From a virus: DNA of 64,000 nucleotides. Shown piece by piece: positions 1 to 64,000 of this stretch; position 1 is the first letter of the stretch, and the number at the start of each line of letters is the position of its first letter. A program made the position numbers and the translations under genes. The stretch is taken from the IMG/VR virus record IMGVR_UViG_3300027503_000009; one strand, given 5' to 3'. The notes beneath the pieces were generated by a model. It worked only from the letters and a program-made list of their open reading frames with translations, was not told the origin of the DNA and did not search any database.

Positions 1-43
1 GCAAAACAGATTCAGGTTGGTTAAAATCCAACACGATGCTCCA
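1..43 (+). tRNA. 3' part of a tRNA, probably Cys(GCA), cut by the window edge
   Basis: Begins with GCA, has T arm GTTGG-TTAAAAT-CCAAC and ends in TCCA. Confidence 0.55.
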
Positions 44-48
44 ATTTT

Positions 49-122
49 GGCTCGATAGTTTAATGGTAAAACGCATCTCTCATAAGGATGTATTTTGAGT
101 TCAATTCTCAATTGAGCCACCA
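49..122 (+). tRNA. tRNA-Met or Ile2 (CAT)
   Basis: Cloverleaf, anticodon loop CT-CAT-AA, TTCAATT T loop, encoded CCA. Confidence 0.9.
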
Positions 123-128
123 AGTTTT

Positions 129-212
129 AGTCGAGTGGTGGAACGGCATACACGTCAGTCTTAGGAACTGATTCCGAGAGGATTGTGGGTTCAAATCCCA
201 CCTCGACTACCA
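129..212 (+). tRNA. tRNA-Leu(TAG)
   Basis: AGTCGAG/CTCGACT acceptor, CT-TAG-GA loop, long variable arm, CCA. Confidence 0.92.
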
Positions 213-223
213 AATTAAAAAAT

Positions 224-252
224 TTGACAAATATCTGAAAGTATAGTATAAT
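224..252 (+). promoter_or_regulatory. sigma70-type promoter, probably giving a leaderless mRNA
   Basis: TTGACA-17-TATAAT with ATG 5 nt downstream at 258. Confidence 0.85.
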
Positions 253-257
253 TAATT

Positions 258-518
258 ATGGCTAAATACAATGTTTCTTTTGATATAGAAATTACAGATA
301 ATGATGTTGATATTGAATTTGTATATAAATCAATTCTAACTCAAGCTTTAGTTTCTCATATAAATGAATATATGAGATATTTTGTTAAATCTTTAGATGA
401 TAAGAACTCAGAATTAAAAAGTTTAAATAAAGATATTGCAAATCATCATAATACTTGGGCAAAAATTTTAGAATCTACTTCAAATTTTCAAGTATTAAAT
501 GTTGACAACAAGTTTTAA
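258..518 (+). CDS. hypothetical protein
   Basis: 86-aa ORF directly after a consensus promoter. Confidence 0.75.
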   Translation: MAKYNVSFDIEITDNDVDIEFVYKSILTQALVSHINEYMRYFVKSLDDKNSELKSLNKDIANHHNTWAKILESTSNFQVLNVDNKF

Positions 519-547
519 ATGTGGTATACTAAATAATGTAGTAAGTT

Positions 548-621
548 GGTTCGTTAGTTTAGTGGTAAAATATTCCGCTGTCTACGGAAAGTCGAGGGTT
601 CAATTCCCTCACGAACCGCCA
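548..621 (+). tRNA. tRNA-Asp(GTC)
   Basis: GGTTCGT/ACGAACC acceptor, CT-GTC-TA loop, CCA. Confidence 0.92.
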
Positions 622-632
622 AAAAGTTCTAT

Positions 633-668
633 GGGCGAGTAAGCTAATGGGAAACTGCTGCCTTTGCA
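633..668 (+). pseudogene. 5' half of a tRNA-Ala(TGC), broken just after the anticodon
   Basis: GGGCGAG-TA-D arm-CTGCC-TT-TGC-A, then unrelated sequence; no matching 3' half found. Confidence 0.7.
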
Positions 669-682
669 GAAAATTTGCAATA

Positions 683-690
683 TATAAATA
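683..690 (+). promoter_or_regulatory. T4-type late promoter
   Basis: TATAAATA followed by AAGGAG RBS and ATG at 706. Confidence 0.7.
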
Positions 691-705
691 TTCCAAGGAG
701 AATAT

Positions 706-1248
706 ATGTGGTATTGCAAATATTGTAAAAAAGATTTCAATTATGAAAGATTGACTGAAAAAGCAAATCATTCGAAATATTGTTCAGATAATCCGAAATC
801 AAAACTGATTAAAGAAGAACAACGAAAGAGAAGCAAGAAAAATATTACAAATAAATTTGGTAATAATGTCGAATTTCAAGTTGAATGTAATAAATGTAAA
901 TCTAAGTTCTTAGTTTCTGAAAGAGAAAACCTCTTTCCTCAAAAAGAAAAATACTTTTGTTCTAGAAAATGTGCTAATTCTTGTGGAGGTTCAGCTAAAG
1001 CATTAAAGTATCACGAAAATGATAATAAAAACTACGCTAGAATAGCTTGGAAACATCATAAAAAAGAATGTCTATATTGTGGTGAGAATAAGATTGTTGC
1101 AGTACATCATGTAAATTTCAATCATTATGATAATAGACCAGAAAATTTGGTTCCTCTATGTCCAACTCATCATCAATATGTACATAGTAGATATAAGTAT
1201 TTGATAGAAGAAAAATTAAATGAATATTTGAAAAACAAATGGGGGTAG
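706..1248 (+). CDS. HNH homing endonuclease with zinc-finger motifs
   Basis: CxxC motifs, FCSRKC, and the HNH motif VHHVNFNHYDNRPENLVPLCPTHHQYVH. Confidence 0.88.
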   Translation: MWYCKYCKKDFNYERLTEKANHSKYCSDNPKSKLIKEEQRKRSKKNITNKFGNNVEFQVECNKCKSKFLVSERENLFPQKEKYFCSRKCANSCGGSAKALKYHENDNKNYARIAWKHHKKECLYCGENKIVAVHHVNFNHYDNRPENLVPLCPTHHQYVHSRYKYLIEEKLNEYLKNKWG

Positions 1249-1319
1249 GGAATGCTTGGGGTGTTCGCCGCACTTGCAATGCGGATATCAGGTCGGTTCA
1301 AATCCGACTACTTCCACCA
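1241..1319 (+). tRNA. tRNA-Ala(TGC), overlapping the HNH stop codon
   Basis: GGGGGTA/TACTTCC acceptor with G3:U70, CCGCA-CT-TGC-AA-TGCGG, CCA. Confidence 0.85.
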
Positions 1320-1327
1320 AATTCATG

Positions 1328-1426
1328 TGTCTGTTAGTTTAGTGTTATACAAATTATTGTATGACTAGGAAAAACACCTAATATTTTAGATTAGGAGTCA
1401 TTGGTCGAATCCTCTACAGACCGCCA
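1328..1426 (+). ncRNA. tRNA-like RNA or pseudo-tRNA with a hairpin inserted in the D loop
   Basis: GTCTGT/ACAGAC acceptor ending GCCA, inserted GTTATACAA/TTGTATGAC hairpin, weak T stem. Confidence 0.55.
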
Positions 1427-1524
1427 AATTCTTAGTGATAGACGTGCGATTGATACCGAACTCAAGGTATCTAGTCAAGATTCGGAACTATAGTGAAATC
1501 CACTGAGAAGCGCAAAATTTTAAT

Positions 1525-1603
1525 GGCTCTGTGTAGCTGGATTGGTATACAGCATATGCCTGAAGAGCATAAGATTCCGGTTCGAATCCGGACGGAGCCA
1601 CCA
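1525..1603 (+). tRNA. tRNA-Phe(GAA)
   Basis: TATGC-CT-GAA-GA-GCATA, T arm, CCA. Confidence 0.9.
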
Positions 1604-1610
1604 AAAATAT

Positions 1611-1680
1611 GGGTACGTTAGCTTCCGGAAGCAATTGGTAAACTCATGAGTTGGGAGTTCGATTCTCCTCGTATCCACCA
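1611..1680 (+). ncRNA. tRNA-like RNA with no anticodon loop and an Ala identity pair
   Basis: GGGTACG/CGTATCC-A-CCA (G3:U70), T arm GGGAG-TTCGATT-CTCCT, no anticodon loop. Confidence 0.65.
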
Positions 1681-1688
1681 AAATATTA

Positions 1689-1802
1689 TGTTTGAATGGT
1701 GATTGGCACAGTCTAGAAGCGCACTAGACAGACCTGCAAAGGTGTGGTTCGATTCCACTAACGGCATTGGAATGCTACTGGTTCGACTCCAGCATTCAAA
1801 CA
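1689..1802 (+). ncRNA. structured RNA with two T-loop arms
   Basis: 10-bp closing stem; GTGG-TTCGATT-CCAC and CTGG-TTCGACT-CCAG; three further hairpins. Confidence 0.65.
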
Positions 1803-1808
1803 ACAACT

Positions 1809-1871
1809 TCGAGAGATGATAATATCCAGATCGTCACTTCCGATCTGTCAGTTTAACTGATCTCTCGACCA
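1809..1871 (+). ncRNA. miniature CCA-ending cloverleaf RNA
   Basis: CGAGAGA/TCTCTCG-A-CCA, 7-bp CAGATCG/CGATCTG arm, tiny D-like and T-like arms. Confidence 0.55.
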
Positions 1872-1885
1872 AAGTTTAATAATGT

Positions 1886-1960
1886 GGGGTATTGGTGCAA
1901 TGGTTAGCATAGAAGTCCTTCAAACTTCTGACAAGGGTTCGACTCCCTTATACCCTACCA
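1886..1960 (+). tRNA. atypical tRNA, anticodon TTC with C33; identity uncertain
   Basis: Complete cloverleaf; anticodon loop CCTTCAA. Confidence 0.75.
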
Positions 1961-2004
1961 AAAAGATTTGACAAAGCAAAAGATTTAAGGTATAATGGTT
2001 CTAT

Positions 2005-2166
2005 ATGATTGACTTGAACAAATTGGATAAACTCTATAGGAATTCGAAAGAAGATCCTGGTCCTTTCATTACTGCGATGTTTAAGCATTATGAAGAGATT
2101 TCAGAAGATTTGAGGTTGCTGAAAGCGATGCAATTAGAGCTAACAAAATTAAGACAAACTTTATGA
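2005..2166 (+). CDS. small hypothetical protein (53 aa, not in the ORF track)
   Basis: TTGACA-17-TATAAT upstream; reads MIDLNKLDKLYRNSKEDPGPFITAMF. Confidence 0.6.
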   Translation: MIDLNKLDKLYRNSKEDPGPFITAMFKHYEEISEDLRLLKAMQLELTKLRQTL

Positions 2167-2254
2167 TAGAATTCTTGAATCGAATGTGGGCATTAATTCC
2201 GATAATTGGAATTATTTTGTTTCCTTTCTGGTTCAAATTTCGAAAATAAGTTTT

Positions 2255-2343
2255 GGGTTGGTTGTCGAGATTGGCTTCGGCGCCAGGCTGTAACCCTGGT
2301 TCCCCTAGGGGAGTTGTAGGTTCGAATCCTACCCAACCCACCA
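2255..2343 (+). tRNA. tRNA-Tyr(GTA)
   Basis: CCAGG-CT-GTA-AC-CCTGG, long variable arm, CCA. Confidence 0.92.
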
Positions 2344-2430
2344 TATTAAGAAGGTAATGTATGTTCATGCGTTTGGTAAGACGAATTCAGGAACAAACCA
2401 ACAAATCAGATCGTATACAGGATAAATATT

Positions 2431-2628
2431 ATGGGAAAACTGAGACCACCATCACATGCATCAAATTTGCAAGATGCTCTAACAGATCTTGTAAAAACGG
2501 GAGCAACTAGAGATCAAATTCATGCTTTGGTTCTTGCAGTTCGACCAATTTATGGTAGTTGCGGTCCGACTTGGCCTCAATATGAATCTATGTTAAATCG
2601 CCTTTTTCCAGAAACAAAACAGGAATAA
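2431..2628 (+). CDS. hypothetical protein
   Basis: ORF with AGGA RBS. Confidence 0.6.
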   Translation: MGKLRPPSHASNLQDALTDLVKTGATRDQIHALVLAVRPIYGSCGPTWPQYESMLNRLFPETKQE

Positions 2629-2630
2629 TT

Positions 2631-2981
2631 ATGGACGAATACTTACAAACTAATTACCAAACAGTTCCAATTGTCGAATATGTCATTGCAAATTATGACG
2701 ACTTACCAAAGTCTTCATTCGATAATGAAGAGTGTGTAATTGTAAAGCAATTAGAAAATGATGATTTCGGTTATGGTCATCATTGCTATGAAGGAATTGG
2801 AGTTAATTCTGAAGGAAAGATTTTGTGGTGCTATTCGTCGGGTTGTTCTCGTAGCGGATCTTGTGGAATGGACCACACAACCACTGAAAAGGTCTTTGAA
2901 GTTGACAGTTTTGATCTTTCACAAATCAATCCAGAAGAAGTAAATTTTGAAAAACTGAGTGTTTCGTTTAGTTCGTACTAA
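2631..2981 (+). CDS. hypothetical acidic phage protein
   Basis: ORF with RBS; SSGCS motif. Confidence 0.7.
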   Translation: MDEYLQTNYQTVPIVEYVIANYDDLPKSSFDNEECVIVKQLENDDFGYGHHCYEGIGVNSEGKILWCYSSGCSRSGSCGMDHTTTEKVFEVDSFDLSQINPEEVNFEKLSVSFSSY

Positions 2982-3099
2982 ATTGTTGCTTGTAAATTGA
3001 GTAGGTCGATCACAGATAAAATTGAGTACCATCAGGATGCTGTACGAAAGTCCTGTTAGCGAATAGTGAATTGGGGGCTCAATACCTTACAATTTTTGA

Positions 3100-3181
3100 T
3101 GCGGAGTAGAGCAGTGGTCAGCTCGCATGGCTCATAACCATGAGGTCGTCTCAAACGGTTCGAATCCTACCTCCGCAACCA
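3100..3181 (+). tRNA. tRNA-Met(CAT), initiator-like, with an insertion in the T stem
   Basis: TGCGGAG/CTCCGCA acceptor, GAGC D stem, CT-CAT-AA loop, CCA. Confidence 0.8.
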
Positions 3182-3270
3182 AATTAAGCAGTGGGTCCGC
3201 CATCTACAAGCAGATGCAAATGTGCGGATGAAACAAATAGCTTGAAATTCACACTGCTTAATACAGATTA

Positions 3271-3356
3271 GGAAGATAGTTTAACAGGAAAAACCAGAGT
3301 ACTGATTGGGTACTAGTTCAAAGCTAACTGATCCGGGTTCGAGGTCCGGTCTTCCA
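3271..3356 (+). ncRNA. tRNA-like RNA with a branched anticodon domain
   Basis: GGAAGA/TCTTCC acceptor, GTTT/AAAC D arm, CCGGG-TTCGAGG-TCCGG T arm. Confidence 0.6.
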
Positions 3357-3572
3357 GAAAGATTGAATATGCCAAAACGAAGAAAACCAAGAACAACTGG
3401 TTCCGATCTAGACTTTGACGGAAGTCATATATTTGGTTGGCCAGCAAAAGAATTTACAATTGCTTGGCATAAATTATATACAAGATTGAGAAATGGTTTG
3501 TGTTTGGGTTGTGGTATGAAGATTTGCAAATGCAAATCTAAAAGTCCAAATACAAAATTTGGTGGTGTTTAA

Positions 3573-3785
3573 ATGAAACGTGTTTGCCCTAATTGCAATT
3601 CTTCAAATTTCATCGATGTCCCAGCGCTTGAGCAATGTCCTGATTGTGGTTTAGAATGTTGCTATCGTGGTGGCGGTCCTAATGATGTTTACGAACGAAT
3701 GATGCGTCGTGAAGAACGAAAACGTGAACTTGAAGAAGAAAAACGTGAGTTTGAAGATTGGGGAAGAAACAACGGTTTCTGGTAG
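3573..3785 (+). CDS. small zinc-ribbon protein
   Basis: CPNC and CPDC motifs. Confidence 0.7.
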   Translation: MKRVCPNCNSSNFIDVPALEQCPDCGLECCYRGGGPNDVYERMMRREERKRELEEEKREFEDWGRNNGFW

Positions 3786-3798
3786 TATAAATAGTTAT

Positions 3799-3872
3799 GC
3801 CTCTCTGGTGTAGTGGTAACATATCGGTCTCCAAAACCGCAGACGTCAGTTCGATTCTGACGGGAGGTGCCA
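3799..3872 (+). tRNA. tRNA-Trp(CCA)
   Basis: CT-CCA-AA loop, CCA end; late promoter TATAAATA at 3786. Confidence 0.9.
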
Positions 3873-3882
3873 AAAGATTAAT

Positions 3883-3959
3883 ATTCCCGTAGTTTAATTG
3901 TTTAAAACAGCAGTCTCCAAAACTGCAAGATCTCGGTTAGAATCCGAGCGGGAGTGCCA
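3883..3959 (+). tRNA. second tRNA-Trp(CCA)
   Basis: GCAGT-CT-CCA-AA-ACTGC, CCA end. Confidence 0.85.
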
Positions 3960-3966
3960 AAAATTT

Positions 3967-4059
3967 GCTCCTATGGTGTAATGGTAAGCACGGCAGCCTT
4001 ATAAGCTGTTCACTCCAGATTAGAGTACGGTCCAGGTTCGAATCCTGGTGGGAGCACCA
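3967..4059 (+). tRNA. tRNA-Ile(TAT) with a long variable arm
   Basis: GCAGC-CT-TAT-AA-GCTGT, ACTC/GAGT variable-arm stem, CCA. Confidence 0.85.
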
Positions 4060-4067
4060 AAGTTTTT

Positions 4068-4144
4068 GTGTCGTAAGTGTTATTGGTTTCGCACGGGAGT
4101 TTGTGACACTCTCAGGGTTGGTTCAATTCCAACACGACACCCCA
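4068..4144 (+). tRNA. tRNA-His(GTG)
   Basis: TT-GTG-AC loop, C73, CCA. Confidence 0.88.
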
Positions 4145-4155
4145 AAAAATAATAT

Positions 4156-4230
4156 GCGAGTGTGGTGTTAATGGTAGCACACTGGTCTTCCAAACCATTG
4201 GTATCGGTTCGAATCCGATCATTCGCTCCA
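4156..4230 (+). tRNA. tRNA-Gly(TCC)
   Basis: CT-TCC-AA loop, U73, CCA. Confidence 0.92.
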
Positions 4231-4238
4231 AAATTTTA

Positions 4239-4326
4239 GGAGAATGCTGAGGTTGGCTCCTCGCACGGTCTTGAAAACCGTAGTATCTCTAACGGGATAA
4301 TAGTTCGATGCTATCATTCTCCTCCA
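4239..4326 (+). tRNA. tRNA-Ser(TGA) with an 8/4 fold
   Basis: 8-bp GGAGAATG/CATTCTCC acceptor, 4-bp T stem, variable arm. Confidence 0.82.
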
Positions 4327-4329
4327 TAA

Positions 4330-4524
<195 letters not shown>

Positions 4525-4526
4525 AA

Positions 4527-4616
4527 GGAAAATTGGCAGAGTGGTATTGCACCTGATTGCTAATCAGTGGTCATCCTGAAAGGGATGCACAAGTTCGAAT
4601 CTTGTATTTTCCGCCA
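4527..4616 (+). tRNA. tRNA-Ser(GCT)
   Basis: TT-GCT-AA loop, long variable arm, GCCA end. Confidence 0.9.
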
Positions 4617-4662
4617 AATTTAGTTGACAAAAGTTGTTTATAGTGGTACAATAAAAATGTGA

Positions 4663-4740
4663 TGGCGTGTAGCTCAGTTGGTTTAGAGCGCAGACCTGAT
4701 AAGTCTGAGGTCACTGGTTCGATTCCAGTCACGCCAACCA
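4663..4740 (+). tRNA. tRNA-Ile(GAT)
   Basis: CT-GAT-AA loop, CCA; TTGACA-17-TACAAT upstream. Confidence 0.93.
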
Positions 4741-4760
4741 AAAAATAAAAAGGATAAATT

Positions 4761-5816
4761 ATGAGTTTTTTCATTAAGAATGGTAACAATTTCAGGGTCA
4801 CGCCTAATAATAACTTAGATATTAGTAATAATCTTCCACCTGGAAATTATACCGTTAAGTTTGATAATATGAATAAAGAATATTCTCTAGAACAGATTGA
4901 TTCTTTTTCATTACCCAAAAAGTTATATGGTGATGTTGAAAAAACCACAAGTAGAATTTTAACCACCTTTAATCAAAGACCAAATTCTACAGGTGTTATG
5001 CTTTCTGGTGAAAAAGGTTCAGGTAAAACACTACTAGCAAAGTCAATTTCAGTTAAAGCTGCTGAACTTGGTATTCCTACAATCATCATCAATCAACCTT
5101 GGTTTGGTGATGGTTTCAATGCTTTTATTCAGACCATTCAACAACCTGCTATTATCTTTTTTGATGAATTTGAAAAAGTTTATGCAGAAAAGGAACACCA
5201 AGAAGCAGTTCTAACACTTTTTGACGGTGTTTATCCTACTAAAAAGCTTTTCATTTGTACATGTAATGATAAGTTCAGAGTTGACACAAACATGAGAAAT
5301 CGTCCAGGTAGAATCTACTACATGATTGATTTTACTGGTCTTGATATTAATTTTATTCGTGAATATTGTGAAGAAAATTTAATCAATAAAGACAATATTA
5401 ATTCTGTTTGTAATATTTCTTCAATCTTTCATCAATTTAATTTTGATATGCTAAAAGCTATGATTGAAGAAATGAATCGTTATAATGAAACTGCACCTGA
5501 AGTAATTAAGGTAATCAATACAAAACCTGAATTTAGTTCAGCAGTTACTTATGATATTGAATTTATTCCAAATAATCCAATTCATTTTGGTTCAGATGGA
5601 TATACAAAAACATTTACAGGTAATCCTATTGTTAAAGATGTTTATATTGGATATGAGACTGATGATGGTGAATATGTTGATACACAATATTTTTACCCTA
5701 GTGACATTATTTCAATTGATCCTTCAGGTAAAGTAACCTATTTGGATAGTGATAATAATAAGTTAATTCTTACAAAGAAGATTGAAAAGAAACCTATGGA
5801 ATTCTTTGCCTTCTAA
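4761..5816 (+). CDS. AAA+ ATPase
   Basis: Walker A GEKGSGKT, Walker B IFFDEFEK, NRPGRI. Confidence 0.9.
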   Translation: MSFFIKNGNNFRVTPNNNLDISNNLPPGNYTVKFDNMNKEYSLEQIDSFSLPKKLYGDVEKTTSRILTTFNQRPNSTGVMLSGEKGSGKTLLAKSISVKAAELGIPTIIINQPWFGDGFNAFIQTIQQPAIIFFDEFEKVYAEKEHQEAVLTLFDGVYPTKKLFICTCNDKFRVDTNMRNRPGRIYYMIDFTGLDINFIREYCEENLINKDNINSVCNISSIFHQFNFDMLKAMIEEMNRYNETAPEVIKVINTKPEFSSAVTYDIEFIPNNPIHFGSDGYTKTFTGNPIVKDVYIGYETDDGEYVDTQYFYPSDIISIDPSGKVTYLDSDNNKLILTKKIEKKPMEFFAF

Positions 5817-5827
5817 ATAGTTTAAAC

Positions 5828-5901
5828 ACCCGCTTAGTGTAACGGCAGCACAAATGACTTTGACTCATTTAGTCTAGGTTCGAATCCTGGAGCGGGTGCC
5901 A
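5828..5901 (+). tRNA. tRNA-Gln(TTG)
   Basis: AATGA-CT-TTG-AC-TCATT, CCA. Confidence 0.92.
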
Positions 5902-5939
5902 AACTTGACAACAATTAAAAATTTTGGTATAATTAAATT

Positions 5940-6863
5940 ATGAAAGCATATATTACAATTGGTCTTCCTGCTTCTGGGAAAACGACCTGGGCCAAAGAGT
6001 TTTGTAAAACGAATAACGTTGTTCGTGTGAACAACGACGACATTCGTGAACTTATTTATGAGAAGGAAGGCCATCGGAATTGGACTGGCGAAGTCGAGAA
6101 ACAGGTCCGGTGGATTCGCAAAGCAAAGATTGTAGAAGCAGCAGGACACAATATGAGTGTTGTGGTGGATAACACTCACCTGAATCCAAAGACGCTTCAG
6201 CAGATCAAAGACTTTTGTGTTGATGTTGGATTCGAAGTTGAGTTGGTAGATTTCCGTCATGTGCCTCTTGAAGAGTGCATCCGCCGTGATTCTTTGCGTG
6301 AAGCGAAAGTTGGAGAAAAGGTAATTCGTGATATGTATGATAAATTTATGAAAACTCCGATTGATCGTGATCTCCCAAAATGGGAACCTAATCGACTATA
6401 TAATTGTATTATTGTTGATATTGATGGTACTCTTGCTCAAATGAAAGATCGTGGACCTTATGATGAACATAAAGTATATCAAGACGATGTTCGAAATCAT
6501 GTCTTAATGACTGTTAAGGCATTGAAGATGATCAATCCGAATTTTAAAATATTTATTTTTACTGGACGTTCTGAAAAGTGTTCAACTGAAACTGTTAAAT
6601 GGCTAGAAGATAAATGTGGCTTTTATGTTCTGAATCATCATGATGAATATGATGATTTTCGATTAAATGTTGAACTTCATATGAGACAAGAAAATGATCG
6701 TCGTAGAGATTCAGAAGTAAAAATGGATATGTACAATCAATTCATCAAGTATAAATATAATGTATTTGCTGTTTTTGATGATCGCCCACAAGTCATCAGA
6801 GAATGTTGGAAAGTATTAAATGTTCCAGTTTTTAATTGTGGATTAATAGATTTGGAGTTCTAA
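5940..6863 (+). CDS. pseT: polynucleotide 5'-kinase/3'-phosphatase
   Basis: GLPASGKT P-loop, DIDGT HAD motif, FDDRPQV. Confidence 0.92.
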   Translation: MKAYITIGLPASGKTTWAKEFCKTNNVVRVNNDDIRELIYEKEGHRNWTGEVEKQVRWIRKAKIVEAAGHNMSVVVDNTHLNPKTLQQIKDFCVDVGFEVELVDFRHVPLEECIRRDSLREAKVGEKVIRDMYDKFMKTPIDRDLPKWEPNRLYNCIIVDIDGTLAQMKDRGPYDEHKVYQDDVRNHVLMTVKALKMINPNFKIFIFTGRSEKCSTETVKWLEDKCGFYVLNHHDEYDDFRLNVELHMRQENDRRRDSEVKMDMYNQFIKYKYNVFAVFDDRPQVIRECWKVLNVPVFNCGLIDLEF

Positions 6864-7032
6864 TGTCACCACCTGTATTTTTTACTGCACTAGCTGTTAT
6901 TCTTTGTTATCTTTGTTATAAATTAGGAGTAGCTTTAGAGAGAGAAAAATGGATTTACCATCTACACTTTCTTGAACGTGGTGTTGCGAAATGTTACAGA
7001 AATGGTAAAGTAGATCTTCTTTAAGAGGAAAT

Positions 7033-7215
7033 ATGTACGAGAATTTAATTGGAAAAAATGTTGATGAAGTTAGAGATTTTTTAAAAGAAAATCAAATTCC
7101 TTCAAGAGTTGTAAATATTGATGGTGTCCCATTCATGTTGACAAATGATTATAATCCAGCCAGATTAAATCTTTCTGTTGAAAATGGTTTGGTTACTGAA
7201 GTAATTATAGGTTAA
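7033..7215 (+). CDS. small serine-protease-inhibitor-like protein (potato inhibitor I / I78 fold)
   Basis: Pattern LIGK...LTNDYNPARLNLSVENGLV...G. Confidence 0.65.
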   Translation: MYENLIGKNVDEVRDFLKENQIPSRVVNIDGVPFMLTNDYNPARLNLSVENGLVTEVIIG

Positions 7216-7216
7216 T

Positions 7217-7750
7217 ATGAAACGTTGGGTGATTTCTGATACACATTTTGGTCATGAGAATATTATTAAATATTGTAATAGACCATTTCAAACAAAAGAA
7301 CAAATGGATGAAGTTCTAATAAATAATTGGAACAAATGTGTATCAGAAAATGATATTGTTTATTTTCTTGGTGATTTTTGTTTTGGTCGTCCAGGACATC
7401 AAGTTTCAAAAAATTATCGTGAGAAATTAAATGGAAAAATACATTTGATTCGTGGTAATCATGATAAATATATTGACGAATCTTTGTTTGAAACATCACA
7501 AAATGATCTAGTATTAAATATCATGGATAAACAAATTTATCTTTGTCACTATCCAGAAGAAGATAATAGATTTAATAAGCCATACTATGATTTTTATCTG
7601 TATGGTCATATTCATGATAAAATAAAATTTCACCCAAGAAAATTCAATATGTGTGTTGAAAATTGTGATTATACACCAATTGATTTAGATTTTTTTGTTG
7701 ATTTTATTTCTAGACATTATGGAGACAATTATGAACCAAAAGAAAGTTAA
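7217..7750 (+). CDS. calcineurin-like metallophosphoesterase
   Basis: SDTHFGH, LGD, GNHD and GHIH motifs. Confidence 0.92.
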   Translation: MKRWVISDTHFGHENIIKYCNRPFQTKEQMDEVLINNWNKCVSENDIVYFLGDFCFGRPGHQVSKNYREKLNGKIHLIRGNHDKYIDESLFETSQNDLVLNIMDKQIYLCHYPEEDNRFNKPYYDFYLYGHIHDKIKFHPRKFNMCVENCDYTPIDLDFFVDFISRHYGDNYEPKES

Positions 7751-7992
7751 GGTTATTCCTGAACAAATTATTCCTTCACGAATGATTGGTTCATGTTATC
7801 AATGTGATTTTTATTTCACAGATTCTTTAGGCGATTCTAGATTCTGTAAAAAAGTTAATAAAGAAGTAGATTTGCGAATTGGTGAAAAATTTCCAAAATG
7901 GTGTCCACTAGAAGAAAAAGAAATTGATGAAAATATTTTCCTCTAGCACTTGACAAACCATAAAATTTTTGATATTATAAATATATAAACAT

Positions 7993-8071
7993 AGGGAAAT
8001 AGAGGAGCCTGGTTTATCTCGTCTGTTTTGGGAACAGAAGCACGTCGGTTCGAATCCGACTTTCCCTACCA
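7993..8071 (+). tRNA. tRNA-Pro(TGG)
   Basis: TCTGT-TT-TGG-GA-ACAGA, CCA. Confidence 0.88.
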
Positions 8072-8077
8072 AATTTT

Positions 8078-8152
8078 TCTGGAATAGCTCAATGGTAGAG
8101 CGTCTGGCTGTTAACCAGAATGTTGTAGGTTCGAGTCCTACTTCCAGAGCCA
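8078..8152 (+). tRNA. tRNA-Asn(GTT)
   Basis: CT-GTT-AA loop, GCCA end. Confidence 0.93.
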
Positions 8153-8432
8153 AGATGCGGCTCATGGCAATAGTCACCCACGGTAAGGAGAGATTAGAAA
8201 CTCGCAGACTATAAAAATCCGCAAACAAGATTAGTGAGGATAAATTATGAAATATTTTTTATTTGCGTGTAGTTTTTTATTTTCTGGATATTTTGTTAAT
8301 GCAAATGTTCCAAAGTTTTGTACTCCGCATGGATGTTGTGTAGATAAATGTCCGTGTGTGAAGAAATGTTTATGTGATTGTGCATGTAAACGAAAGAAGC
8401 GATCATGATCGCTATTAAGGTATAATGAATAT

Positions 8433-8717
8433 ATGAAATTCTTTAGCTTTCTACAAAATAATTCTTTCGGTATTGATAAGCCTCCACCAAAAGTTGTTAT
8501 TGTTGAGGCGGAAAATGCCGAAGATGCGAACAAGCGTATTTTAGAAGTAGATGGCGTTTATTTCGGTGGTAATAATCGCTGGTCCCGTCAGTTGTCTTAT
8601 GAAGTTGGTGATGAAGTCCCGTCTCTTTGGGGTGATCCTCTTGAATTTGCTGAAGATGGAAACGTTTTAGTGGTTTATGCAAACGGTGAAAAAAAGTTTG
8701 GTGTTTTTCACTGGTAG
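8433..8717 (+). CDS. hypothetical protein, paralog of 45169..45492
   Basis: Shares QNNS, VEAENAEDAN, EVDGVYF and VLVVYANGEKK...FHW. Confidence 0.8.
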   Translation: MKFFSFLQNNSFGIDKPPPKVVIVEAENAEDANKRILEVDGVYFGGNNRWSRQLSYEVGDEVPSLWGDPLEFAEDGNVLVVYANGEKKFGVFHW

Positions 8718-8763
8718 TATTGACTTCTCAATTCCTTTCGAGGTATAATGGTTGTATGGTAAA

Positions 8764-8839
8764 GCTATGATAGCTCAATTGGTAGAGCAACGGTTTTGTA
8801 AACCGTAGGTTGTCAGTTCAAGTCTGACTCGTAGCTCCA
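8764..8839 (+). tRNA. tRNA-Thr(TGT)
   Basis: ACGGT-TT-TGT-AA-ACCGT, CCA. Confidence 0.93.
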
Positions 8840-8840
8840 A

Positions 8841-9044
8841 AGATTGTGGTTGATGGACGTATAGTGATGTTAGGTTAATGGTAGACCGCCGGAACGGTTA
8901 GCTAACCTTTGTAAATCCGGAGGCCCTGGTTCGACCCCAGGACATTGTTATACAGGAGTCTAAAAAGTATGCATGAGATTGGCTACCACGAATAGACAGA
9001 ATTAGAAATTTCTAGATAACTTCTAAGGATGTTTATAACAATCT
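8841..9044 (+). ncRNA. structured RNA containing an internal tRNA-like domain (8859-8953)
   Basis: 12-bp acceptor-like stem, D arm, CCGGA/TCCGG arm with inserted hairpin, CCTGG-TTCGACC-CCAGG T arm, no CCA. Confidence 0.6.
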
Positions 9045-9136
9045 CAAATATAAATTTTAAGGTTGCTCGTTACCTTATGGTAACGATGAGGCTTCTGGTC
9101 CCGTGAGCCATCTCAATCACGGGACATTAAACAGTT

Positions 9137-9556
9137 ATGAATATTGGAATTATTGGTTCAAGAAAAAGAAATTCTTCATCCGATTTTGAAAAGCTTTTGA
9201 ATATATTAGTAGAAATAGATTGTTCTGAAGTTAATATTATTTCTGGTGGTTGCAAAACTGGTGGAGATCTTTTTGCAGAAATTCTTGCTAAAGTATATTT
9301 TGTTCCTATCACAATTCACCATCCCAATCAAGAAAATTTAAAAACACTGATGGATTCTGGTATATCTTATAAAACCGCATATGCTAAAGTTGCATATGCA
9401 AGAAATACTCTAATTGCTAGAGATTCAGATATATTAATTGCAGTTGTTTCTCCAGATAGAAAAGGTGGAACTGAAGACACTATAAAAAAGTTTCTCAAGA
9501 AGTTGACTATGACTGAAGAACAAGCTATACTTAATTATAAGTTATATTTAATATGA
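9137..9556 (+). CDS. SLOG/DprA-like Rossmann-fold protein
   Basis: IGSRK, ISGGCKTGGD, ARNTLIA and KGGT motifs. Confidence 0.8.
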   Translation: MNIGIIGSRKRNSSSDFEKLLNILVEIDCSEVNIISGGCKTGGDLFAEILAKVYFVPITIHHPNQENLKTLMDSGISYKTAYAKVAYARNTLIARDSDILIAVVSPDRKGGTEDTIKKFLKKLTMTEEQAILNYKLYLI

Positions 9557-9807
9557 TAAATGAAAAGAAAAGAATTGAAGATGGCGAAGAAGTCACTTAT
9601 GTAGTGATTAACGAATCTTACGATGACGATTATGGTTCGTTGATTATGGATTATGTTCCATATAGAATTGATTCTAAAGGCAACAAAAAGAGACTTTCTC
9701 CAGAGAATTACGCATTAGGTCCATTTGAAGCGCAACAATATATTACATTCAAGAAGAACGTTCGTTGTGAACATTGTAATTCTGTAATTAAGACGGAGTA
9801 TTTATGA
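9553..9807 (+). CDS. hypothetical protein
   Basis: ORF overlapping both neighbours at ATGA. Confidence 0.65.
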   Translation: MINEKKRIEDGEEVTYVVINESYDDDYGSLIMDYVPYRIDSKGNKKRLSPENYALGPFEAQQYITFKKNVRCEHCNSVIKTEYL

Positions 9808-10190
9808 AACTTTGGTTAGATGATGTTAGAAAGTGTCCTTTTATTGGAAACTGGAAAACTGCTAAAAATTTTGATGAAGCAGTAAACATTATGCAAGAAA
9901 ATGAAATTGAAGAAGCATGGTTAGATCATGATCTTGCATATGAGCATTATGGACATGTAAAGCCAGAAGATTATGTAGAAAAAACTGGTTATGATTTTGT
10001 TCTTTGGATGAAAGAGAATAATCGTTGGCCTACAAAATTGTGTATAGTTCATTCCTTAAATCCTGTTGGTTCTGAACGAATGTGTGAAGTTATCGCAGAA
10101 CATTATGGAACTCAAAATCCAAAACGTCATTATATTTCTTATTTAAATATTGACAAATATTTTCAGGGTTTTAAATATGCCAATCTATGA
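9804..10190 (+). CDS. cyclic-phosphate-processing receiver-like domain protein
   Basis: LWLDDVR, LDHDL, TGYD and HSLNPVG motifs. Confidence 0.75.
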   Translation: MKLWLDDVRKCPFIGNWKTAKNFDEAVNIMQENEIEEAWLDHDLAYEHYGHVKPEDYVEKTGYDFVLWMKENNRWPTKLCIVHSLNPVGSERMCEVIAEHYGTQNPKRHYISYLNIDKYFQGFKYANL

Positions 10191-10368
10191 CTTTAAATGC
10201 CAAGTATGCAATAAAGAGTTTGAGATGATTTTAAAAATGGATGAAGATATTACTCGTTATCCAGGATGCGAAAATGTTGAGTGTTTTATTAAAAAAATTC
10301 CTAGTGCCTGTGGTATTAAATTTAATGGTTCTGGATTTTATATAAATGATTATAAGGAGAAAAAATGA
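10177..10368 (+). CDS. FmdB-family zinc-ribbon protein
   Basis: MPIYDFKCQVC...FNGSGFYINDY. Confidence 0.85.
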   Translation: MPIYDFKCQVCNKEFEMILKMDEDITRYPGCENVECFIKKIPSACGIKFNGSGFYINDYKEKK

Positions 10369-11384
10369 AGTTTATTTTAGTAAGTATTTTTAGTATTGGG
10401 TTGATGTTCTCTCAACCTACTGTGTCGCCTTCTAGTGTGAATGTGACTTTTGATTTAGCAACAGATACAATTGTTGCTGTACCTGACGTAACAATTTCTT
10501 CAAATGCAGCACCTTTTGCATTTACTACAGTTGTTCCATCCAATCAGCAAGCTGTTCTTGTTTGGCCTGTTCAGGGTTTTCTGGCACCTGGAACAAATCA
10601 AGTTGTAAAGATGTCTGTAGTAAATAATGGTCTTTCTGTTGGATCTTATAATATTCCAGTTAACTTTGTTCAGAATTCACCATCTGTATCTGTTTCTGTG
10701 GGTATTAATCTTACAGTAATTGATTCACGAACCTTTACTACTTCAACCGATCCAATTATTCCCCATATTGCATCCGGTGGTGGTTGGACAACAACTGTCA
10801 GACTAACAAACACATCCAATTGGATCAGTCTAGTTACTCTGAAGTTTTATGAACCTTCGGGAACAAATTCACCATTCTTTATTAATGGAAATTATGTTTC
10901 TGAACATTCTGTCGTTGTTCCTGGAAATGGTTCCGTTGATGTAGTTCTATCAGATCCACTTTCACTAAAGACTGGTTCTTTGGATATTAAGACTGTATAT
11001 GGTTCTGGTGTAGTTGCTCAGGCAACATATTCAAATGCTTCTTTTGAAGCAACGATTTCAAGTTCTATTGCTAATCGAGATGGATTCTCATTACCATACG
11101 ATAATTATGGTTCTTTTTCAACTGGATTAGCTCTAGTTAATTATCTAAATTATACACAAGAAGTAGCATTTACTTTTTATGATAATCTAGGAAATCAAAT
11201 CCATACAGATAAAATTACTCTTCCTGCAAGGGGTCAAACTGCCTTAACACTAGACGTAGCTTTCCCACAAACAAAAGGAAAAGTTGGTTCTGTTCGTGTT
11301 AAGACTACACGTTCTGCACTAACTGGATTTGGTTTGAAGTTTAATCGTGATAAGGGTTATTTCACAACAATTCCTATCTTCTAA
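10365..11384 (+). CDS. secreted beta-sandwich protein, acidobacterial-like
   Basis: Signal peptide, Ig/BACON-like N domain, PHIASGGGWTTTVRLTN and TGLALVN segments. Confidence 0.7.
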   Translation: MKFILVSIFSIGLMFSQPTVSPSSVNVTFDLATDTIVAVPDVTISSNAAPFAFTTVVPSNQQAVLVWPVQGFLAPGTNQVVKMSVVNNGLSVGSYNIPVNFVQNSPSVSVSVGINLTVIDSRTFTTSTDPIIPHIASGGGWTTTVRLTNTSNWISLVTLKFYEPSGTNSPFFINGNYVSEHSVVVPGNGSVDVVLSDPLSLKTGSLDIKTVYGSGVVAQATYSNASFEATISSSIANRDGFSLPYDNYGSFSTGLALVNYLNYTQEVAFTFYDNLGNQIHTDKITLPARGQTALTLDVAFPQTKGKVGSVRVKTTRSALTGFGLKFNRDKGYFTTIPIF

Positions 11385-11410
11385 TATGGGAGGAGAAATC
11401 CTCCCATATA
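11385..11410 (+). terminator. intrinsic terminator hairpin
   Basis: ATGGGAGGA-GAAA-TCCTCCCAT. Confidence 0.7.
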
Positions 11411-11417
11411 TATTTTT

Positions 11418-11666
11418 ATGCCAAAAATATATAAATTAATAGTCTGTGGTATTAAGGGTTCAACGCTTTCGAGAAGCTTATTTAAGCTATGTATGGAATT
11501 ACCAATAAAAGGTAATTATGTAGAAGTATTATTTGTAAATGTTGAAGAAGAAAAAGAATATGTTTATGAATATAATATAAACGTAGTTCCATCATTATTA
11601 GTTTTTGAAAATGGTCAATTTTTGAAAAAAATGATTCTACCAATAAAAGCTGAAGATATTATATGA
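11418..11666 (+). CDS. thioredoxin-fold-like protein without CxxC
   Basis: YNINVVPSLLVFENG. Confidence 0.55.
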   Translation: MPKIYKLIVCGIKGSTLSRSLFKLCMELPIKGNYVEVLFVNVEEEKEYVYEYNINVVPSLLVFENGQFLKKMILPIKAEDII

Positions 11667-12349
11667 AATCAGAATTATTTAAGAATATTTGTGCTGGAAT
11701 TTTTTATTTAACTCTTTCTTGGGTAATATTTGACATGAGTTACTTTATAAAAAATAAAGTTTCTAATGAAATTAGTTTAATTAAAAATGAAACATTTTCA
11801 TATCTTTATCAAACCACAGATAAAATTGATAGAAGAATTTCTTCAGTAGAAAATAGATTATTTACAAGAATTTCTTCAATTGAAAATAATACATTTAAGA
11901 GAATTGATTCTATTGAACAAAAAACTTTTGTTAGTGTAAAAAATATTGAAAATGAACTAATGTTATTGTCTAATGAATATAAAACAATTCCAAAAAACTC
12001 TGAAAAAATATTTGCAAGATTTGATACACAAACTAATTGTAATATAAATGATTATTGTTGGCAAAATTTGACTAGTGATTTATTAATTGATACTAGAAAT
12101 ACTGTAAGAGAAACTTCAAAAACATTTCAGGTAGAAATACCTAAAATAACAAAAAATATTGGTTCAATGACAAATACTTTCGATCAGAAATTTCCTGTTA
12201 TTGTTGATAACACTACAAAAATAACTGATAATGCTCAAAAGTTTACTGAAAATATGGATAGGTTGACAAAACCAAAATGGTATGATAGAATGATAGGGTG
12301 GGGTGTTAATAGTAGTATTATATATTTCAATTTGAGGAGATTTAGATGA
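11663..12349 (+). CDS. membrane-anchored coiled-coil protein
   Basis: N-terminal TM segment and 11-aa helical repeats (RISSxENxxFx). Confidence 0.65.
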   Translation: MKSELFKNICAGIFYLTLSWVIFDMSYFIKNKVSNEISLIKNETFSYLYQTTDKIDRRISSVENRLFTRISSIENNTFKRIDSIEQKTFVSVKNIENELMLLSNEYKTIPKNSEKIFARFDTQTNCNINDYCWQNLTSDLLIDTRNTVRETSKTFQVEIPKITKNIGSMTNTFDQKFPVIVDNTTKITDNAQKFTENMDRLTKPKWYDRMIGWGVNSSIIYFNLRRFR

Positions 12350-12858
12350 TTTTAAATTATTATAAAGTGGATGAAGGTGCATTTGAACCAAAGTATGGAA
12401 CAGAAAGTTCAGCCTGTTTTGATATTTTTTGTTCAATTCTTCCAGACAGAGAAATTAAGATTTTCACAAAAGATAATGAAGTTAAAAAAGAATTACCAAT
12501 TGAAACATTGTTTGATAACTATATTTACATTAAACCAGGAGAACGTGCATTAGTTCCAACAAATTTAATTTTTGATATTCCAGAAGGATATTCTATTAGA
12601 CTACATCCAAGATCTGGAACATCAATTAAGAATGGTATTACCTTAGTAAATTGTGAAGGTGTTATTGATTCTGATTATGTAGAACCAACATTTATTCCAA
12701 TTTTTAACAACAGTAATGAACCATTTAAAATTAATAATGGTGATCGTTTATGTCAGGGTGAAATTGTTCCGGTTATTAGAACTAGTTTTCAACAAATTTT
12801 CGACAAACCATCCCAAAAAACAGATAGAGTTGGGGGAATAGGAAGTACAGGTGTCTAA
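12346..12858 (+). CDS. dut: dUTPase
   Basis: PRSG, GVIDSDY, GDRLCQ and RVGGIGSTG motifs. Confidence 0.95.
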   Translation: MILNYYKVDEGAFEPKYGTESSACFDIFCSILPDREIKIFTKDNEVKKELPIETLFDNYIYIKPGERALVPTNLIFDIPEGYSIRLHPRSGTSIKNGITLVNCEGVIDSDYVEPTFIPIFNNSNEPFKINNGDRLCQGEIVPVIRTSFQQIFDKPSQKTDRVGGIGSTGV

Positions 12859-13054
12859 TACAATAGAAGAAAAAAGACAAGATGTAATAGCTAGAAATTG
12901 GCTAAATAATTGGAAATTAAACGATAAAGACCAAAAAATCATAGATGAATATCTACAAATGTTAAAAAATAAAAAAACTCAGGATTTCTCCTGAGTTTTT
13001 TGTTTATATAAATATTTTTACATATTGAAAAATTTTACCTTATAAGGAGAAAAA

Positions 13055-14026
13055 ATGTCACTTTGGGGAAATAAAGATTCCAAAACAATTACAGGAACAT
13101 CAATTTCTGTAACACAAAATAGTGCAGCAGTCACAGGAAGTGGAACAGCATTCACAACAGATTTAGAACCAGGACAATATTTAGTTATTTCTGGTGTTGA
13201 ATATAAAGTTTTATCAATCACAAGCGATACTGCATTAACATTAGCTGTAGTTTATGCTGGAACAACAGCAACAATTACAATTTCTGGAAACGTAACAGCT
13301 AACGAAAAACCATCATATATTCCAACAGCAGATATTCCAAATGTTTATGGTGTTGACTCAACAGAAATTTCTGTTGGTTCAGACAATGTTGTAAACGTTG
13401 CAATTATTTCTGGTGGAACACAATATATGGAAGCACCAGCCGTTTCATTTAGCGGTGGTGGTGGTTCTTCTGCTGCTGCAACTGCTACAATTTCAGGTGG
13501 TGTTGTAACTGCAATTGCTGTATCAAATGTTGGTTCATCATATACATCAGCACCAACAGTTACTGTTGGTAAGCCATTTGCAACAATCGCAACATCAGCA
13601 GTTAACACATCAACAGAAGTTATTACATATAATTCACATAGATTTGTAACTGGTGATGCTGTCACATATTCAAATGGTGGTGGTTCAACAATGGGTGGTT
13701 TAACAAATGCCACTGTTTATTACATTAATAAAACTGGTGGCAATACATTTAAACTATATGATACATTAGCTAATGCACAAACTGGTGGTGCTACTGGTTT
13801 AATGGATTTAACCGGAACTGGTAATAACGCACAAACATTAACACTAACTTCCGGTGAAGCAACAGCAGCATCAGTTTTAGGTTCTGGTAATAAAGGTTTC
13901 CATGCTGGTTGGGTTAAGAAAACAGTAGGAACTGGTGGACGTGCTGGACGTGTTCAGTATGAAACACTAGTTGCTATGGGAACAATCACTGGTGACGCAG
14001 AAGATATTAACTTCCCAGACGCATAA
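13055..14026 (+). CDS. virion structural protein (late gene)
   Basis: TATAAATA at 13007; MSLWG start; HAGWV...GRAGRVQYETLVAM C terminus. Confidence 0.75.
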   Translation: MSLWGNKDSKTITGTSISVTQNSAAVTGSGTAFTTDLEPGQYLVISGVEYKVLSITSDTALTLAVVYAGTTATITISGNVTANEKPSYIPTADIPNVYGVDSTEISVGSDNVVNVAIISGGTQYMEAPAVSFSGGGGSSAAATATISGGVVTAIAVSNVGSSYTSAPTVTVGKPFATIATSAVNTSTEVITYNSHRFVTGDAVTYSNGGGSTMGGLTNATVYYINKTGGNTFKLYDTLANAQTGGATGLMDLTGTGNNAQTLTLTSGEATAASVLGSGNKGFHAGWVKKTVGTGGRAGRVQYETLVAMGTITGDAEDINFPDA

Positions 14027-14096
14027 TAAAAAATAAAAAATAATTAAATGGGGCTTGACAAAAGCCCCATTTTTTGTTATAATAAAAGTATATAAT

Positions 14097-14306
14097 ATGA
14101 ATCATATTAAATATAAAGATATAGATTTAGAATTTGATGATAATGTAGAAATTGTTATTGAAGGAGATAAAATTGTTGTTCGTTCTAAAAATCAATTTTA
14201 TTTTTATCCTTATCCTCAATATCCTCAATATCCTCAATATCCTCAATATCCTCAATATCCAACAATAACATGGACAAGTTCAAATACAGATTTTAATACC
14301 CCATAA
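14097..14306 (+). CDS. hypothetical protein with a (YPQ)5 repeat
   Basis: Promoter upstream; TATCCTCAA repeated five times. Confidence 0.65.
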   Translation: MNHIKYKDIDLEFDDNVEIVIEGDKIVVRSKNQFYFYPYPQYPQYPQYPQYPQYPTITWTSSNTDFNTP

Positions 14307-14375
14307 TGGTATTATAAATAATAATGAGATGCCTAAAAGGATCTCATTAAATCACTCGCTTAAATGGAGAAAAAC

Positions 14376-14801
14376 ATGACACTAAGACGTATTAATTTAG
14401 ATACATTTCCTTTCCCTTCTTATGATAATTTAACCAGTTTTTGGGCAGAACAGGCCAAACAAACTGGAACTTATCCTCCTTACAATCTCACAAAAAATGA
14501 AGATTCAACCAAATTCAATATTACTCTAGCAGTTGCTGGATTTGGTCCTGAAGATTTGGATGTTTCAATTGAAGAAAATCAATTAATCATTCAGGGTAAG
14601 GTGAAGCCTAAGAATTTACCAGAAGGTATTTCTTATGTACATAAGGGAATTGCTGAACGAGTCTTTACTAAGACATTCACTTTAGGTGAACATGTTGAAG
14701 TAAAAGATGTAACTTATCAAGATGGACTACTAGATGTTAGTCTAGAACTAGTTGTTCCTGAACATAAGAAACCAAAGAAGTTCACAATTTCAACTAAATA
14801 A
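14376..14801 (+). CDS. small heat-shock protein Hsp20
   Basis: YPPYN, LAVAGF, HKGIAER and DGLL motifs. Confidence 0.93.
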   Translation: MTLRRINLDTFPFPSYDNLTSFWAEQAKQTGTYPPYNLTKNEDSTKFNITLAVAGFGPEDLDVSIEENQLIIQGKVKPKNLPEGISYVHKGIAERVFTKTFTLGEHVEVKDVTYQDGLLDVSLELVVPEHKKPKKFTISTK

Positions 14802-15188
14802 GGAGGGGGGGAGAATCTCCCCCCAAAATAAAGTGAAAACATATATTGAATGTGAATGCACATCATTACAACATGTTGTTAGAATGGATCTTTACTTAGA
14901 TCCATATGATACAACCGAAACACCAGAACTGTTTTTAACAATGCATTTATCTCCACTTCCTTTTTATAAGAGGTTAGTTAATGGAATAAAATACATATTT
15001 GGTTATCGTTCTATATTTGGTGATTTTGATGAAACTATTGTCAGTCCTGAATCTGTCACACAAATAAAAAACTTGTGTGAAAAATATGAAGAACTTTATA
15101 AGAAAATTAAATAAAAAATCGGGAACCAATGGTTCCCGATAAGTGTTTTAGGGGTAAAAAAATTAATTAAATTGTAACAAAGGAATCT

Positions 15189-18100
15189 ATGAAATATTTA
15201 TTAAGTTTATTTTTATTAACGACTAGCCTATTCAGTCAAGAAGCTTCTATTAGAGGAAAGATTTTTGATAAGAATGAAGAAGTAATTATTGGTGCAACTG
15301 TTAAGATTCAGAACGAAAAAACTGGATCTGTAAGAGAAGTTGTAACAAATGAAGTTGGTGAATACATTATCACAAATCTACCTGCTTCATCTTATAATGT
15401 AAAAGCTTCTGCTCCTGGTTTTGCAAATACACAGAAAACAGGAATTAAACTATTAGTTAATGAATCTATTGGTATTAATTTCATCTTAGTACCTCAAATT
15501 ATTAAGACTGAAATTATTGTTGAAGGTGGCGAAGTTACATCTATTGATACATCCTCAGCGAAGATTGGTGTTAATGTTTCTGAAAGAGAAGTTTCAAATC
15601 TGCCACTAAATGGTAGACAAATTTCGCAGTTATATCTATTAGCTCCAGGCGCTTCAACTGCTGGTGGTGGTACATTTGATAATATTAAGTTTAGCGGTAG
15701 ATCTAATCAGCAAAATGCTATTAGATATGATGGTATTGAAGGATCTTCTATTATTGATGCTTCTCCAGGTAATCTAAATGGACAGATTTCTTCATTTTTT
15801 AGATTACAATCTTCAATGGAAAATGTTCAAGAATTTCGTGTTGAATCTAATAATTATCCAGCAGAATATGGTACAGGAACTGGTGGTCAAATCACAATTG
15901 TAACTAAGTCTGGTGGTAATAAGATTCATGGTGGTGTTTTTGAATATCTTAGAAATAATGTATTAGATTCTAGAAATTTCTTTGATGCTACTAAGAATCC
16001 TTTACGTCTAAATCAATTTGGTGGCTCTATTGGCGGTCCAGTAAAGCAAGATAAGACTTTTTGGTTTGCTTCATATGAAGGTCTAAGGCAGAGACAATCA
16101 GTTCCATTTAGAGAAGCTGTTCCATCAGAATCAGCAAAAGCAAGAGCAGTTCCACAAGTTAGAAATCTTCTAGCACTTTATCCAGTTGGAAATATTCCAA
16201 CAACAGATCCAAATGCTTCTATTGTTGCTATTGATAGAAAACAGACTGTAGATGAAAATTCGTTTGGTCTAAGATTAGATTCAAAAATTTCAGATAATCT
16301 TTCTGGATATTTCCGTTACTTCAGAGATAATGGTAAGTCAATTCAACCACTAGGTGTTACTGGAAATTCTATTGATGTTACTGCGGTCCCACAAAATGCT
16401 GTAGCAAATGTTCAATGGATTATCTCGCCACAGAAAATTAATGAAACCAAGATTGGATTAAATGCTTATAAAACAAGAGCATGGGGAACTGCACCAATTG
16501 TAAATAACTTTAATCCAGCAGATATTTCAATTAATCTAACTGGTGGCGTTGCTTTATCTGGTATTACAACACAAGGTTCAAGCACAGGATTTGCTACTGC
16601 TGGTGGTCTAGTAAGATCAAATTCTGCTACAAATGGACGTGGACAACCTTATACTAATACTTCAATTACTTTGATTGATAATTTTTCATGGATTAATTCT
16701 TCTCATAATTTTAAGTTTGGTGGAGAATTAAGATTTATCCGTTTATTTACAGATCGTCTTGGTGGTACAACTTATAGCTTCTCAAACGTAGAAGATCTAA
16801 TTAATAATCGTCCATTACAAATTCAATTTTTGGGAGATCTTTCTGCACCTTCTCCGTTTAATAATGGAGCAACTGGAGAAAGACAAATTACTCAGAATTA
16901 TCTAATTGGTTATGCACAAGATGAATGGAAAGTATTTTCTAACTTTACTGTTAATTATGGAATTAGATATGAATTCTATTCAGTTTTCAAAGAAAAGAGA
17001 AATCTATTAGTTAATTGGTCACCAGAAACAGGAAACATTTTACCAAATAATCTTCCTGTCTATCGTTCAAATAAAGATAATTTTTCACCAAGATTATCTG
17101 GAACTTGGAGTCCAAAATCTCTAAATGGTAAGACTGTATTTCGTGTAGGAACTGGTGTTTATTTTGGACCTGGACAACCAGAAGATCTAATTCAACCATT
17201 TGAATCTGATCGTGTTAGTAAGACTATAACTAATACAACTTATCCAATTAATCCTACTTCAATTATTGCTTCTTACAATATCAATGATCCAAATCTTCGA
17301 TTTCAACCAAGAGCTTATTCTTCTGGTTATAATATTCCGGAAACTGTTTACTCATATACAGCATCAGTTCAACAACAAATTAAAGATAATGTTTTAACTG
17401 TTGCATATGTTGGTTCTCTTGGTAGAAATCTGTTTATTAGAACTCTTGGAAATCTAATCACAGATGTAACTCCTACTGGAACTGTAAAGAGACAATGGGG
17501 TGATAGATTTGCTGAAGTTGACGTAAAGACATCAGGTGGTAATGATCATTATAATGCTTTACAGGCAACTCTAAACAGAAAAACAAAGAGTGGTCTAACT
17601 TATGGTGCATCATACACATGGGGAAGATCAATCGGTTCATCTGGTGGCTCAAATGAAACTGTAACTGTTGCAAATCCTTATAATTGGAGAACTGATTATG
17701 GTAATAATGCGGCGGATATTCGTCATAATTTAAATGTTGTTGGATTGTATGAATGGAAAACATGGCAGATCGGTTCTGTTATCAATACCAGATCAGGTCT
17801 TCCTCTTGATCCATTAATCGTCAGAAACGATATTATCTTCTTTGACAAATCATCTGGAATGTACTATAATAGTTCTGTAGGGTCTAATTCTGTAGCTGTT
17901 ATTAATGTTCCTGGTGGTGGTCAAACAAGACAAATCCGCAGACCTGATTATGTATTAGGAGTTTCGCCATATATCAAGAATTCTGATAAAACAATTTTCT
18001 TGAATCCTGCTGCTTTCTCAGTACCAATGCCTGGAACTTTTGGAAATGCTTCTAGATACTCATTAAGAGGTCCAATGCTTTTCCAAGCAGATCTAACTCT

Positions 18101-18374
18101 TCAGAAAAAGATTTACACTAAAGACAAATATAATTTAATTTTCAGAACAGAATTATATAACATCTTTAATAATGTAAATTTTGCAAATCCTCCAGCACAA
18201 TTACCAAATGCAATTCCATCCAGAATTGGTCAGTCTAATACACTACAACCTGGACAGGTTTATTCAAATGCAACAAAAGGAGCAGCATTCGGAACAGTAC
18301 AATCAACACTAGATAAAACTGTTGGTCTGGGAACTTCTAGACAGTTACAGTTAAGTCTAAGAGTCAATTTTTAA
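15189..18374 (+). CDS. TonB-dependent outer-membrane receptor (carboxypeptidase-regulatory N domain, Oar-like barrel)
   Basis: Signal peptide, LPLNGR, VQEFRVESNNYPAEYG, TKSGGN, YAQDEWK, FSPRL, C-terminal LRVNF. Confidence 0.92.
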   Translation: MKYLLSLFLLTTSLFSQEASIRGKIFDKNEEVIIGATVKIQNEKTGSVREVVTNEVGEYIITNLPASSYNVKASAPGFANTQKTGIKLLVNESIGINFILVPQIIKTEIIVEGGEVTSIDTSSAKIGVNVSEREVSNLPLNGRQISQLYLLAPGASTAGGGTFDNIKFSGRSNQQNAIRYDGIEGSSIIDASPGNLNGQISSFFRLQSSMENVQEFRVESNNYPAEYGTGTGGQITIVTKSGGNKIHGGVFEYLRNNVLDSRNFFDATKNPLRLNQFGGSIGGPVKQDKTFWFASYEGLRQRQSVPFREAVPSESAKARAVPQVRNLLALYPVGNIPTTDPNASIVAIDRKQTVDENSFGLRLDSKISDNLSGYFRYFRDNGKSIQPLGVTGNSIDVTAVPQNAVANVQWIISPQKINETKIGLNAYKTRAWGTAPIVNNFNPADISINLTGGVALSGITTQGSSTGFATAGGLVRSNSATNGRGQPYTNTSITLIDNFSWINSSHNFKFGGELRFIRLFTDRLGGTTYSFSNVEDLINNRPLQIQFLGDLSAPSPFNNGATGERQITQNYLIGYAQDEWKVFSNFTVNYGIRYEFYSVFKEKRNLLVNWSPETGNILPNNLPVYRSNKDNFSPRLSGTWSPKSLNGKTVFRVGTGVYFGPGQPEDLIQPFESDRVSKTITNTTYPINPTSIIASYNINDPNLRFQPRAYSSGYNIPETVYSYTASVQQQIKDNVLTVAYVGSLGRNLFIRTLGNLITDVTPTGTVKRQWGDRFAEVDVKTSGGNDHYNALQATLNRKTKSGLTYGASYTWGRSIGSSGGSNETVTVANPYNWRTDYGNNAADIRHNLNVVGLYEWKTWQIGSVINTRSGLPLDPLIVRNDIIFFDKSSGMYYNSSVGSNSVAVINVPGGGQTRQIRRPDYVLGVSPYIKNSDKTIFLNPAAFSVPMPGTFGNASRYSLRGPMLFQADLTLQKKIYTKDKYNLIFRTELYNIFNNVNFANPPAQLPNAIPSRIGQSNTLQPGQVYSNATKGAAFGTVQSTLDKTVGLGTSRQLQLSLRVNF

Positions 18375-18375
18375 T

Positions 18376-18591
18376 ATGATGACAAATGAACAAAAGATAG
18401 AAATCTACGAAGAACTTCTGCATAGAATCCAACTCTATGCAGAAGTTACACTAGATTCAGAAAAACTAAATAATTTAATAAGAAATATTTGTAAATGGTC
18501 CTATGCACATAGAGTTGGAAATGGTTATTCACCAATTGAAGAGTTAGATGAAAGGATTGAAAATGCAACCAAAAAATTATTGGAAAGATAA
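18376..18591 (+). CDS. hypothetical protein
   Basis: ORF in operon context. Confidence 0.7.
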   Translation: MMTNEQKIEIYEELLHRIQLYAEVTLDSEKLNNLIRNICKWSYAHRVGNGYSPIEELDERIENATKKLLER

Positions 18592-19204
18592 ATTTGAAGA
18601 TATTATGTATAGTGTAAAATATAGATATCATAATATCTTGAATTCTATTAGATATAGAACAACTAGAAGATATTATATTGTAAATAGTGGTTTAAAACCT
18701 GGATATTATGACACAGGTGAACTCATTTTACATGTTAATTTCAAGCTTCTTGTTGATTTTGTTGAAATTGAAAAAGCATGGATGAATACATGGACTGATG
18801 ATAGTGCATATTCTAAGTTGTCTTGGTTTCAAAAGAAATTTTGCAGATTCCGTTCACCCCAAGATGGAATTGCATATCTAAATTGGGAAATTAATGAATC
18901 TCAATTAGAACATCAAACAAAATCAGCAAAAGAAATTTTAGAACTTTATACTTGGTGGAAAGTAACTAGACCAAATAGACCAGATCCATATATTGAAGCT
19001 GGTTATGATGAAGTTTTTAAAGATAAAAACTTATCTGAACATTTTATAAGAGAAGAAGGAAGTAATACTTATACTATGAAACCATTCACTAAGAAAGAAA
19101 GTGCAGTATTTGAAAAAGTAACAAAAATCGAAAATAAATATGAAAAAGAAGATGAAAAAATGTTAATTCGTCTGATGAAAATTCGCAAATCTCTTTGGAC
19201 ATAG
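18548..19204 (+). CDS. conserved T4-like hypothetical protein
   Basis: LLVDFVEIE, ELYTWWK and MLIRLMKIRKSLWT segments. Confidence 0.75.
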   Translation: MKGLKMQPKNYWKDKFEDIMYSVKYRYHNILNSIRYRTTRRYYIVNSGLKPGYYDTGELILHVNFKLLVDFVEIEKAWMNTWTDDSAYSKLSWFQKKFCRFRSPQDGIAYLNWEINESQLEHQTKSAKEILELYTWWKVTRPNRPDPYIEAGYDEVFKDKNLSEHFIREEGSNTYTMKPFTKKESAVFEKVTKIENKYEKEDEKMLIRLMKIRKSLWT

Positions 19205-19206
19205 AA

Positions 19207-19827
19207 ATGGATAAACAACTTTTACAACCAATTTTAGATGCGTTTGTAGCACATGGAATTACTAACCCTTATTTGCAGAAAGCGATAATTGCTAACATGC
19301 AAAAAGAATGTGGTTTAATCCCAAGAGAAGAAAATCTAAATTATTGTAAAACTGACAACTCTAGAATCAAATCTATATTTGGTTCTAGAGTTTCTAAATT
19401 AACTGATTCTGAATTATCTACAATTAAATGTAATCCAAGAGAATTTGCAGAATTAATTTATGGTTCTAATAATTCTATCGGTCGTTTGATGGGCAATATA
19501 AATCCCGGTGATGGTTGGATTTATCGTGGAAGAGGTTATATCCAATTAACAGGTAGAGCTAACTATAAGACATATGGTGATATGTGTGGATTCAATATTA
19601 TTCAAAATCCGGACTTATTGGTAAGTGATAAAACTATTTCTGCTATTATTTCTGTTAAATTTATTTTAGTAGGTTTACATGGGAATACAAAATTTACTAA
19701 TCAAGCAGATGCGGATAGAGCGGTTACACAAGTAATTGGTGGTAGGGGATTAAATTTAAATAGTGGATATGGTGCTGAACTTTTAGCAAAGGTTAATGAT
19801 TTTTCATCAAAAATATTTCTTTCTTAG
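19207..19827 (+). CDS. GH19-family lysozyme/endolysin
   Basis: EENLNY, GDGWIYRGRGYIQLTGRANY. Confidence 0.88.
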   Translation: MDKQLLQPILDAFVAHGITNPYLQKAIIANMQKECGLIPREENLNYCKTDNSRIKSIFGSRVSKLTDSELSTIKCNPREFAELIYGSNNSIGRLMGNINPGDGWIYRGRGYIQLTGRANYKTYGDMCGFNIIQNPDLLVSDKTISAIISVKFILVGLHGNTKFTNQADADRAVTQVIGGRGLNLNSGYGAELLAKVNDFSSKIFLS

Positions 19828-19862
19828 TTGACAACAACAAAAAACTGTGATATACTATAATT

Positions 19863-22358
19863 ATGAAATTTTATACAAATGTTGCCAGTATTGGTAATAC
19901 TGTTTATGTTCGTGAAGTTAATAACGGAGTACCCTCAAATTATAAGTTTGAATATGCTCCATCACTTTATATTCCTTCAAAAAATAAATCTAACTTCAAA
20001 TCTCTAGACAATAAGTATCTAGAAAAAGTAGATTTTATAAATATCAAAGATTATAATGAATTTATTGAGAAATACAAGGATGTTTCCAATTTCTCAATTT
20101 ATGGTGATATTAATCCTATTTTTTCATACATCTCAGAAAACTATCCAAATGATATTGAATTTGATATGAAACATATCAAGATTATGACTTTGGATATTGA
20201 GACAGAATCTGAACATGGTTTCCCAAAAGTAGAATACACTCAAGAACGTGTAAATTTAATTACCGTAAAAGTATTTAATTCAAAACATTATTTTACTTTT
20301 GGACTTGGTGAATTTACTCCAAAAAATAAATATCAAAATTACATTCAATGTGAAGATGAAAGTGAACTTTTAGATAAGTTTTTACTTTTCATGGAAAAGA
20401 TGCAACCAGATATTATTACTGGTTGGAATGTCAGATTTTTCGATATTCCTTATCTTGTAAGACGTATAAATATGATTCTTGGTGATGGAGCCAGTAAAAG
20501 ACTTTCATTTTGGAAGTACATTCGTGAAAAAACTGTTATCATGAATGGAAAAGAAAATGTAACTTATGATCTTTATGGTACGTCAATTATTGATTATTAT
20601 GAAATCTACAAGAAAAATGTACTTGAGCCAAGAGAATCATATAAACTAGATTTTATTGCTCAAGTAGAACTTGGTGATAATAAACTTCCCTTCGATGGTT
20701 CGTTCAAAGAATTCTATTCAAACCATTACCAAACATTCGTTGAATATAATATTCAAGACGTTGCTCTTGTTGATAGATTAGAAGCAAAACTAAAACTAAT
20801 CGAATTAACTTTAAGTGTTGCTTACTTTGGTCATGTTAATTACGTTGATGTCTTATCTCAGGTCAGAACTTGGGATACCACAATTTATAATTATCTAAAA
20901 AACAAAAACATTATTGTTTCACAGAAGAAAAATTCATCAAAGAGTGATCAATTTGTTGGAGCATATGTTAAAAATCCAAAAGTTGGTTTCCATAAATGGG
21001 TTGTTAGTTTTGACGTTAACTCACTCTACCCTTCTATTATTCGTTTCTTAAATATCGGTGTTGAGACAAAATCCCCAAATAAGAAATTTTTTAATATTGA
21101 ACAGGTATTAGAAAGTAATGACTTTTCTTTTGATAAAGATTATACTATTGGTGCAAATGGTGTAATGTATAGAAAAGATTTTATTAGTTTTTATTCTGAA
21201 CTTGTTGAAAAACTATTTAATGATAGAATTAAGTTTAGAAAATTAGCTAAGGAAATGGAGAAGAAAGCAAAAGAAAATCCCAACGATCCAGATATTGAAA
21301 ATATTAATAATCTTCAAAGTAAGTATGACTTAAAACAGAAAACAATGAAGATTCAATTAAATTCATTATACGGAGCTATGGGTAATGAATATTTTAGATT
21401 TTTTGATTTAGAAAATGCTCAAGCTGTTACAATGACTGGTCAGTTTATTATTCGTTATGTCGGTAATAAGCTAAATGATTTCTTAAACAAAAAAATTGGA
21501 ACAGAAAATTATGAATATGTGATTTATATTGATACTGATTCAAACTACATTACATTAGATCCTCTTGTATCCAAAATGTTTCCTAAAGAAACAGATAATA
21601 AAAAGATTGTAGATTATATTGATGATTTTTGTGTTAATGTAATTGAAACAGAAATTGAAAATATTTTTAAAGATATTTCTGATAATTTCTTAAACGGAAT
21701 GAATCCAGAAATCTTAAAAATGAAACGAGAAGTTATTGCTGATAAAGGTATTTGGCAAGCAAAAAAGAGATATATTTTAAACACCTATGATGTTGAAGGG
21801 TTAAGATATGAAACACCTAAACTAAAAGTCATGGGAATGGAGATTGTTAAATCTTCAACTCCAAAGTTTTGCAGAGAAGAAATGAAAAACTGCGTAAAAC
21901 TAATTATGACAAGTAATGAAGAAACATTACAGAAATATATCATTGATGTAAGAAATAGATTTAATTCTTGTTCAGTTGAAGAAATATCATTTCCAAGATC
22001 AGTTAATGGTCTTGAGAAGTATTCTGATAAATCAAATATTTTTACAAAAGGAACTCCAATTCATGTAAAGGGTGCGTTAATTTATAATAACTTATTAACA
22101 GAGAAAAAGTTATATAATACATATCCTTTAATTAATGAAGGTGAGAAAATTAAATTTATTCATTTGAAAAAACAAAATCCAACTTCAGATTCTGTTATTT
22201 CATTTAACACAAAACTTCCAAAAGAATTAGGTCTTCATAAGTATATTGATTATGAAAAACAATTTGAGAAGACATTTATTGAACCATTAAAGAGTATCTT
22301 AGATACAATTGGATGGGAATTAGAAAAAACAATCACATTAGAGGATTTATTCGGTTAA
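19863..22358 (+). CDS. 43: family B DNA polymerase (gp43)
   Basis: Exonuclease DIET; DVNSLYPS, KIQLNSLYG, YIDTDS. Confidence 0.97.
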   Translation: MKFYTNVASIGNTVYVREVNNGVPSNYKFEYAPSLYIPSKNKSNFKSLDNKYLEKVDFINIKDYNEFIEKYKDVSNFSIYGDINPIFSYISENYPNDIEFDMKHIKIMTLDIETESEHGFPKVEYTQERVNLITVKVFNSKHYFTFGLGEFTPKNKYQNYIQCEDESELLDKFLLFMEKMQPDIITGWNVRFFDIPYLVRRINMILGDGASKRLSFWKYIREKTVIMNGKENVTYDLYGTSIIDYYEIYKKNVLEPRESYKLDFIAQVELGDNKLPFDGSFKEFYSNHYQTFVEYNIQDVALVDRLEAKLKLIELTLSVAYFGHVNYVDVLSQVRTWDTTIYNYLKNKNIIVSQKKNSSKSDQFVGAYVKNPKVGFHKWVVSFDVNSLYPSIIRFLNIGVETKSPNKKFFNIEQVLESNDFSFDKDYTIGANGVMYRKDFISFYSELVEKLFNDRIKFRKLAKEMEKKAKENPNDPDIENINNLQSKYDLKQKTMKIQLNSLYGAMGNEYFRFFDLENAQAVTMTGQFIIRYVGNKLNDFLNKKIGTENYEYVIYIDTDSNYITLDPLVSKMFPKETDNKKIVDYIDDFCVNVIETEIENIFKDISDNFLNGMNPEILKMKREVIADKGIWQAKKRYILNTYDVEGLRYETPKLKVMGMEIVKSSTPKFCREEMKNCVKLIMTSNEETLQKYIIDVRNRFNSCSVEEISFPRSVNGLEKYSDKSNIFTKGTPIHVKGALIYNNLLTEKKLYNTYPLINEGEKIKFIHLKKQNPTSDSVISFNTKLPKELGLHKYIDYEKQFEKTFIEPLKSILDTIGWELEKTITLEDLFG

Positions 22359-22361
22359 CAT

Positions 22362-23450
22362 ATGGCAAAAAAAGATAATTATTTTACAGATTTAGTTAAA
22401 ACAACAGGAAATAGTTACGCTGCATTAGCATCAGAAGGAATTGAAGCTGGAGATATAAACGGCTTCATTCCAACTGGTTCATATATGCTAAATGCAATTC
22501 TTTCAGGTTCAATTTATGGTGGACTTCCAGATAATAAAATCACAGCAATTGCTGGTGAAGAAGCAACAGGTAAAACTTATCTTGTATTAGATATTTGTAA
22601 GTTTTTCTTAAATCAAAATCCAGAAGCTGGTGTTCTTTATTTTGAAACTGAATCTGCAATTACAAAACAAACACTAGAAGAAAGAGGTATTGATACTTCT
22701 AGAGTAGCAATTATTCCTGTAACTACAGTTCAAGAATTTAGAACACAAATGTTAAAAATTATTGAAAAGTATCTAACACAATCTAAGTCTGAACGTAAAC
22801 CTATTATGTTTGTTTTAGATTCATTAGGAATGTTATCTACAACCAAAGAAATGGAAGATTCTGTTGCTGGATCAGAAACAAAAGATATGACAAGAGCAGG
22901 AATTATTAAAGCTGCTTTCAGAACAATTACATTGAAACTTGGACGTGCTGGTATTCCTCTTGTAGTAACAAATCACACATATGATGAACAAGGTAAAATG
23001 TTTTCTCAAAAAGTTATGTCGGGTGGTTCTGGTTTGAAGTATGCAGCATCATCAATTCTTTTCCTTTCAAAAGCAAAAGATAAAGATGCTCAAGGTGTTG
23101 TAGGTAATATTATCACAGTAACTAATAAAAAAGGCAGATTAACAAAAGAAAATGCTCAAATTAAAATTAGTTTAAATTATGAAACCGGAATGAATCCATA
23201 TTATGGTTTATTAGAACTTGGTGAGAAATATGGTTTATTCAAAAAAGTTTCAAATAAGTATGAAGTTAATGGTGTACAAGCATTTGAAAAACATATTCTA
23301 AAAAATCCAGAAAAATTCTTTACAAAAGATATTTTAGATAAATTAGATGTATGTGCTAGAAATGAATTTTATTATGGTTTAAAGAAAAAGAATTTCAATG
23401 ATGTAGAAACCGGAGAAACAGAAGAGGATTATGAAGATGGAGATGAATAA
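22362..23450 (+). CDS. uvsX: RecA-like recombinase
   Basis: GEEATGKT, LDSLGML, TNHTY, SGGSG. Confidence 0.95.
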   Translation: MAKKDNYFTDLVKTTGNSYAALASEGIEAGDINGFIPTGSYMLNAILSGSIYGGLPDNKITAIAGEEATGKTYLVLDICKFFLNQNPEAGVLYFETESAITKQTLEERGIDTSRVAIIPVTTVQEFRTQMLKIIEKYLTQSKSERKPIMFVLDSLGMLSTTKEMEDSVAGSETKDMTRAGIIKAAFRTITLKLGRAGIPLVVTNHTYDEQGKMFSQKVMSGGSGLKYAASSILFLSKAKDKDAQGVVGNIITVTNKKGRLTKENAQIKISLNYETGMNPYYGLLELGEKYGLFKKVSNKYEVNGVQAFEKHILKNPEKFFTKDILDKLDVCARNEFYYGLKKKNFNDVETGETEEDYEDGDE

Positions 23451-23748
23451 TTTTAATGTCAGTATTGTAAGAATTAATGGCGAAGATAATTTTGCTATTA
23501 AAATTTTAGATGAAAAGTACTTGAATTTAGTCTACAAGTATGATAAACTAGAAGTAGTGGATGATGTACTTTCATTTGAAATTAATGTTGTAGATAATCC
23601 AAACAATATTTCTGAAGAAGTTATATCTAATAAAGAATTTTCAGATTTTGTTGGTGAGTACTTAGTTTATTTATTAAAATCTCAGATGGAGAATGATGCA
23701 TTAAATGACGTTAGAGAACATAATTCTGAAGAACTTAGTAAAGAATGA
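23431..23748 (+). CDS. gp40-like small protein
   Basis: Size and position between uvsX and gp41 match T4-like gene order. Confidence 0.55.
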   Translation: MKMEMNNFNVSIVRINGEDNFAIKILDEKYLNLVYKYDKLEVVDDVLSFEINVVDNPNNISEEVISNKEFSDFVGEYLVYLLKSQMENDALNDVREHNSEELSKE

Positions 23749-25102
23749 TGATTTCACAAGAAAGACTATTCCTTTCATTGAAGAGGAATATTTTAGTAAT
23801 TCACATGAGAGAATTTTTTTCTCTCATGTGAAGAACTATTTCAATCAATATAATAGTTTACCTACAAAAGAAGCATTAGCTATTCTTGTAAGTAACGATA
23901 AGAATATTAATGAGAGAGACTTTGAATCTATTAAAGAAACTTTAGAAGAAATTTCTAATGACACAGACGAAACCAACACACAATTTTTAATTGACAAGAC
24001 CGAACAGTTTTGTAAAGATAGAGCAATTTATAATGCAATCATTAAGTCTGTAAATATTATTGAAGGTAAAGATGATAAGTTAGATAAAGGTGCTTTACCA
24101 AAACTTCTCAGTGATGCTTTAGGTGTTTCTTTTGATAGAAATGTTGGTCATGATTATCTTGAAAATTCCGATGAAAGATTTGAATTTTATCATCGCAAAG
24201 AAAACAAAATTCCATTTGCATTAGACTATTTTAATAGAATTACTTCTGGTGGTATTAGTGAAAAAACTCTTACTGTTATTCTTGCTGGAACTGGCGTAGG
24301 TAAATCCTTGTTCATGTGTGATATGGCTTCATCAGTTTTTATGATGGGTAAGAATGTCCTTTATATCACACTTGAAATGGCAGAAGAAAGAATTGCTGAA
24401 AGAATTGATTCTAATCTTTTAAATGTTCCAATTGTTGAAATGAGAAAATTATCTGAAGATAATTTCAACAAAAAGTTAACAGCAGTTAGAAGTAAAACAA
24501 CTGGAAAATTTGTTGTAAAAGAATATCCAACCGCATCAGCTAATGCTAATCATTTTCGTGTTCTATTGAATGAATTAGCTATGAAAAAGAATTTTGTTCC
24601 AGATATTATCTTTATTGATTATCTAAATATTTGTTCAAGTTCAAGACTTAAAGTTGGTTCTAATGTAAATAGTTACACTTATGTTAAATCTATTGCAGAA
24701 GAGATTCGTGGTTTAGCTGTTGAATATTCAGTTCCAATTGTTACAGCAACACAAACCACTCGTTCAGGTTATTCAAATTCAGATGTTGGTTTAGAAGATA
24801 CATCAGAAAGTTTCGGTCTTCCAGCTACAGCAGATTTAATGTTTGCTCTTATTAGTACTGAGGAACTTGAAAAGTTAAATCAGATAATGGTGAAGCAATT
24901 GAAAAATCGTTATAATGATCCAGCCATGTATAGAAAGTTTGTTGTTGGTATTGATAGATCAAGAATGAAACTTTATGATGTCGATCAATCAGCACAAGAT
25001 TTAGTTGATTCTGGACATGATGATGAAGAAGATGATTTAGAAGAAACAATTGTTAAATCTCCATTCAAATTCAAAAATAAATTTTCTGATTTTAAATTCT
25101 AA
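23705..25102 (+). CDS. 41: replicative DNA helicase (gp41)
   Basis: AGTGVGKS, TLEMAEE, IDYL, SESFGLPATAD, KNRY. Confidence 0.96.
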   Translation: MTLENIILKNLVKNDDFTRKTIPFIEEEYFSNSHERIFFSHVKNYFNQYNSLPTKEALAILVSNDKNINERDFESIKETLEEISNDTDETNTQFLIDKTEQFCKDRAIYNAIIKSVNIIEGKDDKLDKGALPKLLSDALGVSFDRNVGHDYLENSDERFEFYHRKENKIPFALDYFNRITSGGISEKTLTVILAGTGVGKSLFMCDMASSVFMMGKNVLYITLEMAEERIAERIDSNLLNVPIVEMRKLSEDNFNKKLTAVRSKTTGKFVVKEYPTASANANHFRVLLNELAMKKNFVPDIIFIDYLNICSSSRLKVGSNVNSYTYVKSIAEEIRGLAVEYSVPIVTATQTTRSGYSNSDVGLEDTSESFGLPATADLMFALISTEELEKLNQIMVKQLKNRYNDPAMYRKFVVGIDRSRMKLYDVDQSAQDLVDSGHDDEEDDLEETIVKSPFKFKNKFSDFKF

Positions 25103-25136
25103 TAAATATTTAATAAATATTTCAAGGAGTTTGCGA

Positions 25137-25988
25137 ATGTTCAAAGAAGAAGCTGAAGGTAGAATGATATTAGCTCAACTGGAAAAAATTTCTAAGTTAT
25201 CAGCAGCATTAATGGATAAAATTTCTGATTCTGATGACTTAGAAGGTTGGGTTCAAAATAAAATTGATTTGGCAGAAGATTATATTCAAACAGTATATGA
25301 TTATATGACATATAATTCTGATTCAGTTTCTGAAGATGTTAATGAAGATTTGCGTAAATGGTTTAGTAAAACTGATCCAAAAGGTAATTGGGTTAGAATT
25401 GGAACCGATGGTGAAATTAAAGGAGATTGTGCTAGAGAAGAAGGTGAAGGTAAACCAAAATGTTTACCCAAACAAAAAGCAGACTCTATGAGTAAAGAAG
25501 ATAGAGCAAAAGCTGCTAGAAGAAAGCGCAGATTAGATCCACAAGCAGATAGACCAGGAACCGGAAATAAACCAATAAACGTAAAAACAGAAGAAGTTGA
25601 ATATTTAGAAGAAAAGAATGTTCCTTCCAATGCTAAATTATGGGCTAGAGCAAAAGCTTTAGCTAAACAAAAGTTTGATGTTTATCCATCAGCATATGCT
25701 AATGGATGGGCAGCTAAATGGTATAAATCTAAAGGTGGAACTTGGAAAACAAAATCTGAACAATTCATAAAAGGCACAAAAATGAAAACATTTAAAGAGT
25801 TTAGAGAAAGTTTGAATGAATGTGGTTGTGATAGTGTTATTGTAGAGAAGTCACCAAATGATCCAGAAATTGAAAAATGGATCAAGTCAAACAAAGCAAG
25901 ATTCAAGAAAGAATATGGTGAAAAGAAAGGAACAGAAGTTCTTTACGCTAAAGCATGGGATATGTATAATAAGAAACATAAGAAGTAA
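25137..25988 (+). CDS. late basic protein, probable internal head protein
   Basis: AATAAATA late-like boxes upstream; YPSAYAN module; LEE/LNE sites. Confidence 0.6.
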   Translation: MFKEEAEGRMILAQLEKISKLSAALMDKISDSDDLEGWVQNKIDLAEDYIQTVYDYMTYNSDSVSEDVNEDLRKWFSKTDPKGNWVRIGTDGEIKGDCAREEGEGKPKCLPKQKADSMSKEDRAKAARRKRRLDPQADRPGTGNKPINVKTEEVEYLEEKNVPSNAKLWARAKALAKQKFDVYPSAYANGWAAKWYKSKGGTWKTKSEQFIKGTKMKTFKEFRESLNECGCDSVIVEKSPNDPEIEKWIKSNKARFKKEYGEKKGTEVLYAKAWDMYNKKHKK

Positions 25989-25993
25989 CTAAC

Positions 25994-26338
25994 ATGCTAT
26001 CATTAAAAGAATTTTTTCACTTACTAGAAAACGAATTAGAAGACTTAACTGAAGAGGAAAAGAAAAAAAATCCTCCTCTAAATAAACCTATGAGGGGTGA
26101 TCGCAAAAAGTATAAAGTATACGTCAAAGATCCAAAAACTGGAAATATCAAAAAAGTTGAATTTGGTGATCCAAACATGTCAATTAAAAGAGATAATCCA
26201 GAAAGAAGAAAAGCTTTTAGATCAAGACATGGTTGTGATGATCCTTCAGTTCCAAAACCAAAAACCAAGGCAAAATATTGGGCTTGTAAGTTTTGGCAAA
26301 AAAGTAAAACAGTATCTTCACTTTTAGGTAAAAAATAA
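25994..26338 (+). CDS. conserved basic phage protein
   Basis: KKVEFGDPNM...RRKAFRSRHGC...AKYWAC. Confidence 0.75.
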   Translation: MLSLKEFFHLLENELEDLTEEEKKKNPPLNKPMRGDRKKYKVYVKDPKTGNIKKVEFGDPNMSIKRDNPERRKAFRSRHGCDDPSVPKPKTKAKYWACKFWQKSKTVSSLLGKK

Positions 26339-26679
26339 TGGCTGGAATTACAATAAAACAACGCAGAGGAACCACAACAGAGCATTCATCTTTTACTGGC
26401 GCATCAGGTGAAGTAACTGTTGATACAACTAAAAAAGTTTTAGTTGTTCATGATGGTTCAACTGCTGGTGGATTCCCACTAAATAGAACATATAGTGTTA
26501 CATTTACTGCTCAAACAACAGTAACTGTTAATCATAATTTAAATACATCAGATATTATAGTTGCTTGTTATAATGGTTCTAACGTACAAATTACACCATC
26601 TTCAGTAACTATAAATACTAGTAATAGTTGCACAGTAGTTTTTTCTGGTGCAACAACTGGAAAAATTGTAGTAAAATAA
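26338..26679 (+). CDS. tail fibre/adhesin-associated protein (Mtd-like N domain)
   Basis: RRGTT...GEVTVDT...VHDGSTAGG. Confidence 0.75.
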   Translation: MAGITIKQRRGTTTEHSSFTGASGEVTVDTTKKVLVVHDGSTAGGFPLNRTYSVTFTAQTTVTVNHNLNTSDIIVACYNGSNVQITPSSVTINTSNSCTVVFSGATTGKIVVK

Positions 26680-26737
26680 AACTTGAAACTATGTGTCTAA
26701 AAGAGCATAATTTATATTAAATGAAAAGGATAAAATA

Positions 26738-27136
26738 ATGAAACTATCACTTGCACAAATTAAGAATGCAGAACCTGTCGTAGCCAAGCTACTAAATGTT
26801 GAGCTACCAATTAAGGTGTCTTATAGATTTACCAGAATTGCAAAAGCTTTTGCGGAAGAAATAAAGTATTTTGAAGATTCTAGAATGAAGCTTTTTGATA
26901 AGTATGGTGTAGATCAAGAAGATGGAACACGAAAAATTAAGGATGAATATCAACAGCAATTTTTTGCAGATTTAACATCTCTTCTAAATGAAGAAGTAGA
27001 TTTTAAGTTTGATCATAAGATTGATATTAACCTTTTAGAAGATGTAAAGCTAACTCCAATTGAACTAAGTTCACTTGAACCTTGGTTAGATAATGTTGAG
27101 TTTGTAGACGAAGTAGCTGATACCGCTACAGTTTAA
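26738..27136 (+). CDS. hypothetical phage protein
   Basis: ORF with RBS, located between fibre genes. Confidence 0.75.
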   Translation: MKLSLAQIKNAEPVVAKLLNVELPIKVSYRFTRIAKAFAEEIKYFEDSRMKLFDKYGVDQEDGTRKIKDEYQQQFFADLTSLLNEEVDFKFDHKIDINLLEDVKLTPIELSSLEPWLDNVEFVDEVADTATV

Positions 27137-27161
27137 TTAAAATCCACCAGTAGGTAAATAC

Positions 27162-29267
27162 ATGGGTAATATAGTTTTAAGAAAAAATAGAGTCACAGCG
27201 AACACTTTAATTGGTAAAGTTGGTGAACTAACAATTAACACAACTGATAAAACTCTCTATATTCATGATGGTTCAACTACTGGTGGATTTTGTTTATTTA
27301 GATACAACACATCTAGTGCAATAACATCAGGGGAGGTGCCGTTTTCAAACGGCACCCAAGGTGTTTTACAGACTAGTTCTAATTTAAAATGGACAAGTCC
27401 AAACTTATTAATTAACACCTATAAAGCATTTCATTCTGGTAATTTAGTTGCTGGAACTGCAATTTCAATTACAGAATCACCAACAAATACATTTACTGTA
27501 GCAAATACTGGTGTAACAAGTATTACTGCTGGTACTGGTATTTCAATTACAGGGTCTACTGGTTCAATAACTATTAGTGCTACTGGGGGTGGTGCAACTG
27601 GAATTTCCGGTGTAACATCATTAGAAGGTTTAACTGGAGCATTAACATTCGTTGATGGAAATATTACTTTTGGAACTAGTGGTTCAACACAAATTACTGC
27701 TACAATTTCTTCCACACCAGCAAGCACATTAACTGGAACAATTCCATCTGGTGTTTTGGGTAATTCTACAGTTAATATTGGATCTACTGCTGTTGCATTA
27801 AATCGAGCATCTGCTAATTTGGCATTAACTGGTATTTCTAGTGTACAATTTCCAGGTTCAACATCAGGCACAATAACATTACAAGCAACAGCAATTGCTG
27901 GAACTACAACAATTACATTACCAGCTACATCTGGAACATTAGTATTATCTGGTTCAATTGTTAATGCTGATATAGCAACTGGTGCCGCAATTGCTTATTC
28001 TAAATTATCACTTTCAGGAACAATTGTAAATAATGATATAGCAACTGGTGCCGCAATTGCTTATTCTAAATTATCATTATCAAATTCAATTGTAAATAAT
28101 GATATAGCAACTGGTGCCGCAATTGCTTATTCTAAATTATCATTATCAAATTCAATTGTAAATGCAGACATCGCAACTACTGCCGCAATTGCTTATTCTA
28201 AATTATCATTATCAAATTCAATTGTAAATGCTGATATTAGTACAACAGCAGCAATTGCAATTACTAAATTAGCAGCATCTACAATTTCTGGTGTTTCTCT
28301 TGGAAATAATTTAAATACATTAACATTTGGCTCATACTTAACAGGAACTTCTTATAATGGATCTGCTGCAAGAACAATTGCTGTTGATGCAACAACAGCA
28401 GCTACAGCAAGCAAAGTTGTAGCAAGAGATGCAAGTGGAACAGTTTTTGCTACAACATTTTCAGGTTCAGGTGCTTCACTAACAAATATTCCAAATGGCG
28501 CATTAACTAATTCATCAATTACGGTAAATGGAACTGTAATTTCATTAGGTGGTTCTGGAACAGTTACCGCAAATACAACAAATTCAATAACATTTGATAA
28601 TTTAGGAACTGGTGCTGTTTCTGGTTCAACTTTTAATGGATCTGCTGCACAAACAATTAGTTATAATACAATTGGCGCACCATCAACAACAGGTACAAAT
28701 GCTTCAGGTTCATGGGGAATTTCTGTAACTGGTTCATCTGCATCATGCACAGGAAATGCAGCAACAGCAACTGTCTTACAAACAAGTAGAACATTTTCAT
28801 TAACTGGTGATGTTACTGCATCTGCTGTTTCATTTAACGGATCAGGTGACGTTCAATTATCAACAACAATTGGAAACGGTACAGTTACTTCAGCTAAATT
28901 AGCATCATCTTTATCATTAACTACACCGACATTAAGTTCACCAACTATTTCTGGAGTTATTTCTTCTGGTCCACAAGGAAATAAAACAATAATTGTAGAT
29001 TATGTTCCTACAAGTGTTAGTGCTTCAGTTTCAGTTGGATATGGTTATACAGTTAATGCAAATTCAATAACATTAACTTTACCAAATACCAGTTTATCTG
29101 ATGGTGATAGAATTTCGTTTATTCCAGGAAGCAATTTAATTAACAGTTATACAATTTCCGGAAACGGAAATGCTATTATGAATACAGATACATCACTGAC
29201 AATAGATTTAGCTGTTCCTTTTGATTTAATTTGGAATGGAACAAATACAAGATGGGTCTTAGGATAA
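27162..29267 (+). CDS. tail fibre protein
   Basis: G/S/T-rich; Mtd-like N terminus; 20-aa tandem repeats. Confidence 0.8.
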   Translation: MGNIVLRKNRVTANTLIGKVGELTINTTDKTLYIHDGSTTGGFCLFRYNTSSAITSGEVPFSNGTQGVLQTSSNLKWTSPNLLINTYKAFHSGNLVAGTAISITESPTNTFTVANTGVTSITAGTGISITGSTGSITISATGGGATGISGVTSLEGLTGALTFVDGNITFGTSGSTQITATISSTPASTLTGTIPSGVLGNSTVNIGSTAVALNRASANLALTGISSVQFPGSTSGTITLQATAIAGTTTITLPATSGTLVLSGSIVNADIATGAAIAYSKLSLSGTIVNNDIATGAAIAYSKLSLSNSIVNNDIATGAAIAYSKLSLSNSIVNADIATTAAIAYSKLSLSNSIVNADISTTAAIAITKLAASTISGVSLGNNLNTLTFGSYLTGTSYNGSAARTIAVDATTAATASKVVARDASGTVFATTFSGSGASLTNIPNGALTNSSITVNGTVISLGGSGTVTANTTNSITFDNLGTGAVSGSTFNGSAAQTISYNTIGAPSTTGTNASGSWGISVTGSSASCTGNAATATVLQTSRTFSLTGDVTASAVSFNGSGDVQLSTTIGNGTVTSAKLASSLSLTTPTLSSPTISGVISSGPQGNKTIIVDYVPTSVSASVSVGYGYTVNANSITLTLPNTSLSDGDRISFIPGSNLINSYTISGNGNAIMNTDTSLTIDLAVPFDLIWNGTNTRWVLG
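27953..28270 (+). repeat. 60-nt coding tandem repeat, about 5 units
   Basis: Units of SIVN(A/N)DIATGAAIAYSKLSLS. Confidence 0.85.
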
Positions 29268-29283
29268 AAAATAGGATAAATAT

Positions 29284-29652
29284 ATGGCAAATTTAAGTTC
29301 ATTTACAAGCGGTGGCGGAATTAAATCTATTCAACGTGGCACTGTTGACACAACAAATACATCAGCAGCAGGACCACATACAGGAACTATAACTGTTACT
29401 TCTGTAACCACTTCAAAAGCTTTTTTAATAATAGAAAATGCTAGTCATTATAAAGTCGGTCCAGCTTTAGGGGGAAGTTATGGTGGTTCAACATATCCAC
29501 TACCATATCTTGGTGTTCAAGCTGTGCTAACAAATGGCACAACTATCACTTGGACTAGTGGATCAACAGTAGCATATACTTATGATGGTATTGGAACCCC
29601 TTCATATGAAGCTAGAGTTAAATTTGCATGGACTCTTATTGAATATAATTAG
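29284..29652 (+). CDS. tail-fibre-associated protein
   Basis: IKSIQRG start, W-x-x-IEY end, follows the fibre gene. Confidence 0.6.
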   Translation: MANLSSFTSGGGIKSIQRGTVDTTNTSAAGPHTGTITVTSVTTSKAFLIIENASHYKVGPALGGSYGGSTYPLPYLGVQAVLTNGTTITWTSGSTVAYTYDGIGTPSYEARVKFAWTLIEYN

Positions 29653-29686
29653 AATTGTGTAATCATATTTACAATAAATACTTTAC

Positions 29687-30118
29687 ATGAACTCAGATAA
29701 AAAACTAACTGAGCTATTTGAAATAGCTGAAGAAATTGAGAATACTCAAGTTATGAAACCAAAACAAGTAGAAGTTATTCTCTCGGGAGAAGAAACTTCA
29801 CATGAAAAATTAGACACAGATTTTGAAATTGTTCGTAAAAATTATATGAATCTAATCTTAAAAGGATCAGAAACATTGAATGATCTTTTAGAATTAGCTA
29901 AAGAAACTGAACACCCAAGAACATATGAAGTTTTATCTGGACTAATATCAACATTATCTACACTTAATAAAGATTTAATTGAAATACATACAGCTAAATC
30001 AAAAATAGAAAATGTTCAACATGTGAACAAAACTCAGATTACACAACAAAACGTTTTCGTTGGTTCCACTAGTGACTTACAAAAGATGTTAAAGAAAGCA
30101 ACAGAAGAACCAGAATAG
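29687..30118 (+). CDS. 16: terminase small subunit (gp16)
   Basis: AKETEHPRTYEV, NVFVGSTSDLQKML. Confidence 0.9.
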   Translation: MNSDKKLTELFEIAEEIENTQVMKPKQVEVILSGEETSHEKLDTDFEIVRKNYMNLILKGSETLNDLLELAKETEHPRTYEVLSGLISTLSTLNKDLIEIHTAKSKIENVQHVNKTQITQQNVFVGSTSDLQKMLKKATEEPE

Positions 30119-30130
30119 ATAAATAGTTAT

Positions 30131-30358
30131 ATGAAATCATTTAAAGAAATTCGTCAAAATTTATCAGAAGGTGTACAAGGAATTGATGCTATTATGATTT
30201 CAGTTCCTTTGATGATTCGCTGTATGGAATATGCAAGAGAAGATGCAAAATCTGATCTTGACTTACATTTAGCTATGGAAAGAATGCTTCAGGTAGCTAA
30301 AACAAAAGGTTCTAGACCACTAGACTCAAACGATTACAGAAGAATTTTCAAAAAGTAA
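30131..30358 (+). CDS. hypothetical late protein
   Basis: MKSFKE start, VPLMIRCMEYAREDAK. Confidence 0.7.
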   Translation: MKSFKEIRQNLSEGVQGIDAIMISVPLMIRCMEYAREDAKSDLDLHLAMERMLQVAKTKGSRPLDSNDYRRIFKK

Positions 30359-30536
30359 TATGATAAAAGATTTACCACAAACACTAATCGACGCCGTAAA
30401 AGAAGTTATCAATAAAAAACAAAAAAAAGATGATAACAAACTAAGTGGTGAAAAAGAAGAAATTATCATAAATCCACAACCAAATTTATCAGCAAATAAA
30501 TATCATACAGATAGAATTTTACAGTAGGATAAAGAA

Positions 30537-30797
30537 ATGAGTCTTCTAAGTTACATTTTAGAACGTAAATATCTTAAAGAAGCTGGTTCACAAATTACAA
30601 AGAAATCCTTAAAGGGTGGAGAATTAGTTGTATTCAGAAGCCAAAAGGGTTATCACGTTCAAGCAAACAATAAGAAATCTAACACATCAAAAACTATCGC
30701 CAATTACCCTTTCTTAAAATATAAAGAAGCAGAAGCAAAGAAATTAGCTATGGACTTTGTTAATGCTTATAAAACAAAGGGTGTAGAAATACAGTAA
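30537..30797 (+). CDS. hypothetical protein
   Basis: ORF with RBS. Confidence 0.65.
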   Translation: MSLLSYILERKYLKEAGSQITKKSLKGGELVVFRSQKGYHVQANNKKSNTSKTIANYPFLKYKEAEAKKLAMDFVNAYKTKGVEIQ

Positions 30798-30798
30798 C

Positions 30799-31179
30799 GT
30801 GGTTCTGAATAAGAATAATTTCTTGATGTACTGCATCAAGAATTATGAAAATGTAGCATTAGATGAAAAAGAGTTTCGAGAAGATTTAGAACGAATTAAA
30901 TATCTTAGAAAGTTATTTAAAAGATATAAAGCAAAAAAAATATTAAAAGAACGATTAATATTAAATCATTTGGTAATTTTATTTAATGTTTTTAATCATG
31001 ACGCAGCAGTAAAAATATTATTTTTCGGTGTTGAAAAAGAATATTGGTCATCATTAAAAACATTTTTATTATTTTTAAATTATATGCCAGATAAAATTGA
31101 TGGGATTTCTGACTTGCCTCTGTTGTCATCAGAAATCCCAATTGATTTATATATAGTTAATAGGTTAAAAAATATATGA
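30799..31179 (+). CDS. conserved T4-like hypothetical protein
   Basis: EFREDLERIKY...LKERLILNH. Confidence 0.8.
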   Translation: MVLNKNNFLMYCIKNYENVALDEKEFREDLERIKYLRKLFKRYKAKKILKERLILNHLVILFNVFNHDAAVKILFFGVEKEYWSSLKTFLLFLNYMPDKIDGISDLPLLSSEIPIDLYIVNRLKNI

Positions 31180-31550
31180 AAAGCTATAAAACATTCCTAG
31201 AAGATGCACCAGCAAATAATGTTGGTGATGGAAAAATTGCAGGAACAGGTGGTGCTGCTGGCGAACCTGGAGTTTCTGTATCAGCACAAAAACGTCACCA
31301 AAAAAGAAATAAAAAAGCAGCCCCAAAACCGTTCGCTGGACATAAAGTTTTTCAAGTTAATTCCACAGTTTATAATCGTTCTCTTCTAGGAAAAGTTGCT
31401 AGAAGATGGTGGACAACATTTGTAGGTAATGATGAAGTTGGTCAACAAATAAAAGAATATGCAAATGAAAATCCAAATAAAGCTATAATTATTCAAGATG
31501 AATTAACTGGTGCTATGGTCTATTTAAGACATCCAAAGAAAGGCAAATAA
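31176..31550 (+). CDS. conserved T4-like hypothetical protein
   Basis: EDAPANNVG...IIQDELTGAMVYLR. Confidence 0.75.
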   Translation: MKSYKTFLEDAPANNVGDGKIAGTGGAAGEPGVSVSAQKRHQKRNKKAAPKPFAGHKVFQVNSTVYNRSLLGKVARRWWTTFVGNDEVGQQIKEYANENPNKAIIIQDELTGAMVYLRHPKKGK

Positions 31551-32000
31551 ATGGATTCAGCAGCAGAACTTCAAGTCAAAGTCGGAATTTTGGAAAAAGA
31601 GCAGGAACATCAACAAAAATATCTAGATAGAATTGATATTGCTATTGAAAAGTTAGAAGAAATTTCAGCAAACACTGTTAAAATTATTGCTCTACATGAA
31701 CAAAAATTAGATTTACACACAACTACCGATAATCAAATTCAAACTCAAATTGATGATTTAGATGCAAAAATTATAAAAAATGAATTGACCACATCAAATA
31801 CATTTACTACCATAGATATTAAATTAGATAATTTTGAGAAAAAAATTGATTGTATATCCACCGATGTAAATTCTCTAAAAACAGATTTAGAAAAAAGAAT
31901 TTCAAATTTGGAAAAATATTTGTGGTTAATTTCTAGCATATGTGGCGGTCTTTATTTAATTTTATACAACATAGACAAAATTAAATTGTTTTTTCAATAA
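31551..32000 (+). CDS. coiled-coil protein with a C-terminal TM helix
   Basis: RISNLEKYLW followed by a hydrophobic tail; lies upstream of the primase. Confidence 0.7.
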   Translation: MDSAAELQVKVGILEKEQEHQQKYLDRIDIAIEKLEEISANTVKIIALHEQKLDLHTTTDNQIQTQIDDLDAKIIKNELTTSNTFTTIDIKLDNFEKKIDCISTDVNSLKTDLEKRISNLEKYLWLISSICGGLYLILYNIDKIKLFFQ

Positions 32001-32055
32001 AAGTTTGTCTCCCACTTGACAAACCTTTTTTGTCATGCTATACTAGTGATAGATT

Positions 32056-33087
32056 ATGTTTCTTATTGATAAAAAGTATATTGATATGATGAGCGGCAAT
32101 CTGCCGAAATTCTCGTGGACTAGCTCAAATACAGCAACATGCAGATGCCCAATCTGCGGTGATTCCAAAAAAAATCCGAATAAAAAGCGTGGTTATCTTT
32201 ACGAACGTGAAGGATACTTTTACTATAAGTGTCATAATTGTGGTGTATCTCATTCATTAAAACGTTTTATTGAATTAATTGATCCATATCTATATAACGA
32301 ATATGTAATGGAGCGATATAAAACTAATGTTGTGTCTTCTATTGTAATTGCTAAAACTAAACCTGAATTTGATTACAATCAGATTTATCGTGAGAATAAA
32401 GTTGACACAATTAAACAAGAATTTTTAAAATTTTCTACACCATGCTCAGAATTATCTGATAATCATTTTTGTAAAACTTATTTACAAGATAGGAAAATTT
32501 CATCTGATAAATTTTCTGAATTATATTTCACTGATGATTTCAAGAAATTTGCAAATCATTTTGGAAACACTGAAACAAAACTACAAGAAAAAGAACAAAG
32601 ACTTATTATTCCATTTTTCAATGCTGATAATGATTTAATTTGTTTTCAAGGTAGAAGTTTCTCGAATGTTGGTAATCGTTATATTACAATTAAAGTAAAA
32701 GATGAACATAAAATTTATGGCATGAATAAAGTAGATATTCTAAAGACTGTCTACATATTAGAAGGACCAATTGATTCAATGTTTATTGATAATGCAATTG
32801 CTGTAGCTGGTTCCGAATTCCAAAGTGCTATCAAAAATTTCACATTTGATTATGTTTGTGTTCTTGATAACCAACCTAGAAATAAAGAAGTAGTCGATAA
32901 TTATTTTAAACTAATTGGTAACAATCATAAAATTGTTATTTGGAATGAATCTTTTTCTGACAAAAAAGACATTAATGCAATGATTTTAGATGGTAAGTCG
33001 AAAGAAGAAGTGTTTAATTTTATTAAACAAAATACATTTTCTGGACTTCGTGCTAGAGTTGAATTTAATAAGTGGAGAAAAATATGA
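32056..33087 (+). CDS. 61: DNA primase (gp61)
   Basis: RCPICGDS, CHNC, EGPIDS, DNQPRN, KDIN. Confidence 0.96.
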   Translation: MFLIDKKYIDMMSGNLPKFSWTSSNTATCRCPICGDSKKNPNKKRGYLYEREGYFYYKCHNCGVSHSLKRFIELIDPYLYNEYVMERYKTNVVSSIVIAKTKPEFDYNQIYRENKVDTIKQEFLKFSTPCSELSDNHFCKTYLQDRKISSDKFSELYFTDDFKKFANHFGNTETKLQEKEQRLIIPFFNADNDLICFQGRSFSNVGNRYITIKVKDEHKIYGMNKVDILKTVYILEGPIDSMFIDNAIAVAGSEFQSAIKNFTFDYVCVLDNQPRNKEVVDNYFKLIGNNHKIVIWNESFSDKKDINAMILDGKSKEEVFNFIKQNTFSGLRARVEFNKWRKI

Positions 33088-33315
33088 AATATTGGCAATA
33101 TGTTTATCCTTCTGATGGTCATTATAATTATGGTGTTGAAACATATTCTGATGATGACATTATTAATGAATATTGGGATTATTGGAAAGATAAAATGATT
33201 TGTCAGGAACTTGAAGAAGAAATTAGTAGAGAAAATTGTATTGATGATTGGGTAGTAATTAATTGGGCATTTGAAATTACAGAAGAAGAATATAAAAAAA
33301 CAAAAGGGATTTAAT

Positions 33316-33684
33316 ATGTATACATATAACGCAAAAGTTGTAAGAGTGGTTGATGGTGATACCATTCTTTGTGATATTGATTTGGGATTTCATGTTAATA
33401 TCAGAAAGTCTGTTAGATTGGATGGAATTGATACACCAGAAAAAAATTCAAGAGTTGTTTCCGAAAGGGAAAAAGCAGCTAAAGCAACAGCAAGAACAAA
33501 ATATACTTTAGAAAACAAAATTGTGTTTATCAAAACAAGACTAGATGATAATGATAAGTATGGACGTGTTTTAGGTTATATTTTCGAAACAAAAAATGAT
33601 TTGGATAATAATCAATCATTTAATGATAAGTTAATTAATGAAGGATTAGCTTACATTTATGATGGAGGAAAAAAGAATGTATAA
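33316..33684 (+). CDS. thermonuclease (SNase-like)
   Basis: VVDGDT, VRLDGIDTPE, DKYGRVL. Confidence 0.9.
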   Translation: MYTYNAKVVRVVDGDTILCDIDLGFHVNIRKSVRLDGIDTPEKNSRVVSEREKAAKATARTKYTLENKIVFIKTRLDDNDKYGRVLGYIFETKNDLDNNQSFNDKLINEGLAYIYDGGKKNV

Positions 33685-34372
33685 GAATTATGAAGATATT
33701 CTTTCCGTTAACTTAATTTCCTACACACAACCAGACGATCAATTTTTTAACAACAAATTTCTTCAAGATGGAATCACAAACTTAATTACATATTGTGCAA
33801 GAGTTTCTAATCCATCCAATCAAAATAATATTGAAACATCTGACAAGTTAATCAATTATCTAATCAAAAATAAACACTGGTCGCCATTTGAAATGACCAA
33901 TGTTTGTCTTGAAGTTACATCAACAAGAGATATTGTTAGACAGATTCTAAGACATAGATCTTTTTCTTTCCAAGAATTTTCACAAAGATATGCAGATCCA
34001 ACAAAAGAATTAGAATTTTGTTTAAGAGAATGTAGACTTCAAGATACAAAGAATAGACAAAATTCAATTTCACTTGATGATGAATTTACAAATTATCAAT
34101 TGGCTAACACTTGGGAACAATTACAGACAGAAGTAATTAGTATTGCAAAATTAAACTATGAATATGCAATTTCTCAGGGTGTTGCTAAAGAAGTAGCAAG
34201 AGTTCTTTTACCAGAAGGTAATACAGTTTCAAGAGTTTATATTAACGGCACAATTCGTTCTTGGATTCATTACATTGAAGTTCGTGATGGTAATGGTACA
34301 CAGAAAGAACATATGTTGGTTGCTCATGCTTGTGCTGAAGCAATAAATAAAATTTTCCCTTATATTAAGTAG
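33677..34372 (+). CDS. thyX: FAD-dependent thymidylate synthase
   Basis: HWSPFE, RHRSFSFQEFSQRY. Confidence 0.95.
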   Translation: MYKNYEDILSVNLISYTQPDDQFFNNKFLQDGITNLITYCARVSNPSNQNNIETSDKLINYLIKNKHWSPFEMTNVCLEVTSTRDIVRQILRHRSFSFQEFSQRYADPTKELEFCLRECRLQDTKNRQNSISLDDEFTNYQLANTWEQLQTEVISIAKLNYEYAISQGVAKEVARVLLPEGNTVSRVYINGTIRSWIHYIEVRDGNGTQKEHMLVAHACAEAINKIFPYIK

Positions 34373-34584
34373 ATAATATGAAGTTCATAAATTCAAAAGA
34401 ATGGTTTCCTGAACACGGAGCATTCCAAACAATTAGAGAAAATAATAGACCTGTCGCTAGACATATGATTTGTGATGAACTTAGAAACGATTTTAAAAAT
34501 ATTTCAAAAAGAATATATGAATCATATGGTTTGCTGCAAGCAGAAACAGATGGTTATTGGGTTTATTTTAGATAGGAGTTTTAG

Positions 34585-36366
34585 ATGCCAGAATATCTAG
34601 GTATTAATATTGATTATTCAAGAGATTCTCTCTTTGATGAATTAGGTCTAAAGAGATTAAAAGAATCCTATATGAGAGAAGATGAAACTTCTCCACAAGA
34701 AAGATTTGCATTTGTTGCTAATAAATTTGGTTCTAATCCAGAACATGCACAAAGACTATATGATTATGCATCTAAACATTGGTTAAGTTTTTCTACACCA
34801 ATTCTTTCATTTGGTCGCACAAAGAAAGGCTTACCAATTTCTTGCTTTTTAAATTATATTAATGACACATCTGAAGGATTATCAGATACGTTAACTGAAA
34901 CAAATTGGTTATCCATGTTAGGAGGCGGCGTTGGAATTGGTTTTGGGATTCGTTCTGCTAGTGACAAGTCTACTGGGGTTATGCCTCATCTTAAAATTTA
35001 TGATGCGTCTTGTCTTGCATATCGTCAAGGGACTACTCGCAGGGGTAGTTATGCTGCTTATCTTGACATTTCTCATCCCGATATTATTAATTTTATTGAG
35101 ATGAGAAAGCCAACCGGAGATCCTAATCTCCGTTGTCTTAATATGCATCATGGTGTAAATATTCCAGATGCATTTATGGAAATTATTGAAAATTGTATGA
35201 AAGATCCAAATTTCGATGATACATGGGAATTAAAAGATCCAAATACAAATGAAGTGAAGGAAACAATTTCTGCAAGAGAACTTTGGCAGCGTTTACTTGA
35301 AATGCGTATGCAAACAGGCGAACCATATTTTCACTTTATTGATGAATCAAATAGAAAGTTACCAGAATTCTTAAAAGAAAAAGGTTTGAAAATTAATCAA
35401 TCAAATCTTTGTTCAGAAGTTATTCTTCCAACATCTTATAAAAGAACTGCTGTTTGTTGTTTATCATCTGTAAATGATGAATATTTTGATGAATGGAAAA
35501 ATGATAAATTATTTCTTGCAGATGTTGCGGAGATGCTTGATAATGTGCTACAATATTTTATAGATAATGCTCCAAAGACAATTTCCAGAGCAATCTATTC
35601 AGCAAAACAAGAACGTTCTATTGGTGTTGGTCAATTAGGTTTCCATGCATTTCTACAGTCGAAGATGATTCCTTTTGAATCAGTTGCTGCTAGAATTGCA
35701 AATAAAATGATTGCGAAGCATATTCATGACGAATTAGACAAAGCAAACTTTGCTCTTGGTACTATTCGTGGTGAAGCTCCTGATGCTGTTGGAACAGGAA
35801 AGAGATTTTCCCATACAATTGCAATTGCTCCAAATGCTTCTTCTTCAATTATCATGGGAAATACTTCACCTTCAGTTGAACCATACAAAGCAAATGCTTA
35901 TAGACAAGATACACTTTCTGGATCTTATTTAACTAAAAATAAGTTCTTGAATAAAATTATCAAAGAAAGAGTTAGTGAAGATTCACAAGAAATCTGGTCA
36001 TCTATTATTGCTAATGGTGGATCAGTTCAACATTTAGATATTCTTTCAGATGATGAAAAACTTGTATTTAAAACTGCTATTGAAATTGATCAGCGTTGGA
36101 TTATTGAACATGCATCAGTTAGACAAGAATATATTGATCAAGGACAATCTATTAATTTATTCTTTAAGCCTGACGTAAATGTTAAATATCTTCATGCTAT
36201 TCATTTCTTAGCATGGAAGCAAAAGTTAAAAACACTTTATTATTGCAGATCAGAAAAGATTGCAAAAGCAGATAAAGTATCAGAAAAAATTGAAAGAAAG
36301 AGAATTGAAGAAATTGACATGAAGCAACTAGCAGATGGTGAAAGTTGCATTATGTGTGAAGGTTAA
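34585..36366 (+). CDS. nrdA: class I ribonucleotide reductase alpha subunit
   Basis: LPISCF, QSNLCSE, APNASSS, DQGQS, KTLYY. Confidence 0.95.
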   Translation: MPEYLGINIDYSRDSLFDELGLKRLKESYMREDETSPQERFAFVANKFGSNPEHAQRLYDYASKHWLSFSTPILSFGRTKKGLPISCFLNYINDTSEGLSDTLTETNWLSMLGGGVGIGFGIRSASDKSTGVMPHLKIYDASCLAYRQGTTRRGSYAAYLDISHPDIINFIEMRKPTGDPNLRCLNMHHGVNIPDAFMEIIENCMKDPNFDDTWELKDPNTNEVKETISARELWQRLLEMRMQTGEPYFHFIDESNRKLPEFLKEKGLKINQSNLCSEVILPTSYKRTAVCCLSSVNDEYFDEWKNDKLFLADVAEMLDNVLQYFIDNAPKTISRAIYSAKQERSIGVGQLGFHAFLQSKMIPFESVAARIANKMIAKHIHDELDKANFALGTIRGEAPDAVGTGKRFSHTIAIAPNASSSIIMGNTSPSVEPYKANAYRQDTLSGSYLTKNKFLNKIIKERVSEDSQEIWSSIIANGGSVQHLDILSDDEKLVFKTAIEIDQRWIIEHASVRQEYIDQGQSINLFFKPDVNVKYLHAIHFLAWKQKLKTLYYCRSEKIAKADKVSEKIERKRIEEIDMKQLADGESCIMCEG

Positions 36367-36627
36367 ATATGGCATCATTTATTCAAGAATTAATTAGCGC
36401 AAAACTTTCTTATGAAACAAAACTGGCAACATTAGAGGAAATGGTATTTCATCTATTTCCAGACGAAGATATAGACGATATTGAATTTGATTGGTATGAT
36501 TCATCAATCTGTATTAATTTATCAAAATCTTATCCAAAAGAAAAATTTATTCAATTATTTGATATGGGTTTAGAAAAAATCCATATCAAGAAAACAGCAA
36601 TTTTCGAAACTATATCAAAGGACTAAT

Positions 36628-37608
36628 ATGACTAAGAAAAAGAATCAGTTAAAATTAACAGATGAAAGAAGTTATTTTAAACCTTTTACTTATCCTTGGG
36701 CATATGAAGCTTGGTTAAAACATGAGCAGTCTCATTGGTTACATACAGAAGTAGAAATGCTTCAGGATGTAAAGGATTGGAAACAAAAATTAACAGAAAA
36801 TGAAAAATACTTTCTTACACAAATTTTCCGCTTTTTCACGCAAGGTGATATCGACGTTGCATCTGCTTATGTCAACAACTACTTACCATTATTTCCGCAG
36901 CCTGAGATAAGAATGATGTTGCTTGGTTTTGGTGCAAGAGAAGCTTTACATGTTGCTGCATATTCGCATCTTGTAGAAACTCTTGGTTTACCAGAAACCA
37001 CTTATAATGAATTTCTTGAATATAAGGAAATGGCTGAAAAGCACGAATATATTCAAGAAATTTCTGATTTAGAACCAAATGAAATTGCAAAACAAATTGC
37101 ATGTTTCTCTGCATTTACTGAAGGAATGCAATTATTTTCTTCATTTATTATGTTACTAAATTTTCCAAGACATGGTAAGATGAAGGGCATGGGTCAGATT
37201 GTAACATGGTCTATCGTTGACGAAACAATGCACACAGAATCAATGATTAAGTTGTTCAGAACTTATATCTCAGAAAATCCAGATATTTGGACTGATGAAT
37301 TAAAATCATCAATTTATACCATCGCAACAAAAATGGTTGAATTAGAAGATAAATTTATTGATCTTTCTTTCCAAATGGGAGAAATGCAGAATTTAACAGC
37401 AGATGATGTAAAGAAGTATATTCGTTATATTGCTGACAGAAGATTAATTTCTCTTGGTATGAAAGGTATTTTCAAAGTTAAGAAAAATCCATTACCTTGG
37501 GTTGAAGAAATGATCAATGCGCCAATTCATGGTAATTTCTTTGAGCAAAGAGTTACAGATTATGCAAAGGGTGCGTTAACTGGATCTTGGGAAGATGTGT
37601 GGGGATAA
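36628..37608 (+). CDS. nrdB: ribonucleotide reductase beta subunit
   Basis: EALH, EGMQLFSSF, DETMH, NFFE. Confidence 0.95.
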   Translation: MTKKKNQLKLTDERSYFKPFTYPWAYEAWLKHEQSHWLHTEVEMLQDVKDWKQKLTENEKYFLTQIFRFFTQGDIDVASAYVNNYLPLFPQPEIRMMLLGFGAREALHVAAYSHLVETLGLPETTYNEFLEYKEMAEKHEYIQEISDLEPNEIAKQIACFSAFTEGMQLFSSFIMLLNFPRHGKMKGMGQIVTWSIVDETMHTESMIKLFRTYISENPDIWTDELKSSIYTIATKMVELEDKFIDLSFQMGEMQNLTADDVKKYIRYIADRRLISLGMKGIFKVKKNPLPWVEEMINAPIHGNFFEQRVTDYAKGALTGSWEDVWG

Positions 37609-37873
37609 TTCGTATGAATATTCAAAAGCCGCCTGTATTTGATGCGATTGAACATGTTTGGTATATTGAAGACGAGAATGGTAATATTATTAGAGTGACA
37701 GATGAATTTTATAGAAACGAGTTAATTAATTGGACTAGGATAATCAAATTATCAGGTAAAGAAATTGACGATGAGATATAAAGGATTTACAAGCATTATA
37801 ATATGTCACTAATACCAATTGGAACATATCCAGATAATTTTGATATTGAAACTAATTTTTAAAAAGGAATAAT

Positions 37874-38170
37874 ATGTATAATAAAAATGACATTGTATCA
37901 TTTAAATTAATTAATGGTGAAGAAATGATTTCACGATTTATATCGGAATTAGATAATTCTTATATTGTTGAAAAGCCACTTACACTTTTTCAAACACAAC
38001 AGGGATTATCTTTAATTCCATCTTTAGTCACTGTGAACTTAGATAATGAAATTAGAATCAATAAGTCTGCAATTGCAATTCACGCAAAATCTAGAGATGA
38101 AATGATGTCTGCATGGATGGAAGCAACAAGTGGTTTAGTTGCACCAAAAAATTCAAAATTAGTAATTTAA
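37874..38170 (+). CDS. conserved T4-like small beta-barrel protein
   Basis: KLINGEEMI...TSGLV. Confidence 0.7.
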   Translation: MYNKNDIVSFKLINGEEMISRFISELDNSYIVEKPLTLFQTQQGLSLIPSLVTVNLDNEIRINKSAIAIHAKSRDEMMSAWMEATSGLVAPKNSKLVI

Positions 38171-38299
38171 ATTTAAAGAGGTAAGAATGGAAAACGAAGA
38201 TAAAAAAGCAACAGAAACAAAAGAAAAAATTACAAAAATAGAAGAAAAAATTGCTAAATTAGAAAAATCTTTGGAAAAACTAAAGAAGACCTTAAATAA

Positions 38300-38452
38300 C
38301 TAAGGTCTTCCCTGTCCACGATATTTTTTAAAACTTCTTTTCTTACTTTTATTCATTGAAGACCGCTTAGGATCACGAATGTCCTGGGCGGTCTTTTTCC
38401 ATTTTGATCTGCTTTCTAATCTTGTACCTTCATCAAATTTCAATCTTGCCAT
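38300..38452 (-). CDS. small basic KKYRGQG-type protein (50 aa, not in the ORF track)
   Basis: AGGAG RBS; reads MARLKF...SSMNKSKKRSFKKYRGQGRP. Confidence 0.75.
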   Translation of the reverse strand: MARLKFDEGTRLESRSKWKKTAQDIRDPKRSSMNKSKKRSFKKYRGQGRP

Positions 38453-38483
38453 TAATTTTCTCCTGAAACTATATATAAGAGAT

Positions 38484-38726
38484 ATGAAAGAATATTTGCA
38501 AGAAGAATTAAAAACAAAATCATTTCTTATTTCTTTTAAATTTTGTGATAAAAAAGTAAGAAGTTACAAGATAACACTAAATAAAGATATAATACCAAAA
38601 GAAGCATTTTTAACTATTGGTCCAGAAACAAAATTTGCAACTGTGTGGGACATAGAAAATGAAAAATGGATAGCTTTTAGTTGGGATAAAATTTATAAAT
38701 TGGAAGAAATAAATGGCACAATATAA
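38484..38726 (+). CDS. small SH3/WYL-like phage protein
   Basis: VWDIENEKWIAF motif. Confidence 0.55.
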   Translation: MKEYLQEELKTKSFLISFKFCDKKVRSYKITLNKDIIPKEAFLTIGPETKFATVWDIENEKWIAFSWDKIYKLEEINGTI

Positions 38727-40065
38727 TAAAACATTACAACAAGTAGAAGCAATTGCACAAGAACCGAGATATGAAATAGTTGTTCTTGCTGATGAAAAAG
38801 GATCACAAATTGATAATTATAATCCATTAGATATTAATATTTCTAATGGTCAAATAGATGCATTTGGTAGAATAAGAATTTCAGATCAATTTACATTAGG
38901 TGATTATAAACATCTTTATGGAATTGATCCAAATTTTCTTGATGTAATAACTTCAAGTGCTACTATTACACATCTTCCAAATCAAGCTTGTGCCAGATTA
39001 GCTGTTACTTCAACTCCAGGCAGTAAAATAATCCATCAAACAAAATTTTATCATCATTACATGCCAGGAAAAAGTCAATTAATTAAAACGACTTTTAATT
39101 TTTATGCAGCAACTGCTGGAGTAAGAAAAAGAACAGGTTATTTCGATGCCAATAACGGAATATTTTTTGAACAAACAGGAACTGGTGAATTAGCTTTTAA
39201 TATTAGAACTTATGTTTCAGGATCTACTGACGATTCTACAAATAGAGTTACGCAACAAAATTGGAACATAGATAAATGTGATGGAACAGGAAGAAGTGGT
39301 TTTAACTTAGACATAACCAAAACACAAATTTTCTTCACAGATTTCCAATGGTTGGGTGTTGGTAGAGTTCGTTGTGGATTTGTACATGATGGTAAAATTA
39401 TAGTTGCACATGAATATTATAATTCAAACAACAAACCAACAGTTTACATGTCAAATCCAAATCTACCAATTAGATGTGAAATAGAAAATGTAAATGGTTC
39501 TTCTGCTGCATATATGGATCAAATTTGTTCAACTGTTGTCGCAGAAGGTGGTTATGCTGAAGTTGGTCAAGATTGGGCAACTGCTTCACCTTCACTAAGA
39601 ACTCTTAGTGCATCATCAACACTTCCAATATTAGCAATTCGTTTAAAAAATACATTTAATACATATGAGAATAGAATGATTGTTAGATTAATGGCAACAA
39701 ATGTTTTTAGTGATGGTGAAAATATACATTATAAAATTATAAAACTACCTAATGTTTCTAATTTAAGTGGTGGATCTTGGAACGATGTACATACAAACAG
39801 TGGAATTGAATATAATGCAACAGCTACATCATATACAGATGGCGAAGAAATAGATAATGGTTATGTTTCAGCAGCATCACAAAACGCAAACAAACTATAT
39901 GGAACATCTTCTCCAGCAAAAATAGGTCCAACAGCAAAAAAGAATTATATTGTGCAAAATTATACATCAACAGATTCAGAAATTTATGTTGTTGTAGCAA
40001 AAAATCTTTCAACAGTAAATTCAACAGGTGTTGGTGTTGGGATGCAATGGAGAGAAATATATTAA
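38713..40065 (+). CDS. conserved phage protein, possibly virion-associated
   Basis: DAFGRIR, YMPGKSQ, DFQWLGVGRVR. Confidence 0.7.
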   Translation: MAQYNKTLQQVEAIAQEPRYEIVVLADEKGSQIDNYNPLDINISNGQIDAFGRIRISDQFTLGDYKHLYGIDPNFLDVITSSATITHLPNQACARLAVTSTPGSKIIHQTKFYHHYMPGKSQLIKTTFNFYAATAGVRKRTGYFDANNGIFFEQTGTGELAFNIRTYVSGSTDDSTNRVTQQNWNIDKCDGTGRSGFNLDITKTQIFFTDFQWLGVGRVRCGFVHDGKIIVAHEYYNSNNKPTVYMSNPNLPIRCEIENVNGSSAAYMDQICSTVVAEGGYAEVGQDWATASPSLRTLSASSTLPILAIRLKNTFNTYENRMIVRLMATNVFSDGENIHYKIIKLPNVSNLSGGSWNDVHTNSGIEYNATATSYTDGEEIDNGYVSAASQNANKLYGTSSPAKIGPTAKKNYIVQNYTSTDSEIYVVVAKNLSTVNSTGVGVGMQWREIY

Positions 40066-40234
40066 AGAGGTAAAAACATGGATGAGAAAATTTTAAATTA
40101 TTTTTTGAACAACGCTTCACCAGCACAAATTATAGATTTTCAAAAAAAGAAAACCATAACACAAAAGTATAAATATCTTTTGCAGTTTGATTGGATAAAT
40201 CAAGATCAATACACAAAGTATACAAGGAAGAAAA

Positions 40235-40408
40235 ATGAAAACAAAACTTTATTGCGAAGTGTGTGATTTAGAATTTACAGTAAATGCAAAAAACACATCA
40301 GTGCCAGTAAAATTCTGCCCTTTCTGCGGCACACACGACGAAGAATCTTTTGATTTTCTAAAAGATGACGAAGACGATTATCCAGAAGAACCTGAAGATG
40401 AATATTAA
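40235..40408 (+). CDS. small zinc-ribbon protein with an acidic tail
   Basis: CEVC and CPFC motifs; not in the ORF track. Confidence 0.7.
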   Translation: MKTKLYCEVCDLEFTVNAKNTSVPVKFCPFCGTHDEESFDFLKDDEDDYPEEPEDEY

Positions 40409-40423
40409 TGACGAAGTACATCA

Positions 40424-40996
40424 ATGCTTTATATTGGAATTGATTATTCTATAACATCACCCTCAATTTGCACATTCTATGGAGACAAAAAATCTTTTGA
40501 TCCTAGAATGTGCAATTTCTTTTATTACAACAAAACAAAACAAATTTCTCCTCTTGAATTTGTACACCAAACAACACCACCAGAAAATTACAAATCCCCA
40601 ATCAACAGATTTACCTTAATAGCAAACTGGACAATTAGATGCATTGATATAACAAAACAAGCATATGATTATCCAGAAACTATGATAATCATAGAAGATT
40701 ATTCATTTGGATCAAAAGGTAAGATATTTGAATTAGCAGAAAATTGTGGAATAATGAAATATATGTTAGAAGTGGAAAATTACAAATATCAAAAAATTGC
40801 TCCTACCACATTAAAGAAATATGCAACAAGTTCAGGTAGAAGCAATAAAGATGATATGTATGATAAATTTTTTGAAGAAACACAGTTAAAGCTAAAAGAA
40901 ACATTCTCAAAAAAGAAAATTAAAATATCTTCACCTGTATCAGATTTGGTAGATAGTTATTACTTGTGTAAATATCTGGTGTTTCCACCAGAATAA
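40424..40996 (+). CDS. RuvC-like (RNase H fold) resolvase
   Basis: GIDYS, IEDYSFG, PTTLKK, DLVDSY. Confidence 0.8.
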   Translation: MLYIGIDYSITSPSICTFYGDKKSFDPRMCNFFYYNKTKQISPLEFVHQTTPPENYKSPINRFTLIANWTIRCIDITKQAYDYPETMIIIEDYSFGSKGKIFELAENCGIMKYMLEVENYKYQKIAPTTLKKYATSSGRSNKDDMYDKFFEETQLKLKETFSKKKIKISSPVSDLVDSYYLCKYLVFPPE

Positions 40997-41033
40997 AAAC
41001 ATCTGGTGTTTCCACCAGAATAAAAACATCTGG
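40975..41033. repeat. tandem duplication of about 26 bp with an internal palindrome
   Basis: ATCTGGTGTTTCCACCAGAATAAAAAC present twice. Confidence 0.85.
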
Positions 41034-41181
41034 GGAAAAAATTCTGGGGGAAAAATTTTTGGCGGGAAAAATTTTGGGGGGAATTTTTTTATTTTTTTAG
41101 ATTGTGTTAGGTTGGGTGTGTTTTCTGGGGAAAAGAAATAAAGTTTTTTAAAGTGGGGGATAATACATAATACCCTACCGG

Positions 41182-41226
41182 GGGAGTACTAGTACTCCCA
41201 CTTTAAGGTTGTGTTAGTACTAGTAC
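41182..41226. repeat. GTAC cluster and perfect palindrome
   Basis: GGGAGTACTAGTACTCCC; 4 GTAC sites. Confidence 0.8.
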
Positions 41227-41236
41227 CAAAAGGGGC

Positions 41237-41473
41237 TTAAGCCCCTTTTGCCAGCCACCAGTCGCATGATTGTTTGAGTATAGTTTGGGCCTCACCCAAA
41301 ACCCAATCACGGTGATCGTCGCTCATCTTATAGTAAGGATCAATCCGGAGATTATCCAGAATCGTTTGAAAAAATTCGGGATTGTTTTCGTTCCCCACAA
41401 TTAAATCAGCATACGCCAGCAAAATTTTGCTGGCGGAGTTGCGGTCATTCAACATCTTCAGTAACTTTTCCAT
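41237..41473 (-). CDS. early hypothetical protein (leaderless)
   Basis: TTGACA...GAGAAT, then ATG after 5 nt. Confidence 0.75.
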   Translation of the reverse strand: MEKLLKMLNDRNSASKILLAYADLIVGNENNPEFFQTILDNLRIDPYYKMSDDHRDWVLGEAQTILKQSCDWWLAKGA

Positions 41474-41538
41474 AATTCATTCTCCCATGAAAACGTGGTT
41501 TCTGTCAATGAAAAAAAGGGGGTTTCCCCCCTTTTTTT

Positions 41539-41745
41539 CTACTCAAACGTGATAACGTTGAAACCCAACGCCTTGAAAATATCGGTCAATTCTTCGACCG
41601 ATTCACCGTCCCATTCCGGCTCAAACTCCGGAAAGTTCCATTCCCCCTCAGCCATCATTTCCTGCAATTCCTGATCCGTAGGACCGGACATTTCCTCGCA
41701 GTTAATCTGCGTGTCGAAATCGTCAAATTCGAAATTGTTGGTCAT
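41539..41745 (-). CDS. acidic early protein
   Basis: AAGGA RBS, D/E-rich, terminator hairpin downstream. Confidence 0.75.
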   Translation of the reverse strand: MTNNFEFDDFDTQINCEEMSGPTDQELQEMMAEGEWNFPEFEPEWDGESVEELTDIFKALGFNVITFE

Positions 41746-41871
41746 TTTCCTTTTCCTTTTCCTTTTCTGTAGTGGTGTATCCCCTACACCTATAGATTAC
41801 CACACTATCGGACAGAATCAAACGAAAAATGACGGGAAACGATATTTTTTTCGTTTCCCGTCATGACGGGA

Positions 41872-42492
41872 TTAGATCCCGTGGATTCGTTTCCACGTCA
41901 CCCAAGTAATAGCTTGAACCTGAGATGCGGACAAACCAACAATTCCCGCTACCATCCGGTATGCGGAAATAATCGCAGAACGTTCCCGTTCTGCGATATG
42001 CGGCATTGTCGCTACAGTGTAGCGATAGCCTACCGCAACGCTATAGGCATGAACGTCTACGGTAACCTTATCGTCACCGTTCTTATCACCGTTGCGGAGG
42101 TTATCAGCAAAAGCCGTAACCTTGGGACCGCTCAAAATATGGCGAAACGGTTCGTTCCGTTTGTCTGCTAACAGGATAGCAGCTGCCTTGTCGATGTTGC
42201 GACGATAGCCCGCAACACCGGACACTAACGATAACGGCTTATCGTTAGCGATAGCGTCGGCCAAAATATCAATTCCATTCAAATTTGAAGTCCAACGGAT
42301 ACCCGGCGATAATGCGGCAGTTGCATCAACTACCGCATCGAACGAAAAGTTAGAAACACGGGCAATAACCCGTAATTGTTCGTGGGCGGCGGTGTACCAT
42401 GCACCCCCGGAGCGTTTTTCTTCCGGCGTCGCCATATTGTAGACGGCGAGGATGTTGGTCATGAAATCGTTGGTCATACGAAAAATGGTCAT
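41872..42492 (-). CDS. conserved phage early protein
   Basis: GAWY, AALSP..RW, GPKV..F and VTVDVHA motifs. Confidence 0.8.
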   Translation of the reverse strand: MTIFRMTNDFMTNILAVYNMATPEEKRSGGAWYTAAHEQLRVIARVSNFSFDAVVDATAALSPGIRWTSNLNGIDILADAIANDKPLSLVSGVAGYRRNIDKAAAILLADKRNEPFRHILSGPKVTAFADNLRNGDKNGDDKVTVDVHAYSVAVGYRYTVATMPHIAERERSAIISAYRMVAGIVGLSASQVQAITWVTWKRIHGI

Positions 42493-42692
42493 TTTTTCCT
42501 TTTCTGTTTGGCGCTGGCCTCAACTCTTATAGATTACCATAGGCCAGAACTAAACTGCAATACCCTACCACGAAAAAACTACATAAATTCCATAAATACC
42601 CCCCATAAGGAAAACGAATGATAGCGCATCCAAAATCATATTGATAACGTTGTTTTTCATACTGTTATTCTCTCATGAAAAAATGGGGATTG

Positions 42693-42908
42693 TCAATCCC
42701 CATTTTCATTATTTTCCATATCTTCAATGACTTCAATCATCTCACGGTACAACGGGCAATAGTTCCAGTGACCAACATGATGTCCCAACATCAAATCGAA
42801 ATGCTCATATTTTTCACCGTTCCACTCCCAACGGGAATGGATTAAATTATATTCATTCCCGTTGTGATAGACCGTCATGATTTTTTCTTCAATGTAATTT
42901 TGTTCCAT
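42693..42908 (-). CDS. early hypothetical protein (leaderless)
   Basis: TTGACA-17-TACCAT-6-ATG; TGA stop lies inside the next TTGACA. Confidence 0.75.
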   Translation of the reverse strand: MEQNYIEEKIMTVYHNGNEYNLIHSRWEWNGEKYEHFDLMLGHHVGHWNYCPLYREMIEVIEDMENNENGD

Positions 42909-42960
42909 GAGTCAATGGTATCAAGGTCAGAAAAAAATGTCAAGAAAAAAACAAAAAAAA

Positions 42961-43135
42961 TTTTGGTACTATCGGTCCTGGTGCCAGTACTAGTACCTCG
43001 CCAGGTCTGGTACTATTGGTCCTGGTGGTACTATCGGAAGGGGATGGGCGTACTAGTACTAGTGACCAGTTAGTACTAATGCGCCCATCCGCAGTACTAG
43101 TACCGTTGACCAGACGGTACTAGTGGTACTGGTAG
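42961..43135. repeat. non-coding GTAC-rich repeat cluster
   Basis: 12 GTAC tetramers in about 165 nt, including GTACTAGTAC units. Confidence 0.85.
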
Positions 43136-43151
43136 GCAAAGGAACTACCAG

Positions 43152-43346
43152 TTAATCTTCCCAAACAAACTTCGCAGAATTTAACTTAACTTGCCCCCAT
43201 TGGTCAACTTGCCAACTCATTCCGGCCCAATCAAACAACCAATGTTCCCACAAGTTAGACCAACGCATGTTTGCGAGAATAATCTTCGCATCATATGATC
43301 TGAACTTCTCTTGAATTGAGGCGACAATCTCAGGCGTGGGTGTCAT
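43152..43346 (-). CDS. early Trp-rich hypothetical protein
   Basis: Own promoter directly upstream of the ATG. Confidence 0.7.
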   Translation of the reverse strand: MTPTPEIVASIQEKFRSYDAKIILANMRWSNLWEHWLFDWAGMSWQVDQWGQVKLNSAKFVWED

Positions 43347-43401
43347 ATGTTCCTATCTTAGCACGATGTGTTCAGGTTGTCAACCTGATGTGTTCAAATT
43401 T

Positions 43402-43505
43402 CCTTTTAATTAAGTCCTTTTCCGGCATTATGCGTAGGTCATCAATACTTTTGGAGGGGTACAAACGACCCTTACGCATTGACGGAAAAGGACTTAATTA
43501 AAAGG
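43402..43505. repeat. long inverted repeat
   Basis: 23-bp perfect arms CCTTTTAATTAAGTCCTTTTCCG. Confidence 0.85.
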
Positions 43506-43510
43506 TGGGG

Positions 43511-43774
43511 CTACTGCCCCACCTTCTTGCTGATGTGACGGGCGATAATCTTGCCCGTCACCTGATTGCGAACACGCTTCTTATTGCCATTCTCAGCAAC
43601 AATCTGGTTGTAGAGGTACATAACAGCCCCAAGATTGGAGTCCACCAGATTGATCGTGGTGTACTTGGACTTGTCCACACCAACTTGAATCTGGTAGCCA
43701 GTGTTGGGGGTGTTCTGAATCGCACCCTTCTCATTCTGGAAGGAAGCGGTCTGGAAGTTGAAGGTCATCTGCAT
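43511..43774 (-). CDS. early hypothetical protein
   Basis: Promoter, conserved GAGTCAGGGCAAG leader and RBS. Confidence 0.75.
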   Translation of the reverse strand: MQMTFNFQTASFQNEKGAIQNTPNTGYQIQVGVDKSKYTTINLVDSNLGAVMYLYNQIVAENGNKKRVRNQVTGKIIARHISKKVGQ

Positions 43775-43876
43775 TTTCGTTTTTTCCTTTTCTATCAGGC
43801 TTGCCCTGACTCTTTTAGTATCTCACAGGTTCGGTTGCTTGTCAACAGTTTTCAGAACTTTTTTTCTTGGGGGAGG

Positions 43877-44158
43877 TTATTCCTCCCCCATCCCCTCATC
43901 GCCACCATCCTCATTTTCTACATCACCCACAAACTCAACTCCCGGCCAGTAGAAAACATATCCATAACCCATGTTATCCCATTTCACATTGGTTGGGACG
44001 TAAACGTTTCTACGTCCCATTTCATACATCACATCCAAAATCTCAGCCATTGTGTCAACCACAATGGCAAGGCAAGATTTGCCACCCATATAACGGCCAG
44101 AATAGCCCCTGCACTCAAAACCACAATCTTCGAGAAATTCCTGCAAATCGCTTTTCAT
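43877..44158 (-). CDS. early hypothetical protein
   Basis: YSGRYMGGKSCLA...WDNMG motif; leaderless promoter. Confidence 0.78.
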   Translation of the reverse strand: MKSDLQEFLEDCGFECRGYSGRYMGGKSCLAIVVDTMAEILDVMYEMGRRNVYVPTNVKWDNMGYGYVFYWPGVEFVGDVENEDGGDEGMGEE

Positions 44159-44196
44159 GATTTTATTCTCCCATACTGGAAGGGGTTTGTCAACCC

Positions 44197-44412
44197 CTAG
44201 AACAACTTTTTGTGAAATTTCACAACTTTGGAAATCGCAGACTGCAAAGTTTTGCAGGGAACTAAGGAAATCTTCTCTTCAGAAAACAACATCAGTTCTT
44301 TTTTCTTAGGGTTCCAATCAGCAACCAGTGTGCCATTCAGCAAAAACTCAGTGAAGCAGTAGATGCTGCCACGGTCAAAGGTGTTGATTTCAAGTTTCTG
44401 TTTTTCAACCAT
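44197..44412 (-). CDS. early hypothetical protein
   Basis: Leaderless promoter. Confidence 0.7.
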   Translation of the reverse strand: MVEKQKLEINTFDRGSIYCFTEFLLNGTLVADWNPKKKELMLFSEEKISLVPCKTLQSAISKVVKFHKKLF

Positions 44413-44559
44413 GATTTATATTACCACGACCCCTCAGAGAATGGCAACAGAAAAATGATGAAAACTAGAAGTTTTTTCTGTTGCCATTCTCTGAGGGGTG
44501 TCAGGGGTACCCCTGACACCCAAAACCCCAGGAAGGGCCGTTTCCGGCCCAGGAATCAC

Positions 44560-44778
44560 CTATTCCCCGTAGTAGTCGTAAGACTCATACTGCGATTCAT
44601 ACATCGAATCCAGGTGCTGGTCCTCCAGCTCAAAACTAGGATCTTCAGGATAGTCCTGGAAATCGTCAGAATCATAGATGTCGGCCATTTCAGCCTGAGC
44701 ATCTTCCCAGGCTTCATTCCGACCCATTTCTTCCAGGTCGTTTTCGTAGAACTCGTAGGTGTCGTAGTCTTCAAACAT
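44560..44778 (-). CDS. extremely acidic early protein (72 aa)
   Basis: AAGGAG RBS; 27 D/E, 1 R, no K. Confidence 0.8.
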   Translation of the reverse strand: MFEDYDTYEFYENDLEEMGRNEAWEDAQAEMADIYDSDDFQDYPEDPSFELEDQHLDSMYESQYESYDYYGE

Positions 44779-44893
44779 TCCGTTTTCTCCTTTTGTCTTG
44801 GCTCTTGCCCTGACTCTTTTAGTATCGCACGTTGTAGCAGGGAAGTCAACAACTTTTTTTGTTTTTTTGTGGGGGATTTTCGCCCCCCACACT

Positions 44894-45130
44894 TTACTTC
44901 ACCTGAACCGCAACCTGTTTGATTTCAGCAACATAGACATCGCCCACATCAAACGTTCCATATGTCATTGGAGACTTCACCGCACAGTACCAGCGAGCGA
45001 AGGGGTTTTGCTTTTCCTTTTCCGGAGTCTGATAGGTCTTGAGAACACGCCATTCCCAGGAACCATCAAAACTCTTGAAAATCATATGAGGATTGTCAAT
45101 CTTGGCAGTTTTGCCGAATGGATTCTTCAT
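44894..45130 (-). CDS. early hypothetical protein
   Basis: WEWRVLKTYQ...ARWYCAVKSP; leaderless promoter. Confidence 0.78.
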   Translation of the reverse strand: MKNPFGKTAKIDNPHMIFKSFDGSWEWRVLKTYQTPEKEKQNPFARWYCAVKSPMTYGTFDVGDVYVAEIKQVAVQVK

Positions 45131-45168
45131 ATTGTTAGTATCTCACATTCTGGGGGGTTTGTCAACAG

Positions 45169-45492
45169 TTACCAGTGAAAAAGTCCCCTCTTTTTTTCAC
45201 CGTTTGCGTAAACCACTAAAACATCACCATCACCATCACCATCACCAAAAACAACAGGATCACCATAAGTAGACGGGACATCATCGCCAACTTCACCAGA
45301 CCATTTGCTGGACCAGCGATCACCGCAACAAGGGCAGTCAACGCCAGAATCACAACCATCGAAGTAAACACCCTCTACTTCTAAAACACGATTGTTCGCA
45401 TCTTCGGCGTTTTCAGCCTCAACAACAACGTGTTTTGCTGGTCCGGTGAAATGACCACCTGAATTATTTTGAGAAAAATGGAAGAATTTCAT
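45169..45492 (-). CDS. early hypothetical protein (QNNSGG...DCPCCGDRW family)
   Basis: Recognisable motifs; leaderless promoter. Confidence 0.8.
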   Translation of the reverse strand: MKFFHFSQNNSGGHFTGPAKHVVVEAENAEDANNRVLEVEGVYFDGCDSGVDCPCCGDRWSSKWSGEVGDDVPSTYGDPVVFGDGDGDGDVLVVYANGEKKRGLFHW

Positions 45493-45549
45493 ACTTTTAG
45501 TTTCTCACATTCTGGGGGGTTTGTCAACCCCCCACTTGAAGTTTTTTTG

Positions 45550-45813
45550 CTATTCAGCGATTCGGCGTTCAAACACCCCACGTTCCAGAGTGGCAGTGTC
45601 AGAACCATCAGTGTGGAACGTGATGGGGAAGTAGTCTTCACCAATCTGAGCATAAACTTCAGTTTCATTCATACCCAAGTCAATCCAGTCACCAACAGCA
45701 CCAGCGTAAGTCTCAGATTCTACAACATTTTCAGGATTGAAATTCCCAGGAAGGTCACCAACCAGGAAACGCTTGATAGGGAGGGTCGAAAACTTAACTT
45801 TCTTCAGAAACAT
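45550..45813 (-). CDS. early hypothetical protein
   Basis: Conserved leader and RBS. Confidence 0.72.
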   Translation of the reverse strand: MFLKKVKFSTLPIKRFLVGDLPGNFNPENVVESETYAGAVGDWIDLGMNETEVYAQIGEDYFPITFHTDGSDTATLERGVFERRIAE

Positions 45814-46307
45814 GGTCTTTTCTCCTTTTGTCCTGGCTCTTGCCCTGACTCTTTTACTTTACCACAACCTTTTTCCGGTTGTCAACAGAATTTTTCAAGT
45901 TTTTGTGAAAGTCACAAACGTTCCGTTTGCAGTTGGGGCAGTTCAGAATCGAAAGCATCAGGTGTTGTTTGCTCATGTTTTTACTTTACCACAGAAGTTT
46001 TGGGGATGTCAAGAGTTTTTTTCAACTCTTTCGAAAAATCCAGCACAGTCGGAAATGCAATAGAAAACAAAGAAACAACCAGGACAATCAACAGAATGTC
46101 AAACATCGAATCACTGATAAGCCGTTTCATGAATCCATCATCTCACAGTCTGGGGAATTTGTCAACTACTTAATTGCACAATCTGCTTTCATGGCGAAAA
46201 AAATAATAATCACACCGAAAAGATAACCCGCCATGAAAAACGTAAGATATTTGAGTCGAAGTTCTTTTCTTGTCATGAATCCATCATCTCACAGTCTGAG
46301 GGGTTTG

Positions 46308-46523
46308 TCAACCCCAAGAACCAAGTTTTTTCTTTTTTGTTGCGGCAACCAGAACAGCTTCAGAAATCATTAAAAAAACTTCAGAATCAATCACAGTCTG
46401 GATTTCCCGCAACTTGTAACCCTTTTGTTGCCAATTGATTACAATGGGTTTCAATGCTTCATACACTTCATCCGCAAGTTGTTGACCTTCAAGAGTTTTT
46501 GCTTCATACTCATTGTAAAGCAT
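46308..46523 (-). CDS. hypothetical protein
   Basis: GGAGG RBS; TAATG coupling with the upstream ORF. Confidence 0.72.
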   Translation of the reverse strand: MLYNEYEAKTLEGQQLADEVYEALKPIVINWQQKGYKLREIQTVIDSEVFLMISEAVLVAATKKKKLGSWG

Positions 46524-46660
46524 TATTCTTCCTCCTTCTTGTGCTTGCGCTTGCGATAATTCTTGCTTTTGGTTTTCTTGTCCTGGATAATAGATCCGGT
46601 CTTTACACCAGACCGGATCTTAGCAGGATTAAACTTGGGCAGCTTGATGTGTTCAACCAT
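46523..46660 (-). CDS. small basic protein (45 aa, not in the ORF track)
   Basis: Leaderless promoter; ends KTKSKNYRKRKHKKEEE. Confidence 0.65.
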   Translation of the reverse strand: MVEHIKLPKFNPAKIRSGVKTGSIIQDKKTKSKNYRKRKHKKEEE

Positions 46661-46695
46661 ACTGTTATTATCCCATGTGTTCTTCACAATGTCAA

Positions 46696-46899
46696 CTACT
46701 CTTCAAGTTTTTTTTGTAAGGCACTGATAATTAAAGGTAATTCTTCTTTCGACAAGGTGATTCTACTCATAATTTTTCCTTGATCGTCATGTTGGCGAAT
46801 CTCAAACAACCCAAGTCCATCAGCATCATCTGTGACTGCAATATGGTCACCTGTGTCATCATTCCAAATTCTGTAGCAAATTTCCATACTGTGCCGCAT
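46696..46899 (-). CDS. hypothetical protein
   Basis: AGGAG RBS. Confidence 0.72.
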   Translation of the reverse strand: MRHSMEICYRIWNDDTGDHIAVTDDADGLGLFEIRQHDDQGKIMSRITLSKEELPLIISALQKKLEE

Positions 46900-46907
46900 T
46901 TTTTCTC

Positions 46908-47027
46908 CTAGTTAAAAGGTGATTTGTATTTCTTACCACATTCAAGGCAACTGTAATGACCATTAACAGGTCTGGTCATCTTTGTGTGGAATTCCCGACA
47001 AAACCAAACACTAAGCTTTTGCAGCAT
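46908..47027 (-). CDS. small Cys/His zinc-binding-like protein (39 aa, not in the ORF track)
   Basis: MLQKLSVWFCREFHTKMTRPVNGHYSCLECGKKYKSPFN; AAGGA RBS. Confidence 0.6.
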   Translation of the reverse strand: MLQKLSVWFCREFHTKMTRPVNGHYSCLECGKKYKSPFN

Positions 47028-47202
47028 TTTGATTATCCTTTAACGTAGACAAAACCAAAATCTGCATCGTCACAAAGTCGATAATAGCCTGAGCGTTCAG
47101 GTAATCATCGTCGTTTTCATCGAACCTGCTAATAATCAGGTTCATCAGACCGATTACCTTCATGTTTCCGCTAATCAGATCGTCAATCACATCGTTCATC
47201 AT
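47011..47202 (-). CDS. early hypothetical protein
   Basis: TTGACA-17-GATAAT-6-ATG. Confidence 0.7.
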   Translation of the reverse strand: MMNDVIDDLISGNMKVIGLMNLIISRFDENDDDYLNAQAIIDFVTMQILVLSTLKDNQNAAKA

Positions 47203-47240
47203 GATATTATTATCGCACCTTTCTTTTCGGTTGTCAAGCA

Positions 47241-47438
47241 TTATTTTGTAGACCTAAACCAAGACCTAGACATAGACCTAGACCAAGACCCAGACGCAGA
47301 CCAAGACCCAGACCCAGACCAAGACCCAGACCCAGACCCAGACCAAGACCCAGACCCAGACCTAGACCAAGACCTAGATCTAGACCCAGACATAGACCAA
47401 GACCAAATATTTCTTTTGTAGATTGATTTCTTGATCAT
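47241..47438 (-). CDS. (Ser-X)n repeat peptide, copy 1
   Basis: MIKKSIYKRNIW leader followed by TCT-NNG repeats. Confidence 0.7.
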   Translation of the reverse strand: MIKKSIYKRNIWSWSMSGSRSRSWSRSGSGSWSGSGSGSWSGSGSWSASGSWSRSMSRSWFRSTK

Positions 47439-47444
47439 AGTTTA

Positions 47445-47603
47445 TTATCCAATTTCAGAATAAGTCCTAGACACAGACCAAGACCTAGACCCAGACCAAG
47501 ACCTAGACCAAGTCCTAGACCCAGACCTAGACCCATACAAAGACCAAGACCCAGACCTAGACATAGACCAAATATTTCTTTTGTAGATTGATTTCTTGAT
47601 CAT
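47445..47603 (-). CDS. (Ser-X)n repeat peptide, copy 2 (52 aa, not in the ORF track)
   Basis: MIKKSIYKRNIWSMSRSGSW...TYSEIG. Confidence 0.7.
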   Translation of the reverse strand: MIKKSIYKRNIWSMSRSGSWSLYGSRSGSRTWSRSWSGSRSWSVSRTYSEIG

Positions 47604-47639
47604 AAACAAAAAAGTTTGGGGGATTTCTCCCCCAAACCA

Positions 47640-47906
47640 CTAACCCTTCTTACCGATGCCGAAAGACTCAATTGCAGAAGTCTGCACATACCAAGTCTTC
47701 GTGGGAAGGTTCTGAGCGTCCTTGTACTTCGAATCGCTGAACGCACCAGTCTCATAAACAATCTTGGCATCGTCCAGAAGGACACAGGTATCGTTCACTC
47801 CAGTGAGCGTACCAGCATAGATGTAGTTCGCACAGAACAACATCACGTGCTCACCAAGAAGGGCCACAAGACCTTCACCCTGAACCTCAGTCACAATCTT
47901 CTTCAT
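47640..47906 (-). CDS. Sm/LSm-fold-like protein
   Basis: Sm1-like LLGEHVMLFCANYIYAGTLTGVNDTCVLLDDA; Sm2-like WYVQTSAIESF. Confidence 0.65.
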   Translation of the reverse strand: MKKIVTEVQGEGLVALLGEHVMLFCANYIYAGTLTGVNDTCVLLDDAKIVYETGAFSDSKYKDAQNLPTKTWYVQTSAIESFGIGKKG

Positions 47907-48130
47907 AATCAGTTTTCTCCTTTTTTCTTGTCAGATTTCCTCTGACTCTTTTAGTATCTCACACCCTGTGTGATTTGTCAAGTTTTTTGTTTTTTGTTTT
48001 TCTAGCCTCCAACTACCTGCTAGAAATTTTAAGGGCAGGAAGGGCCGTTTCCGGCCCAAGAAATGCTATTCTATATTAGTCGTCCCAGTCATACTCCTGG
48101 TAGTCGTCATGATCTTTGTAGTCGTTCCAG

Positions 48131-48481
48131 TTAATAAGCATAGATATTTGCCTTTCCGTTTTCGATGAAGAGGTCACACCAGGCGGAAGTTTCAATTTTC
48201 TTTCCGGTGAGGACATTGATGAAGTAATCTGCCTCATAGGGATTGTAACGAACCGTGTTCCTTTTCAGGAAAAGCTCTTGGTCTTTTTGCCAATCACCTT
48301 CAACAAAGGCATGAACATTTTTCTTTTTTTCACGAAGAACACGTTCCCGTCCAGACTTGGAAACAGTGAACTTGGCATTTTTCAGGATGATGGTGTCGGT
48401 GTGGGCAATAACCTTGCGGGTTTTTTTGTCCATGACAGAGAAAACTTTCTTGTGAAGGTTGAAGTAGACTTTAACTCTCAT
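48131..48481 (-). CDS. conserved phage early protein
   Basis: VYFNLHKK, KKNVHAFV, YNPY motifs. Confidence 0.8.
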   Translation of the reverse strand: MRVKVYFNLHKKVFSVMDKKTRKVIAHTDTIILKNAKFTVSKSGRERVLREKKKNVHAFVEGDWQKDQELFLKRNTVRYNPYEADYFINVLTGKKIETSAWCDLFIENGKANIYAY

Positions 48482-48519
48482 GTTTTTATTCTCTCACATT
48501 CTGATCAGAATGTCAAGGT

Positions 48520-48714
48520 TTATTTTGACTCAGACCTAGACCCAGACCCAGACGCAGACCAAGACCCAGACCAAGACCCAGACCCAGACCAAGACACAGA
48601 CCAAGACCCAGACTCAGACCTAGACCAAGACCTAGACCCAGACCAAGACGCAAACTGAGACTCAGACCCAGACCTAGACCAAATATTTCTTTTGTAGATT
48701 GATTTCTTGGTCAT
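48520..48714 (-). CDS. (Ser-X)n repeat peptide, copy 3
   Basis: MTKKSIYKRNIW leader; own leaderless promoter. Confidence 0.7.
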   Translation of the reverse strand: MTKKSIYKRNIWSRSGSESQFASWSGSRSWSRSESGSWSVSWSGSGSWSGSWSASGSGSRSESK

Positions 48715-48773
48715 GTTTTTATTCTCTCACATTCTAGGTGAAATGTCAAGGGGGAATTTCTTCCCCCTGCAAA

Positions 48774-49235
48774 CTACCAGGATGCTTGGTAGTAATAGGT
48801 CGTTCGACCATCAACCCATTCATCCTTGATTTCCTGGAAAAGTTTGATGGCACTTTCTAGGTCGTTCCAGTACCACTCATCAATTTGAATGGAACCAAAG
48901 AAAAACCCAGAAACAGGAGGAAACATTTCAAGAGCAATATCTTCTCTCTTAGAGATCAGGACTTCTTTCATGGTTAAAAGAAGATTGTCAACATTTTCCT
49001 CATAGAAAATAATTTCTTGACATTCATCCCTACCATCAGCAAGCTGCACAAACCAGTTGTGGAGTGCATTGAACTTGCGGAAATAACCAAGTTCCTCAGT
49101 CACATAGGTGACTTTATCCTTCTTGATGTGGGTAGGTTGTCCGTTGTTGGTCACAACAACTTCATACTTGTTTTCCTTGTCGAAAGACCAATTCTGAATG
49201 TAGCTCTTGCGGTTGATGTATTGATCAAGTCCCAT
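48774..49235 (-). CDS. conserved phage protein (MGLDQY...YYQASW family)
   Basis: YFRKFNALHNWF, GFFFGS. Confidence 0.82.
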   Translation of the reverse strand: MGLDQYINRKSYIQNWSFDKENKYEVVVTNNGQPTHIKKDKVTYVTEELGYFRKFNALHNWFVQLADGRDECQEIIFYEENVDNLLLTMKEVLISKREDIALEMFPPVSGFFFGSIQIDEWYWNDLESAIKLFQEIKDEWVDGRTTYYYQASW

Positions 49236-49279
49236 GATTAAATCTTATCACCATTCAGGATGTTTGTCAAGAAGAATTT

Positions 49280-49355
49280 TGGTGCGCCCAGCAGGGTTCG
49301 AACCTGCGACCCTCTGATTAAAAGTCAGATGCTCTACCAACTGAGCTATGAGCGC
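49280..49355 (-). tRNA. tRNA-Lys(TTT)
   Basis: Reverse complement gives TCTGA-CT-TTT-AA-TCAGA and CCA. Confidence 0.94.
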
Positions 49356-49365
49356 ACATTAAATT

Positions 49366-49440
49366 TGGTAGCCCCGCAGGGATTCGAACCCCGATTCTAG
49401 GTTTAGAAGACCTATGTCCTATCCATTGAACGACAGGGCC
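49366..49440 (-). tRNA. tRNA-Arg(TCT)
   Basis: Reverse complement gives TAGGT-CT-TCT-AA-ACCTA and CCA. Confidence 0.93.
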
Positions 49441-49448
49441 AAAAACTT

Positions 49449-49646
49449 TTAGGCAGTCTGATACTTGCCCTTGACTTCCTTGTTCAGAAACTTTCCAGAA
49501 GAAGGTGCGTTCACCAGATCCTCATAGACCTGAACAGGAACGTCCTTGTAGTCATACTTCTTACCGGAAGTAAACTTCACAGTGAGAATCTGATTGATGT
49601 GGTCATAACCAACACCAGAAACAGCGGAACTTTCAAGCTTTACCAT
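49449..49646 (-). CDS. KTSC domain protein
   Basis: ESSAVSGVGYD...LTVKF..G..YDY..VP...APSSGKFLN. Confidence 0.9.
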   Translation of the reverse strand: MVKLESSAVSGVGYDHINQILTVKFTSGKKYDYKDVPVQVYEDLVNAPSSGKFLNKEVKGKYQTA

Positions 49647-49708
49647 ATTTATATCCTTTTTTGTGGGTTGTGAGTTTCTCTCACTCACAACCCTAGTATA
49701 CCACAGAA

Positions 49709-49927
49709 TTACTTCTTACGCAAGCCCTTGTCGATATCAACAGCAGTTTTGAATGCAGGAATATCAAAATGTTCCTTGTATTCATCCAGCGGCATTTTCC
49801 GAAATTCATCAACGAAGGAACCTTCAACAATTTCTGCCAGTTCCCATTCACTCATAGATTCAACCAACTTGGTTGCATAAACCTGAGTCAGCAAATCCAA
49901 TTCTTTTACAGTCAGATCGTTAATCAT
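49709..49927 (-). CDS. hypothetical protein
   Basis: GAGG RBS; weak resemblance to 49936..50145. Confidence 0.7.
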   Translation of the reverse strand: MINDLTVKELDLLTQVYATKLVESMSEWELAEIVEGSFVDEFRKMPLDEYKEHFDIPAFKTAVDIDKGLRKK

Positions 49928-49935
49928 GTTTTCCT

Positions 49936-50145
49936 CTACTGTTCCAGTGTACCAGATTCCATGTCGTCTGTCAAGAGTTCAGGGGCAACTTCTGTGATTT
50001 CTGCCAGAATATCTTCAGTCCCCATCTGCTCCAAACGTGCATGAATGGATTCATAGGCATGATTGATGAGATCCTCCATGTCCATTGTATCAACAATCAA
50101 TTCTACATATTCGTTAATGAGGTCGTGCAGTTGTTCGTTACTCAT
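49936..50145 (-). CDS. acidic early protein
   Basis: Leaderless promoter; D/E-rich. Confidence 0.75.
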   Translation of the reverse strand: MSNEQLHDLINEYVELIVDTMDMEDLINHAYESIHARLEQMGTEDILAEITEVAPELLTDDMESGTLEQ

Positions 50146-50147
50146 GA

Positions 50148-50357
50148 TTATATCTTAGCACCTTTCAGGTTAGTTGTCAACTCAATTTTTGAAGTTTTCA
50201 ATCCATACCACAATTTCATATAAGAACGGACTCTTGCCCACTTTCCGGTGAAAGTGATTTGTCGATAACAAGAACCAGTTCTAATACCGGAACAAGGGAT
50301 TGATTTTTCCCCAGACCTGGATGCAGTCCACACTCTTGAAATGCGTGATTTCATCAT
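50148..50357 (-). CDS. small basic early protein
   Basis: Leaderless promoter. Confidence 0.55.
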   Translation of the reverse strand: MMKSRISRVWTASRSGEKSIPCSGIRTGSCYRQITFTGKWARVRSYMKLWYGLKTSKIELTTNLKGAKI

Positions 50358-50388
50358 GAAACTATATTAGCACCTTTCTGTGTGTTTG

Positions 50389-50556
50389 TCAAGACCTAGA
50401 CCCAGACCAAGACCTAGACATAGACTCAGACTCAGACCAAGATCCAGACCTAGACATAGACTCAGACTCAGACCAAGATCCAGACCAAGACCCAGACATA
50501 GACATAGACATAGACTCAGACCAAGACTTAAATTTTTGTGTTCTTGATTTCTTCAT
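50389..50556 (-). CDS. (Ser-X)n repeat peptide, copy 4 (55 aa, divergent leader, not in the ORF track)
   Basis: MKKSRTQKFKSWSESMSMSMSGSW; TGA stop lies in the next TTGACA. Confidence 0.68.
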   Translation of the reverse strand: MKKSRTQKFKSWSESMSMSMSGSWSGSWSESESMSRSGSWSESESMSRSWSGSRS

Positions 50557-50587
50557 GATTATATCATACCACAGGCTGATGTGTTCG

Positions 50588-50779
50588 TCAAGACCCAGAC
50601 CCAGACCAAGACCAAGACCTAGACCCAGACATAGACCCAGACCTAGACCAAGACCCAGACCAAGACCCAGACTCAGACCCAGACATAGACCTAGACCTAG
50701 ACCCAGACCAAGACCAAGACCAAGACCAAGACCCAGTCCCAGACCAAATATTTCTTTTGTAGATTGATTTCTTGATCAT
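50588..50779 (-). CDS. (Ser-X)n repeat peptide, copy 5
   Basis: MIKKSIYKRNIW leader. Confidence 0.7.
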   Translation of the reverse strand: MIKKSIYKRNIWSGTGSWSWSWSWSGSRSRSMSGSESGSWSGSWSRSGSMSGSRSWSWSGSGS

Positions 50780-50785
50780 AGTTTA

Positions 50786-50971
50786 TTAACCAGTTTCAGA
50801 ATAAGACCTAGACCCAGACCTAGACTCAGACCTAGACCCAGACCAAGACCTAGACCCAAACCCATACCAAGACCTAGACCTAGATCCAGACCCAGACCAA
50901 GACCCAGACATAGACCAAGACATAGACCTAGACGCAGACCAAATATTTCTTTTGTAGATTGATTTCTTCAT
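50786..50971 (-). CDS. (Ser-X)n repeat peptide, copy 6
   Basis: MKKSIYKRNIW...SYSETG; -10-like box just upstream of the ATG. Confidence 0.7.
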   Translation of the reverse strand: MKKSIYKRNIWSASRSMSWSMSGSWSGSGSRSRSWYGFGSRSWSGSRSESRSGSRSYSETG

Positions 50972-50996
50972 GATTATATTATACCACAGGTGGCCC

Positions 50997-51998
50997 TTAA
51001 CGGGCCACCTTGAAACAAGTGGATTTCGCAACTTTCACGAAATCTTCATCAGACTTCGCAAACTTCAGAATTTTCGCCAACTTCAACACCATGCGAAGCG
51101 ACAATTCCCGCAGCTTCTTGTGGTTGTCCTCCACAAACTGCATCAACGTCTGCTGCTGGTTTTCTTCCAGTCCCAGAGTGTGAAGCATATCGGTGTTCTG
51201 AACCACGTCCTTGATTCGGATCAGGAACTCACGGGTATTTCGCAAATTCAAATCCAAGTAGAACGAACGGGAAATCAGTGCCTGATAGTGAGGTGACATT
51301 TTGTTGCCCTGCTGGATCATGGCATCAAAATCCCGATTGGTGACGAAAATCACAGAACCACGAAATTCAAACGTGGAAGGAATTTCATCGCCAGCATCAT
51401 CTTCCCACTTCTTTTCCGTTTTCCAGGAAATCATGCGGCGTTTGGTGCTATCCAAAGCAGCTTTCCAGATGTTCAGACCAACTTCATCATCGAAAACAGA
51501 ATCAGCGTCATCAATCAGCAAAACACTGTTTTCATGACGATTTTCCCACAACATCCGGAAAATGCCAGTAGGACGAACAAAGCCCTTAACAGGAGTGTAG
51601 TTAATCTTCTCATCAAGGAAAGCATTCTCCAACATCATTTCGATGTTGTAGGTCTTGCCGATGCCAGGATTGCCGGAAACAATCATCGACGTGACCTTGC
51701 CTTCAATAACAGCTTCCACCATGCGATCCATCGAAGAGAAACCATCACGCTGACGCTCCAGAATTTCCTCGTCAGTTTCCACAACAAGAGGAACAACTTC
51801 ACCAGGAGCTTCAGCAACACCATTAACATTTCGCAGCACGTTCAGATCGAAGATGCCACGAGAAATCTTACCAAGAGTCCAAAACTTAACAGGAATGCGA
51901 ACATTGAAAATTTCAGCTTCCTGCTTAATAGTCTTAGCACGAAGAATGGTGCCGCCGTGCTTTTCAGTCATCTGGTCAACGAAGTTCGTGATGTTCAT
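50997..51998 (-). CDS. early P-loop/AAA+ ATPase
   Basis: GNPGIGKT, LLIDDAD, IFVTN, ALISR. Confidence 0.88.
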   Translation of the reverse strand: MNITNFVDQMTEKHGGTILRAKTIKQEAEIFNVRIPVKFWTLGKISRGIFDLNVLRNVNGVAEAPGEVVPLVVETDEEILERQRDGFSSMDRMVEAVIEGKVTSMIVSGNPGIGKTYNIEMMLENAFLDEKINYTPVKGFVRPTGIFRMLWENRHENSVLLIDDADSVFDDEVGLNIWKAALDSTKRRMISWKTEKKWEDDAGDEIPSTFEFRGSVIFVTNRDFDAMIQQGNKMSPHYQALISRSFYLDLNLRNTREFLIRIKDVVQNTDMLHTLGLEENQQQTLMQFVEDNHKKLRELSLRMVLKLAKILKFAKSDEDFVKVAKSTCFKVAR

Positions 51999-52033
51999 AT
52001 TGTTAGTATCTCACAGTTTGGTCAGGTTGTCAA

Positions 52034-52699
52034 CTAGCCAATCTGAATAAATTCAGATTTTTTGTTTCGTGCTTTGCCTTTGGCTTTCAATCCAACAATC
52101 ACGCCTTTGGCATCCAAGAAGCGAAGATCAGTTTCGTCGCCATTTACCACAGGATAGCCCCAATGAGTTTTGGGCAACTTGTCGAAAACAACAGCGACAT
52201 TAACACCATGCTTCAACGCTTCCAAGCACTTCTCCATATTATCACCACTGAAAGAATAAGTCAAGTGGTAATTTTCAGAAACACGCTCCCAAGGGCGATC
52301 CAGTTTAGTGTAATCATAGAACTGGACATTAGGACGTGCAGTGTGCAATGCCTTAGCCAACCAAGGCAGATCAGAAGTTCCATTCGGACGAAAAACAGGA
52401 ACCAGATTAGATTTTACCGCAGCAGCACAAGCTTTGTCAAGTTCTTTCAAAGCCTGGGCAATAAATTTTTCACGATTTTCAAACAACTTCTTGGTCTTGT
52501 TGATGCGTCCATTCTGGACATTAGAGAATGCACCCATGCCAGAAGTGTTCAGGCAGAATGCCAAACATTCTTTAGAAGCACCAGCACAGACCTGATGACC
52601 AGACAAATCACCAGGAGCCAGATAAATGATTCCGGTCTGATATCCAAGCTTCTGACCCTTGACCGTTTTTGCGTTTGCGTCGATGTTCCAGATCGTCAT
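52034..52699 (-). CDS. Gp88-like Cys-cluster protein (radical-SAM-related fold)
   Basis: CAGASKECLAFCL, RPNGTSD, FYDYTK, GDETDLRFLD. Confidence 0.78.
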   Translation of the reverse strand: MTIWNIDANAKTVKGQKLGYQTGIIYLAPGDLSGHQVCAGASKECLAFCLNTSGMGAFSNVQNGRINKTKKLFENREKFIAQALKELDKACAAAVKSNLVPVFRPNGTSDLPWLAKALHTARPNVQFYDYTKLDRPWERVSENYHLTYSFSGDNMEKCLEALKHGVNVAVVFDKLPKTHWGYPVVNGDETDLRFLDAKGVIVGLKAKGKARNKKSEFIQIG

Positions 52700-52740
52700 A
52701 TGAAACCAGTATAGCAAACTGAATATCAGACTGTCAACAA

Positions 52741-52965
52741 CTAAATGAACCAGCGACCATTAACTTTCTTTAATCTTCCATTTTCAATATCAGCAACAGT
52801 CACTCTTGCCCAATATTTGGCTTCACCGACAATATCATTATCAATTGTAGTACCGGAATCATATTCTTCATCTTCAATAAAAATTGAAAAATTAATGTTG
52901 TTTGCTTTCCAAGCATTCACATGAACTTTAATTCCGGTGTTTGTGTGTTGTGTAATGGTAATCAT
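52741..52965 (-). CDS. hypothetical protein
   Basis: -10 box next to the ATG. Confidence 0.65.
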   Translation of the reverse strand: MITITQHTNTGIKVHVNAWKANNINFSIFIEDEEYDSGTTIDNDIVGEAKYWARVTVADIENGRLKKVNGRWFI

Positions 52966-52981
52966 TGATTACAGTATATCA

Positions 52982-53170
52982 CTACCGGATCATTGTTTCA
53001 ACCAGTTTTCTTCCTTTATAGAAAAAAAGTTTTTCCCAATCATGTTCTGATCTTAACCATAAACATTTAAGAAAGAAAATGAAATTTTCTACATCTCCTT
53101 CATTATGAAAATTGGAATATTTAAATTTAATCACTTCATTAGGAAATTGAACTTTCAATGTGATGTACAT
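52982..53170 (-). CDS. hypothetical protein
   Basis: TTGACA-17-TATAAT-6-ATG. Confidence 0.65.
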   Translation of the reverse strand: MYITLKVQFPNEVIKFKYSNFHNEGDVENFIFFLKCLWLRSEHDWEKLFFYKGRKLVETMIR

Positions 53171-53515
53171 GTTTTGATTATATCAGTCCAAGAATAGGTT
53201 GTCAACTATTTTTTAACAAAATAATTCCAGTTTAATCTTAAAATTTGTTTCTTTAGTAAAGAATTTTCTTTTTTAACTGATAGTGTCATGTGTTCAGTAT
53301 ACCATATCCAGGATTTTGTCAAAATTAATTTTTATTAATCTGAATTTTGAAGTTCTTCAATCTGCATTTTCAATTCATCGACCATATCTTGCAATTCAGA
53401 ATTAATTTCTCTTAATTTTGCAATTTTTTCATCCCGTTTTTGGATGATATCCATTAAATCGTCGATAATTTTTTCAAATTTTTCAATTTCTTCATCCATG
53501 TGTTCAAAATCCCCC

Positions 53516-53605
53516 AGAATTCTACTTGTTCCAGCCGTCAAAATTCCACCAATCTGTTAAAATTAGCAAAAAAATGATTAAAACGGCTGGAACAAGTAGA
53601 ATTCT
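53516..53605. repeat. long inverted repeat flanked by CATGTGTTCA direct repeats
   Basis: 23-bp arms AGAATTCTACTTGTTCCAGCCGT. Confidence 0.8.
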
Positions 53606-53623
53606 CATGTGTTCAGAAAAAAA

Positions 53624-53824
53624 CTAGCCCTGGACCAGCATCTGCTTAACAGAAAAACCCATAACTTCCTCAATATTCGGAGTAGTTACCATGTCTTCCA
53701 GAGTTTCATCGGTGAATTCACCAATCTTTAGCGTTTCTCGAACACATTCATTGTAGGAATCAGCAATAACCAGCGGATTTTCGGTCTGAATCTCATTGTC
53801 GAAAGAGCAAAACTTAACGTTCAT
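53624..53824 (-). CDS. acidic early protein
   Basis: GAGG RBS, upstream promoter, hairpin leader. Confidence 0.68.
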   Translation of the reverse strand: MNVKFCSFDNEIQTENPLVIADSYNECVRETLKIGEFTDETLEDMVTTPNIEEVMGFSVKQMLVQG

Positions 53825-54193
53825 TATGTAATTATCCTCAGTTTTTGATTTTTTGTAGCTTCTGTGTGTTCGGAACACATCGTCTACTCTTTTAGTATAG
53901 CAAAGTCATGTGTTCATGTCAAGTGTTGGCGAAAAAAAGTTGGAAAAAAAATTTTAATATGAAAAAATTTTCAGAAAAAATGGCGCAGCAGTTAAAGTAC
54001 CCACAACTTTTCAACCATTTTCACAACTTCCCAACTATTTTCACAAATGTGTCATTTTTGACACATTGTGTCTTTTTTTCCACATAAATAGATACCCAAA
54101 CAAAACAACACCCCACCATTTCTATCGACTATTAGAGATGGGTCACTATTTATTCTACTTTTTTATCCTGTCGAAATACCCTGTCATTCTATC

Positions 54194-55057
54194 TTACCAT
54201 AACTTTTCTTTTTTATTGTAGTAATAAATTTTATTTTTTATATTGTGACATTCTTTACATTCTGCACTTAGATTATATTTTCCATCTTTCTTTTTATTAT
54301 ATTGGGAAAATAATTTTTCTTTTTTACACATTGAGCAAATTTTTGTTTGTGGTGTCTCTAATGTATAGTTTGCTGACATCCTTTTTAATTTTCTTGTTAT
54401 ATGTCCTTTTTTAGCAATTTCACTTCTTTCTTCTGGTGTGCTACTCTCCAACCATTTTGTTGCTCTTTTTTTAGCAATTTCACTTCTTTCTTCTGGTGTG
54501 CTACTCTCCAACCATTTTGTTGCTCCTTTTTTACCAATTTTACTTTTTTGTTCTGGTGTTAATTTAGCTAATGATGATTCATATCCCTTTTTACCCCCTT
54601 TTTTACCAATTTCACTTAATTGTTCTGGTGTTAATTTAGCTAATGATGATTCATATCCCTTTTTACCATTTTCACTTCTTTGTTCTGGAGTTAATTTAGC
54701 TAATGCTGTTGCATATGCTTTTTTACCAATTTCACTTAATTGTTCTGGTGTTAAATAATAATTTTTTCCACTTATTGCATAGTTTAAGTTTTTTGGTTTG
54801 TCGTGGATATTTTCTCTGATAATTTTTTCTTCTGCAATACCCAAACTAATTCTATTTTTGTGATGTTCGAGAATTATTTTTTTCTTACGTTCTTTGGGCC
54901 AGTTTTTTATAATTTCTTTTGCTGTTTTTGGTGATCCCATATAACGACAATCCTGCTCAGGGTTAACTGAGCAGGATCTCTTGCCGAAATAATTATGAAT
55001 TTCTACATTGTTTTCATCAAGTAGTTCTAGTTTGTAAATGTAGTGATAACAGGACAT
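54194..55057 (-). CDS. Seg-like (GIY-YIG-type) homing endonuclease with internal repeats
   Basis: YIYK...YFGKRS...YMGS N domain; TPEQxSEIGKKG repeats; C-terminal CxxC pairs. Confidence 0.75.
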   Translation of the reverse strand: MSCYHYIYKLELLDENNVEIHNYFGKRSCSVNPEQDCRYMGSPKTAKEIIKNWPKERKKKIILEHHKNRISLGIAEEKIIRENIHDKPKNLNYAISGKNYYLTPEQLSEIGKKAYATALAKLTPEQRSENGKKGYESSLAKLTPEQLSEIGKKGGKKGYESSLAKLTPEQKSKIGKKGATKWLESSTPEERSEIAKKRATKWLESSTPEERSEIAKKGHITRKLKRMSANYTLETPQTKICSMCKKEKLFSQYNKKKDGKYNLSAECKECHNIKNKIYYYNKKEKLW

Positions 55058-55058
55058 A

Positions 55059-55319
55059 TTAGAATAATTTTGAAATTTTGTTGAGAATTTTTGTTAATAA
55101 ATTTGGTTCATAAAGCGAACAATTACAATCTTTGTTTTGTAAATAACAAATTGAAGAACATGGATTGTCTGGATTTTCTTTTGAAAGTTTAGTGTAAACT
55201 TCCATATTAAGAGATTTTCTTGCACCATTTACTGGTGAATATTCAATTTTGTAGAATTGTGGATGATTACATTCAACGAATTGTGAATCAAAATGTTTGC
55301 AATTTTTACATAATACCAT
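55059..55319 (-). CDS. Cys-rich hypothetical protein
   Basis: CKNCKHF start. Confidence 0.7.
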   Translation of the reverse strand: MVLCKNCKHFDSQFVECNHPQFYKIEYSPVNGARKSLNMEVYTKLSKENPDNPCSSICYLQNKDCNCSLYEPNLLTKILNKISKLF

Positions 55320-55395
55320 AATACCCCTTTAATTTTAATCTTCGGACTGATAGATAAAGTACAAAATAATTAAAATGATAATAATTAACATTGCA

Positions 55396-55758
55396 TTATT
55401 CATTGTGAATGTCCGGAACAAAATTGTTGTTTTTATAGAAATTCTCAAAAAATTCTTCTATCTCTACAATTGAAGAAAATGTTTCACCGGAAAATGACAC
55501 ATTTACACATGTATTGTTTTGTAGATAGAAAGCTACTTCAAATGTGGTGGCGGGACCTACCTTGTTATATAGATCTGTAAATATGTAGTAGTAAATGTTG
55601 ATGAAATACTTTGTTTTATCATTTTCCTTTACTTTCTTTTGGAAAAACAAATCAGCATATTTGAACATTTGCTTGTCCTTGAAAGGGAAATGCTTGTAGC
55701 CGGAATCAATGATATTTTGTGGTGTGAACATAGTTTTTAAATTATTGATTACGTCCAT
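55396..55758 (-). CDS. hypothetical protein
   Basis: ORF in operon context. Confidence 0.7.
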   Translation of the reverse strand: MDVINNLKTMFTPQNIIDSGYKHFPFKDKQMFKYADLFFQKKVKENDKTKYFINIYYYIFTDLYNKVGPATTFEVAFYLQNNTCVNVSFSGETFSSIVEIEEFFENFYKNNNFVPDIHNE

Positions 55759-55899
55759 GATCTAAAAGTGTAATGTGCAGTGAAAGATGAAAAAACTGCA
55801 CCACACTTGGAATTTGTCCATGAATGTAATGTTGATGTTGTCCAAGAATTTTTTCCAGATTGTGATGTTGGATTTCTTTTCAGTGTTGAGATTTTCATC

Positions 55900-56109
55900 T
55901 TATAGTCCATTAAGTAGTTTCTTGTATTCTTCTTTAAATGTTTCATTTTGCCAAATTTCATTAGCAATGAAAAATGCATCTTCAATTGGAGCAGTTTCAA
56001 CAAGATTTACATGGTTGTCTGTCATGCAACAATATGTGTATTCTTGTGCTGCTTTAGCTGCAAGAAATGTTGTAGCGTAATTAATAATGAATTTTTCTTT
56101 TTCTGTCAT
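55900..56109 (-). CDS. hypothetical protein
   Basis: TTGACA-17-TATAAT directly upstream of the ATG. Confidence 0.68.
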   Translation of the reverse strand: MTEKEKFIINYATTFLAAKAAQEYTYCCMTDNHVNLVETAPIEDAFFIANEIWQNETFKEEYKKLLNGL

Positions 56110-56116
56110 ATAATTA

Positions 56117-56536
56117 TTATAACACTTCCCAACCTTCATTGTCAAGAGTGTAGAAAACATTTTTAATTTCAAATTCAACAATTGCTCTCATGCAGCCAGG
56201 ACAAGGTTTTGACATTCCATAAATCATTTTGTTCGTTTTCACGTCAGTTTTTGCCCTGCACACAAACAAAGAAACTTTATTGAAATCTTCTACATCCAAA
56301 TAGCGTAACGCATTTTTAATTGCTGCAATTTCAGCATGAAGGAAAATAGATAAATCTTTATTAGTTGCATATTTAGCCTGTAAAGGAGATGATTTATTTG
56401 AATTTACACCAACAGAAATAATCTTGTTTTTGTGGACAATTGCAGCAGCAATTTTAGCACCAGCAATCTTGGGCGTTGCAATAGCAACTTCTTTCAAGAG
56501 AGAAAAAACTTTAATGATTTTCTGTTCCGACTTCAT
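56117..56536 (-). CDS. cytidine/dCMP deaminase-family protein
   Basis: HAE and PCPGC zinc motifs. Confidence 0.88.
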   Translation of the reverse strand: MKSEQKIIKVFSLLKEVAIATPKIAGAKIAAAIVHKNKIISVGVNSNKSSPLQAKYATNKDLSIFLHAEIAAIKNALRYLDVEDFNKVSLFVCRAKTDVKTNKMIYGMSKPCPGCMRAIVEFEIKNVFYTLDNEGWEVL

Positions 56537-56772
56537 ACTTTTATTGTATCACAAATATTTTTGTTTGTCACTAGTGATTTTCGACCAAGCCATTGATGAA
56601 AAACCTGAATAGGAATTTGATGTTAAATTATTTACTTCTGACTTTCTTTTTCCATATCGACCGGAATATGAATAATTTTGTCCAATTTTTTCGTATCTTA
56701 GATTAACACCACTAGAACTTTTACGCTTAGTTTGAAAATCTTTGTAAAAATATTTTTTAGTTTTTGAATACA

Positions 56773-57003
56773 TCATAATTTTAAAACCTGTTCATCATTA
56801 ACATCCCAATCAGCAAAATAATAATTATTATCATCTAACCAGTCAAAAGAAACATAATTAAATGGTAAATCTTCACATTCACTTGCTTTTGAATAATCAT
56901 ACTTGTGATTGTTGATAAAATTCTTAACAGCGTCAAAATTTGTAATTGTGAACTTTCTCTCTGTGAGAAGTTCCGTGTTTTTGAAAAATTTAACTGTTAA
57001 CAT
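56773..57003 (-). CDS. hypothetical protein
   Basis: Leaderless promoter. Confidence 0.68.
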   Translation of the reverse strand: MLTVKFFKNTELLTERKFTITNFDAVKNFINNHKYDYSKASECEDLPFNYVSFDWLDDNNYYFADWDVNDEQVLKL

Positions 57004-57038
57004 AATATCAGTATATCACAAAAATATAAGTTTGTCAA

Positions 57039-57410
57039 CTATTCATCAATAAATTCTTGACAGGAAACCATGACCATATTTAGTTCACAAAAGCACTCTG
57101 AAATTTCTGGTGTTACCAACCCCTCAATAATATATACATCATCATTTTTTTCAATATCATATGTTGAAGGAATACCAGTGCAATAATAGTCCATATAATC
57201 TTCTTTATAGTTAAAAAGACTATTTCTAATTTCAGCTACAACATTACCAGCAGTTCTCCAGGAAACTGAGAAATCCTGATTCTTGTAATCCCATACAGTA
57301 TTACAAAGTGCTGCATAAAAATTCTGTGCAAAATTATAATCGTCAAACTTGTGAGCAAAAGATGAATTTTTTACATCTTCAATAAAACTTAAAATTGTGT
57401 CGTGGTTCAT
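57039..57410 (-). CDS. conserved phage hypothetical protein
   Basis: AQNFYAALCN, SWRTAG, DYMDYYC. Confidence 0.78.
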   Translation of the reverse strand: MNHDTILSFIEDVKNSSFAHKFDDYNFAQNFYAALCNTVWDYKNQDFSVSWRTAGNVVAEIRNSLFNYKEDYMDYYCTGIPSTYDIEKNDDVYIIEGLVTPEISECFCELNMVMVSCQEFIDE

Positions 57411-57786
57411 TGTTTAATCCTACTCATGTAATAATTATTTGATCTTGATAGTACCATACAATCTTCTCCAGAAGAAGATATAAATTTTCCTTCAGGTGTG
57501 CGTGAAGTTTTTCTTGAATCTGTACCAGATTTTGATTTAGTAAAATGAAGTATATTTTTAGGTTTTGATCGTTTCATTTAAATCTCCACTGGAATTAATT
57601 CTTCCTCAAGTATCCAACAAAATTGTAGATTAAAATCATCACGAAGACAATAAAAATTTTCTGACTTTTCTGTACCTGGAATTTGTTTTGTTTTTACAAC
57701 AATGTAAACGCTATGAGGATTCATCAGCATTGTACTTGCTACTTTAGGAATTACTTTTACTTTGTCTGCGATTCTGTATTTCATAC

Positions 57787-58722
57787 TTACATTGTAGCAG
57801 AATCAGAAAGCTTTGTCAAGCTCTCTTCATACATTTTTTGATAAGCAAACAAAGCTTTTTCCTTAGACTTGAGTTCAAGATCAATGTCAAGAGGCATTTC
57901 ATAGGTGTTCATGATAGATGTTGCATAATCAGAATGCGCCCGTGGATTGCAGGAAATACTTTCATGCAAAGCTTTAGATTCGCTGTAATGGAATAGTGGC
58001 TTAGTCTCACCCCATGTAGCATAAGAAAGATGAAATGCAAGAGATTCAGACAAATTATCTTGATGAAAACTATGGTGGAAATAGTCAAATGTGATTGGAG
58101 TATGAATATAAGAAAAAATATGCTTGAACAACTGATTAACAGAAAATGCAGAAGCTTTGTCATCATTCTCAACAACAAGACGCTTCTTGGTCTTTTCGTT
58201 AAGACGATAAAAATTAGTAATGAAGTTGTCGATAACTTTCTGAGAAAAATTCATACCAACATGGATGTTGAGGCAGTGATAATGATTGGCAGGAAAACCC
58301 ATCAACTCAAAAACTTCGTTGTGATGATGAAGATCATGAATGGAATTGTCAACAACATTCTGCTTGTCAGAACCTAGCTTGACAAAATGATCTGGATGTG
58401 CAGTTACACGAATACCAGCACGTTTAGCAATATCACCAGCAAAACGAAGATTGTAAGAAATTTCAGCAAAATCAGGAAGATCTTCTAGCTTGTACTTGGA
58501 GTTCCAAGGAAATAGATCGGAAGACAAACGAAACACCTTGATGTTGTTGCGTTGATTCCAAAGCATGATCTGGATAAGATCAAGAGTATTCTTGTATGCA
58601 AGCTCAGATGCATAGGCAATACCACGCTCATTAAACGTAGCTTCTCGCATGGTGCGATTGGTAGTAATACCTTTGTCGGATAGTTCCAGATTAATGCAGC
58701 AGTAACCAAATTGAGTGTTCAT
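57787..58722 (-). CDS. uvsE: UV-damage endonuclease
   Basis: GYCCIN, FRLSS, HPD, ENDD, DYFHH, HSD, ELKSKE. Confidence 0.92.
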   Translation of the reverse strand: MNTQFGYCCINLELSDKGITTNRTMREATFNERGIAYASELAYKNTLDLIQIMLWNQRNNIKVFRLSSDLFPWNSKYKLEDLPDFAEISYNLRFAGDIAKRAGIRVTAHPDHFVKLGSDKQNVVDNSIHDLHHHNEVFELMGFPANHYHCLNIHVGMNFSQKVIDNFITNFYRLNEKTKKRLVVENDDKASAFSVNQLFKHIFSYIHTPITFDYFHHSFHQDNLSESLAFHLSYATWGETKPLFHYSESKALHESISCNPRAHSDYATSIMNTYEMPLDIDLELKSKEKALFAYQKMYEESLTKLSDSATM

Positions 58723-58840
58723 GAATACATAATATCACAAATTTTTGAATTTGTCAATAAAAAAGCGGAGGAAAACATCTTCCTCCGCTGAGTTATTTTA
58801 GTTTATGTCTAATTTACAATCTTTCATTATTTATAATAGT

Positions 58841-59884
58841 TTAAATTTCACCCTTCTCAAGCATCATGGCAAGTTTATCTGGATTCATCTTTTGCAGATA
58901 ATCTTTCATATTTTTTACTTTTTTGTCATACATGGCATATAGAGGTGAAGTAAACTTTGTATGTGACATTACTTTTGATACAAATTCTGCTTTTGTTGAT
59001 GTATTTTTCATACAAACTTCAAATATCTTGTCATACTTAGAACAAATTGAATTTATCATTTTTTTCATTTCTCTATATAAATCTGAAATTTCCGGAAATT
59101 CTTCGACAAATTCATCTTTTTCTTTTATTGCCATCACAATACCTTTTTTGAAATCAAATGATTCAACAAAGTCTTGCAGTTTTCTAAAGTTTTTATTTTT
59201 AATTTTAATTTTTCTGTTTTTTGAATCTATTACAATTAATCCTTCAATTTCTTTTGGATCTGAATTTTGTACAAATTCTTGTGCTTCTTGTATTGTATTA
59301 AATTTAAATGTTTTTGGAAGCATGTGTTCAAAACATTCAAATCTAGTTTCTTCCAATGTAACTTTATTAATAGCTGTTATGAAATATATTTTAACAGTGT
59401 TTGTGTTTACAATTTTTTTGTTGAATGGTGATATTATTTCAAATGTGTAGGTGTAACAAGGATCAAGTAAACTAATATATTTTTGTGGAAAGTATTTAAA
59501 GAATAATTTTTCTATTTTTGGTTCTTGGACATCATATTTTGTTGATAAGTGCCATTTTTCTTTATGGTTCCACAGATAAACAGTTGTACCATCAATTTTC
59601 TCTTCATATCTTAAACGTTTAGATGAGAAAATAGGTTTTGCATGAATTACTTTAGGTGTTGCTGCTATGATTGGAAAATTTTTATCATCAACATCAAGAA
59701 TTATTCCAGAACAATTATCAATAATTTCATTTGGTTCTGAATTATTATCATAGAGACAAAACTGAAATAAGTTAGAATAATCATTATGACTTTGAACAGA
59801 TACATTTCTATTTTGAAAGAAGTCTAGTTTCTGCTTAAAGTTAGTTTCAGTATCAGCTAGGTAATTTTGTAGTTCATTTTTCAT
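58841..59884 (-). CDS. T4 Rnl1-like RNA ligase
   Basis: Motif I EEKIDGT; TFEI, EGLIV, KIKN. Confidence 0.8.
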   Translation of the reverse strand: MKNELQNYLADTETNFKQKLDFFQNRNVSVQSHNDYSNLFQFCLYDNNSEPNEIIDNCSGIILDVDDKNFPIIAATPKVIHAKPIFSSKRLRYEEKIDGTTVYLWNHKEKWHLSTKYDVQEPKIEKLFFKYFPQKYISLLDPCYTYTFEIISPFNKKIVNTNTVKIYFITAINKVTLEETRFECFEHMLPKTFKFNTIQEAQEFVQNSDPKEIEGLIVIDSKNRKIKIKNKNFRKLQDFVESFDFKKGIVMAIKEKDEFVEEFPEISDLYREMKKMINSICSKYDKIFEVCMKNTSTKAEFVSKVMSHTKFTSPLYAMYDKKVKNMKDYLQKMNPDKLAMMLEKGEI

Positions 59885-59926
59885 AGTTAGGTTTATAAAT
59901 ATTTAGTATAACAAAAAGGGGATTAG

Positions 59927-61099
59927 ATGGCCTTTAACGAACTAGGATTTATATACGAAGGTTTATATGCTGTTTGTGCGGCACATTATAGTACAAGTAA
60001 TTTAGTTTTCGAAAATGATTATGAAATAATTAATCTTTCACCAAAAACTACACTAGATGGTGGTTATAATAAAAATTCTATTTTGGAAACTTTAAAATTT
60101 TTATCAAATAATGTTGAAGAATACACCGGACAAGGATTAATTTTAACTGATAACTTTCTTGTTAAGAAAAAAGGAACTGAGCTTACAGATAACAAATATT
60201 TACGCTGTAAGTTAAAAATCAAATTACCTAAAGGAACTATCTTTTTTGCTAAAAATAAAAAATTAAGAAAGTCAATGAGTTATGCAAAAGAAGAAATATT
60301 TAATTTCTTAATTAACAGATTTCCATCAAGTATTATTTCAAACAAAATTAAAAATACTTTAATTTCTTACGTTGAGGATGAAATGATAAATTTAGTTGAG
60401 ATACATATTTCAACTACCGGAAATATACAAAAAATTAAAAATGAAGAAAATAATATTAATAAACTTTTAAAAAAATCAGATTTAGTGGTGAATTTTAAGA
60501 CAAATAAAGGTTATAAATTAACAAGTATGAATTTGAGTGAGGAAGCACCATCTTATAAATTAAATCAATTATTTAATATTTTATCAAAAGATTCATTGTT
60601 AGATGAAATTGAAGTTTCTTTAAAACTAACTTCCAGTTCTTCTTTGAATAAGAGAATACACAATACAAATAAAAAACAATTATATAAAGATTTTGGTTAT
60701 AGTAACAATTTATCTAAATCTTTTGATGAAATATTAAATGAAACTAGATCATTGTGGCTATCAAAATTGCAATATTTTTTATTTGGTATTTCTATAGACA
60801 ACATAATATATAATTCATTAAAAATAAATATAGTTAAAAAAAATATTAATCTAGATAAAAATCAGAAAAATTATATTAAAGAATTTTCATTTAATAGTTT
60901 TATAGATTATATGAAAAAACTAAATGACATCAATAAACTTTCTTACACAAAAAAAGAAAATTCTTATAACATAAATTATAATTCAAATTTACTTTATCAA
61001 ATAAAATTTATCGGTAATGATGTTAAAATTGAAATAAGTTCTTTTCTGATAAAAGAACTAACTAATAATATGAAAAAAATTATTGATAGTCATAACTAA
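59927..61099 (+). CDS. AT-rich hypothetical protein, possibly a PD-(D/E)xK nuclease
   Basis: TATAAATA at 59894; KSDLVV...EVSLK. Confidence 0.55.
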   Translation: MAFNELGFIYEGLYAVCAAHYSTSNLVFENDYEIINLSPKTTLDGGYNKNSILETLKFLSNNVEEYTGQGLILTDNFLVKKKGTELTDNKYLRCKLKIKLPKGTIFFAKNKKLRKSMSYAKEEIFNFLINRFPSSIISNKIKNTLISYVEDEMINLVEIHISTTGNIQKIKNEENNINKLLKKSDLVVNFKTNKGYKLTSMNLSEEAPSYKLNQLFNILSKDSLLDEIEVSLKLTSSSSLNKRIHNTNKKQLYKDFGYSNNLSKSFDEILNETRSLWLSKLQYFLFGISIDNIIYNSLKINIVKKNINLDKNQKNYIKEFSFNSFIDYMKKLNDINKLSYTKKENSYNINYNSNLLYQIKFIGNDVKIEISSFLIKELTNNMKKIIDSHN

Positions 61100-61287
61100 T
61101 ATGACAATACAACTAAATCCACCCATTCCATTAATCACACCAAAAGGAAAAGGTTGGGCATATTTCCTAATTGATCGTTCCCAAGAACATGATTTGGAAT
61201 GGGTGGTTTTTATTGATAGTTCAGGTGAATGTTGGACTTTTAGAAATCAAGAAATTAGAATTCAAAACAACATCACAATGGGAAGAA

Positions 61288-61590
61288 CTAATTTACATCA
61301 AAATTAATCTTTTTCATTTCTCTTAAAACTTCAATTTCATAATCTACAGTTTCAACCTCTACACTGAAGTATGAAATAAATACGCCAATTAAACAAATTA
61401 TATTAACAATTAAACATCCAATTAATAATGCAGAATTTTCTTTTAGAATAATTACCATTAAAATAGCTGTTGTTAAAGCTGACATTAAACAATGCTTAAA
61501 AAGCATTCCAATAAATTTGGTTAATGCTTTTGTTCTAATATCTTCTAAATCTTGTTCTGTTAACTTCTTAACATCATTCAAGTTCATCAT
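61288..61590 (-). CDS. membrane protein with 2 TM segments
   Basis: Two hydrophobic stretches. Confidence 0.65.
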   Translation of the reverse strand: MMNLNDVKKLTEQDLEDIRTKALTKFIGMLFKHCLMSALTTAILMVIILKENSALLIGCLIVNIICLIGVFISYFSVEVETVDYEIEVLREMKKINFDVN

Positions 61591-61978
61591 AATCTTTTAT
61601 CTCCAATCCATATTCTAAAAATACATCATTCCATCTTTCAAAACTTTCTGAGTGACTCATTTTACCTATTGTCATATACTGATAGGCATGAATCATTTCA
61701 TGAGCTAAAATACTGATGAAAAAACAAAAACTGGGAAATGATTTGGACAATTCCAAATTTAATATTTTTTCTTTCTTACATTCACCTTTACACAATCCCC
61801 AATGATACTTATCTGACTTAATGTTTATTTTATTAAATTCAGGTAAAGTATCATTGAAGAATAATGTGTTCAGTTTTTTAAACCACTTTTTTATTTTTCT
61901 TTCTGTTGGGTGGTACAACCTTGGTTTCGACTTCAACTGCTTTTTCAGTTGGTATTTGTACAGATTCTTCCTTTCCAT
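61574..61978 (-). CDS. SprT-like zinc metalloprotease
   Basis: LAHEMIHAYQ...H...F. Confidence 0.85.
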   Translation of the reverse strand: MERKNLYKYQLKKQLKSKPRLYHPTERKIKKWFKKLNTLFFNDTLPEFNKINIKSDKYHWGLCKGECKKEKILNLELSKSFPSFCFFISILAHEMIHAYQYMTIGKMSHSESFERWNDVFLEYGLEIKDYDELE

Positions 61979-62408
61979 TTTGTTCCTTTAATGGCACAGG
62001 AAGCATTAGTTCAGGAAAAACAGAATTTAAAAATACATTATCAACATCTTTCAAAGAAAATTTCTTAGTCAAAACACTTTCCAAAAGCTTTGCTTCCGAT
62101 GGGCTAATTGACTCTAGAATTTGTGCTAGAATCATTTTCTTTCTGTTGATATTAACGTTTCTATAAATTCTTGTGAAAATATATAAACGTCTATATTCTT
62201 TTTGAAGAGAACCATAACTTAAACCAATAGGACTAGAATCTGGTTTGTATGTTGGAATTTCTGTATCAAACTGAATTCTATTATCTAAACCATAACGTAA
62301 AATGGTTAATAGGGCAGGAGTTTTATTTTGGAGTAGAATTTTCTTTTTATCATCTAATGATGCAGCCTTATTAACTGCATCAAATACTTCTGATAACATC
62401 AATGTCAT
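61878..62408 (-). CDS. conserved T4-like hypothetical protein
   Basis: EYRRLYIF, QILESISPSEA; downstream of rnh. Confidence 0.75.
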   Translation of the reverse strand: MTLMLSEVFDAVNKAASLDDKKKILLQNKTPALLTILRYGLDNRIQFDTEIPTYKPDSSPIGLSYGSLQKEYRRLYIFTRIYRNVNINRKKMILAQILESISPSEAKLLESVLTKKFSLKDVDNVFLNSVFPELMLPVPLKEQNGKEESVQIPTEKAVEVETKVVPPNRKKNKKVV

Positions 62409-62455
62409 AATTATCCTTGAGGTGGGAATTAAGTGAATTTAATCACTATTTATTT

Positions 62456-63313
62456 TTAAAAATCCTGAATGTTTTCCATTAGATTTTTTAACTTAGCACT
62501 AACAAAGTAATTAAACATTTTATTCTTATCTTTCACAAATTCTCTGTTATAGCTTTCTAAAACATTTTTCTTGATTAAATCTGGAATGTAATCAAAATCA
62601 ATTAACTTGCGGTTTCTAATGAAACCAGCAATCATCTTTTCATCACAATAATCTTCAGGCTTTTGTTTTAGCCAAGCCTGAAGTTTGTTTGATGAAATTG
62701 GTTTTTGTCGTTTTGATGTAACAAATGTGTCATCATCTGACAGGAAGTTAGGAATACCATCACCAGAATCTCCACGAATAATATGTTCATAAAGAAATTC
62801 TTCTGGATCATCAATATTGATTAGTTTTTTTGCGATTGGATTTAATTGCTTTACATTCTTATATTTCTGCAATTGACTTAAATCTTTATCAGCAGAGACA
62901 ATTAAAATCTTTTCATTCTCATGAAGTTGCTTTACAAGAACTGCAATTACATCATCTGCTTCGGCACCATAAACATCAATCACCTTATAAGGCATGAACT
63001 CCATGATTTCTGCCTTAATTTTGTTTAAAGAAACAAAGAAACTTTCCCAATCCAGTCCGGAGTTATCTCTATCCTTTTTTCTGTTTGCCTTGTAATGTGG
63101 ATAAAATTCCTTGCGCCAATAAACTTTGTTGTCACAACAAATAACTAGCTCACCATATTCTGCTTTGTTGTACTGAACAATGCCTCTAATGGTATTTAAA
63201 ATCATATGACGCAACAAGTCCTCCTCTACCTTAATAGTAGAAGAAGACTTGTTGATATTCAAATTCTGAAATAAATTTGAAATTGCCACCTGATTGAAAT
63301 CTAATAAAATCAT
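62456..63313 (-). CDS. rnh: T4-like RNase H (5'-3' exonuclease)
   Basis: YKANR, EADD, SADKD, GDSGDGIPN. Confidence 0.95.
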   Translation of the reverse strand: MILLDFNQVAISNLFQNLNINKSSSTIKVEEDLLRHMILNTIRGIVQYNKAEYGELVICCDNKVYWRKEFYPHYKANRKKDRDNSGLDWESFFVSLNKIKAEIMEFMPYKVIDVYGAEADDVIAVLVKQLHENEKILIVSADKDLSQLQKYKNVKQLNPIAKKLINIDDPEEFLYEHIIRGDSGDGIPNFLSDDDTFVTSKRQKPISSNKLQAWLKQKPEDYCDEKMIAGFIRNRKLIDFDYIPDLIKKNVLESYNREFVKDKNKMFNYFVSAKLKNLMENIQDF

Positions 63314-63615
63314 TCTGTTCTTCCTAAATTACGAAGTGCATAACTTTCCAGGTCTTTAATATGACGTTTAATTGTTTTGTCTGGATCTTTTGGAGCTTTT
63401 TCTAAGTCTAGTCTTGTATAGACTTTAGTTTCATCAAACTTAGAAATATCATAAATACTTTCTACTTTGTAGCCTTCTCTTAGTTCATTTGTAGAAATAA
63501 TTTCTGTAATGACACCAAGACATAGTTGTTCTGTTAATGGTTTTGACCAATCAAAACGATAAACAGCATCATCAATTTCTAAACGCTCAACACCAAGTTC
63601 TTCACTAGTAAACAT
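63310..63615 (-). CDS. hypothetical protein
   Basis: ORF in operon context. Confidence 0.65.
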   Translation of the reverse strand: MFTSEELGVERLEIDDAVYRFDWSKPLTEQLCLGVITEIISTNELREGYKVESIYDISKFDETKVYTRLDLEKAPKDPDKTIKRHIKDLESYALRNLGRTE

Positions 63616-63855
63616 TTAATCCTCGAAATCATAATCTCTGGCATAATCGCCGTAGTAAACATAGTTTGTATATCCATCTGGATCTGACTGTCGTTCGATA
63701 TCTAAAGCCTCAGATAGTGTATACCATGTCTTTTCATCAATGTTCCCATCTTGCTTGTAAATTGGGATCTTGCAAATTTCGCCGTTCTTACGATGTGGGT
63801 TAATTTCCCATCCATTCATAATAAGAAATTCTTGTTCCTTAGTTAAGTGACTCAT
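63616..63855 (-). CDS. hypothetical protein
   Basis: ORF in operon context. Confidence 0.65.
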   Translation of the reverse strand: MSHLTKEQEFLIMNGWEINPHRKNGEICKIPIYKQDGNIDEKTWYTLSEALDIERQSDPDGYTNYVYYGDYARDYDFED

Positions 63856-63858
63856 ACT

Positions 63859-64000
63859 TTAAAATGCCTTTAAAAGAATGCAGTGTTCGTTTATCCTTCC
63901 GGTTGTTTTAATTGGTTTGGTTTTTAGACCTTCAAAAGTCTTTCTGAATACAATCTTACCACCATTGAGGATTGTTGTCAATACCTCTTCTGGTTTTCTG
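63859..64000 (-). CDS. 3' end of a conserved T4-like protein, cut by the window edge
   Basis: RKPEEVL...TGRINEHCILLKAF-stop. Confidence 0.7.
   Translation of the reverse strand, partial: RKPEEVLTTILNGGKIVFRKTFEGLKTKPIKTTGRINEHCILLKAF

Follow-up and report, generated by a model that had tools for sequence, protein, structure and literature searches.

Non-decoding tRNA-derived genes of several kinds in the tRNA cluster of an uncultured T4-like lake phage

The uncultured freshwater (lake) T4-like phage analyzed here carries a tRNA operon cluster that contains 20 canonical tRNA genes and, in addition, six tRNA-derived non-decoding genes. The window, i.e., the whole stretch of 64,000 nucleotides that was analyzed, had previously been interpreted from its letters only, and in this sequence-only reading the six elements (E1 to E6) were treated as one class of tRNA mimics. 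All six were found at the coordinates given there and all six are tRNA-derived, but they are of several kinds and do not form a homogeneous class: E3, E5 and E6 are conserved, E1 appears to be decaying, and E2 and E4 are orphans. The explanation that we consider rather probable is that of a T4-like tRNA cluster with two groups of non-decoding tRNA-derived genes, the conserved ones of which would act as shape-binders. Group (a) consists of E3, E5 and a roughly 210-nt RNA in which E6 lies, which are conserved non-decoding RNAs, and group (b) consists of E1, E2 and E4, which are lineage-specific derivatives. The elements and three further such stretches beyond the six listed earlier (the third is 8951-9050, within the E6 RNA) are as follows.

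1328..1426, + strand: E1, apparently decayed tRNA-Asp-like paralogue (best alignment: tRNA-Asp)
1431..1524, + strand: 94-nt conserved non-coding stretch upstream of tRNA-Phe
1611..1680, + strand: E2, 70-nt anticodon-less tRNA-like gene (fold, palindromes)
1689..1802, + strand: E3, 114-nt conserved RNA (fold z = -2.7; homologue L038:2885-3007)
1809..1871, + strand: E4, 63-nt miniature cloverleaf-like hairpin set (fold z = -4.0)
3183..3262, + strand: conserved structured spacer RNA between tRNA-Met and E5 (fold z = -3.4)
3270..3357, + strand: E5, tRNA-shaped RNA with a long variable arm (covariation with relatives)
8840..9050, + strand: conserved RNA of about 210 nt containing E6 (alignments with L041 and G002)
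8863..8950, + strand: E6, tRNA-shaped domain on a 12-bp stem (Rfam tRNA, 42 bits)

Group (a) keeps the parts of the tRNA L-shape, namely an acceptor-type closing stem, a GG-containing D-type loop and a T arm, and at the anticodon position it may vary freely or has a loop unfit for decoding. Group (b) keeps the CCA-and-linker format of the array units. The CCA is encoded at the 3' end of 20/20 canonical tRNAs and also of E1, E2 and E4, but not of E3, E5 and E6. The CCA missing from the latter three genes could be added by a host enzyme. As described before, the spacing of E1 to E4 is tRNA-like, i.e., they begin 6-8 nt behind the preceding unit, compared with 6-11 nt between true tRNA neighbours.

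None of the six elements was recognized as a normal tRNA by the two programs ARAGORN and Rfam alike. The four elements at 1328, 1611, 1689 and 1809 (E1 to E4) were left unclassified by the two programs, and the sole weak Rfam match among them was that of E3 to tRNA-Sec (23 bits, on 1690-1801). With default settings ARAGORN called one of the six, E5, as 'tRNA-Asn(att)' at 3269-3358. The threshold of the Rfam tRNA family (RF00005, gathering threshold 29 bits) was reached by E6 only, at 8864-8949 with 42.1 bits, and E1 to E5 gave no Rfam tRNA match at E <= 10. A decoding loop, that is, a loop of 7 nt with U33 and a suitable purine 37, was seen in none of E2, E3, E4, E5 and E6.

The first conserved element, E3, has a 10-bp closing stem around six hairpins, which include two T arms.

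1699-1709, + strand: D-like hairpin
1711-1729, + strand: anticodon-like hairpin with the loop AAGCGCA
1732-1743, + strand: GNRA hairpin
1744-1758, + strand: T arm 1
1763-1776, + strand: small GG-loop hairpin
1778-1792, + strand: T arm 2

The homologue L038:2885-3007 scored 64 bits against the E3 model (E = 1e-13). All pairs were kept (36/36) with at least six double compensatory changes, and the homologue folded alone had the same architecture. The six hairpins are kept between the two lineages, including both T loops and both GG loops, and one hairpin doubles in length. The 3' neighbour differs; it is E4 in the window and an ORF in L038.

E5 has an acceptor stem (3271-3276/3350-3355) and, at the anticodon position, the loop TGATTGG (3303-3309) with G33 and G37. 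Position 33 is G in the window and A in the relatives (TAATTGG), and E5 is thus a cloverleaf with a non-decoding loop. A branched anticodon domain, one of the forms named in the sequence-only reading, fits E5, but an ordinary cloverleaf with a long variable arm (type II) fits equally well. In comparison with L021, L023, L034 and L036, 24/24 pairs were kept, with four double and one single compensatory changes; the other differences were one D-loop indel and the ends. Under random substitution the probability of at least four double changes is about 5e-6, but each conserved family is represented by no more than two distinct sequences, both from lake phages that are close relatives, and therefore the covariation statistics are weak; shuffle controls on the covariation bottom out at 32/500 for E5 and at 113/500 for E6. 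Directly 3' of E5 lies an ORF in the window, and in the relatives E5 is followed by tRNA-Trp.

The last member of group (a), E6, is closed by a stem of 12 bp (8859-8870/8942-8953), and its D arm (8873-8887), T arm (8925-8941) and anticodon stem (8889-8893/8916-8920) have canonical stems. The anticodon stem carries a 22-nt loop that holds the palindrome GGTTAGCTAACC, and ARAGORN called E6 only when a 15-nt 'intron' was allowed. Neither a group I intron nor a bulge-helix-bulge intron behind position 37, as spliced in archaea and eukaryotes, was recognized: no Rfam intron family matched, and the 15 nt are inserted on the 5' side of the putative anticodon. In L041 and G002, the loop of the homologue has 7 nt instead (CGGCAAC, with G33). 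Among 26 pairs compared with the relative, two double and four single changes were found, and two pairs, both in the acceptor, were broken in the relative. E6 is part of the longer RNA, the 3' part of which (8951-9050) is 96% identical in the relatives. When both versions of the whole RNA were folded, each showed a long stem that carries the tRNA-like domain, and also a hairpin domain on the 3' side.

Homologues with covariation were thus found for E3, E5 and E6, and not for E1, E2 and E4. Therefore, the former three are RNAs selected for a tRNA-like shape, and the earlier statement that the elements are unlike random pseudogene decay holds for these three with their compensatory changes. It does not hold for E1, which behaves like a decaying, dispensable tRNA copy. 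An acceptor (1329-1334/1416-1421), G73 and a CCA (1424-1426) can be recognized in E1, but its middle contains about 25 extra nt and its T arm is broken. The T stem has only 2-3 pairs and the T loop 6 nt, so that the description of most stems as fully paired does not apply to E1. Its fold z was -1.9. A copy with 99% identity is present in L021, only the first 47 nt remain in L034 and L037, and E1 is not present in L022 and L023.

E2 has a 7-bp acceptor with G3:U70, A73 and the CCA, and a canonical T arm (1653-1669). The places of the D arm and the anticodon arm are taken by two perfect 12-nt palindromes (1621-1632 and 1641-1652). The covariance model of E2 (R3) found only ordinary tRNAs as next-best matches (at most 33 bits), and a pattern scan over viral contigs found nothing. 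E4 consists of a 9-bp stem with CCA, a 7-bp arm with the loop TCACTTC and a 5-bp arm with a 3-nt loop; it contains neither a T-loop motif nor a GG motif. None of 200 shuffles folded as stably as E4, while the fold stability of E2, E5 and E6 was no better than that of shuffled sequence (z = -0.5, 0.05 and -0.2, respectively). Neither the E4 model (R2) nor a pattern scan for E4 revealed a homologue, and in the collections searched E2 and E4 therefore appear as orphans. In L022 and L023, E2 to E4 are missing between Phe and Glu. When 1604-1885 was shuffled, about 10% of the shuffles gained a CCA directly behind a closing stem of 7 bp or more, and about 3% gained two such structures. A chance origin of the two structures is nevertheless unlikely, because E2 has a canonical T arm and E4 has nine perfect pairs.

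The elements lie in promoter-driven units together with tRNAs, and the surrounding array is a mosaic linked to endonucleases.

502..530, + strand: sigma-70-type early promoter (11/12 consensus matches, 17-nt spacer)
633-668, + strand: 5' half of a tRNA-Ala
706-1248, + strand: ORF of an HNH endonuclease cassette (PHROGs)
1241-1319, + strand: second, complete tRNA-Ala
5940..6863, + strand: polynucleotide kinase-phosphatase (PNKP, RNA repair), inside the array (Pfam, PHROGs)
7217-7750: phosphoesterase (Pfam, PHROGs)
8720..8749, + strand: promoter of the unit of tRNA-Thr and the E6 RNA (11/12 consensus matches)
9804-10190: cREC, cyclic-phosphate-processing receiver-domain gene (Pfam PF20274; PHROGs)

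Seven near-consensus promoters were found on the + strand of the array, with no + strand terminators between the units, which mix tRNAs with small ORFs. The unit behind the first promoter listed comprises tRNA-Asp, the HNH cassette, tRNA-Ala, E1, tRNA-Phe, E2, E3, E4 and tRNA-Glu, and no terminator-like site was found on the + strand up to the next promoter at 1968. The HNH cassette splits the first tRNA-Ala at its anticodon; the intact form is present at L021:9652-9725. The array is mosaic between the relatives, with junctions at short common motifs, and the elements are inherited separately, i.e., there are relatives that have E5 but not E2-E4, or E3 but neither E2 nor E4. The homing endonuclease SegB of T-even phages cleaves within tRNA genes, and it reshapes the array (PMC2330249, PMC13096335), and its cut site is a T-loop motif (PMC13096335).

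The closest known analogue is the species 1 RNA (rnaC) of phage T4. The T4 tRNA cluster likewise contains small non-tRNA RNA genes, rnaC and rnaD (species 1 and species 2 RNA), together with a homing endonuclease gene, segB, and rnaC folds into a structure that is closed by a stem and has a canonical T arm. The roles of rnaC and rnaD are unknown (PMC3014915). In contrast to rnaC, E3 has two T arms and E5 a full cloverleaf, and the elements are interleaved among the tRNAs, while rnaC and rnaD are found at the cluster end. No sequence similarity was seen, and the E3 model (R1) scored at most 13.4 bits on the T4 region. With canonical tRNAs (RF00005) the elements share the acceptor-type stem and the D-type and T arms, and E1, E2 and E4 also the CCA and linker format, but their anticodon arm is absent, enlarged or has a non-decoding loop. 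E2 resembles the tRNA-like domain of tmRNA and alanine minihelices (acceptor with G3:U70, A73, CCA and a T arm, no anticodon), and in the minihelix work of Schimmel AlaRS is said to charge such anticodon-less substrates. Unlike tmRNA, E2 is without an mRNA-like part, and no tmRNA was found in the window by ARAGORN or Rfam (tmRNA_permuted, 17.7 bits versus a threshold of 47). YrlA is a further non-decoding RNA in which a long stem carries a tRNA-like T/D module, a format that the elements share; YrlA and other bacterial Y RNAs are bound by Ro60 (Rsr), and some phages encode them. YrlA (RF02553) was rejected as a candidate: 0/6 elements matched, and the sole match had 21.5 bits at 8043-8101 versus a threshold of 69. 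A search of 34 ORFs against Pfam or PHROGs detected no Ro60/TROVE domain.

The sequence-only reading had proposed that the elements, together with a mimic of the L11 site of 23S rRNA, form a coordinated set of decoys against anticodon nucleases, tRNA-modifying toxins, RelA, SmpB or synthetases. The rRNA (GTPase-centre) mimic at 4325-4392 is indeed real, and PNKP, the phosphoesterase and cREC in or beside the array point to a conflict around tRNA cleavage, although both points are circumstantial. In addition, the conserved elements keep the tRNA body and leave the anticodon position free, the alanine identity set is present in the anticodon-less E2, and tRNA-cutting defences are widespread among hosts (PMC10264068, PMC12445682, PMC13096335). 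However, an RNA that lacks the target anticodon loop would be a poor decoy for nucleases that read this loop, and the elements are not passed on together. Moreover, the documented phage escapes in the papers cited here use decoding tRNAs, which are either cleavage-resistant, as for T5 and mycobacteriophage tRNAs and the phage tRNA-Thr against P2 OLD, or extra copies, as for the T6 tRNA-Tyr against Septu (PMC10264068, PMC11555353, PMC12445682, PMC13096335). The array setting is the same; such arrays evolve under conflict with host tRNA nucleases and are remodelled by homing endonucleases. However, those tRNAs decode and replace or outnumber the cleaved host tRNAs, whereas the present elements cannot decode. 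A coordinated decoy set is thus unlikely. We regard as similarly unlikely that all six elements are non-functional pseudogenes or repair scars, left behind when homing endonucleases and microhomology drove recombination among the tRNA genes of co-infecting phages, and short enough to be tolerated. The half-deleted E1, the tRNA-Ala broken at its anticodon, the orphans E2 and E4, the mosaic junctions, the cutting by SegB and the perfect 12-nt palindromes in E2 and E6, which are odd for RNA hairpins, would fit this. Scars would not be expected to show the double compensations of E3, E5 and E6 with no or few broken pairs while the neighbouring genes differ by 15-30%, the low probability calculated for E5, or six hairpins kept in E3 with one of them doubled.

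Still less likely is that the modules only recruit RNase P, Z or E to separate or protect their neighbours and have no function as free RNAs. These neighbours, tRNAs, small RNAs and mRNAs of small ORFs, would be shielded from exonucleases. The tRNA-like spacing in polycistronic units that mix tRNAs and small ORFs, the highly conserved 100-nt RNA directly 3' of E6 and the ORF directly 3' of E5 are in line with such punctuation. However, the partners behind E3 and E5 vary between the window and the relatives, real tRNAs already do this in these units, and the inner hairpins of E3 and the variable-arm sequence of E5 are conserved beyond the need of a cleavage signal. The least likely alternative is that some elements are working tRNAs, E5 being a tRNA-Asn(AUU) or a tRNA with a non-standard way of reading codons and E6 an intron-containing tRNA-Tyr(GUA), or tRNA-Cys(GCA) in the relative. 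ARAGORN indeed named them Asn(att), Tyr(gta) with a 15-nt intron and Cys(gca), respectively, E6 is above the Rfam threshold, and tRNA-Cys is absent from the window. Again, the CCA would come from a host enzyme. G/A33 and G37 beside a U36 anticodon make the loop of E5 unfit for decoding, the relative's E6 has G33 and two mismatches in the acceptor stem, and the apparent anticodon varies (GTA versus GCA). Furthermore, at 15 nt the insert is much too short to be a group I intron and is situated on the 5' side of the anticodon, and E3, E5 and E6 are without the CCA that all canonical tRNAs have.

For the cluster with two groups of non-decoding genes, which we prefer, the following course is proposed. 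The elements would be transcribed early together with the tRNAs, and host tRNA-processing enzymes would excise them (RNase P at the 5' end, RNase E/Z and exonucleases at the 3' end), because the geometry of the acceptor and the T arm is retained. The elements may then persist as stable L-shaped RNAs, like the species 1 RNA of T4, and the conserved ones may occupy a protein that recognizes the tRNA shape rather than the anticodon. Candidates for this protein are a defence nuclease of the host that targets tRNAs, or an enzyme that processes or modifies them. Shape-binding is what we infer from which parts are conserved. More tentatively, and with a low probability in our view, E3, E5 and the E6 RNA could be the first members of undescribed phage RNA families that keep elbow and body of the tRNA, have given up decoding and are competitive binders, as sponges or inhibitors, of host proteins recognizing the tRNA shape, for instance tRNA-cleaving immune effectors. 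If so, two tRNA elbows would be displayed by a single molecule in E3, where a common closing stem holds a pair of T loops and a pair of GG loops; we found such an arrangement described for no RNA.

Two further stretches of the array are also conserved. The stretch at 1431-1524 has 98-99% identity in eight related loci, which include the more distant L038 and L039, where the nearby tRNAs are about 80-92% identical. In the spacer RNA at 3183-3262, which is deleted in L034, three double compensatory changes were found in comparison with L021.

A sequence-only reading had proposed that six elements form a set of tRNA mimics with deleted or rebuilt anticodon domains, and all six were found in the window:

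E1, 1328-1426, + strand, element with a broken T arm
E2, 1611-1680, + strand, element without an anticodon arm
E3, 1689-1802, + strand, element with six predicted hairpins
E4, 1809-1871, + strand, very stable miniature
E5, 3270-3357, + strand, element with a long variable arm
E6, 8863-8950, + strand, element with an inserted loop

The claimed tRNA-like spacing was also seen, i.e., E1-E4 start 6-8 nt after the previous unit, and true tRNA neighbours 6-11 nt. E1, E2 and E4 end with CCA and an A-rich linker, as does every canonical tRNA in the window. None of the six was called a normal tRNA by both ARAGORN and Rfam. The predicted folds matched the proposed structures for E2, E3, E4 and E6, but not for E1, the T arm of which is broken, and E5, which fits a standard long-variable-arm cloverleaf. 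Compared with shuffled sequences, the folds of E3 (z = -2.7) and E4 (z = -4.0) were more stable and that of E1 was borderline (z = -1.9), while those of E2, E5 and E6 were no more stable than the shuffles. The observation behind the idea of one mimic set was largely right, but the set is heterogeneous: three elements are conserved, one is a decaying copy, and for two no homologue was found. Sequence comparison indicates that E3, E5 and E6 are real, conserved, non-decoding tRNA-shaped RNAs, each family resting on two sequences.

The window, which stems from an uncultured phage, has a G+C content of ~30-35% over most of its length and encodes a family B DNA polymerase, RecA- and DnaB-like proteins, a ribonucleotide reductase, ThyX and a TonB-dependent receptor. 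In the stretch 49-8839, ARAGORN predicted 20 tRNA genes, every one of them on the + strand and E5, as Asn(att), among them. Rfam at its standard threshold supported 18 of these, and the tRNA-Ala at 1241 was found only in a more permissive search, which also revealed one further tRNA-Ser(UGA) at 4238. E6 was the 20th standard-threshold match of Rfam in the 49-8839 stretch. The following promoters and RNA-repair genes were found in or just after the array:

224, 502, 1968, 4624, 5905, 7950 and 8720, seven near-consensus sigma-70-type promoters (11-12/12 matches)
5940-6863, polynucleotide kinase-phosphatase, within the array
7217-7750, phosphoesterase
9804-10190, cyclic-phosphate-processing receiver-domain protein

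No convincing + strand terminators were detected across the tRNA array. Together with the seven promoters, this places the tRNAs, small ORFs and odd elements in a few early-type transcription units.

Homologues of E5 were found in four related loci (L021, L023, L034, L036), and they differ from the window at 12 substituted positions and by one D-loop indel. Nine substitutions are in stems. Eight of these pair up as four double compensatory changes, of which the acceptor stem has two and the anticodon and T stems one each, and the ninth replaces an A-U pair with G-U. Thus, 24/24 pairs are kept, and under random substitution the probability of no broken pair is 0.007 and that of four doubles ~5e-6. 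Where the anticodon would be, the loop reads TGATTGG in the window and TAATTGG in the relatives; with a purine at position 33 and G37 beside U36, it is unfit for decoding. The variable arm of 15 nt has the same sequence in both lineages, and the gene lacks an encoded CCA. From this comparison we conclude that E5 is probably a selected, tRNA-shaped, non-decoding RNA. A pattern scan for E5 revealed nothing new in viral contigs and nothing in prokaryote genomes. Between tRNA-Met and E5, an 80-nt structured RNA (3183-3262) shows three double compensatory changes versus L021, and L034 has a clean deletion of it.

A search with a model of the window's E3 gave one homologue (L038:2885-3007, 64 bits, E = 1e-13), the sequence of which is the same in L039. 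No non-standard pair was flagged, and 36/36 modelled pairs are kept. Counted in our register, which is more conservative than that of the covariance model, double changes affect the closing stem (two), the D-like stem (two), the anticodon-like hairpin (at least one) and a small hairpin (one), and one further hairpin lengthens from 4 to 8 pairs. When folded alone, the L038 copy has the same layout of six hairpins. Conservation extends to both T loops and to the GG present in each of two small loops, from which we infer two possible D-loop/T-loop 'elbows'. Neither copy is followed by CCA, and in L038 the homologue stands alone after tRNA-Phe, without E2 or E4. The prokaryote-genome pattern scan for E3 was empty, and its model found nothing further in the full records of the relatives.

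At the position of E6, record G002 and contig L041 carry a 72-nt unit, tRNA-Cys(gca) according to ARAGORN, with G33 and two mismatches in the acceptor but without CCA. Comparison with this relative revealed one double compensatory change in the D stem and one in the extended stem, four pairs changed on one side, and two pairs broken in the relative. The anticodon stem is invariant, and its loop has 22 nt in the window versus 7 nt in the relative. A 12-bp stem carries the domain, and the next 100 nt are 96% identical between the lineages. E6 is therefore one tRNA-shaped part of a longer conserved RNA (about 8840-9050) and no free tRNA gene. Further downstream, two strong hairpins (9062-9126) lie directly upstream of an ORF at 9137 and are about 90% conserved in L041, where an extra small ORF is inserted between the E6 RNA and the hairpin pair.

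The best alignment of E1 was with tRNA-Asp, with which it has the D-arm start and the G73-CCA end in common, but it contains about 25 extra nt and has lost the T stem. L021 contains a 99% identical copy, L034 and L037 retain only the first 47 nt, and E1 is absent from L022 and L023. We read E1 as a decaying paralogue. Between E1 and tRNA-Phe, a 94-nt non-coding stretch (1431-1524) is 98-99% identical in eight related loci, above the surrounding tRNAs, and has no clear fold (z = -1.6).

Homologues of E2 and E4 were not found by BLAST, covariance models or pattern scans of viral contigs, and the E4 model detected nothing more in the relatives' full records. With the exception of E3, the block 1604-2676 is foreign to the sampled relatives, and thus the lack of homologues may reflect poor sampling of a donor lineage. 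In E2, a canonical T arm is combined with the alanine identity set (G3:U70, A73, CCA). A specific derivation from tRNA-Ala was rejected, because the E2 model gave other tRNAs equal scores, and the alanine signal is confined to G3:U70 and A73. E4 has no T-loop or D-loop motifs. A two-piece tmRNA spanning 1541-1856 was also rejected, as it reached only 17.7 bits. The two inner hairpins of E2 are perfect 12-nt palindromes (1621, 1641), and others are located in the inserted loop of E6 (8896) and at 2301. In total, the first 9.4 kb contain 10 such palindromes versus 3.7 +/- 2.0 expected from shuffles, which is no more than suggestive of a DNA-level signature.

Viral and metagenome contigs were scanned with protein anchors and with patterns, and the related arrays recovered fall into three groups:

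Group 1: L021, L034, L037
Group 2: L022, L023 (continued in G002), L035, L036; L041 is a separate contig with the same downstream arrangement
Group 3: L038, L039, L043

The arrays are strongly mosaic, with 97-99% identical blocks beside blocks of 72-85% and junctions at short shared motifs. In more distant relatives, tRNAs are few or absent at the corresponding place, and 20 further loci from a wider protein-anchored scan (L044-L063) lack tRNAs altogether. The GenBank phage set contained no close relatives and yielded only tRNA-sized matches; the overlap with the nearest record, G001, is confined to the other end of the window. One relic is the 5' half of a tRNA-Ala(UGC) at 633-668, which ends right after the anticodon and is intact in L021 (9652-9725). 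Next come an HNH endonuclease cassette (706-1248) and then another tRNA-Ala, which is complete and of different sequence (to 1319). In T4, the gene of the GIY-YIG endonuclease SegB lies in the tRNA cluster, the preferential inheritance of which it drives (PMC2330249), and in T6 the enzyme cuts inside tRNA genes and amplifies tRNA segments (PMC13096335). As we read it, the cut motif in T6 is the T-loop consensus in reverse complement. Remodelling of this kind is a known mechanism for the mosaicism, for near-identical beside diverged blocks, and for relics such as E1.

To our knowledge, the stable non-tRNA RNAs of the T4 tRNA cluster have for decades gone without an assigned role. The nearest known things to the elements are T4 species 1 and 2 RNAs (rnaC, rnaD), which are stable, encoded in that cluster and of unknown role (PMC3014915). 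The fold of rnaC has a T arm and a closing stem, but the E3 model had no match in the T4 region, and E3 was rejected as a homologue of rnaC or rnaD at 13 bits or less. E3 also did not match YrlA. As identities of the elements, tmRNA, YrlA, intron-containing tRNA and ordinary tRNA each fail at least one defining feature. Our best reading is that these RNAs would be transcribed, matured by the tRNA-processing machinery and active through their shape. The tRNA arrays of phages have come to be regarded as weapons against host tRNA-cutting defences. The published phage answers to tRNA-cleaving defences are decoding tRNAs, either cleavage-resistant or extra copies (PMC10264068, PMC11555353, PMC12445682, PMC13096335). 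No description of anticodon-less phage decoys was found in the literature searched, and a decoy function is put forward as a hypothesis.

The window shows that such non-tRNA RNAs are diverse and tRNA-derived, that at least three are held tRNA-shaped by selection, with the anticodon free or unusable, and that endonuclease-driven shuffling creates and destroys their genes. The candidates, of about 90-210 nt, raise the question whether phages use the tRNA shape alone as a tool.

Additional unusual RNAs were observed in the array. The tRNA-Ser(UGA) at 4238-4326 has a selenocysteine-like fold, in which a 9-bp (or 8-bp) acceptor is combined with a 4-bp T stem and a long variable arm, and it resembles 'allo-tRNA' shapes. 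It scored 49 bits with Rfam tRNA-Sec; ARAGORN detected it only at a lowered threshold, but called Ser(tga) in 92%-identical copies of relatives. The previously proposed rRNA mimic was verified: 4325-4524 starts with near-exact L11-binding GTPase-centre helices of 23S rRNA (Rfam LSU positions 1084-1153, 31.6 bits) and continues into more conserved RNA. The region 4236-4524 is 87-90% identical even in distant relatives (L004-L008, L043), versus only about 72% (DNA) for the adjoining ATPase gene. The high-scoring tRNA at 3967-4059 (Rfam, 62.9 bits) has anticodon UAU, for the isoleucine codon AUA, together with discriminator A73 and a long variable arm; in the relatives L002-L008 there is an ordinary short-arm tRNA-Ile(UAU). 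Outside the array, two more tRNAs (Lys, Arg) are on the minus strand at 49280-49440. Between 42000 and 52000 the G+C content rises to 0.41-0.45 versus about 0.30 elsewhere, and the GC skew switches sign. A 701-aa protein (27162-29267) has an N-terminal domain resembling the major tropism determinant N-terminus (Mtd_N), and judged from this domain it could be the target of a diversity-generating retroelement.

Follow-up and report, generated by a model that had tools for sequence, protein, structure and literature searches.

A TonB-dependent transporter gene of Bryobacterales origin exchanged as a mobile cassette between T4-like phages

Why would a T4-like phage carry the gene of an outer-membrane transporter? 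The question is raised by the stretch of DNA analyzed here, a window of 64,000 nt from the virus record IMGVR_UViG_3300027503_000009, which contains a complete TonB-dependent transporter gene. To our knowledge, nutrient-capture auxiliary genes of phages have been described mainly in cyanophages (pstS and phoA), and almost no lytic phages of Acidobacteriota are known. Our searches of the literature found no description of a TonB-dependent transporter in a lytic phage. We therefore asked whether the gene is a genuine part of the phage, where it came from and what it might do. Coordinates are positions in the window, and all features described lie on the plus strand.

A complete transporter gene in a T4-like genome

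The transporter gene (15189..18374) is an open reading frame of 1061 aa (P0001) that begins with ATG and ends in ...RVNF. A ribosome-binding site, AAAGGA, lies 4 nt 5' of the ATG (15179..15184) and is kept in two related phage loci, L004 and L012. The intactness of this frame is not due to chance, since 1061 open codons in 33%-GC DNA are far beyond random expectation. Profile searches with Pfam identified CarboxypepD_reg (PF13620) at residues 20-100 (E 5e-18) and OMP_b-brl_4 (PF25183) at residues 319-1054 (E 4e-131), together with a match to PF00593 (E 9e-4). Both PF13620 and PF25183 were found in all 24 of the 24 relatives scanned with Pfam, which is the architecture of the Oar-like subfamily.

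The first 18 residues (15189..15242) look like a Sec signal peptide: K2 is followed by a hydrophobic stretch some 14 residues long, a helix is modeled at residues 2-13, and relatives possess similarly short leaders with AQ(T/S)D at their end. Next come the CarboxypepD_reg beta-sandwich domain (residues 19-100; 15243..15488; pLDDT 82-89) and a linker (15489..15566) whose alignment reveals a TonB-box-like strand motif, KTEIIVEGG, at about residues 106-114. T107, E108, G113 and G114 of this motif are invariant in the alignment of nine phage copies, and residue 5 of the BtuB chain in the BtuB:TonB complex (2gsk_A) aligned at model residue 97. The plug domain (about residues 127-289; 15567..16055) was delineated by conservation and by structural alignments covering the plugs of solved transporters; the Pfam Plug model was not significant in this protein and was weak in 6 of the 24 relatives. 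The remainder (16056..18371) is a beta-barrel with modeled strands and long extracellular loops, ending in the terminal aromatic residue of a beta-signal, F1061, which is invariant across 114 homologues.

An AlphaFold2 model built on these 114 homologues reached a pLDDT of 80 and a pTM of 0.75, with a pLDDT of only 52-74 in the plug, which an earlier model from 24 sequences had left unmodeled. From residues ~110-124 to 1061, the model aligns with solved TonB-dependent transporters of full length, from their residues ~5-30 onward (Z 30-34, alignments spanning 513-678 residues), including PirA (5fp2), Fiu (6bpn), FusA (4zgv), Cir (2hdi) and BtuB (1nqe). A sequence search against solved chains returned no match. 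The plug is thus recognized by structure rather than by Pfam, and the structural alignments support its place inside the barrel. The preliminary description of this DNA had read the frame as an intact receptor with signal peptide, plug, barrel and terminal Phe in a T4-like phage, and the open reading frame, the Pfam matches and the model agree with this reading.

The T4-like setting is equally clear from the rest of the window, which encodes PolB, UvsX, a gp41-type helicase, a primase, RNR, an RnlA-like ligase and 22 tRNAs. To the left of the insertion region lies an Hsp20 gene (14364..14801; identified by Pfam) that is a conserved neighbor by synteny in L004, L012 and L142-L144. On the right are phage genes of 71 aa and 218 aa (18376..19204), which adjoin Hsp20 in relatives without the transporter, followed by genes of a GH19 endolysin and a T4-type DNA polymerase (19195..22358; Pfam and PHROGs). 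A phage-encoded TonB was sought among the immediate neighbor proteins (71, 120 and 218 aa), but these have a cytoplasmic appearance and matched no Pfam or NCBIfam family. No PHROG family was found for the transporter and deposited phages yielded one weak match only; the nearest virus record, G001, is uninformative, being a fragment of 59 kb that does not include the gene. An exported protein encoded at 10365-11384 was considered as a second host-like gene; its 18 homologues are unnamed or called "hypothetical protein", with no bacterial name among them, which leaves a Bryobacterales origin for it unsupported.

Bacterial origin, selection and exchange

Phylogenetic trees placed ten phage copies in one clade nested within Bryobacterales orthologues (support 100). 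Among species-representative genomes, nearly all of the 80 best-matching loci come from Bryobacterales (49-61% identity), one orthologue being that of Paludibaculum fermentans (L051), and all the closest cellular relatives belong to Acidobacteriota. Three Bryobacterales genomes each presented 209-243 family matches, but only one of these at 53-63% identity, the next being at 31%; the orthologue group therefore has one copy per genome amid more than 200 paralogues. The nearest bacterial orthologue, from the Bryobacteraceae MAG BC2.138 (contig JAWKHI010000035.1; L003/L014, P0012), has the same architecture as the phage copies and is 61-63% identical to them overall. The GC content of the phage copies follows that of each phage (32-49%, against 64% in the bacterial copies); it is 33.5% for the window's gene and 33.3% for the window. 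Because GC follows each phage lineage and a single clade covers lineages of 32% and 45% GC, the gene has probably resided in phages for a long time. We conclude that it was copied long ago from Bryobacterales into these phages, with a single origin.

The only feature that would suggest bacterial DNA fused to phage DNA through misassembly or binning is the unusual gene content, and we consider such an artifact extremely improbable. An identical transporter protein was found on 17 contigs, and in the three places viewed, which come from three different samples, it has the same phage neighbors on both sides (Hsp20 and endolysin-PolB). The gene is also present on six contigs of viral collections, its GC and codons match each phage, and the phage copies form a clade of their own at the distance from the nearest bacterium given above. 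The acidobacterial type and long residence proposed in the preliminary description are therefore upheld, and neither of the two refutations that it had named, best matches outside Acidobacteriota or a chimeric assembly, is what we found.

That description had also called for dN/dS among phage copies; the values are 0.11 and 0.18, which indicates purifying selection. The plug is the most conserved region, with an identity of 0.88 among phage copies and 0.83 between phages and sister bacteria. Extracellular loops are conserved like strands among phages (0.78 vs 0.75) with no sign of diversification: for 8 of the 10 loop regions, length does not vary among the phage copies, and host lengths are mostly kept. 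Relative to the bacterial copies, the N-terminal domain has diverged and the largest changes are found in the TonB-box linker (0.40 identity) and the periplasmic turns (0.23), which could reflect altered coupling. The transporter gene is thus a phage auxiliary gene: phage-resident, of cellular origin and kept by selection.

This gene also moves between phages. Searches with blastn and boundary alignments defined a block (15143..18375) with 95% DNA identity to a distantly related phage (L004/L005/L006). Synonymous difference is 0.138 in the cassette gene vs 0.51-0.72 in seven flanking genes, and the PolB proteins of the two phages sharing it are just 45% identical. The transporter is missing from syntenic relatives. 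A sequence scan detected a hairpin resembling a terminator (15118..15140), which belongs to the upstream gene and lies immediately 5' of the exchanged block; L004 and L012 have hairpins of different sequence at the equivalent place. These results establish the transporter gene as a mobile cassette exchanged between phages.

An upstream repeat element and its link to phosphate genes

Bacterial orthologues are widely preceded, ~40-60 nt 5' of their start, by a direct-repeat array with a period of 11 bp (...TTCAC...TCATCG..CTGTAAC), and 35 of 71 orthologue upstream regions contain TGTAAC, vs 2.4 expected. Direct repeats of this period are of the PHO-box type (definitions in PMC4415409). We scored upstream regions with a matrix derived from the repeats: a score of at least 15.8 was reached by 6 of 16 Bryobacterales pstS upstream regions vs 6 of 295 controls. 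Two of the six scoring controls are themselves pstS; after their removal the comparison is 6/16 vs 4/293 (Fisher p = 1.3e-6). In addition, pstS lies at most 5 kb from the orthologue in 9 of the best 80 loci. Since the element also precedes pstS and pstS is found near the orthologue, these data point to the phosphate-starvation regulon, and the bacterial orthologue appears to be a member of this PhoB-type regulon. The assignment to PhoB derives solely from the association with pstS, and it is possible that another OmpR-family regulator could bind the element. The genes found most often beside the orthologue are those of a two-component system (10-13 loci), followed by pstS (8-9 loci); no general operon partner emerged from the loci surveyed and no riboswitch was found near nine of them.

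The fate of the element differs between phage lineages. Matrix scores of 12-23, in the top 1-2% of scored sequence windows, were obtained for phage loci L001, L008, L097, L098, L100 and L118, and the 45%-GC phage lineage has the element at a host-like position despite saturated synonymous change. Scores for the window, L004 and L012 (-4.8, -4.6 and -0.5) are at background level, and the element has been lost in the window's lineage. Upstream of the window's copy we recognized no sigma-70-like, T4-late (TATAAATA) or recurrent promoter motif, and no pstS was found in the phage loci compared.

That one phage lineage keeps a Bryobacterales-type element strengthens the idea, already put forward in the preliminary description, of an acidobacterial host, and the window's phage may well infect an acidobacterium. 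The CRISPR and DNA links sought for this idea did not materialize: positions 20001-40000 of the window, compared with 301 Bryobacterales genomes, gave two chance-level short matches only, neither of them in a repeat array.

Function and comparison with known systems

We favor, with moderate confidence, the explanation that the gene encodes a working host-derived transporter that serves the phage as an auxiliary uptake gene. After infection, the transporter would leave the cytoplasm through Sec, reach its folded state in the host outer membrane with the help of BAM and draw its energy from host TonB-ExbBD, and the import of one specific scarce substrate would be sustained or raised during phage replication. 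The ancestor was one single-copy Bryobacterales orthologue, and because this orthologue seems to be part of the phosphate-starvation regulon, a phosphorus source is the most likely substrate. Expression, membrane insertion, TonB coupling, substrate and host are what we infer here; in this way, infected cells would probably be driven to scavenge for nutrients. Several findings count against this explanation: the loss of the repeat element and the lack of a recognizable promoter in the window's lineage, the lack of a conserved operon partner of the orthologue, the changed TonB-box linker and periplasmic turns, and a GC gap of 30 points that is unusually large for a phage and its proposed Bryobacterales donor.

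The same conserved transport parts would also suit the import of a nutrient other than phosphorus, such as an iron complex, a peptide, a cofactor or a glycan, under a different regulator that also controls some pstS genes. A ferritin gene ~9 kb from the transporter in the 45%-GC phage is consistent with this, as is the two-component system that adjoins the orthologue, which is of OmpR type and has a kinase with a Cache-like sensor. However, the element is common to pstS, which also lies close to the orthologue, and riboswitches were lacking near the nine loci inspected; we regard this alternative as distinctly less probable. TonB-dependent transporters are common phage receptors, and the gene may instead act in surface conflict, by replacing or masking the host receptor, by superinfection exclusion or as a decoy. 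Solved structures provide a precedent, with FhuA bound to pb5, the receptor-binding protein of T5, or to Llp, an exclusion lipoprotein (8b14, 8a60), and the gene does move among co-occurring phages. Against this, the extracellular loops are undiversified, the plug and the TonB-box motif, needless for a mere decoy, are strongly constrained, and an extra receptor would trap progeny on debris. Surface conflict is thus unlikely, and we prefer import over receptor roles because the plug and the surface loops are conserved. Among the three functions initially proposed, nutrient uptake is therefore retained and narrowed to a probable phosphate-starvation link, whereas exclusion and receptor remodeling fit the conserved loops poorly.

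A protein working outward, like Oar of Myxococcus, would be suggested by the Oar-type domain architecture in Pfam naming and by a retropepsin-like gene adjoining the two closest bacterial orthologues. This neighbor was present in only 6 of the retrieved loci, 5 of them distinct, and no candidate cargo gene is linked to the transporter in phages, making such a role very improbable. Oar has a CarboxypepD_reg domain ahead of its plug and barrel, and judged by Pfam families the window's protein has the same kind of architecture. Oar of Myxococcus xanthus is required to secrete the protease PopC (PMC6434023); for the phage transporter, no cargo for secretion is evident.

What is new here is the mobile cassette, the link to phosphate genes and an element kept in one phage lineage only. 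Taken together, and more tentatively than the uptake function itself, it is possible that T4-like lake phages infect Bryobacterales and trade a host phosphate-starvation importer as a mobile cassette, PhoB-wired in one lineage and phage-rewired in another. If true, outer-membrane TonB-dependent uptake would be a general kind of phage auxiliary function that has so far gone unreported and that phages acquired from several bacterial phyla on separate occasions. The gene offers a rare and testable hint as to which hosts are infected by these lake phages, an abundant group that is still uncultured, and suggests that they may be the first T4-like phages known from Acidobacteriota. It marks one transporter among more than 200 Bryobacterales paralogues as worth stealing, keeping and trading by phages, and suggests a phosphate-starvation role for it, along with a candidate PHO box in Bryobacterales. 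Finally, a control site kept in one phage lineage and lost in the other constitutes a natural experiment on the rewiring of stolen genes.

Several known systems resemble parts of this one. Solved transporters (PirA, Fiu, FusA, Cir and BtuB) have the plug-in-barrel fold in common with residues about 115-1061 of the window's protein; identity is at most 14%, the window's protein has an additional N-terminal CarboxypepD_reg domain, and their substrates are unrelated or unknown relative to it. TonB-dependent transporters have been listed among the morons of temperate phages of ammonia oxidizers (preprint 10.64898/2026.05.02.722434). There too, transporter genes lie within phage genomes; these phages are temperate or prophages, whereas the window is a lytic T4-like genome, and the preprint's passage on transporters contains no analysis of selection, origin or exchange. 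A similar logic is seen in the T4-like cyanophages, which carry pstS of host origin along with Pho boxes (PMC10976474; 10.1101/2021.07.20.453049). Their PstS is a binding protein of the periplasm, whereas the window's protein is a predicted 22-strand outer-membrane transporter needing BAM and TonB-ExbBD; a TonB-energized importer is thus more demanding than pstS or phoA in terms of host export, folding and energy coupling. Unlike that of cyanophage pstS, the phosphate link of the phage transporter comes only from motif and linkage statistics. In both cases, as also with phoA, a lytic phage of the T4 type has taken over a host envelope protein that captures nutrients, and the host control site has been kept upstream, here in one lineage only.

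The transporter and its phage setting

The transporter is encoded on the plus strand at 15189-18374 by an open reading frame of 1061 codons, with an ATG start preceded by AAAGGA and a C-terminus ending in RVNF. Pfam assigned a CarboxypepD_reg domain to residues 20-100 and the Oar-type barrel family PF25183 to residues 319-1054 (E 4e-131). The plug received no Pfam call in this protein, and weak Plug matches were obtained in 6 of 24 relatives. An AlphaFold2 model from 24 homologues left the plug unmodelled; a model from 114 homologues (pLDDT 80, pTM 0.75) superposed, from residue ~110-124 to the C-terminus, on full-length solved TonB-dependent transporters from their residues 5-30, with structural Z of 30-34 against PirA, Fiu, FusA, Cir and BtuB. 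No sequence-level match to any solved chain was found. Because the model aligns with full-length solved transporters and the Pfam domains are present, the predicted parts are a signal-peptide-like leader, an N-terminal beta-sandwich, a TonB-box-like strand (KTEIIVEGG), a plug, a barrel and a terminal Phe. The frame lies exactly where the preliminary description had placed an intact full-length receptor, and domains and model agree with that description.

Neighbouring phage genes encode Hsp20, a GH19 endolysin, T4-type PolB, UvsX, a gp41-type helicase, primase, RNR and an RnlA-like ligase. The window has 22 tRNAs, and the closest cultured PolB is that of T4-like cyanophages (46% identity). An assembly accident joining bacterial DNA to a phage, raised as a concern at the outset, is ruled out: the identical protein occurs on 17 contigs, the three neighbourhoods compared (from three different samples) have the same phage gene order, and the GC content of the gene matches that of the window (33.5% vs 33.3%). 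The composition had been described as phage-like, and this holds more widely, since transporter GC tracks phage GC in each lineage (gene/locus 31.5/32.2, 49.5/45.1 and 46.3/45.0; bacterial copies 64%).

Several other features of the window were recorded. The T4 late-promoter word TATAAATA occurs at 13007-13014 and 14313-14320, ~50 nt 5' of a 323-aa structural-like gene (13055) and of Hsp20 (14364), and a perfect TTGACA-17-TATAAT (5905-5933) lies ahead of a PNKP-like gene at 5940. ARAGORN identified a 20-tRNA-gene array (49-8839), in which the variable or anticodon region of several members is unusually long and one member has the odd anticodon Asn(att). An AAA/STAND-like ATPase, a PNKP-like kinase-phosphatase and a cREC_REC (cyclic-phosphate processing receiver) domain protein are encoded at 4761-6863 and 9804-10190. 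The exported 339-aa protein at 10365-11384 has just 18 homologues, unnamed or 'hypothetical protein', none with a bacterial name. Positions 41000-53000 are richer in GC (41-46% vs ~30% elsewhere), with many small ORFs, mainly on the minus strand, and two tRNAs (49280-49440). Repeated elements of 190-390 nt at 47250-47571, 48527-48721 and 50389-50974 also match positions 18516-18891 of L004, a distantly related phage, with 77-86% identity.

Capture from Bryobacterales and exchange between phages

Database searches returned relatives at 82, 77, 71 and 69%, all ranking above the top bacterial protein (61%). The 77% copy occupies the same site in a related phage (Hsp20 - thioredoxin - transporter - 217 aa - GH19 - PolB). 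The 71% copies belong to a phage lineage of 45% GC, one of them on a 206-kb contig, where T4 RNA ligase, DHFR and thymidylate synthase precede the transporter; the small genes beside the 69% copy are those found in this lineage. One phage of this lineage (L001) also carries a 125-aa CarboxypepD_reg-only ORF two genes 5' of the transporter (9306-9683), resembling a detached N-terminal domain, and a ferritin-family gene (22405-22842). No PHROGs family matched the transporter, and 50,697 deposited phage records yielded a single weak match, on a 6-kb unannotated record.

The bacterial origin was sought in a one-genome-per-species set. The best 80 loci were from Acidobacteriota, nearly all Bryobacterales, in keeping with the acidobacterial type first proposed; three records were named otherwise or not at all (Acidimicrobiia, Bordetella, 'bacterium'). 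The bins labelled Acidimicrobiia and Bordetella (G003, locus L019, and L073) hold a Bryobacterales-type orthologue; these labels look wrong, since the Acidimicrobiia-labelled G003 has 219 matches to the transporter family. In paralogue-rooted trees, the ten phage copies formed one clade (support 100, stem 0.37-0.43), nested with a small bacterial group including Bryobacteraceae MAG BC2.138 (support 100), under both LG+G4 and the C20 mixture model. Three Bryobacterales genomes have 209-243 family matches each, among them one orthologue each at 53-63% identity, the next match being at 31%. A single phage clade among Bryobacterales orthologues, with one orthologue per genome, indicates that phages captured one particular bacterial transporter, a single time.

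The gene has since remained under constraint among phage copies, as the dN/dS comparison suggested at the outset revealed: 0.11 for the window against L004 and 0.18 for the window against L012, another copy of the window's lineage type. Positions 15143-18375, from just past an upstream hairpin to the transporter stop codon, are 95% identical in DNA to the L004/L005/L006 phage, whose flanking proteins are far more divergent (PolB 44.7%, UvsX 30%, helicase 52%, Hsp20 69% identity). At synonymous sites the transporter differs by 0.138, compared with 0.51-0.72 for seven flanking genes. These values indicate that the cassette moved recently between distant phages, which implies that the two meet inside the same cells. 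Empty sites were also found: three viral contigs of related phages (L142, L143 and L144, ~6000-8300) run Hsp20 - 71 aa - 218 aa - GH19 - PolB without the transporter, with ~320 nt between Hsp20 and the 71-aa gene. Phage lineages differ in where the transporter is inserted with respect to the 71-aa gene. Finally, L138, a viral contig of 10.6 kb, matches L004 at 99% identity starting 28 nt past the transporter stop (L004 13214); upstream of this (1-2205) it has unrelated sequence, part of which matches L004 22911-23183. This contig may be a structural variant without the cassette, or a misassembly.

A candidate phosphate-linked control element

No general operon partner of the bacterial orthologue was found. 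Its upstream DNA is conserved as a direct-repeat array with an 11-bp period (...TTCAC...(G/T)TCATCG..CTGTAAC) ending ~40-60 nt before the start codon, and of 71 non-redundant upstream regions, 35 contain TGTAAC (2.4 expected). A matrix trained solely on these regions reached the threshold of 15.8 upstream of 6/16 Bryobacterales pstS genes and of 6/295 control ORFs, two of the latter six being pstS adjoining the transporter; after dropping those two, the difference was 6/16 vs 4/293 (Fisher test, p = 1.3e-6). TGTAAC-type repeats also occur in several lower-scoring pstS upstreams, one of which (L123) has two at 11-bp spacing. In addition, 9 of the 80 best loci have pstS no more than 5 kb from the orthologue. 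In PHO boxes, PhoB-type regulators bind head-to-tail to directly repeated units whose cores include CTGTCAT and GTTCACC (PMC4415409). The shared element, the pstS linkage and the likeness to PHO boxes lead us to infer, on statistical grounds, that the bacterial ancestor was a phosphate-starvation gene, a putative member of that regulon. Just 14 of 61 sampled Bryobacterales genomes (G002-G064) matched PF12849 (PstS) at E <= 1e-8, which points either to incompleteness of many bins or to the use of another phosphate-binding protein by many members.

We scored the same matrix on phage upstream regions against each phage's own composition. The 45%-GC lineage scored 23.1, 22.3, 13.9 and ~12, in the top 1-2% of windows per locus, with the TGTAAC unit ~55 nt ahead of the start codon, much as it is placed in bacteria (~73 nt in L008, through an insertion). 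The element persists despite saturated synonymous sites between these phages. Upstream of the transporter in the window, L004 and L012, scores were at background (-4.8, -4.6 and -0.5); here a terminator-like hairpin and a 48-nt AT-rich leader precede the gene, with no recognisable promoter in the upstream sequence. Judging from these scores, the 45%-GC lineage appears still wired to the host regulator, whereas control in the window lineage appears to have been rewired away from it.

Nutrient import, surface conflict and the host

Regions taken from the model were mapped on the 114 aligned homologues. Identity among phage copies, and from phage to sister bacteria, was 0.88 and 0.83 in the plug, 0.78 and 0.66 in extracellular loops, 0.75 and 0.61 in barrel strands, 0.73 and 0.40 in the linker with the TonB box, 0.59 and 0.37 in the N-terminal domain, and 0.44 and 0.23 in periplasmic turns. 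The most altered parts (signal peptide, N-terminal domain, TonB-box linker and periplasmic turns) are all periplasm-facing or under little constraint. The overall pattern is consistent with a transporter that has kept its substrate binding and gating. A surface arms race or a decoy role predicts diversified loops, but none were seen among the phage copies in this alignment: loop length is constant across all of them in 8 of 10 loop regions, and most lengths equal the bacterial ones. Such a role is disfavoured. Among the functions proposed in the preliminary description, nutrient uptake thus gains from the conserved plug and loops and from the phosphate link, and superinfection exclusion and receptor remodelling lose ground. 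We lean slightly towards nutrient import, in which the stolen host transporter would import a nutrient, probably phosphorus, during infection.

A host in Bryobacterales or close kin is fairly probable given the donor clade, the Bryobacterales-type control site kept in one lineage and the need for compatible BAM and TonB, and the acidobacterial host originally suggested is to that extent upheld. A direct search of 20 kb of the window against 301 Bryobacterales genomes gave chance matches alone. Few viruses of Acidobacteriota have been cultured (PMC11924767). Phrase searches of the literature for TonB-dependent proteins described as phage- or virus-encoded found no paper; one preprint includes TonB-dependent transporters in a list of morons carried by temperate phages of ammonia oxidisers (10.64898/2026.05.02.722434). 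As an importer, the phage protein would belong to the known class of phage auxiliary uptake genes. The large tRNA set of the window phage is what a phage of low GC infecting a host of high GC might be expected to carry, as in cyanomyoviruses.

Follow-up and report, generated by a model that had tools for sequence, protein, structure and literature searches.

The window, a 64,000-nucleotide (64-kb) stretch of DNA from a distant T4-like phage, carries in its early region six minus-strand open reading frames (ORFs), each of which encodes a short basic head followed by a (TCT-NNG)n array read as alternating Ser and X residues. All six are present where the first-pass annotation of this DNA had placed them. 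Directly upstream of copies 2 and 1 lies a gene for an 88-aa protein with a predicted Sm/LSm fold, and this partner is the key to the identity of the Ser-X ORFs. The features, all on the minus strand, are as follows.

47241..47438, minus: Ser-X peptide copy 1 (65 aa, net charge +11)
47445..47603, minus: Ser-X peptide copy 2 (52 aa, net charge +9)
47613..47638, minus: terminator-like hairpin with a T-run, between the Sm-like gene and copy 2
47640..47906, minus: putative Sm/LSm-fold protein gene, 88 aa, constant partner (from an AF2 model, PDB fold matches and gene linkage)
47953..47981, minus: Sm-like gene promoter, sigma-70-like (TTGACA, 17 nt, GATACT, TG-extended)
48520..48714, minus: Ser-X peptide copy 3 (64 aa, net charge +6, head MTKKSIYKRNIW)
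48721..48749, minus: copy 3 promoter, sigma-70-like (TTGACA, 17 nt, TG-extended -10)
50389..50556, minus: Ser-X peptide copy 4 (55 aa, net charge +3, Met/Glu-rich)
50563..50591, minus: copy 4 promoter (TTGACG, 17 nt, TATGAT)
50588..50779, minus: Ser-X peptide copy 5 (63 aa, net charge +7)
50786..50971, minus: Ser-X peptide copy 6 (61 aa counted from the ATG, net charge +9)
TGGTATAAT, minus: copy 6 extended -10, ending about 7 nt ahead of the ATG

The head M(I/T)KKSIYKRNIW, previously ascribed to five copies, is found in four, with copy 6 reading MKKSIYKRNIW; the divergent head MKKSRTQKFK was correctly described and belongs to copy 4, where it matches a K-Q-K-aromatic-basic motif that is frequent in other lineages. 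The reported codon pattern holds, in that 133 of 134 tail serines are TCT and ≈92% of X codons end in G. All 82 matches to (TCTNNG)4 in the window fall on the minus strand within the six ORFs, compared with 0 in 100 shuffles, and Tandem Repeats Finder returns period-6 arrays of 16-26 units, with a 36-nt period inside copy 4. A junction that joins ...YSE(I/T)G, TAATAAACTATG and the next copy likewise occurs twice as claimed, at 47439-47450 and 50780-50791, so that the start codons of copies 1 and 5 each lie 3 nt past the double stop of copies 2 and 6, respectively.

The earlier proposal that several copies have their own early promoters is supported by sigma-70-like sites for copies 3 and 4 and an extended -10 for copy 6. 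At copy 3, 7 nt separate the end of the -10 from the ATG, a leaderless layout. The TG-extended -10 of copy 4 also ends 7 nt ahead of its ATG, and the -35 of this promoter contains the copy 5 stop codon. The -10 of copy 6 sits just past the hairpin that closes an nrdC.10-like gene. No promoter or SD of its own was found for copy 2 (47445..47603). The window appears to hold an expanded cassette, with six peptide genes to a single Sm-like gene. Four of the six have been relocated away from the Sm-like gene and are uncoupled from it, and three of these four have their own promoter-like sites.

The Sm-like partner and its linkage to the peptide genes

The AF2 model of the 88-aa protein (pLDDT 91.8) has the N-terminal helix and strongly bent five-stranded beta sheet of the Sm fold. 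Nearly all of the top 50 Foldseek matches in the PDB are Sm/LSm chains (TM-score ≤0.80, rmsd 1.7-2.4 Å), and a distant homologue gave the same structural outcome. By sequence, the protein has no match in Pfam (E ≤ 0.1), including LSM (PF01423), no PHROG family match and no match in a PDB sequence search. The family comprises 512 clusters at 50% identity from genomes of 33-64% GC. An invariant N38 lies in the loop after strand 2, a G32-x-L34-x-G36 stretch resembles Sm1, and the invariant residues are aromatic, Asn, Glu and Thr. There is no conserved Arg-Gly in the family at the canonical Sm2 position. Because the core is also acidic and poor in Arg (1.2%; the protein of the window phage is acidic and Arg-free), RNA binding by the core itself is doubtful. 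Natural tandem two-domain fusions (P0124, P0128 and P0179) hint that the protein may act as an oligomer.

We scanned viral contigs in two ways, once with the DNA pattern (TCTNNG)8 and once anchored solely on the 88-aa protein, and the scans recovered the same layout in hundreds of uncultured phages. The pattern scan yielded more than 58 unrelated loci with short ORFs of matching layout. In 29 of these, the ORF is preceded at a distance of 30-110 nt by the 88-aa gene in the same orientation, and a distant homologue (hhalign probability 96.6%) occupies the same place in at least 13 more. In the protein-anchored scan, one or more (Ser-X)n ORFs come directly downstream of the Sm-like gene in 72 of 77 loci. 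Among 73 distinct junctions, the peptide start overlaps the Sm-like stop (ATGA or GTGA) in 26 and follows within 15 nt in 22 others; start/stop overlap is found in most other lineages at the point where the window has the 47613..47638 hairpin. As judged from gene order, these loci establish that the peptide genes are linked to the Sm-like gene and that translation of the pair is often coupled. ORF clustering across 96 loci revealed no third conserved gene beside the pair.

The Ser-X peptides had been said to belong to no described family, and we likewise found no description of the gene pair in the papers and family databases searched. The two genes appear to form a widespread phage gene pair that was not previously described. 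If so, a gene pair of hundreds of uncultured phage lineages has gone unannotated, its Sm-like partner having no family and its peptide partner resembling junk repeats of the kind thrown out by gene callers and low-complexity filters.

Translation, composition and codon use of the repeat tails

An open frame is by itself weak proof of a gene in these arrays, since the (LG)n sense frame and the (PR)n and (DP)n antisense frames are likewise open by construction. Several further observations bear on translation. Serine is held through changes of codon family, in TCT, TCG, TCA and AGC lineages. In-frame TAG occurs 3 times against ≈65 expected, each time as the last array unit. The head core KKSIYKR is invariant while its codons differ synonymously. 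Frequent frameshifts or stops in homologs had been named as the sign of a plain hexamer microsatellite; the opposite is seen, with an open (Ser-X)n frame and a start codon in 72 of the 77 loci. The original view of translated leader-plus-repeat peptides amplified in the early region is supported. Together, the linkage, the start/stop overlap, the constancy of Ser, the avoidance of TAG and the synonymous change in the heads argue that the peptides are translated, and on this comparative evidence selection acts at the peptide level. The six ORFs therefore very probably encode real peptides that are partners of the Sm-like gene. The arrays also turn over by hexamer slippage, at a pace far above that of the flanking sequence.

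The conserved property of the peptides is composition (W 26%, R 25%, G 36%) and not sequence. Ser occupies every second residue in ≈90% of positions, Cys is nearly absent (≈1% of X positions) and the heads are ≈10 residues long, basic and equipped with an aromatic residue. Trp makes up 0.28 of X, with no dependence on genome GC (r = 0.10). X residues follow one another in random order, which fits a composition-dependent role and gives no handle on a specific target. The partners are opposite in charge throughout, the Sm-like protein always being negative (-1 to -7) and the peptides always positive (+2 to +16).

A second regularity concerns the codons themselves. Every lineage, irrespective of GC content or Ser codon, has G as the third base of the X codon in ≈95% of units, and this extends to the Glu, Lys and Gln codons at X. 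GG at X codon positions 2-3 is constant everywhere, and the intervening four bases differ by lineage. In the window phage, GGG makes up 89% of tail Gly codons and AGG 97% of tail Arg codons, versus 3.3% for each in the other long ORFs, and the NGG codons used at X are the rarest of the phage. A model based on the peptide alone does not explain this rule, and the fixed G at the third base may point to an RNA role of the arrays.

Candidate roles for the pair

Our preferred explanation, to which we assign a probability of roughly 40%, is that the translated microproteins and the Sm-fold gene constitute a self-contained phage cassette that makes an RNA-directed complex. Behind its basic, aromatic-bearing head of ≈10 residues, each peptide would have a disordered tail in which Ser takes turns with Gly, Trp or Arg. 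The Sm-like protein, which is acidic and rich in aromatic residues, would form a ring that grips the peptides through their conserved heads, leaving the polycationic Trp/Arg tails to bind RNA with Gly and Ser as spacers. The product would be a multivalent RNA-binding particle or condensate that alters RNA stability or translation early in infection. The RNA-directed mechanism itself is somewhat more tentative than the cassette as a whole. A fixed stoichiometry is unlikely, given the four peptide genes that lie uncoupled from the Sm-like gene. The multiplication of the peptide genes to six in a T4-type genome, together with their gain of leaderless early promoters, argues for the importance of peptide dose early in infection. 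The previously suggested low-complexity peptide reading is plausible, and the kinase or sensor decoy roles offered with it are pure conjecture.

The Arg-Gly tails of eukaryotic SmD1, SmD3, SmB and LSm4 contribute to RNA binding and promote assembly or the formation of granules. The proposed complex can be likened to such an Sm core with its tails divided over two genes, in that an Sm-fold core is accompanied in both cases by a low-complexity, basic repeat of dipeptide type in which Arg and Gly are abundant. Unlike the eukaryotic proteins, however, the phage core and "tail" are separate genes in a viral setting, the repeat is Ser-X with about one-quarter Trp, and the core is acidic, lacks the Sm2 Arg-Gly and has no sequence similarity to them (no Pfam LSM match). 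Hfq binds periodic A-R-N RNA on its distal face and has basic rim arginines. The phage protein shares the Sm fold and an expected ring with Hfq and Phage_Hfq (PF23874) but has neither the rim arginines nor a Pfam match; its language-model likeness to the Phage_Hfq cluster (0.79) is a lead only.

Closer in setting are T4 GoF, MotB.1 and Frd.2, which are reported to be small early proteins with a predicted LSm-like fold, a mutant of one of them stabilizing an mRNA (PMC12152347). The window protein resembles them in being a small early T4-type phage protein with a predicted LSm-like fold; the abstract of that report mentions no repeat-peptide partner (PMC12152347). By sequence, we detected no relation to this family: a tblastn search with the 88-aa protein against 50,697 phage records, including more than 1300 T4-type genomes found with an nrdC.10 query, returned one match, to an uncultured metagenomic phage. 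If the preferred reading is correct, the pair would be a prokaryotic-virus case of an Sm-fold protein acting with a dipeptide-repeat sticker-and-spacer peptide, a natural system for the action of low-complexity polycations in bacteria, and a clear example of a coding hexamer repeat that evolves in concert and obeys an NGG codon rule at X that lacks an explanation.

A chaperone or antidote paired with a toxic effector is possible, although we regard it as doubtful. The Trp/Arg peptides would jam host ribosomes, nucleic acids or membranes, and the acidic Sm-like protein, made just earlier, would keep them soluble or harmless, or deliver them. Such a division of labor fits the gene order of acidic partner and then basic peptide with start/stop overlap, the opposite charges and the conservation of composition over sequence, and the expanded copy number and early promoters in the window suggest that dosage matters. 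Arg-rich dipeptide repeats and Trp/Arg antimicrobial peptides are models for a jamming activity: for ribosomes, poly-GR and poly-PR, which bind in the exit tunnel, and for membranes, the membrane-active (RW)n peptides. In the C9orf72 GGGGCC expansion, where a hexanucleotide repeat likewise encodes Arg-containing dipeptide repeats, poly-GR and poly-PR bind RNA, ribosomes and low-complexity proteins; those products of a pathological expansion are made by translation that uses no start codon, whereas the phage genes are conserved and have a start codon, a head and a partner. One Sm-like gene per six peptide genes here, and per ≈14 in locus L011, is a poor fit to a 1:1 antidote, and the Sm fold is not known to act as a chaperone for peptides.

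Less likely again is that the array mRNA, with its GG every six bases, is a periodic ligand bound by the Sm-like ring, so that translation of the array serves regulation or RNA protection, or the ring controls peptide synthesis. The Bacillus ring protein TRAP, whose ligand is (G/U)AG repeats of fixed period with variable spacers, is a model for such a constant GG, but TRAP differs in fold, and the repeats that it binds are part of an untranslated leader rather than of an ORF under peptide-level selection. The near-invariant third-base G, spelled in the rarest codons of the phage across all lineages, favors an RNA ligand, as do the resemblance of the partner to RNA-binding rings and the set of invariant residues (aromatic, Asn, Glu and Thr), which could recognize bases with no contact to phosphates. 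Against it, the Ser codon differs by lineage, AGC included, leaving GG as the only nucleotide-level constant, and the constant Ser is a peptide-level signal. TAG avoidance, coupled start codons and synonymous head change all need translation, and the partner is acidic and lacks a conserved Arg. The self-pairing of GGUCU arrays (z = -3.9 and -4.4) stems from that particular hexamer, and GGUCG would not show the same. A combined version, which we think slightly less probable still, would have the arrays dual-coded for a polycationic Trp/Arg sticker peptide and for a GG-every-six-bases RNA code read by the ring, with ring, RNA and peptides coming together in a ribonucleoprotein condensate of phage origin that would commandeer host RNA metabolism. 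Moreover, no codon box other than NGG is safe from stops when the first base changes, which would allow the peptides to diversify without harm.

It is very improbable that the tails are core peptides for Ser modification by dehydration, cyclization, phosphorylation or (phospho)glycosylation, and the modified-peptide precursor proposed by the first-pass annotation was not borne out, given that the pair is joined by no modifying enzyme and no third conserved gene in the 96 loci. The layout of a leader and then a repeat core, with Ser as every second residue in most positions, does recall the precursors of RiPPs such as the Gly/Ser/Cys-rich microcin B17, which also place a small-residue-rich core after a short leader. 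The phage peptides differ in having no neighboring modification genes, scarce Cys at X and heads of just ≈10 residues, and they lack a signal peptide. The freshwater pond TLP-2 glycofibril is a dipeptide repeat with phosphoglycosylated Ser whose encoding gene is not known (bioRxiv 10.1101/2025.09.30.679562), each dipeptide holding one modified Ser and one variable residue. The ≈25 repeats per phage peptide fall far short of fibril length, and bulky Trp and Arg at X contrast with the small variable residue modeled in TLP-2.

A selfish or neutral hexamer microsatellite with incidental open frames would account for whole-hexamer array change far faster than in the flanks and for frames open by construction on both strands, but it is close to refuted by the frame, start codon and head kept in 72 of 77 loci, TAG avoidance, Ser retention across codon families and the constant link to one gene family.

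Six Ser-X genes in the window

The first-pass annotation had described six paralogous minus-strand ORFs whose products begin with a short basic head and continue with serine alternating with a variable residue, X. Both their coordinates and their (TCT-NNG)n make-up are borne out by the sequences:

47241-47438, minus strand, Ser-X copy 1
47445-47603, minus strand, Ser-X copy 2
48520-48714, minus strand, Ser-X copy 3
50389-50556, minus strand, Ser-X copy 4
50588-50779, minus strand, Ser-X copy 5
50786-50971, minus strand, Ser-X copy 6

The head M(I/T)KKSIYKRNIW, which had been assigned to five copies, holds for four, copy 6 beginning with MKKSIYKRNIW; copy 4 does carry MKKSRTQKFK, and the junction TAATAAACTATG is indeed found twice, leading from copy 2 into copy 1 and from copy 6 into copy 5. 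All 82 matches to (TCTNNG)4 in the window lie on the minus strand within these six ORFs, and 100 shuffles gave none. Tandem Repeats Finder delimits period-6 arrays of 16-26 units each and, in copy 4, an extra 36-nt period. Within the tails, serine is encoded by TCT in 133 of 134 cases, glycine by GGG in 39 of 44, and arginine by AGG in 29 of 30.

Comparison with a related IMG/VR record, G001, which has seven copies and shares 46% of sampled words with the window, shows 97-98% identity in the flanks and 77-87% in the arrays, where the indels are hexamers. At none of the three sites is the number of copies the same (3 in the window versus 4 in G001, 1 versus 2, and 2 versus 1). Across lineages, the Ser codon is nearly uniform within each array but lineage-specific, a signature of concerted evolution by slippage.

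Copy 4 is unlike its sister copies in that X is rich in Met and Glu and the net charge is only +3. A 36-nt stretch within it was duplicated recently, and its head resembles heads from distant lineages more than it does the heads of its paralogs. Directly downstream lies a 69-aa ORF (50148-50357), without a match in Pfam or PHROG, that begins MMKSRISRVWTASRSGEKS; from its sequence, this start looks like a decayed head and Ser-X start joined to unrelated sequence. Because the other frames of an array are open by construction, an open frame by itself is no evidence of a gene. The antisense array ORFs at 48278-48658 and 50380-50767 (plus strand; 55-126 aa), which read (Asp-Pro/Gln)n and (Pro-Arg)n, are open in this way, and each Gln (CAG) at X interrupts them.

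The linked Sm-like protein

A scan of viral contigs with the pattern (TCTNNG)8 recovered more than 58 unrelated loci, at GC 0.32-0.58, where similarly built short ORFs occur, in many cases as tandem sets that reach at least about 14 per locus. Among the matches listed, clustering of the surrounding ORFs gave one shared gene, a homolog of an 88-aa ORF of the window:

47640-47906, minus strand, Sm-like gene upstream of copies 2 and 1

This homolog is located 30-110 nt upstream of the arrays, on the same strand, in 29 of 58 loci among the matches listed. To avoid the bias of a DNA seed, a second scan used the 88-aa protein alone as the query. Its relatives are encoded in 282 viral loci, and a (Ser-X)n ORF directly follows the Sm-like gene in 72 of the 77 with enough downstream DNA. 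At 73 distinct junctions, the peptide start overlaps the Sm-like stop (ATGA or GTGA) in 26 and falls within 15 nt of it in 22 more. ORF clustering of 96 loci gave no conserved third gene. We found no cultured hosts; all occurrences are in uncultured phages, with hits in a single metagenomic phage record and in 16 mostly short MAG contigs. Relatives with 93% identity occur in freshwater samples of the Lake Mendota type. One viral locus, L011 (IMGVR_UViG_3300042987_003260, GC 0.58), has ~14 tandem Ser-X genes behind one Sm-like gene; their heads are all MITKR(T/S)RWRR, and one copy is frameshifted within its array.

Sequence searches of Pfam, PHROG, and PDB with the 88-aa protein gave no match. 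Almost all fold matches of its structure model (pLDDT 91.8) are Sm/LSm chains, and matches to viral models are weak. The family is large (496 clusters at 90% identity and 512 at 50%), with 15 invariant residues, many of them aromatic. Three members (P0124, P0128, and P0179) are natural tandem fusions with two Sm-like domains per chain; no fusion of an Sm-like protein to a Ser-X tail was found, the longer hits proved to be either N-terminally miscalled or tandem copies of the Sm-like domain. In at least 13 further loci (alignment A2: L090, L038, L059, L100, L116, L126, L024, L071, L086, L118, L123, L102, and L124), the Ser-X arrays are preceded by a member of a second partner family, about 87-115 aa long and marked by the motifs FIRTVT, ASWVADSGRF, and EVEP. 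The two families are distant homologs (hhalign probability 96.6%, E = 7e-10), and the structure model of the second also adopts an LSm-like fold. Neither partner type nor the peptides have a match in Pfam or PHROGs.

The Sm-like protein is always net negative and Arg-poor, and the peptides are always net positive (mean +10). Our best guess, to which we give a probability of roughly 35-40%, is that the Sm-like ring and the Ser-X peptides form a multivalent RNA-binding particle early in infection. The acidic ring would grip the peptides by their heads, the Trp/Arg tails of the held peptides would bind RNA, and the resulting particle would act on RNA stability or translation. A structure prediction that paired the Sm-like protein with copy 2 scored 0.00, which we treat as no evidence either way on binding. 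The opposite charges also bear on a second, rather doubtful explanation, in which the Sm-like protein is a chaperone or antidote for toxic polycations. The nearest phage precedent for the proposed mechanism is a group of T4 early proteins predicted to be LSm-like, a mutant of one of which stabilizes an mRNA (PMC12152347). We found no description of the Sm-like/Ser-X pair in the literature searched, on repeat peptides, phage Sm-like proteins, and dipeptide repeats, or in the family libraries searched.

Codon usage and probable translation of the arrays

Four results argue at the sequence level for translation of the arrays. First, the Ser codon is TCT, TCG, TCA, or AGC depending on the lineage, loosely tracking GC, indicating that Ser is conserved as an amino acid. 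Second, with arrays delimited at the DNA level and ORFs disregarded, the unit TCT-TAG was seen 3 times versus ~65 expected among the listed matches of the TCTNNG-seeded loci, each time as the final unit of its array. Third, relatives all keep the head core KKSIYKR while encoding its Ile, Lys, Ser, and Asn residues with differing synonymous codons. Fourth, heads across lineages have a consistent character: a median of 10 residues, a net charge of +4, almost no acidic residues, and, in 46 of 62, an aromatic residue among the four final positions. The motif K-Q-K-[YWF]-[KR] is frequent in them and is matched by copy 4 of the window. In the tails, Gly makes up 36% of X, Trp 26%, and Arg 25%. The proportion of Trp is independent of GC (r = 0.10). 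X residues follow one another at random, with no patterning of Trp, Arg, or Gly beyond that of shuffles.

The third base of the X codon is G in ~95% of units in every lineage, Glu, Lys, and Gln included, and these codons are the phage's rarest, GGG and AGG each making up 3.3% of their codon family elsewhere in the window. Trp has the single codon TGG, and no codon box other than NGG is known to tolerate every change of its first base without yielding a stop. Both features, along with concerted evolution, may contribute to the rule, but we do not think them enough; a direct constraint on RNA or on translation is possible. That the arrays are dual-coded, serving also as a periodic RNA ligand, seems unlikely to us.

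Several nucleotide-level readings were dropped. A TCT/GGTCT constraint was suggested by the TCTNNG-seeded loci, and the TCT signal proved to be a search bias because the Sm-like-anchored scan gave TCG, TCA, and AGC arrays. The same arrays led us to reject an EcoP1I site (AGACC), T7-primase sites, and GGUCU RNA. A three-tetrad G-quadruplex requires GGG in four successive units, and many arrays have no such stretch. The better folding of arrays relative to shuffles (z = -3.9 and -4.4) is a consequence of GGUCU pairing with itself, which other Ser codons would not give. Of the remaining explanations, a core for Ser modification, for which the TLP-2 freshwater fibril is a remote lead, is improbable, and a neutral repeat is very improbable.

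Early-region setting

A distant T4-type phage is the source of the window, which carries at 50997-51998 a homolog of nrdC.10 (nrdC.10-like P-loop protein, phrog_1250) with 37% identity to Escherichia T4-type phages. The window contributes a T4-type host genome and a six-copy expansion whose early promoters are putatively leaderless; further contributions are the second partner family and the tests of TAG avoidance and codon families. Ten minus-strand sites of the form TTGACA-17 nt-(TG-extended -10) occur within 4.3 kb (47209-50591). The -10 ends 7 nt upstream of the ATG in copies 3 and 4, and copy 6 has an extended -10 at the same position, a spacing that predicts a leaderless layout for all three. 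Several -10s end 7 nt before an ATG, and many early genes beyond the Ser-X copies likewise look leaderless. Copies 5 and 4 each end with a stop codon that falls within the -35 hexamer of the next promoter.

GC is ~44% at about 42-52 kb, the minus-strand early region that contains the arrays, versus ~30% elsewhere in the window; only part of the higher GC of 42000-52000 is due to the G-rich arrays. Among the 22 tRNA genes of the window, tRNA-Lys(UUU) and tRNA-Arg(UCU) lie among the peptide genes (49280-49440), and two tRNA-Trp, tRNA-Gly(UCC), tRNA-Glu(UUC), and two tRNA-Met are located at 1-8839. This set reads most X codons by wobble, which may be coincidence given 22 tRNA genes; the sole tRNA-Ser, with anticodon GCU, does not decode UCU. 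Early neighbor genes include the following:

48131-48481, homolog of mycobacteriophage L5 gp82 (PF25735)
49449-49688, KTSC-domain protein (PF13619)
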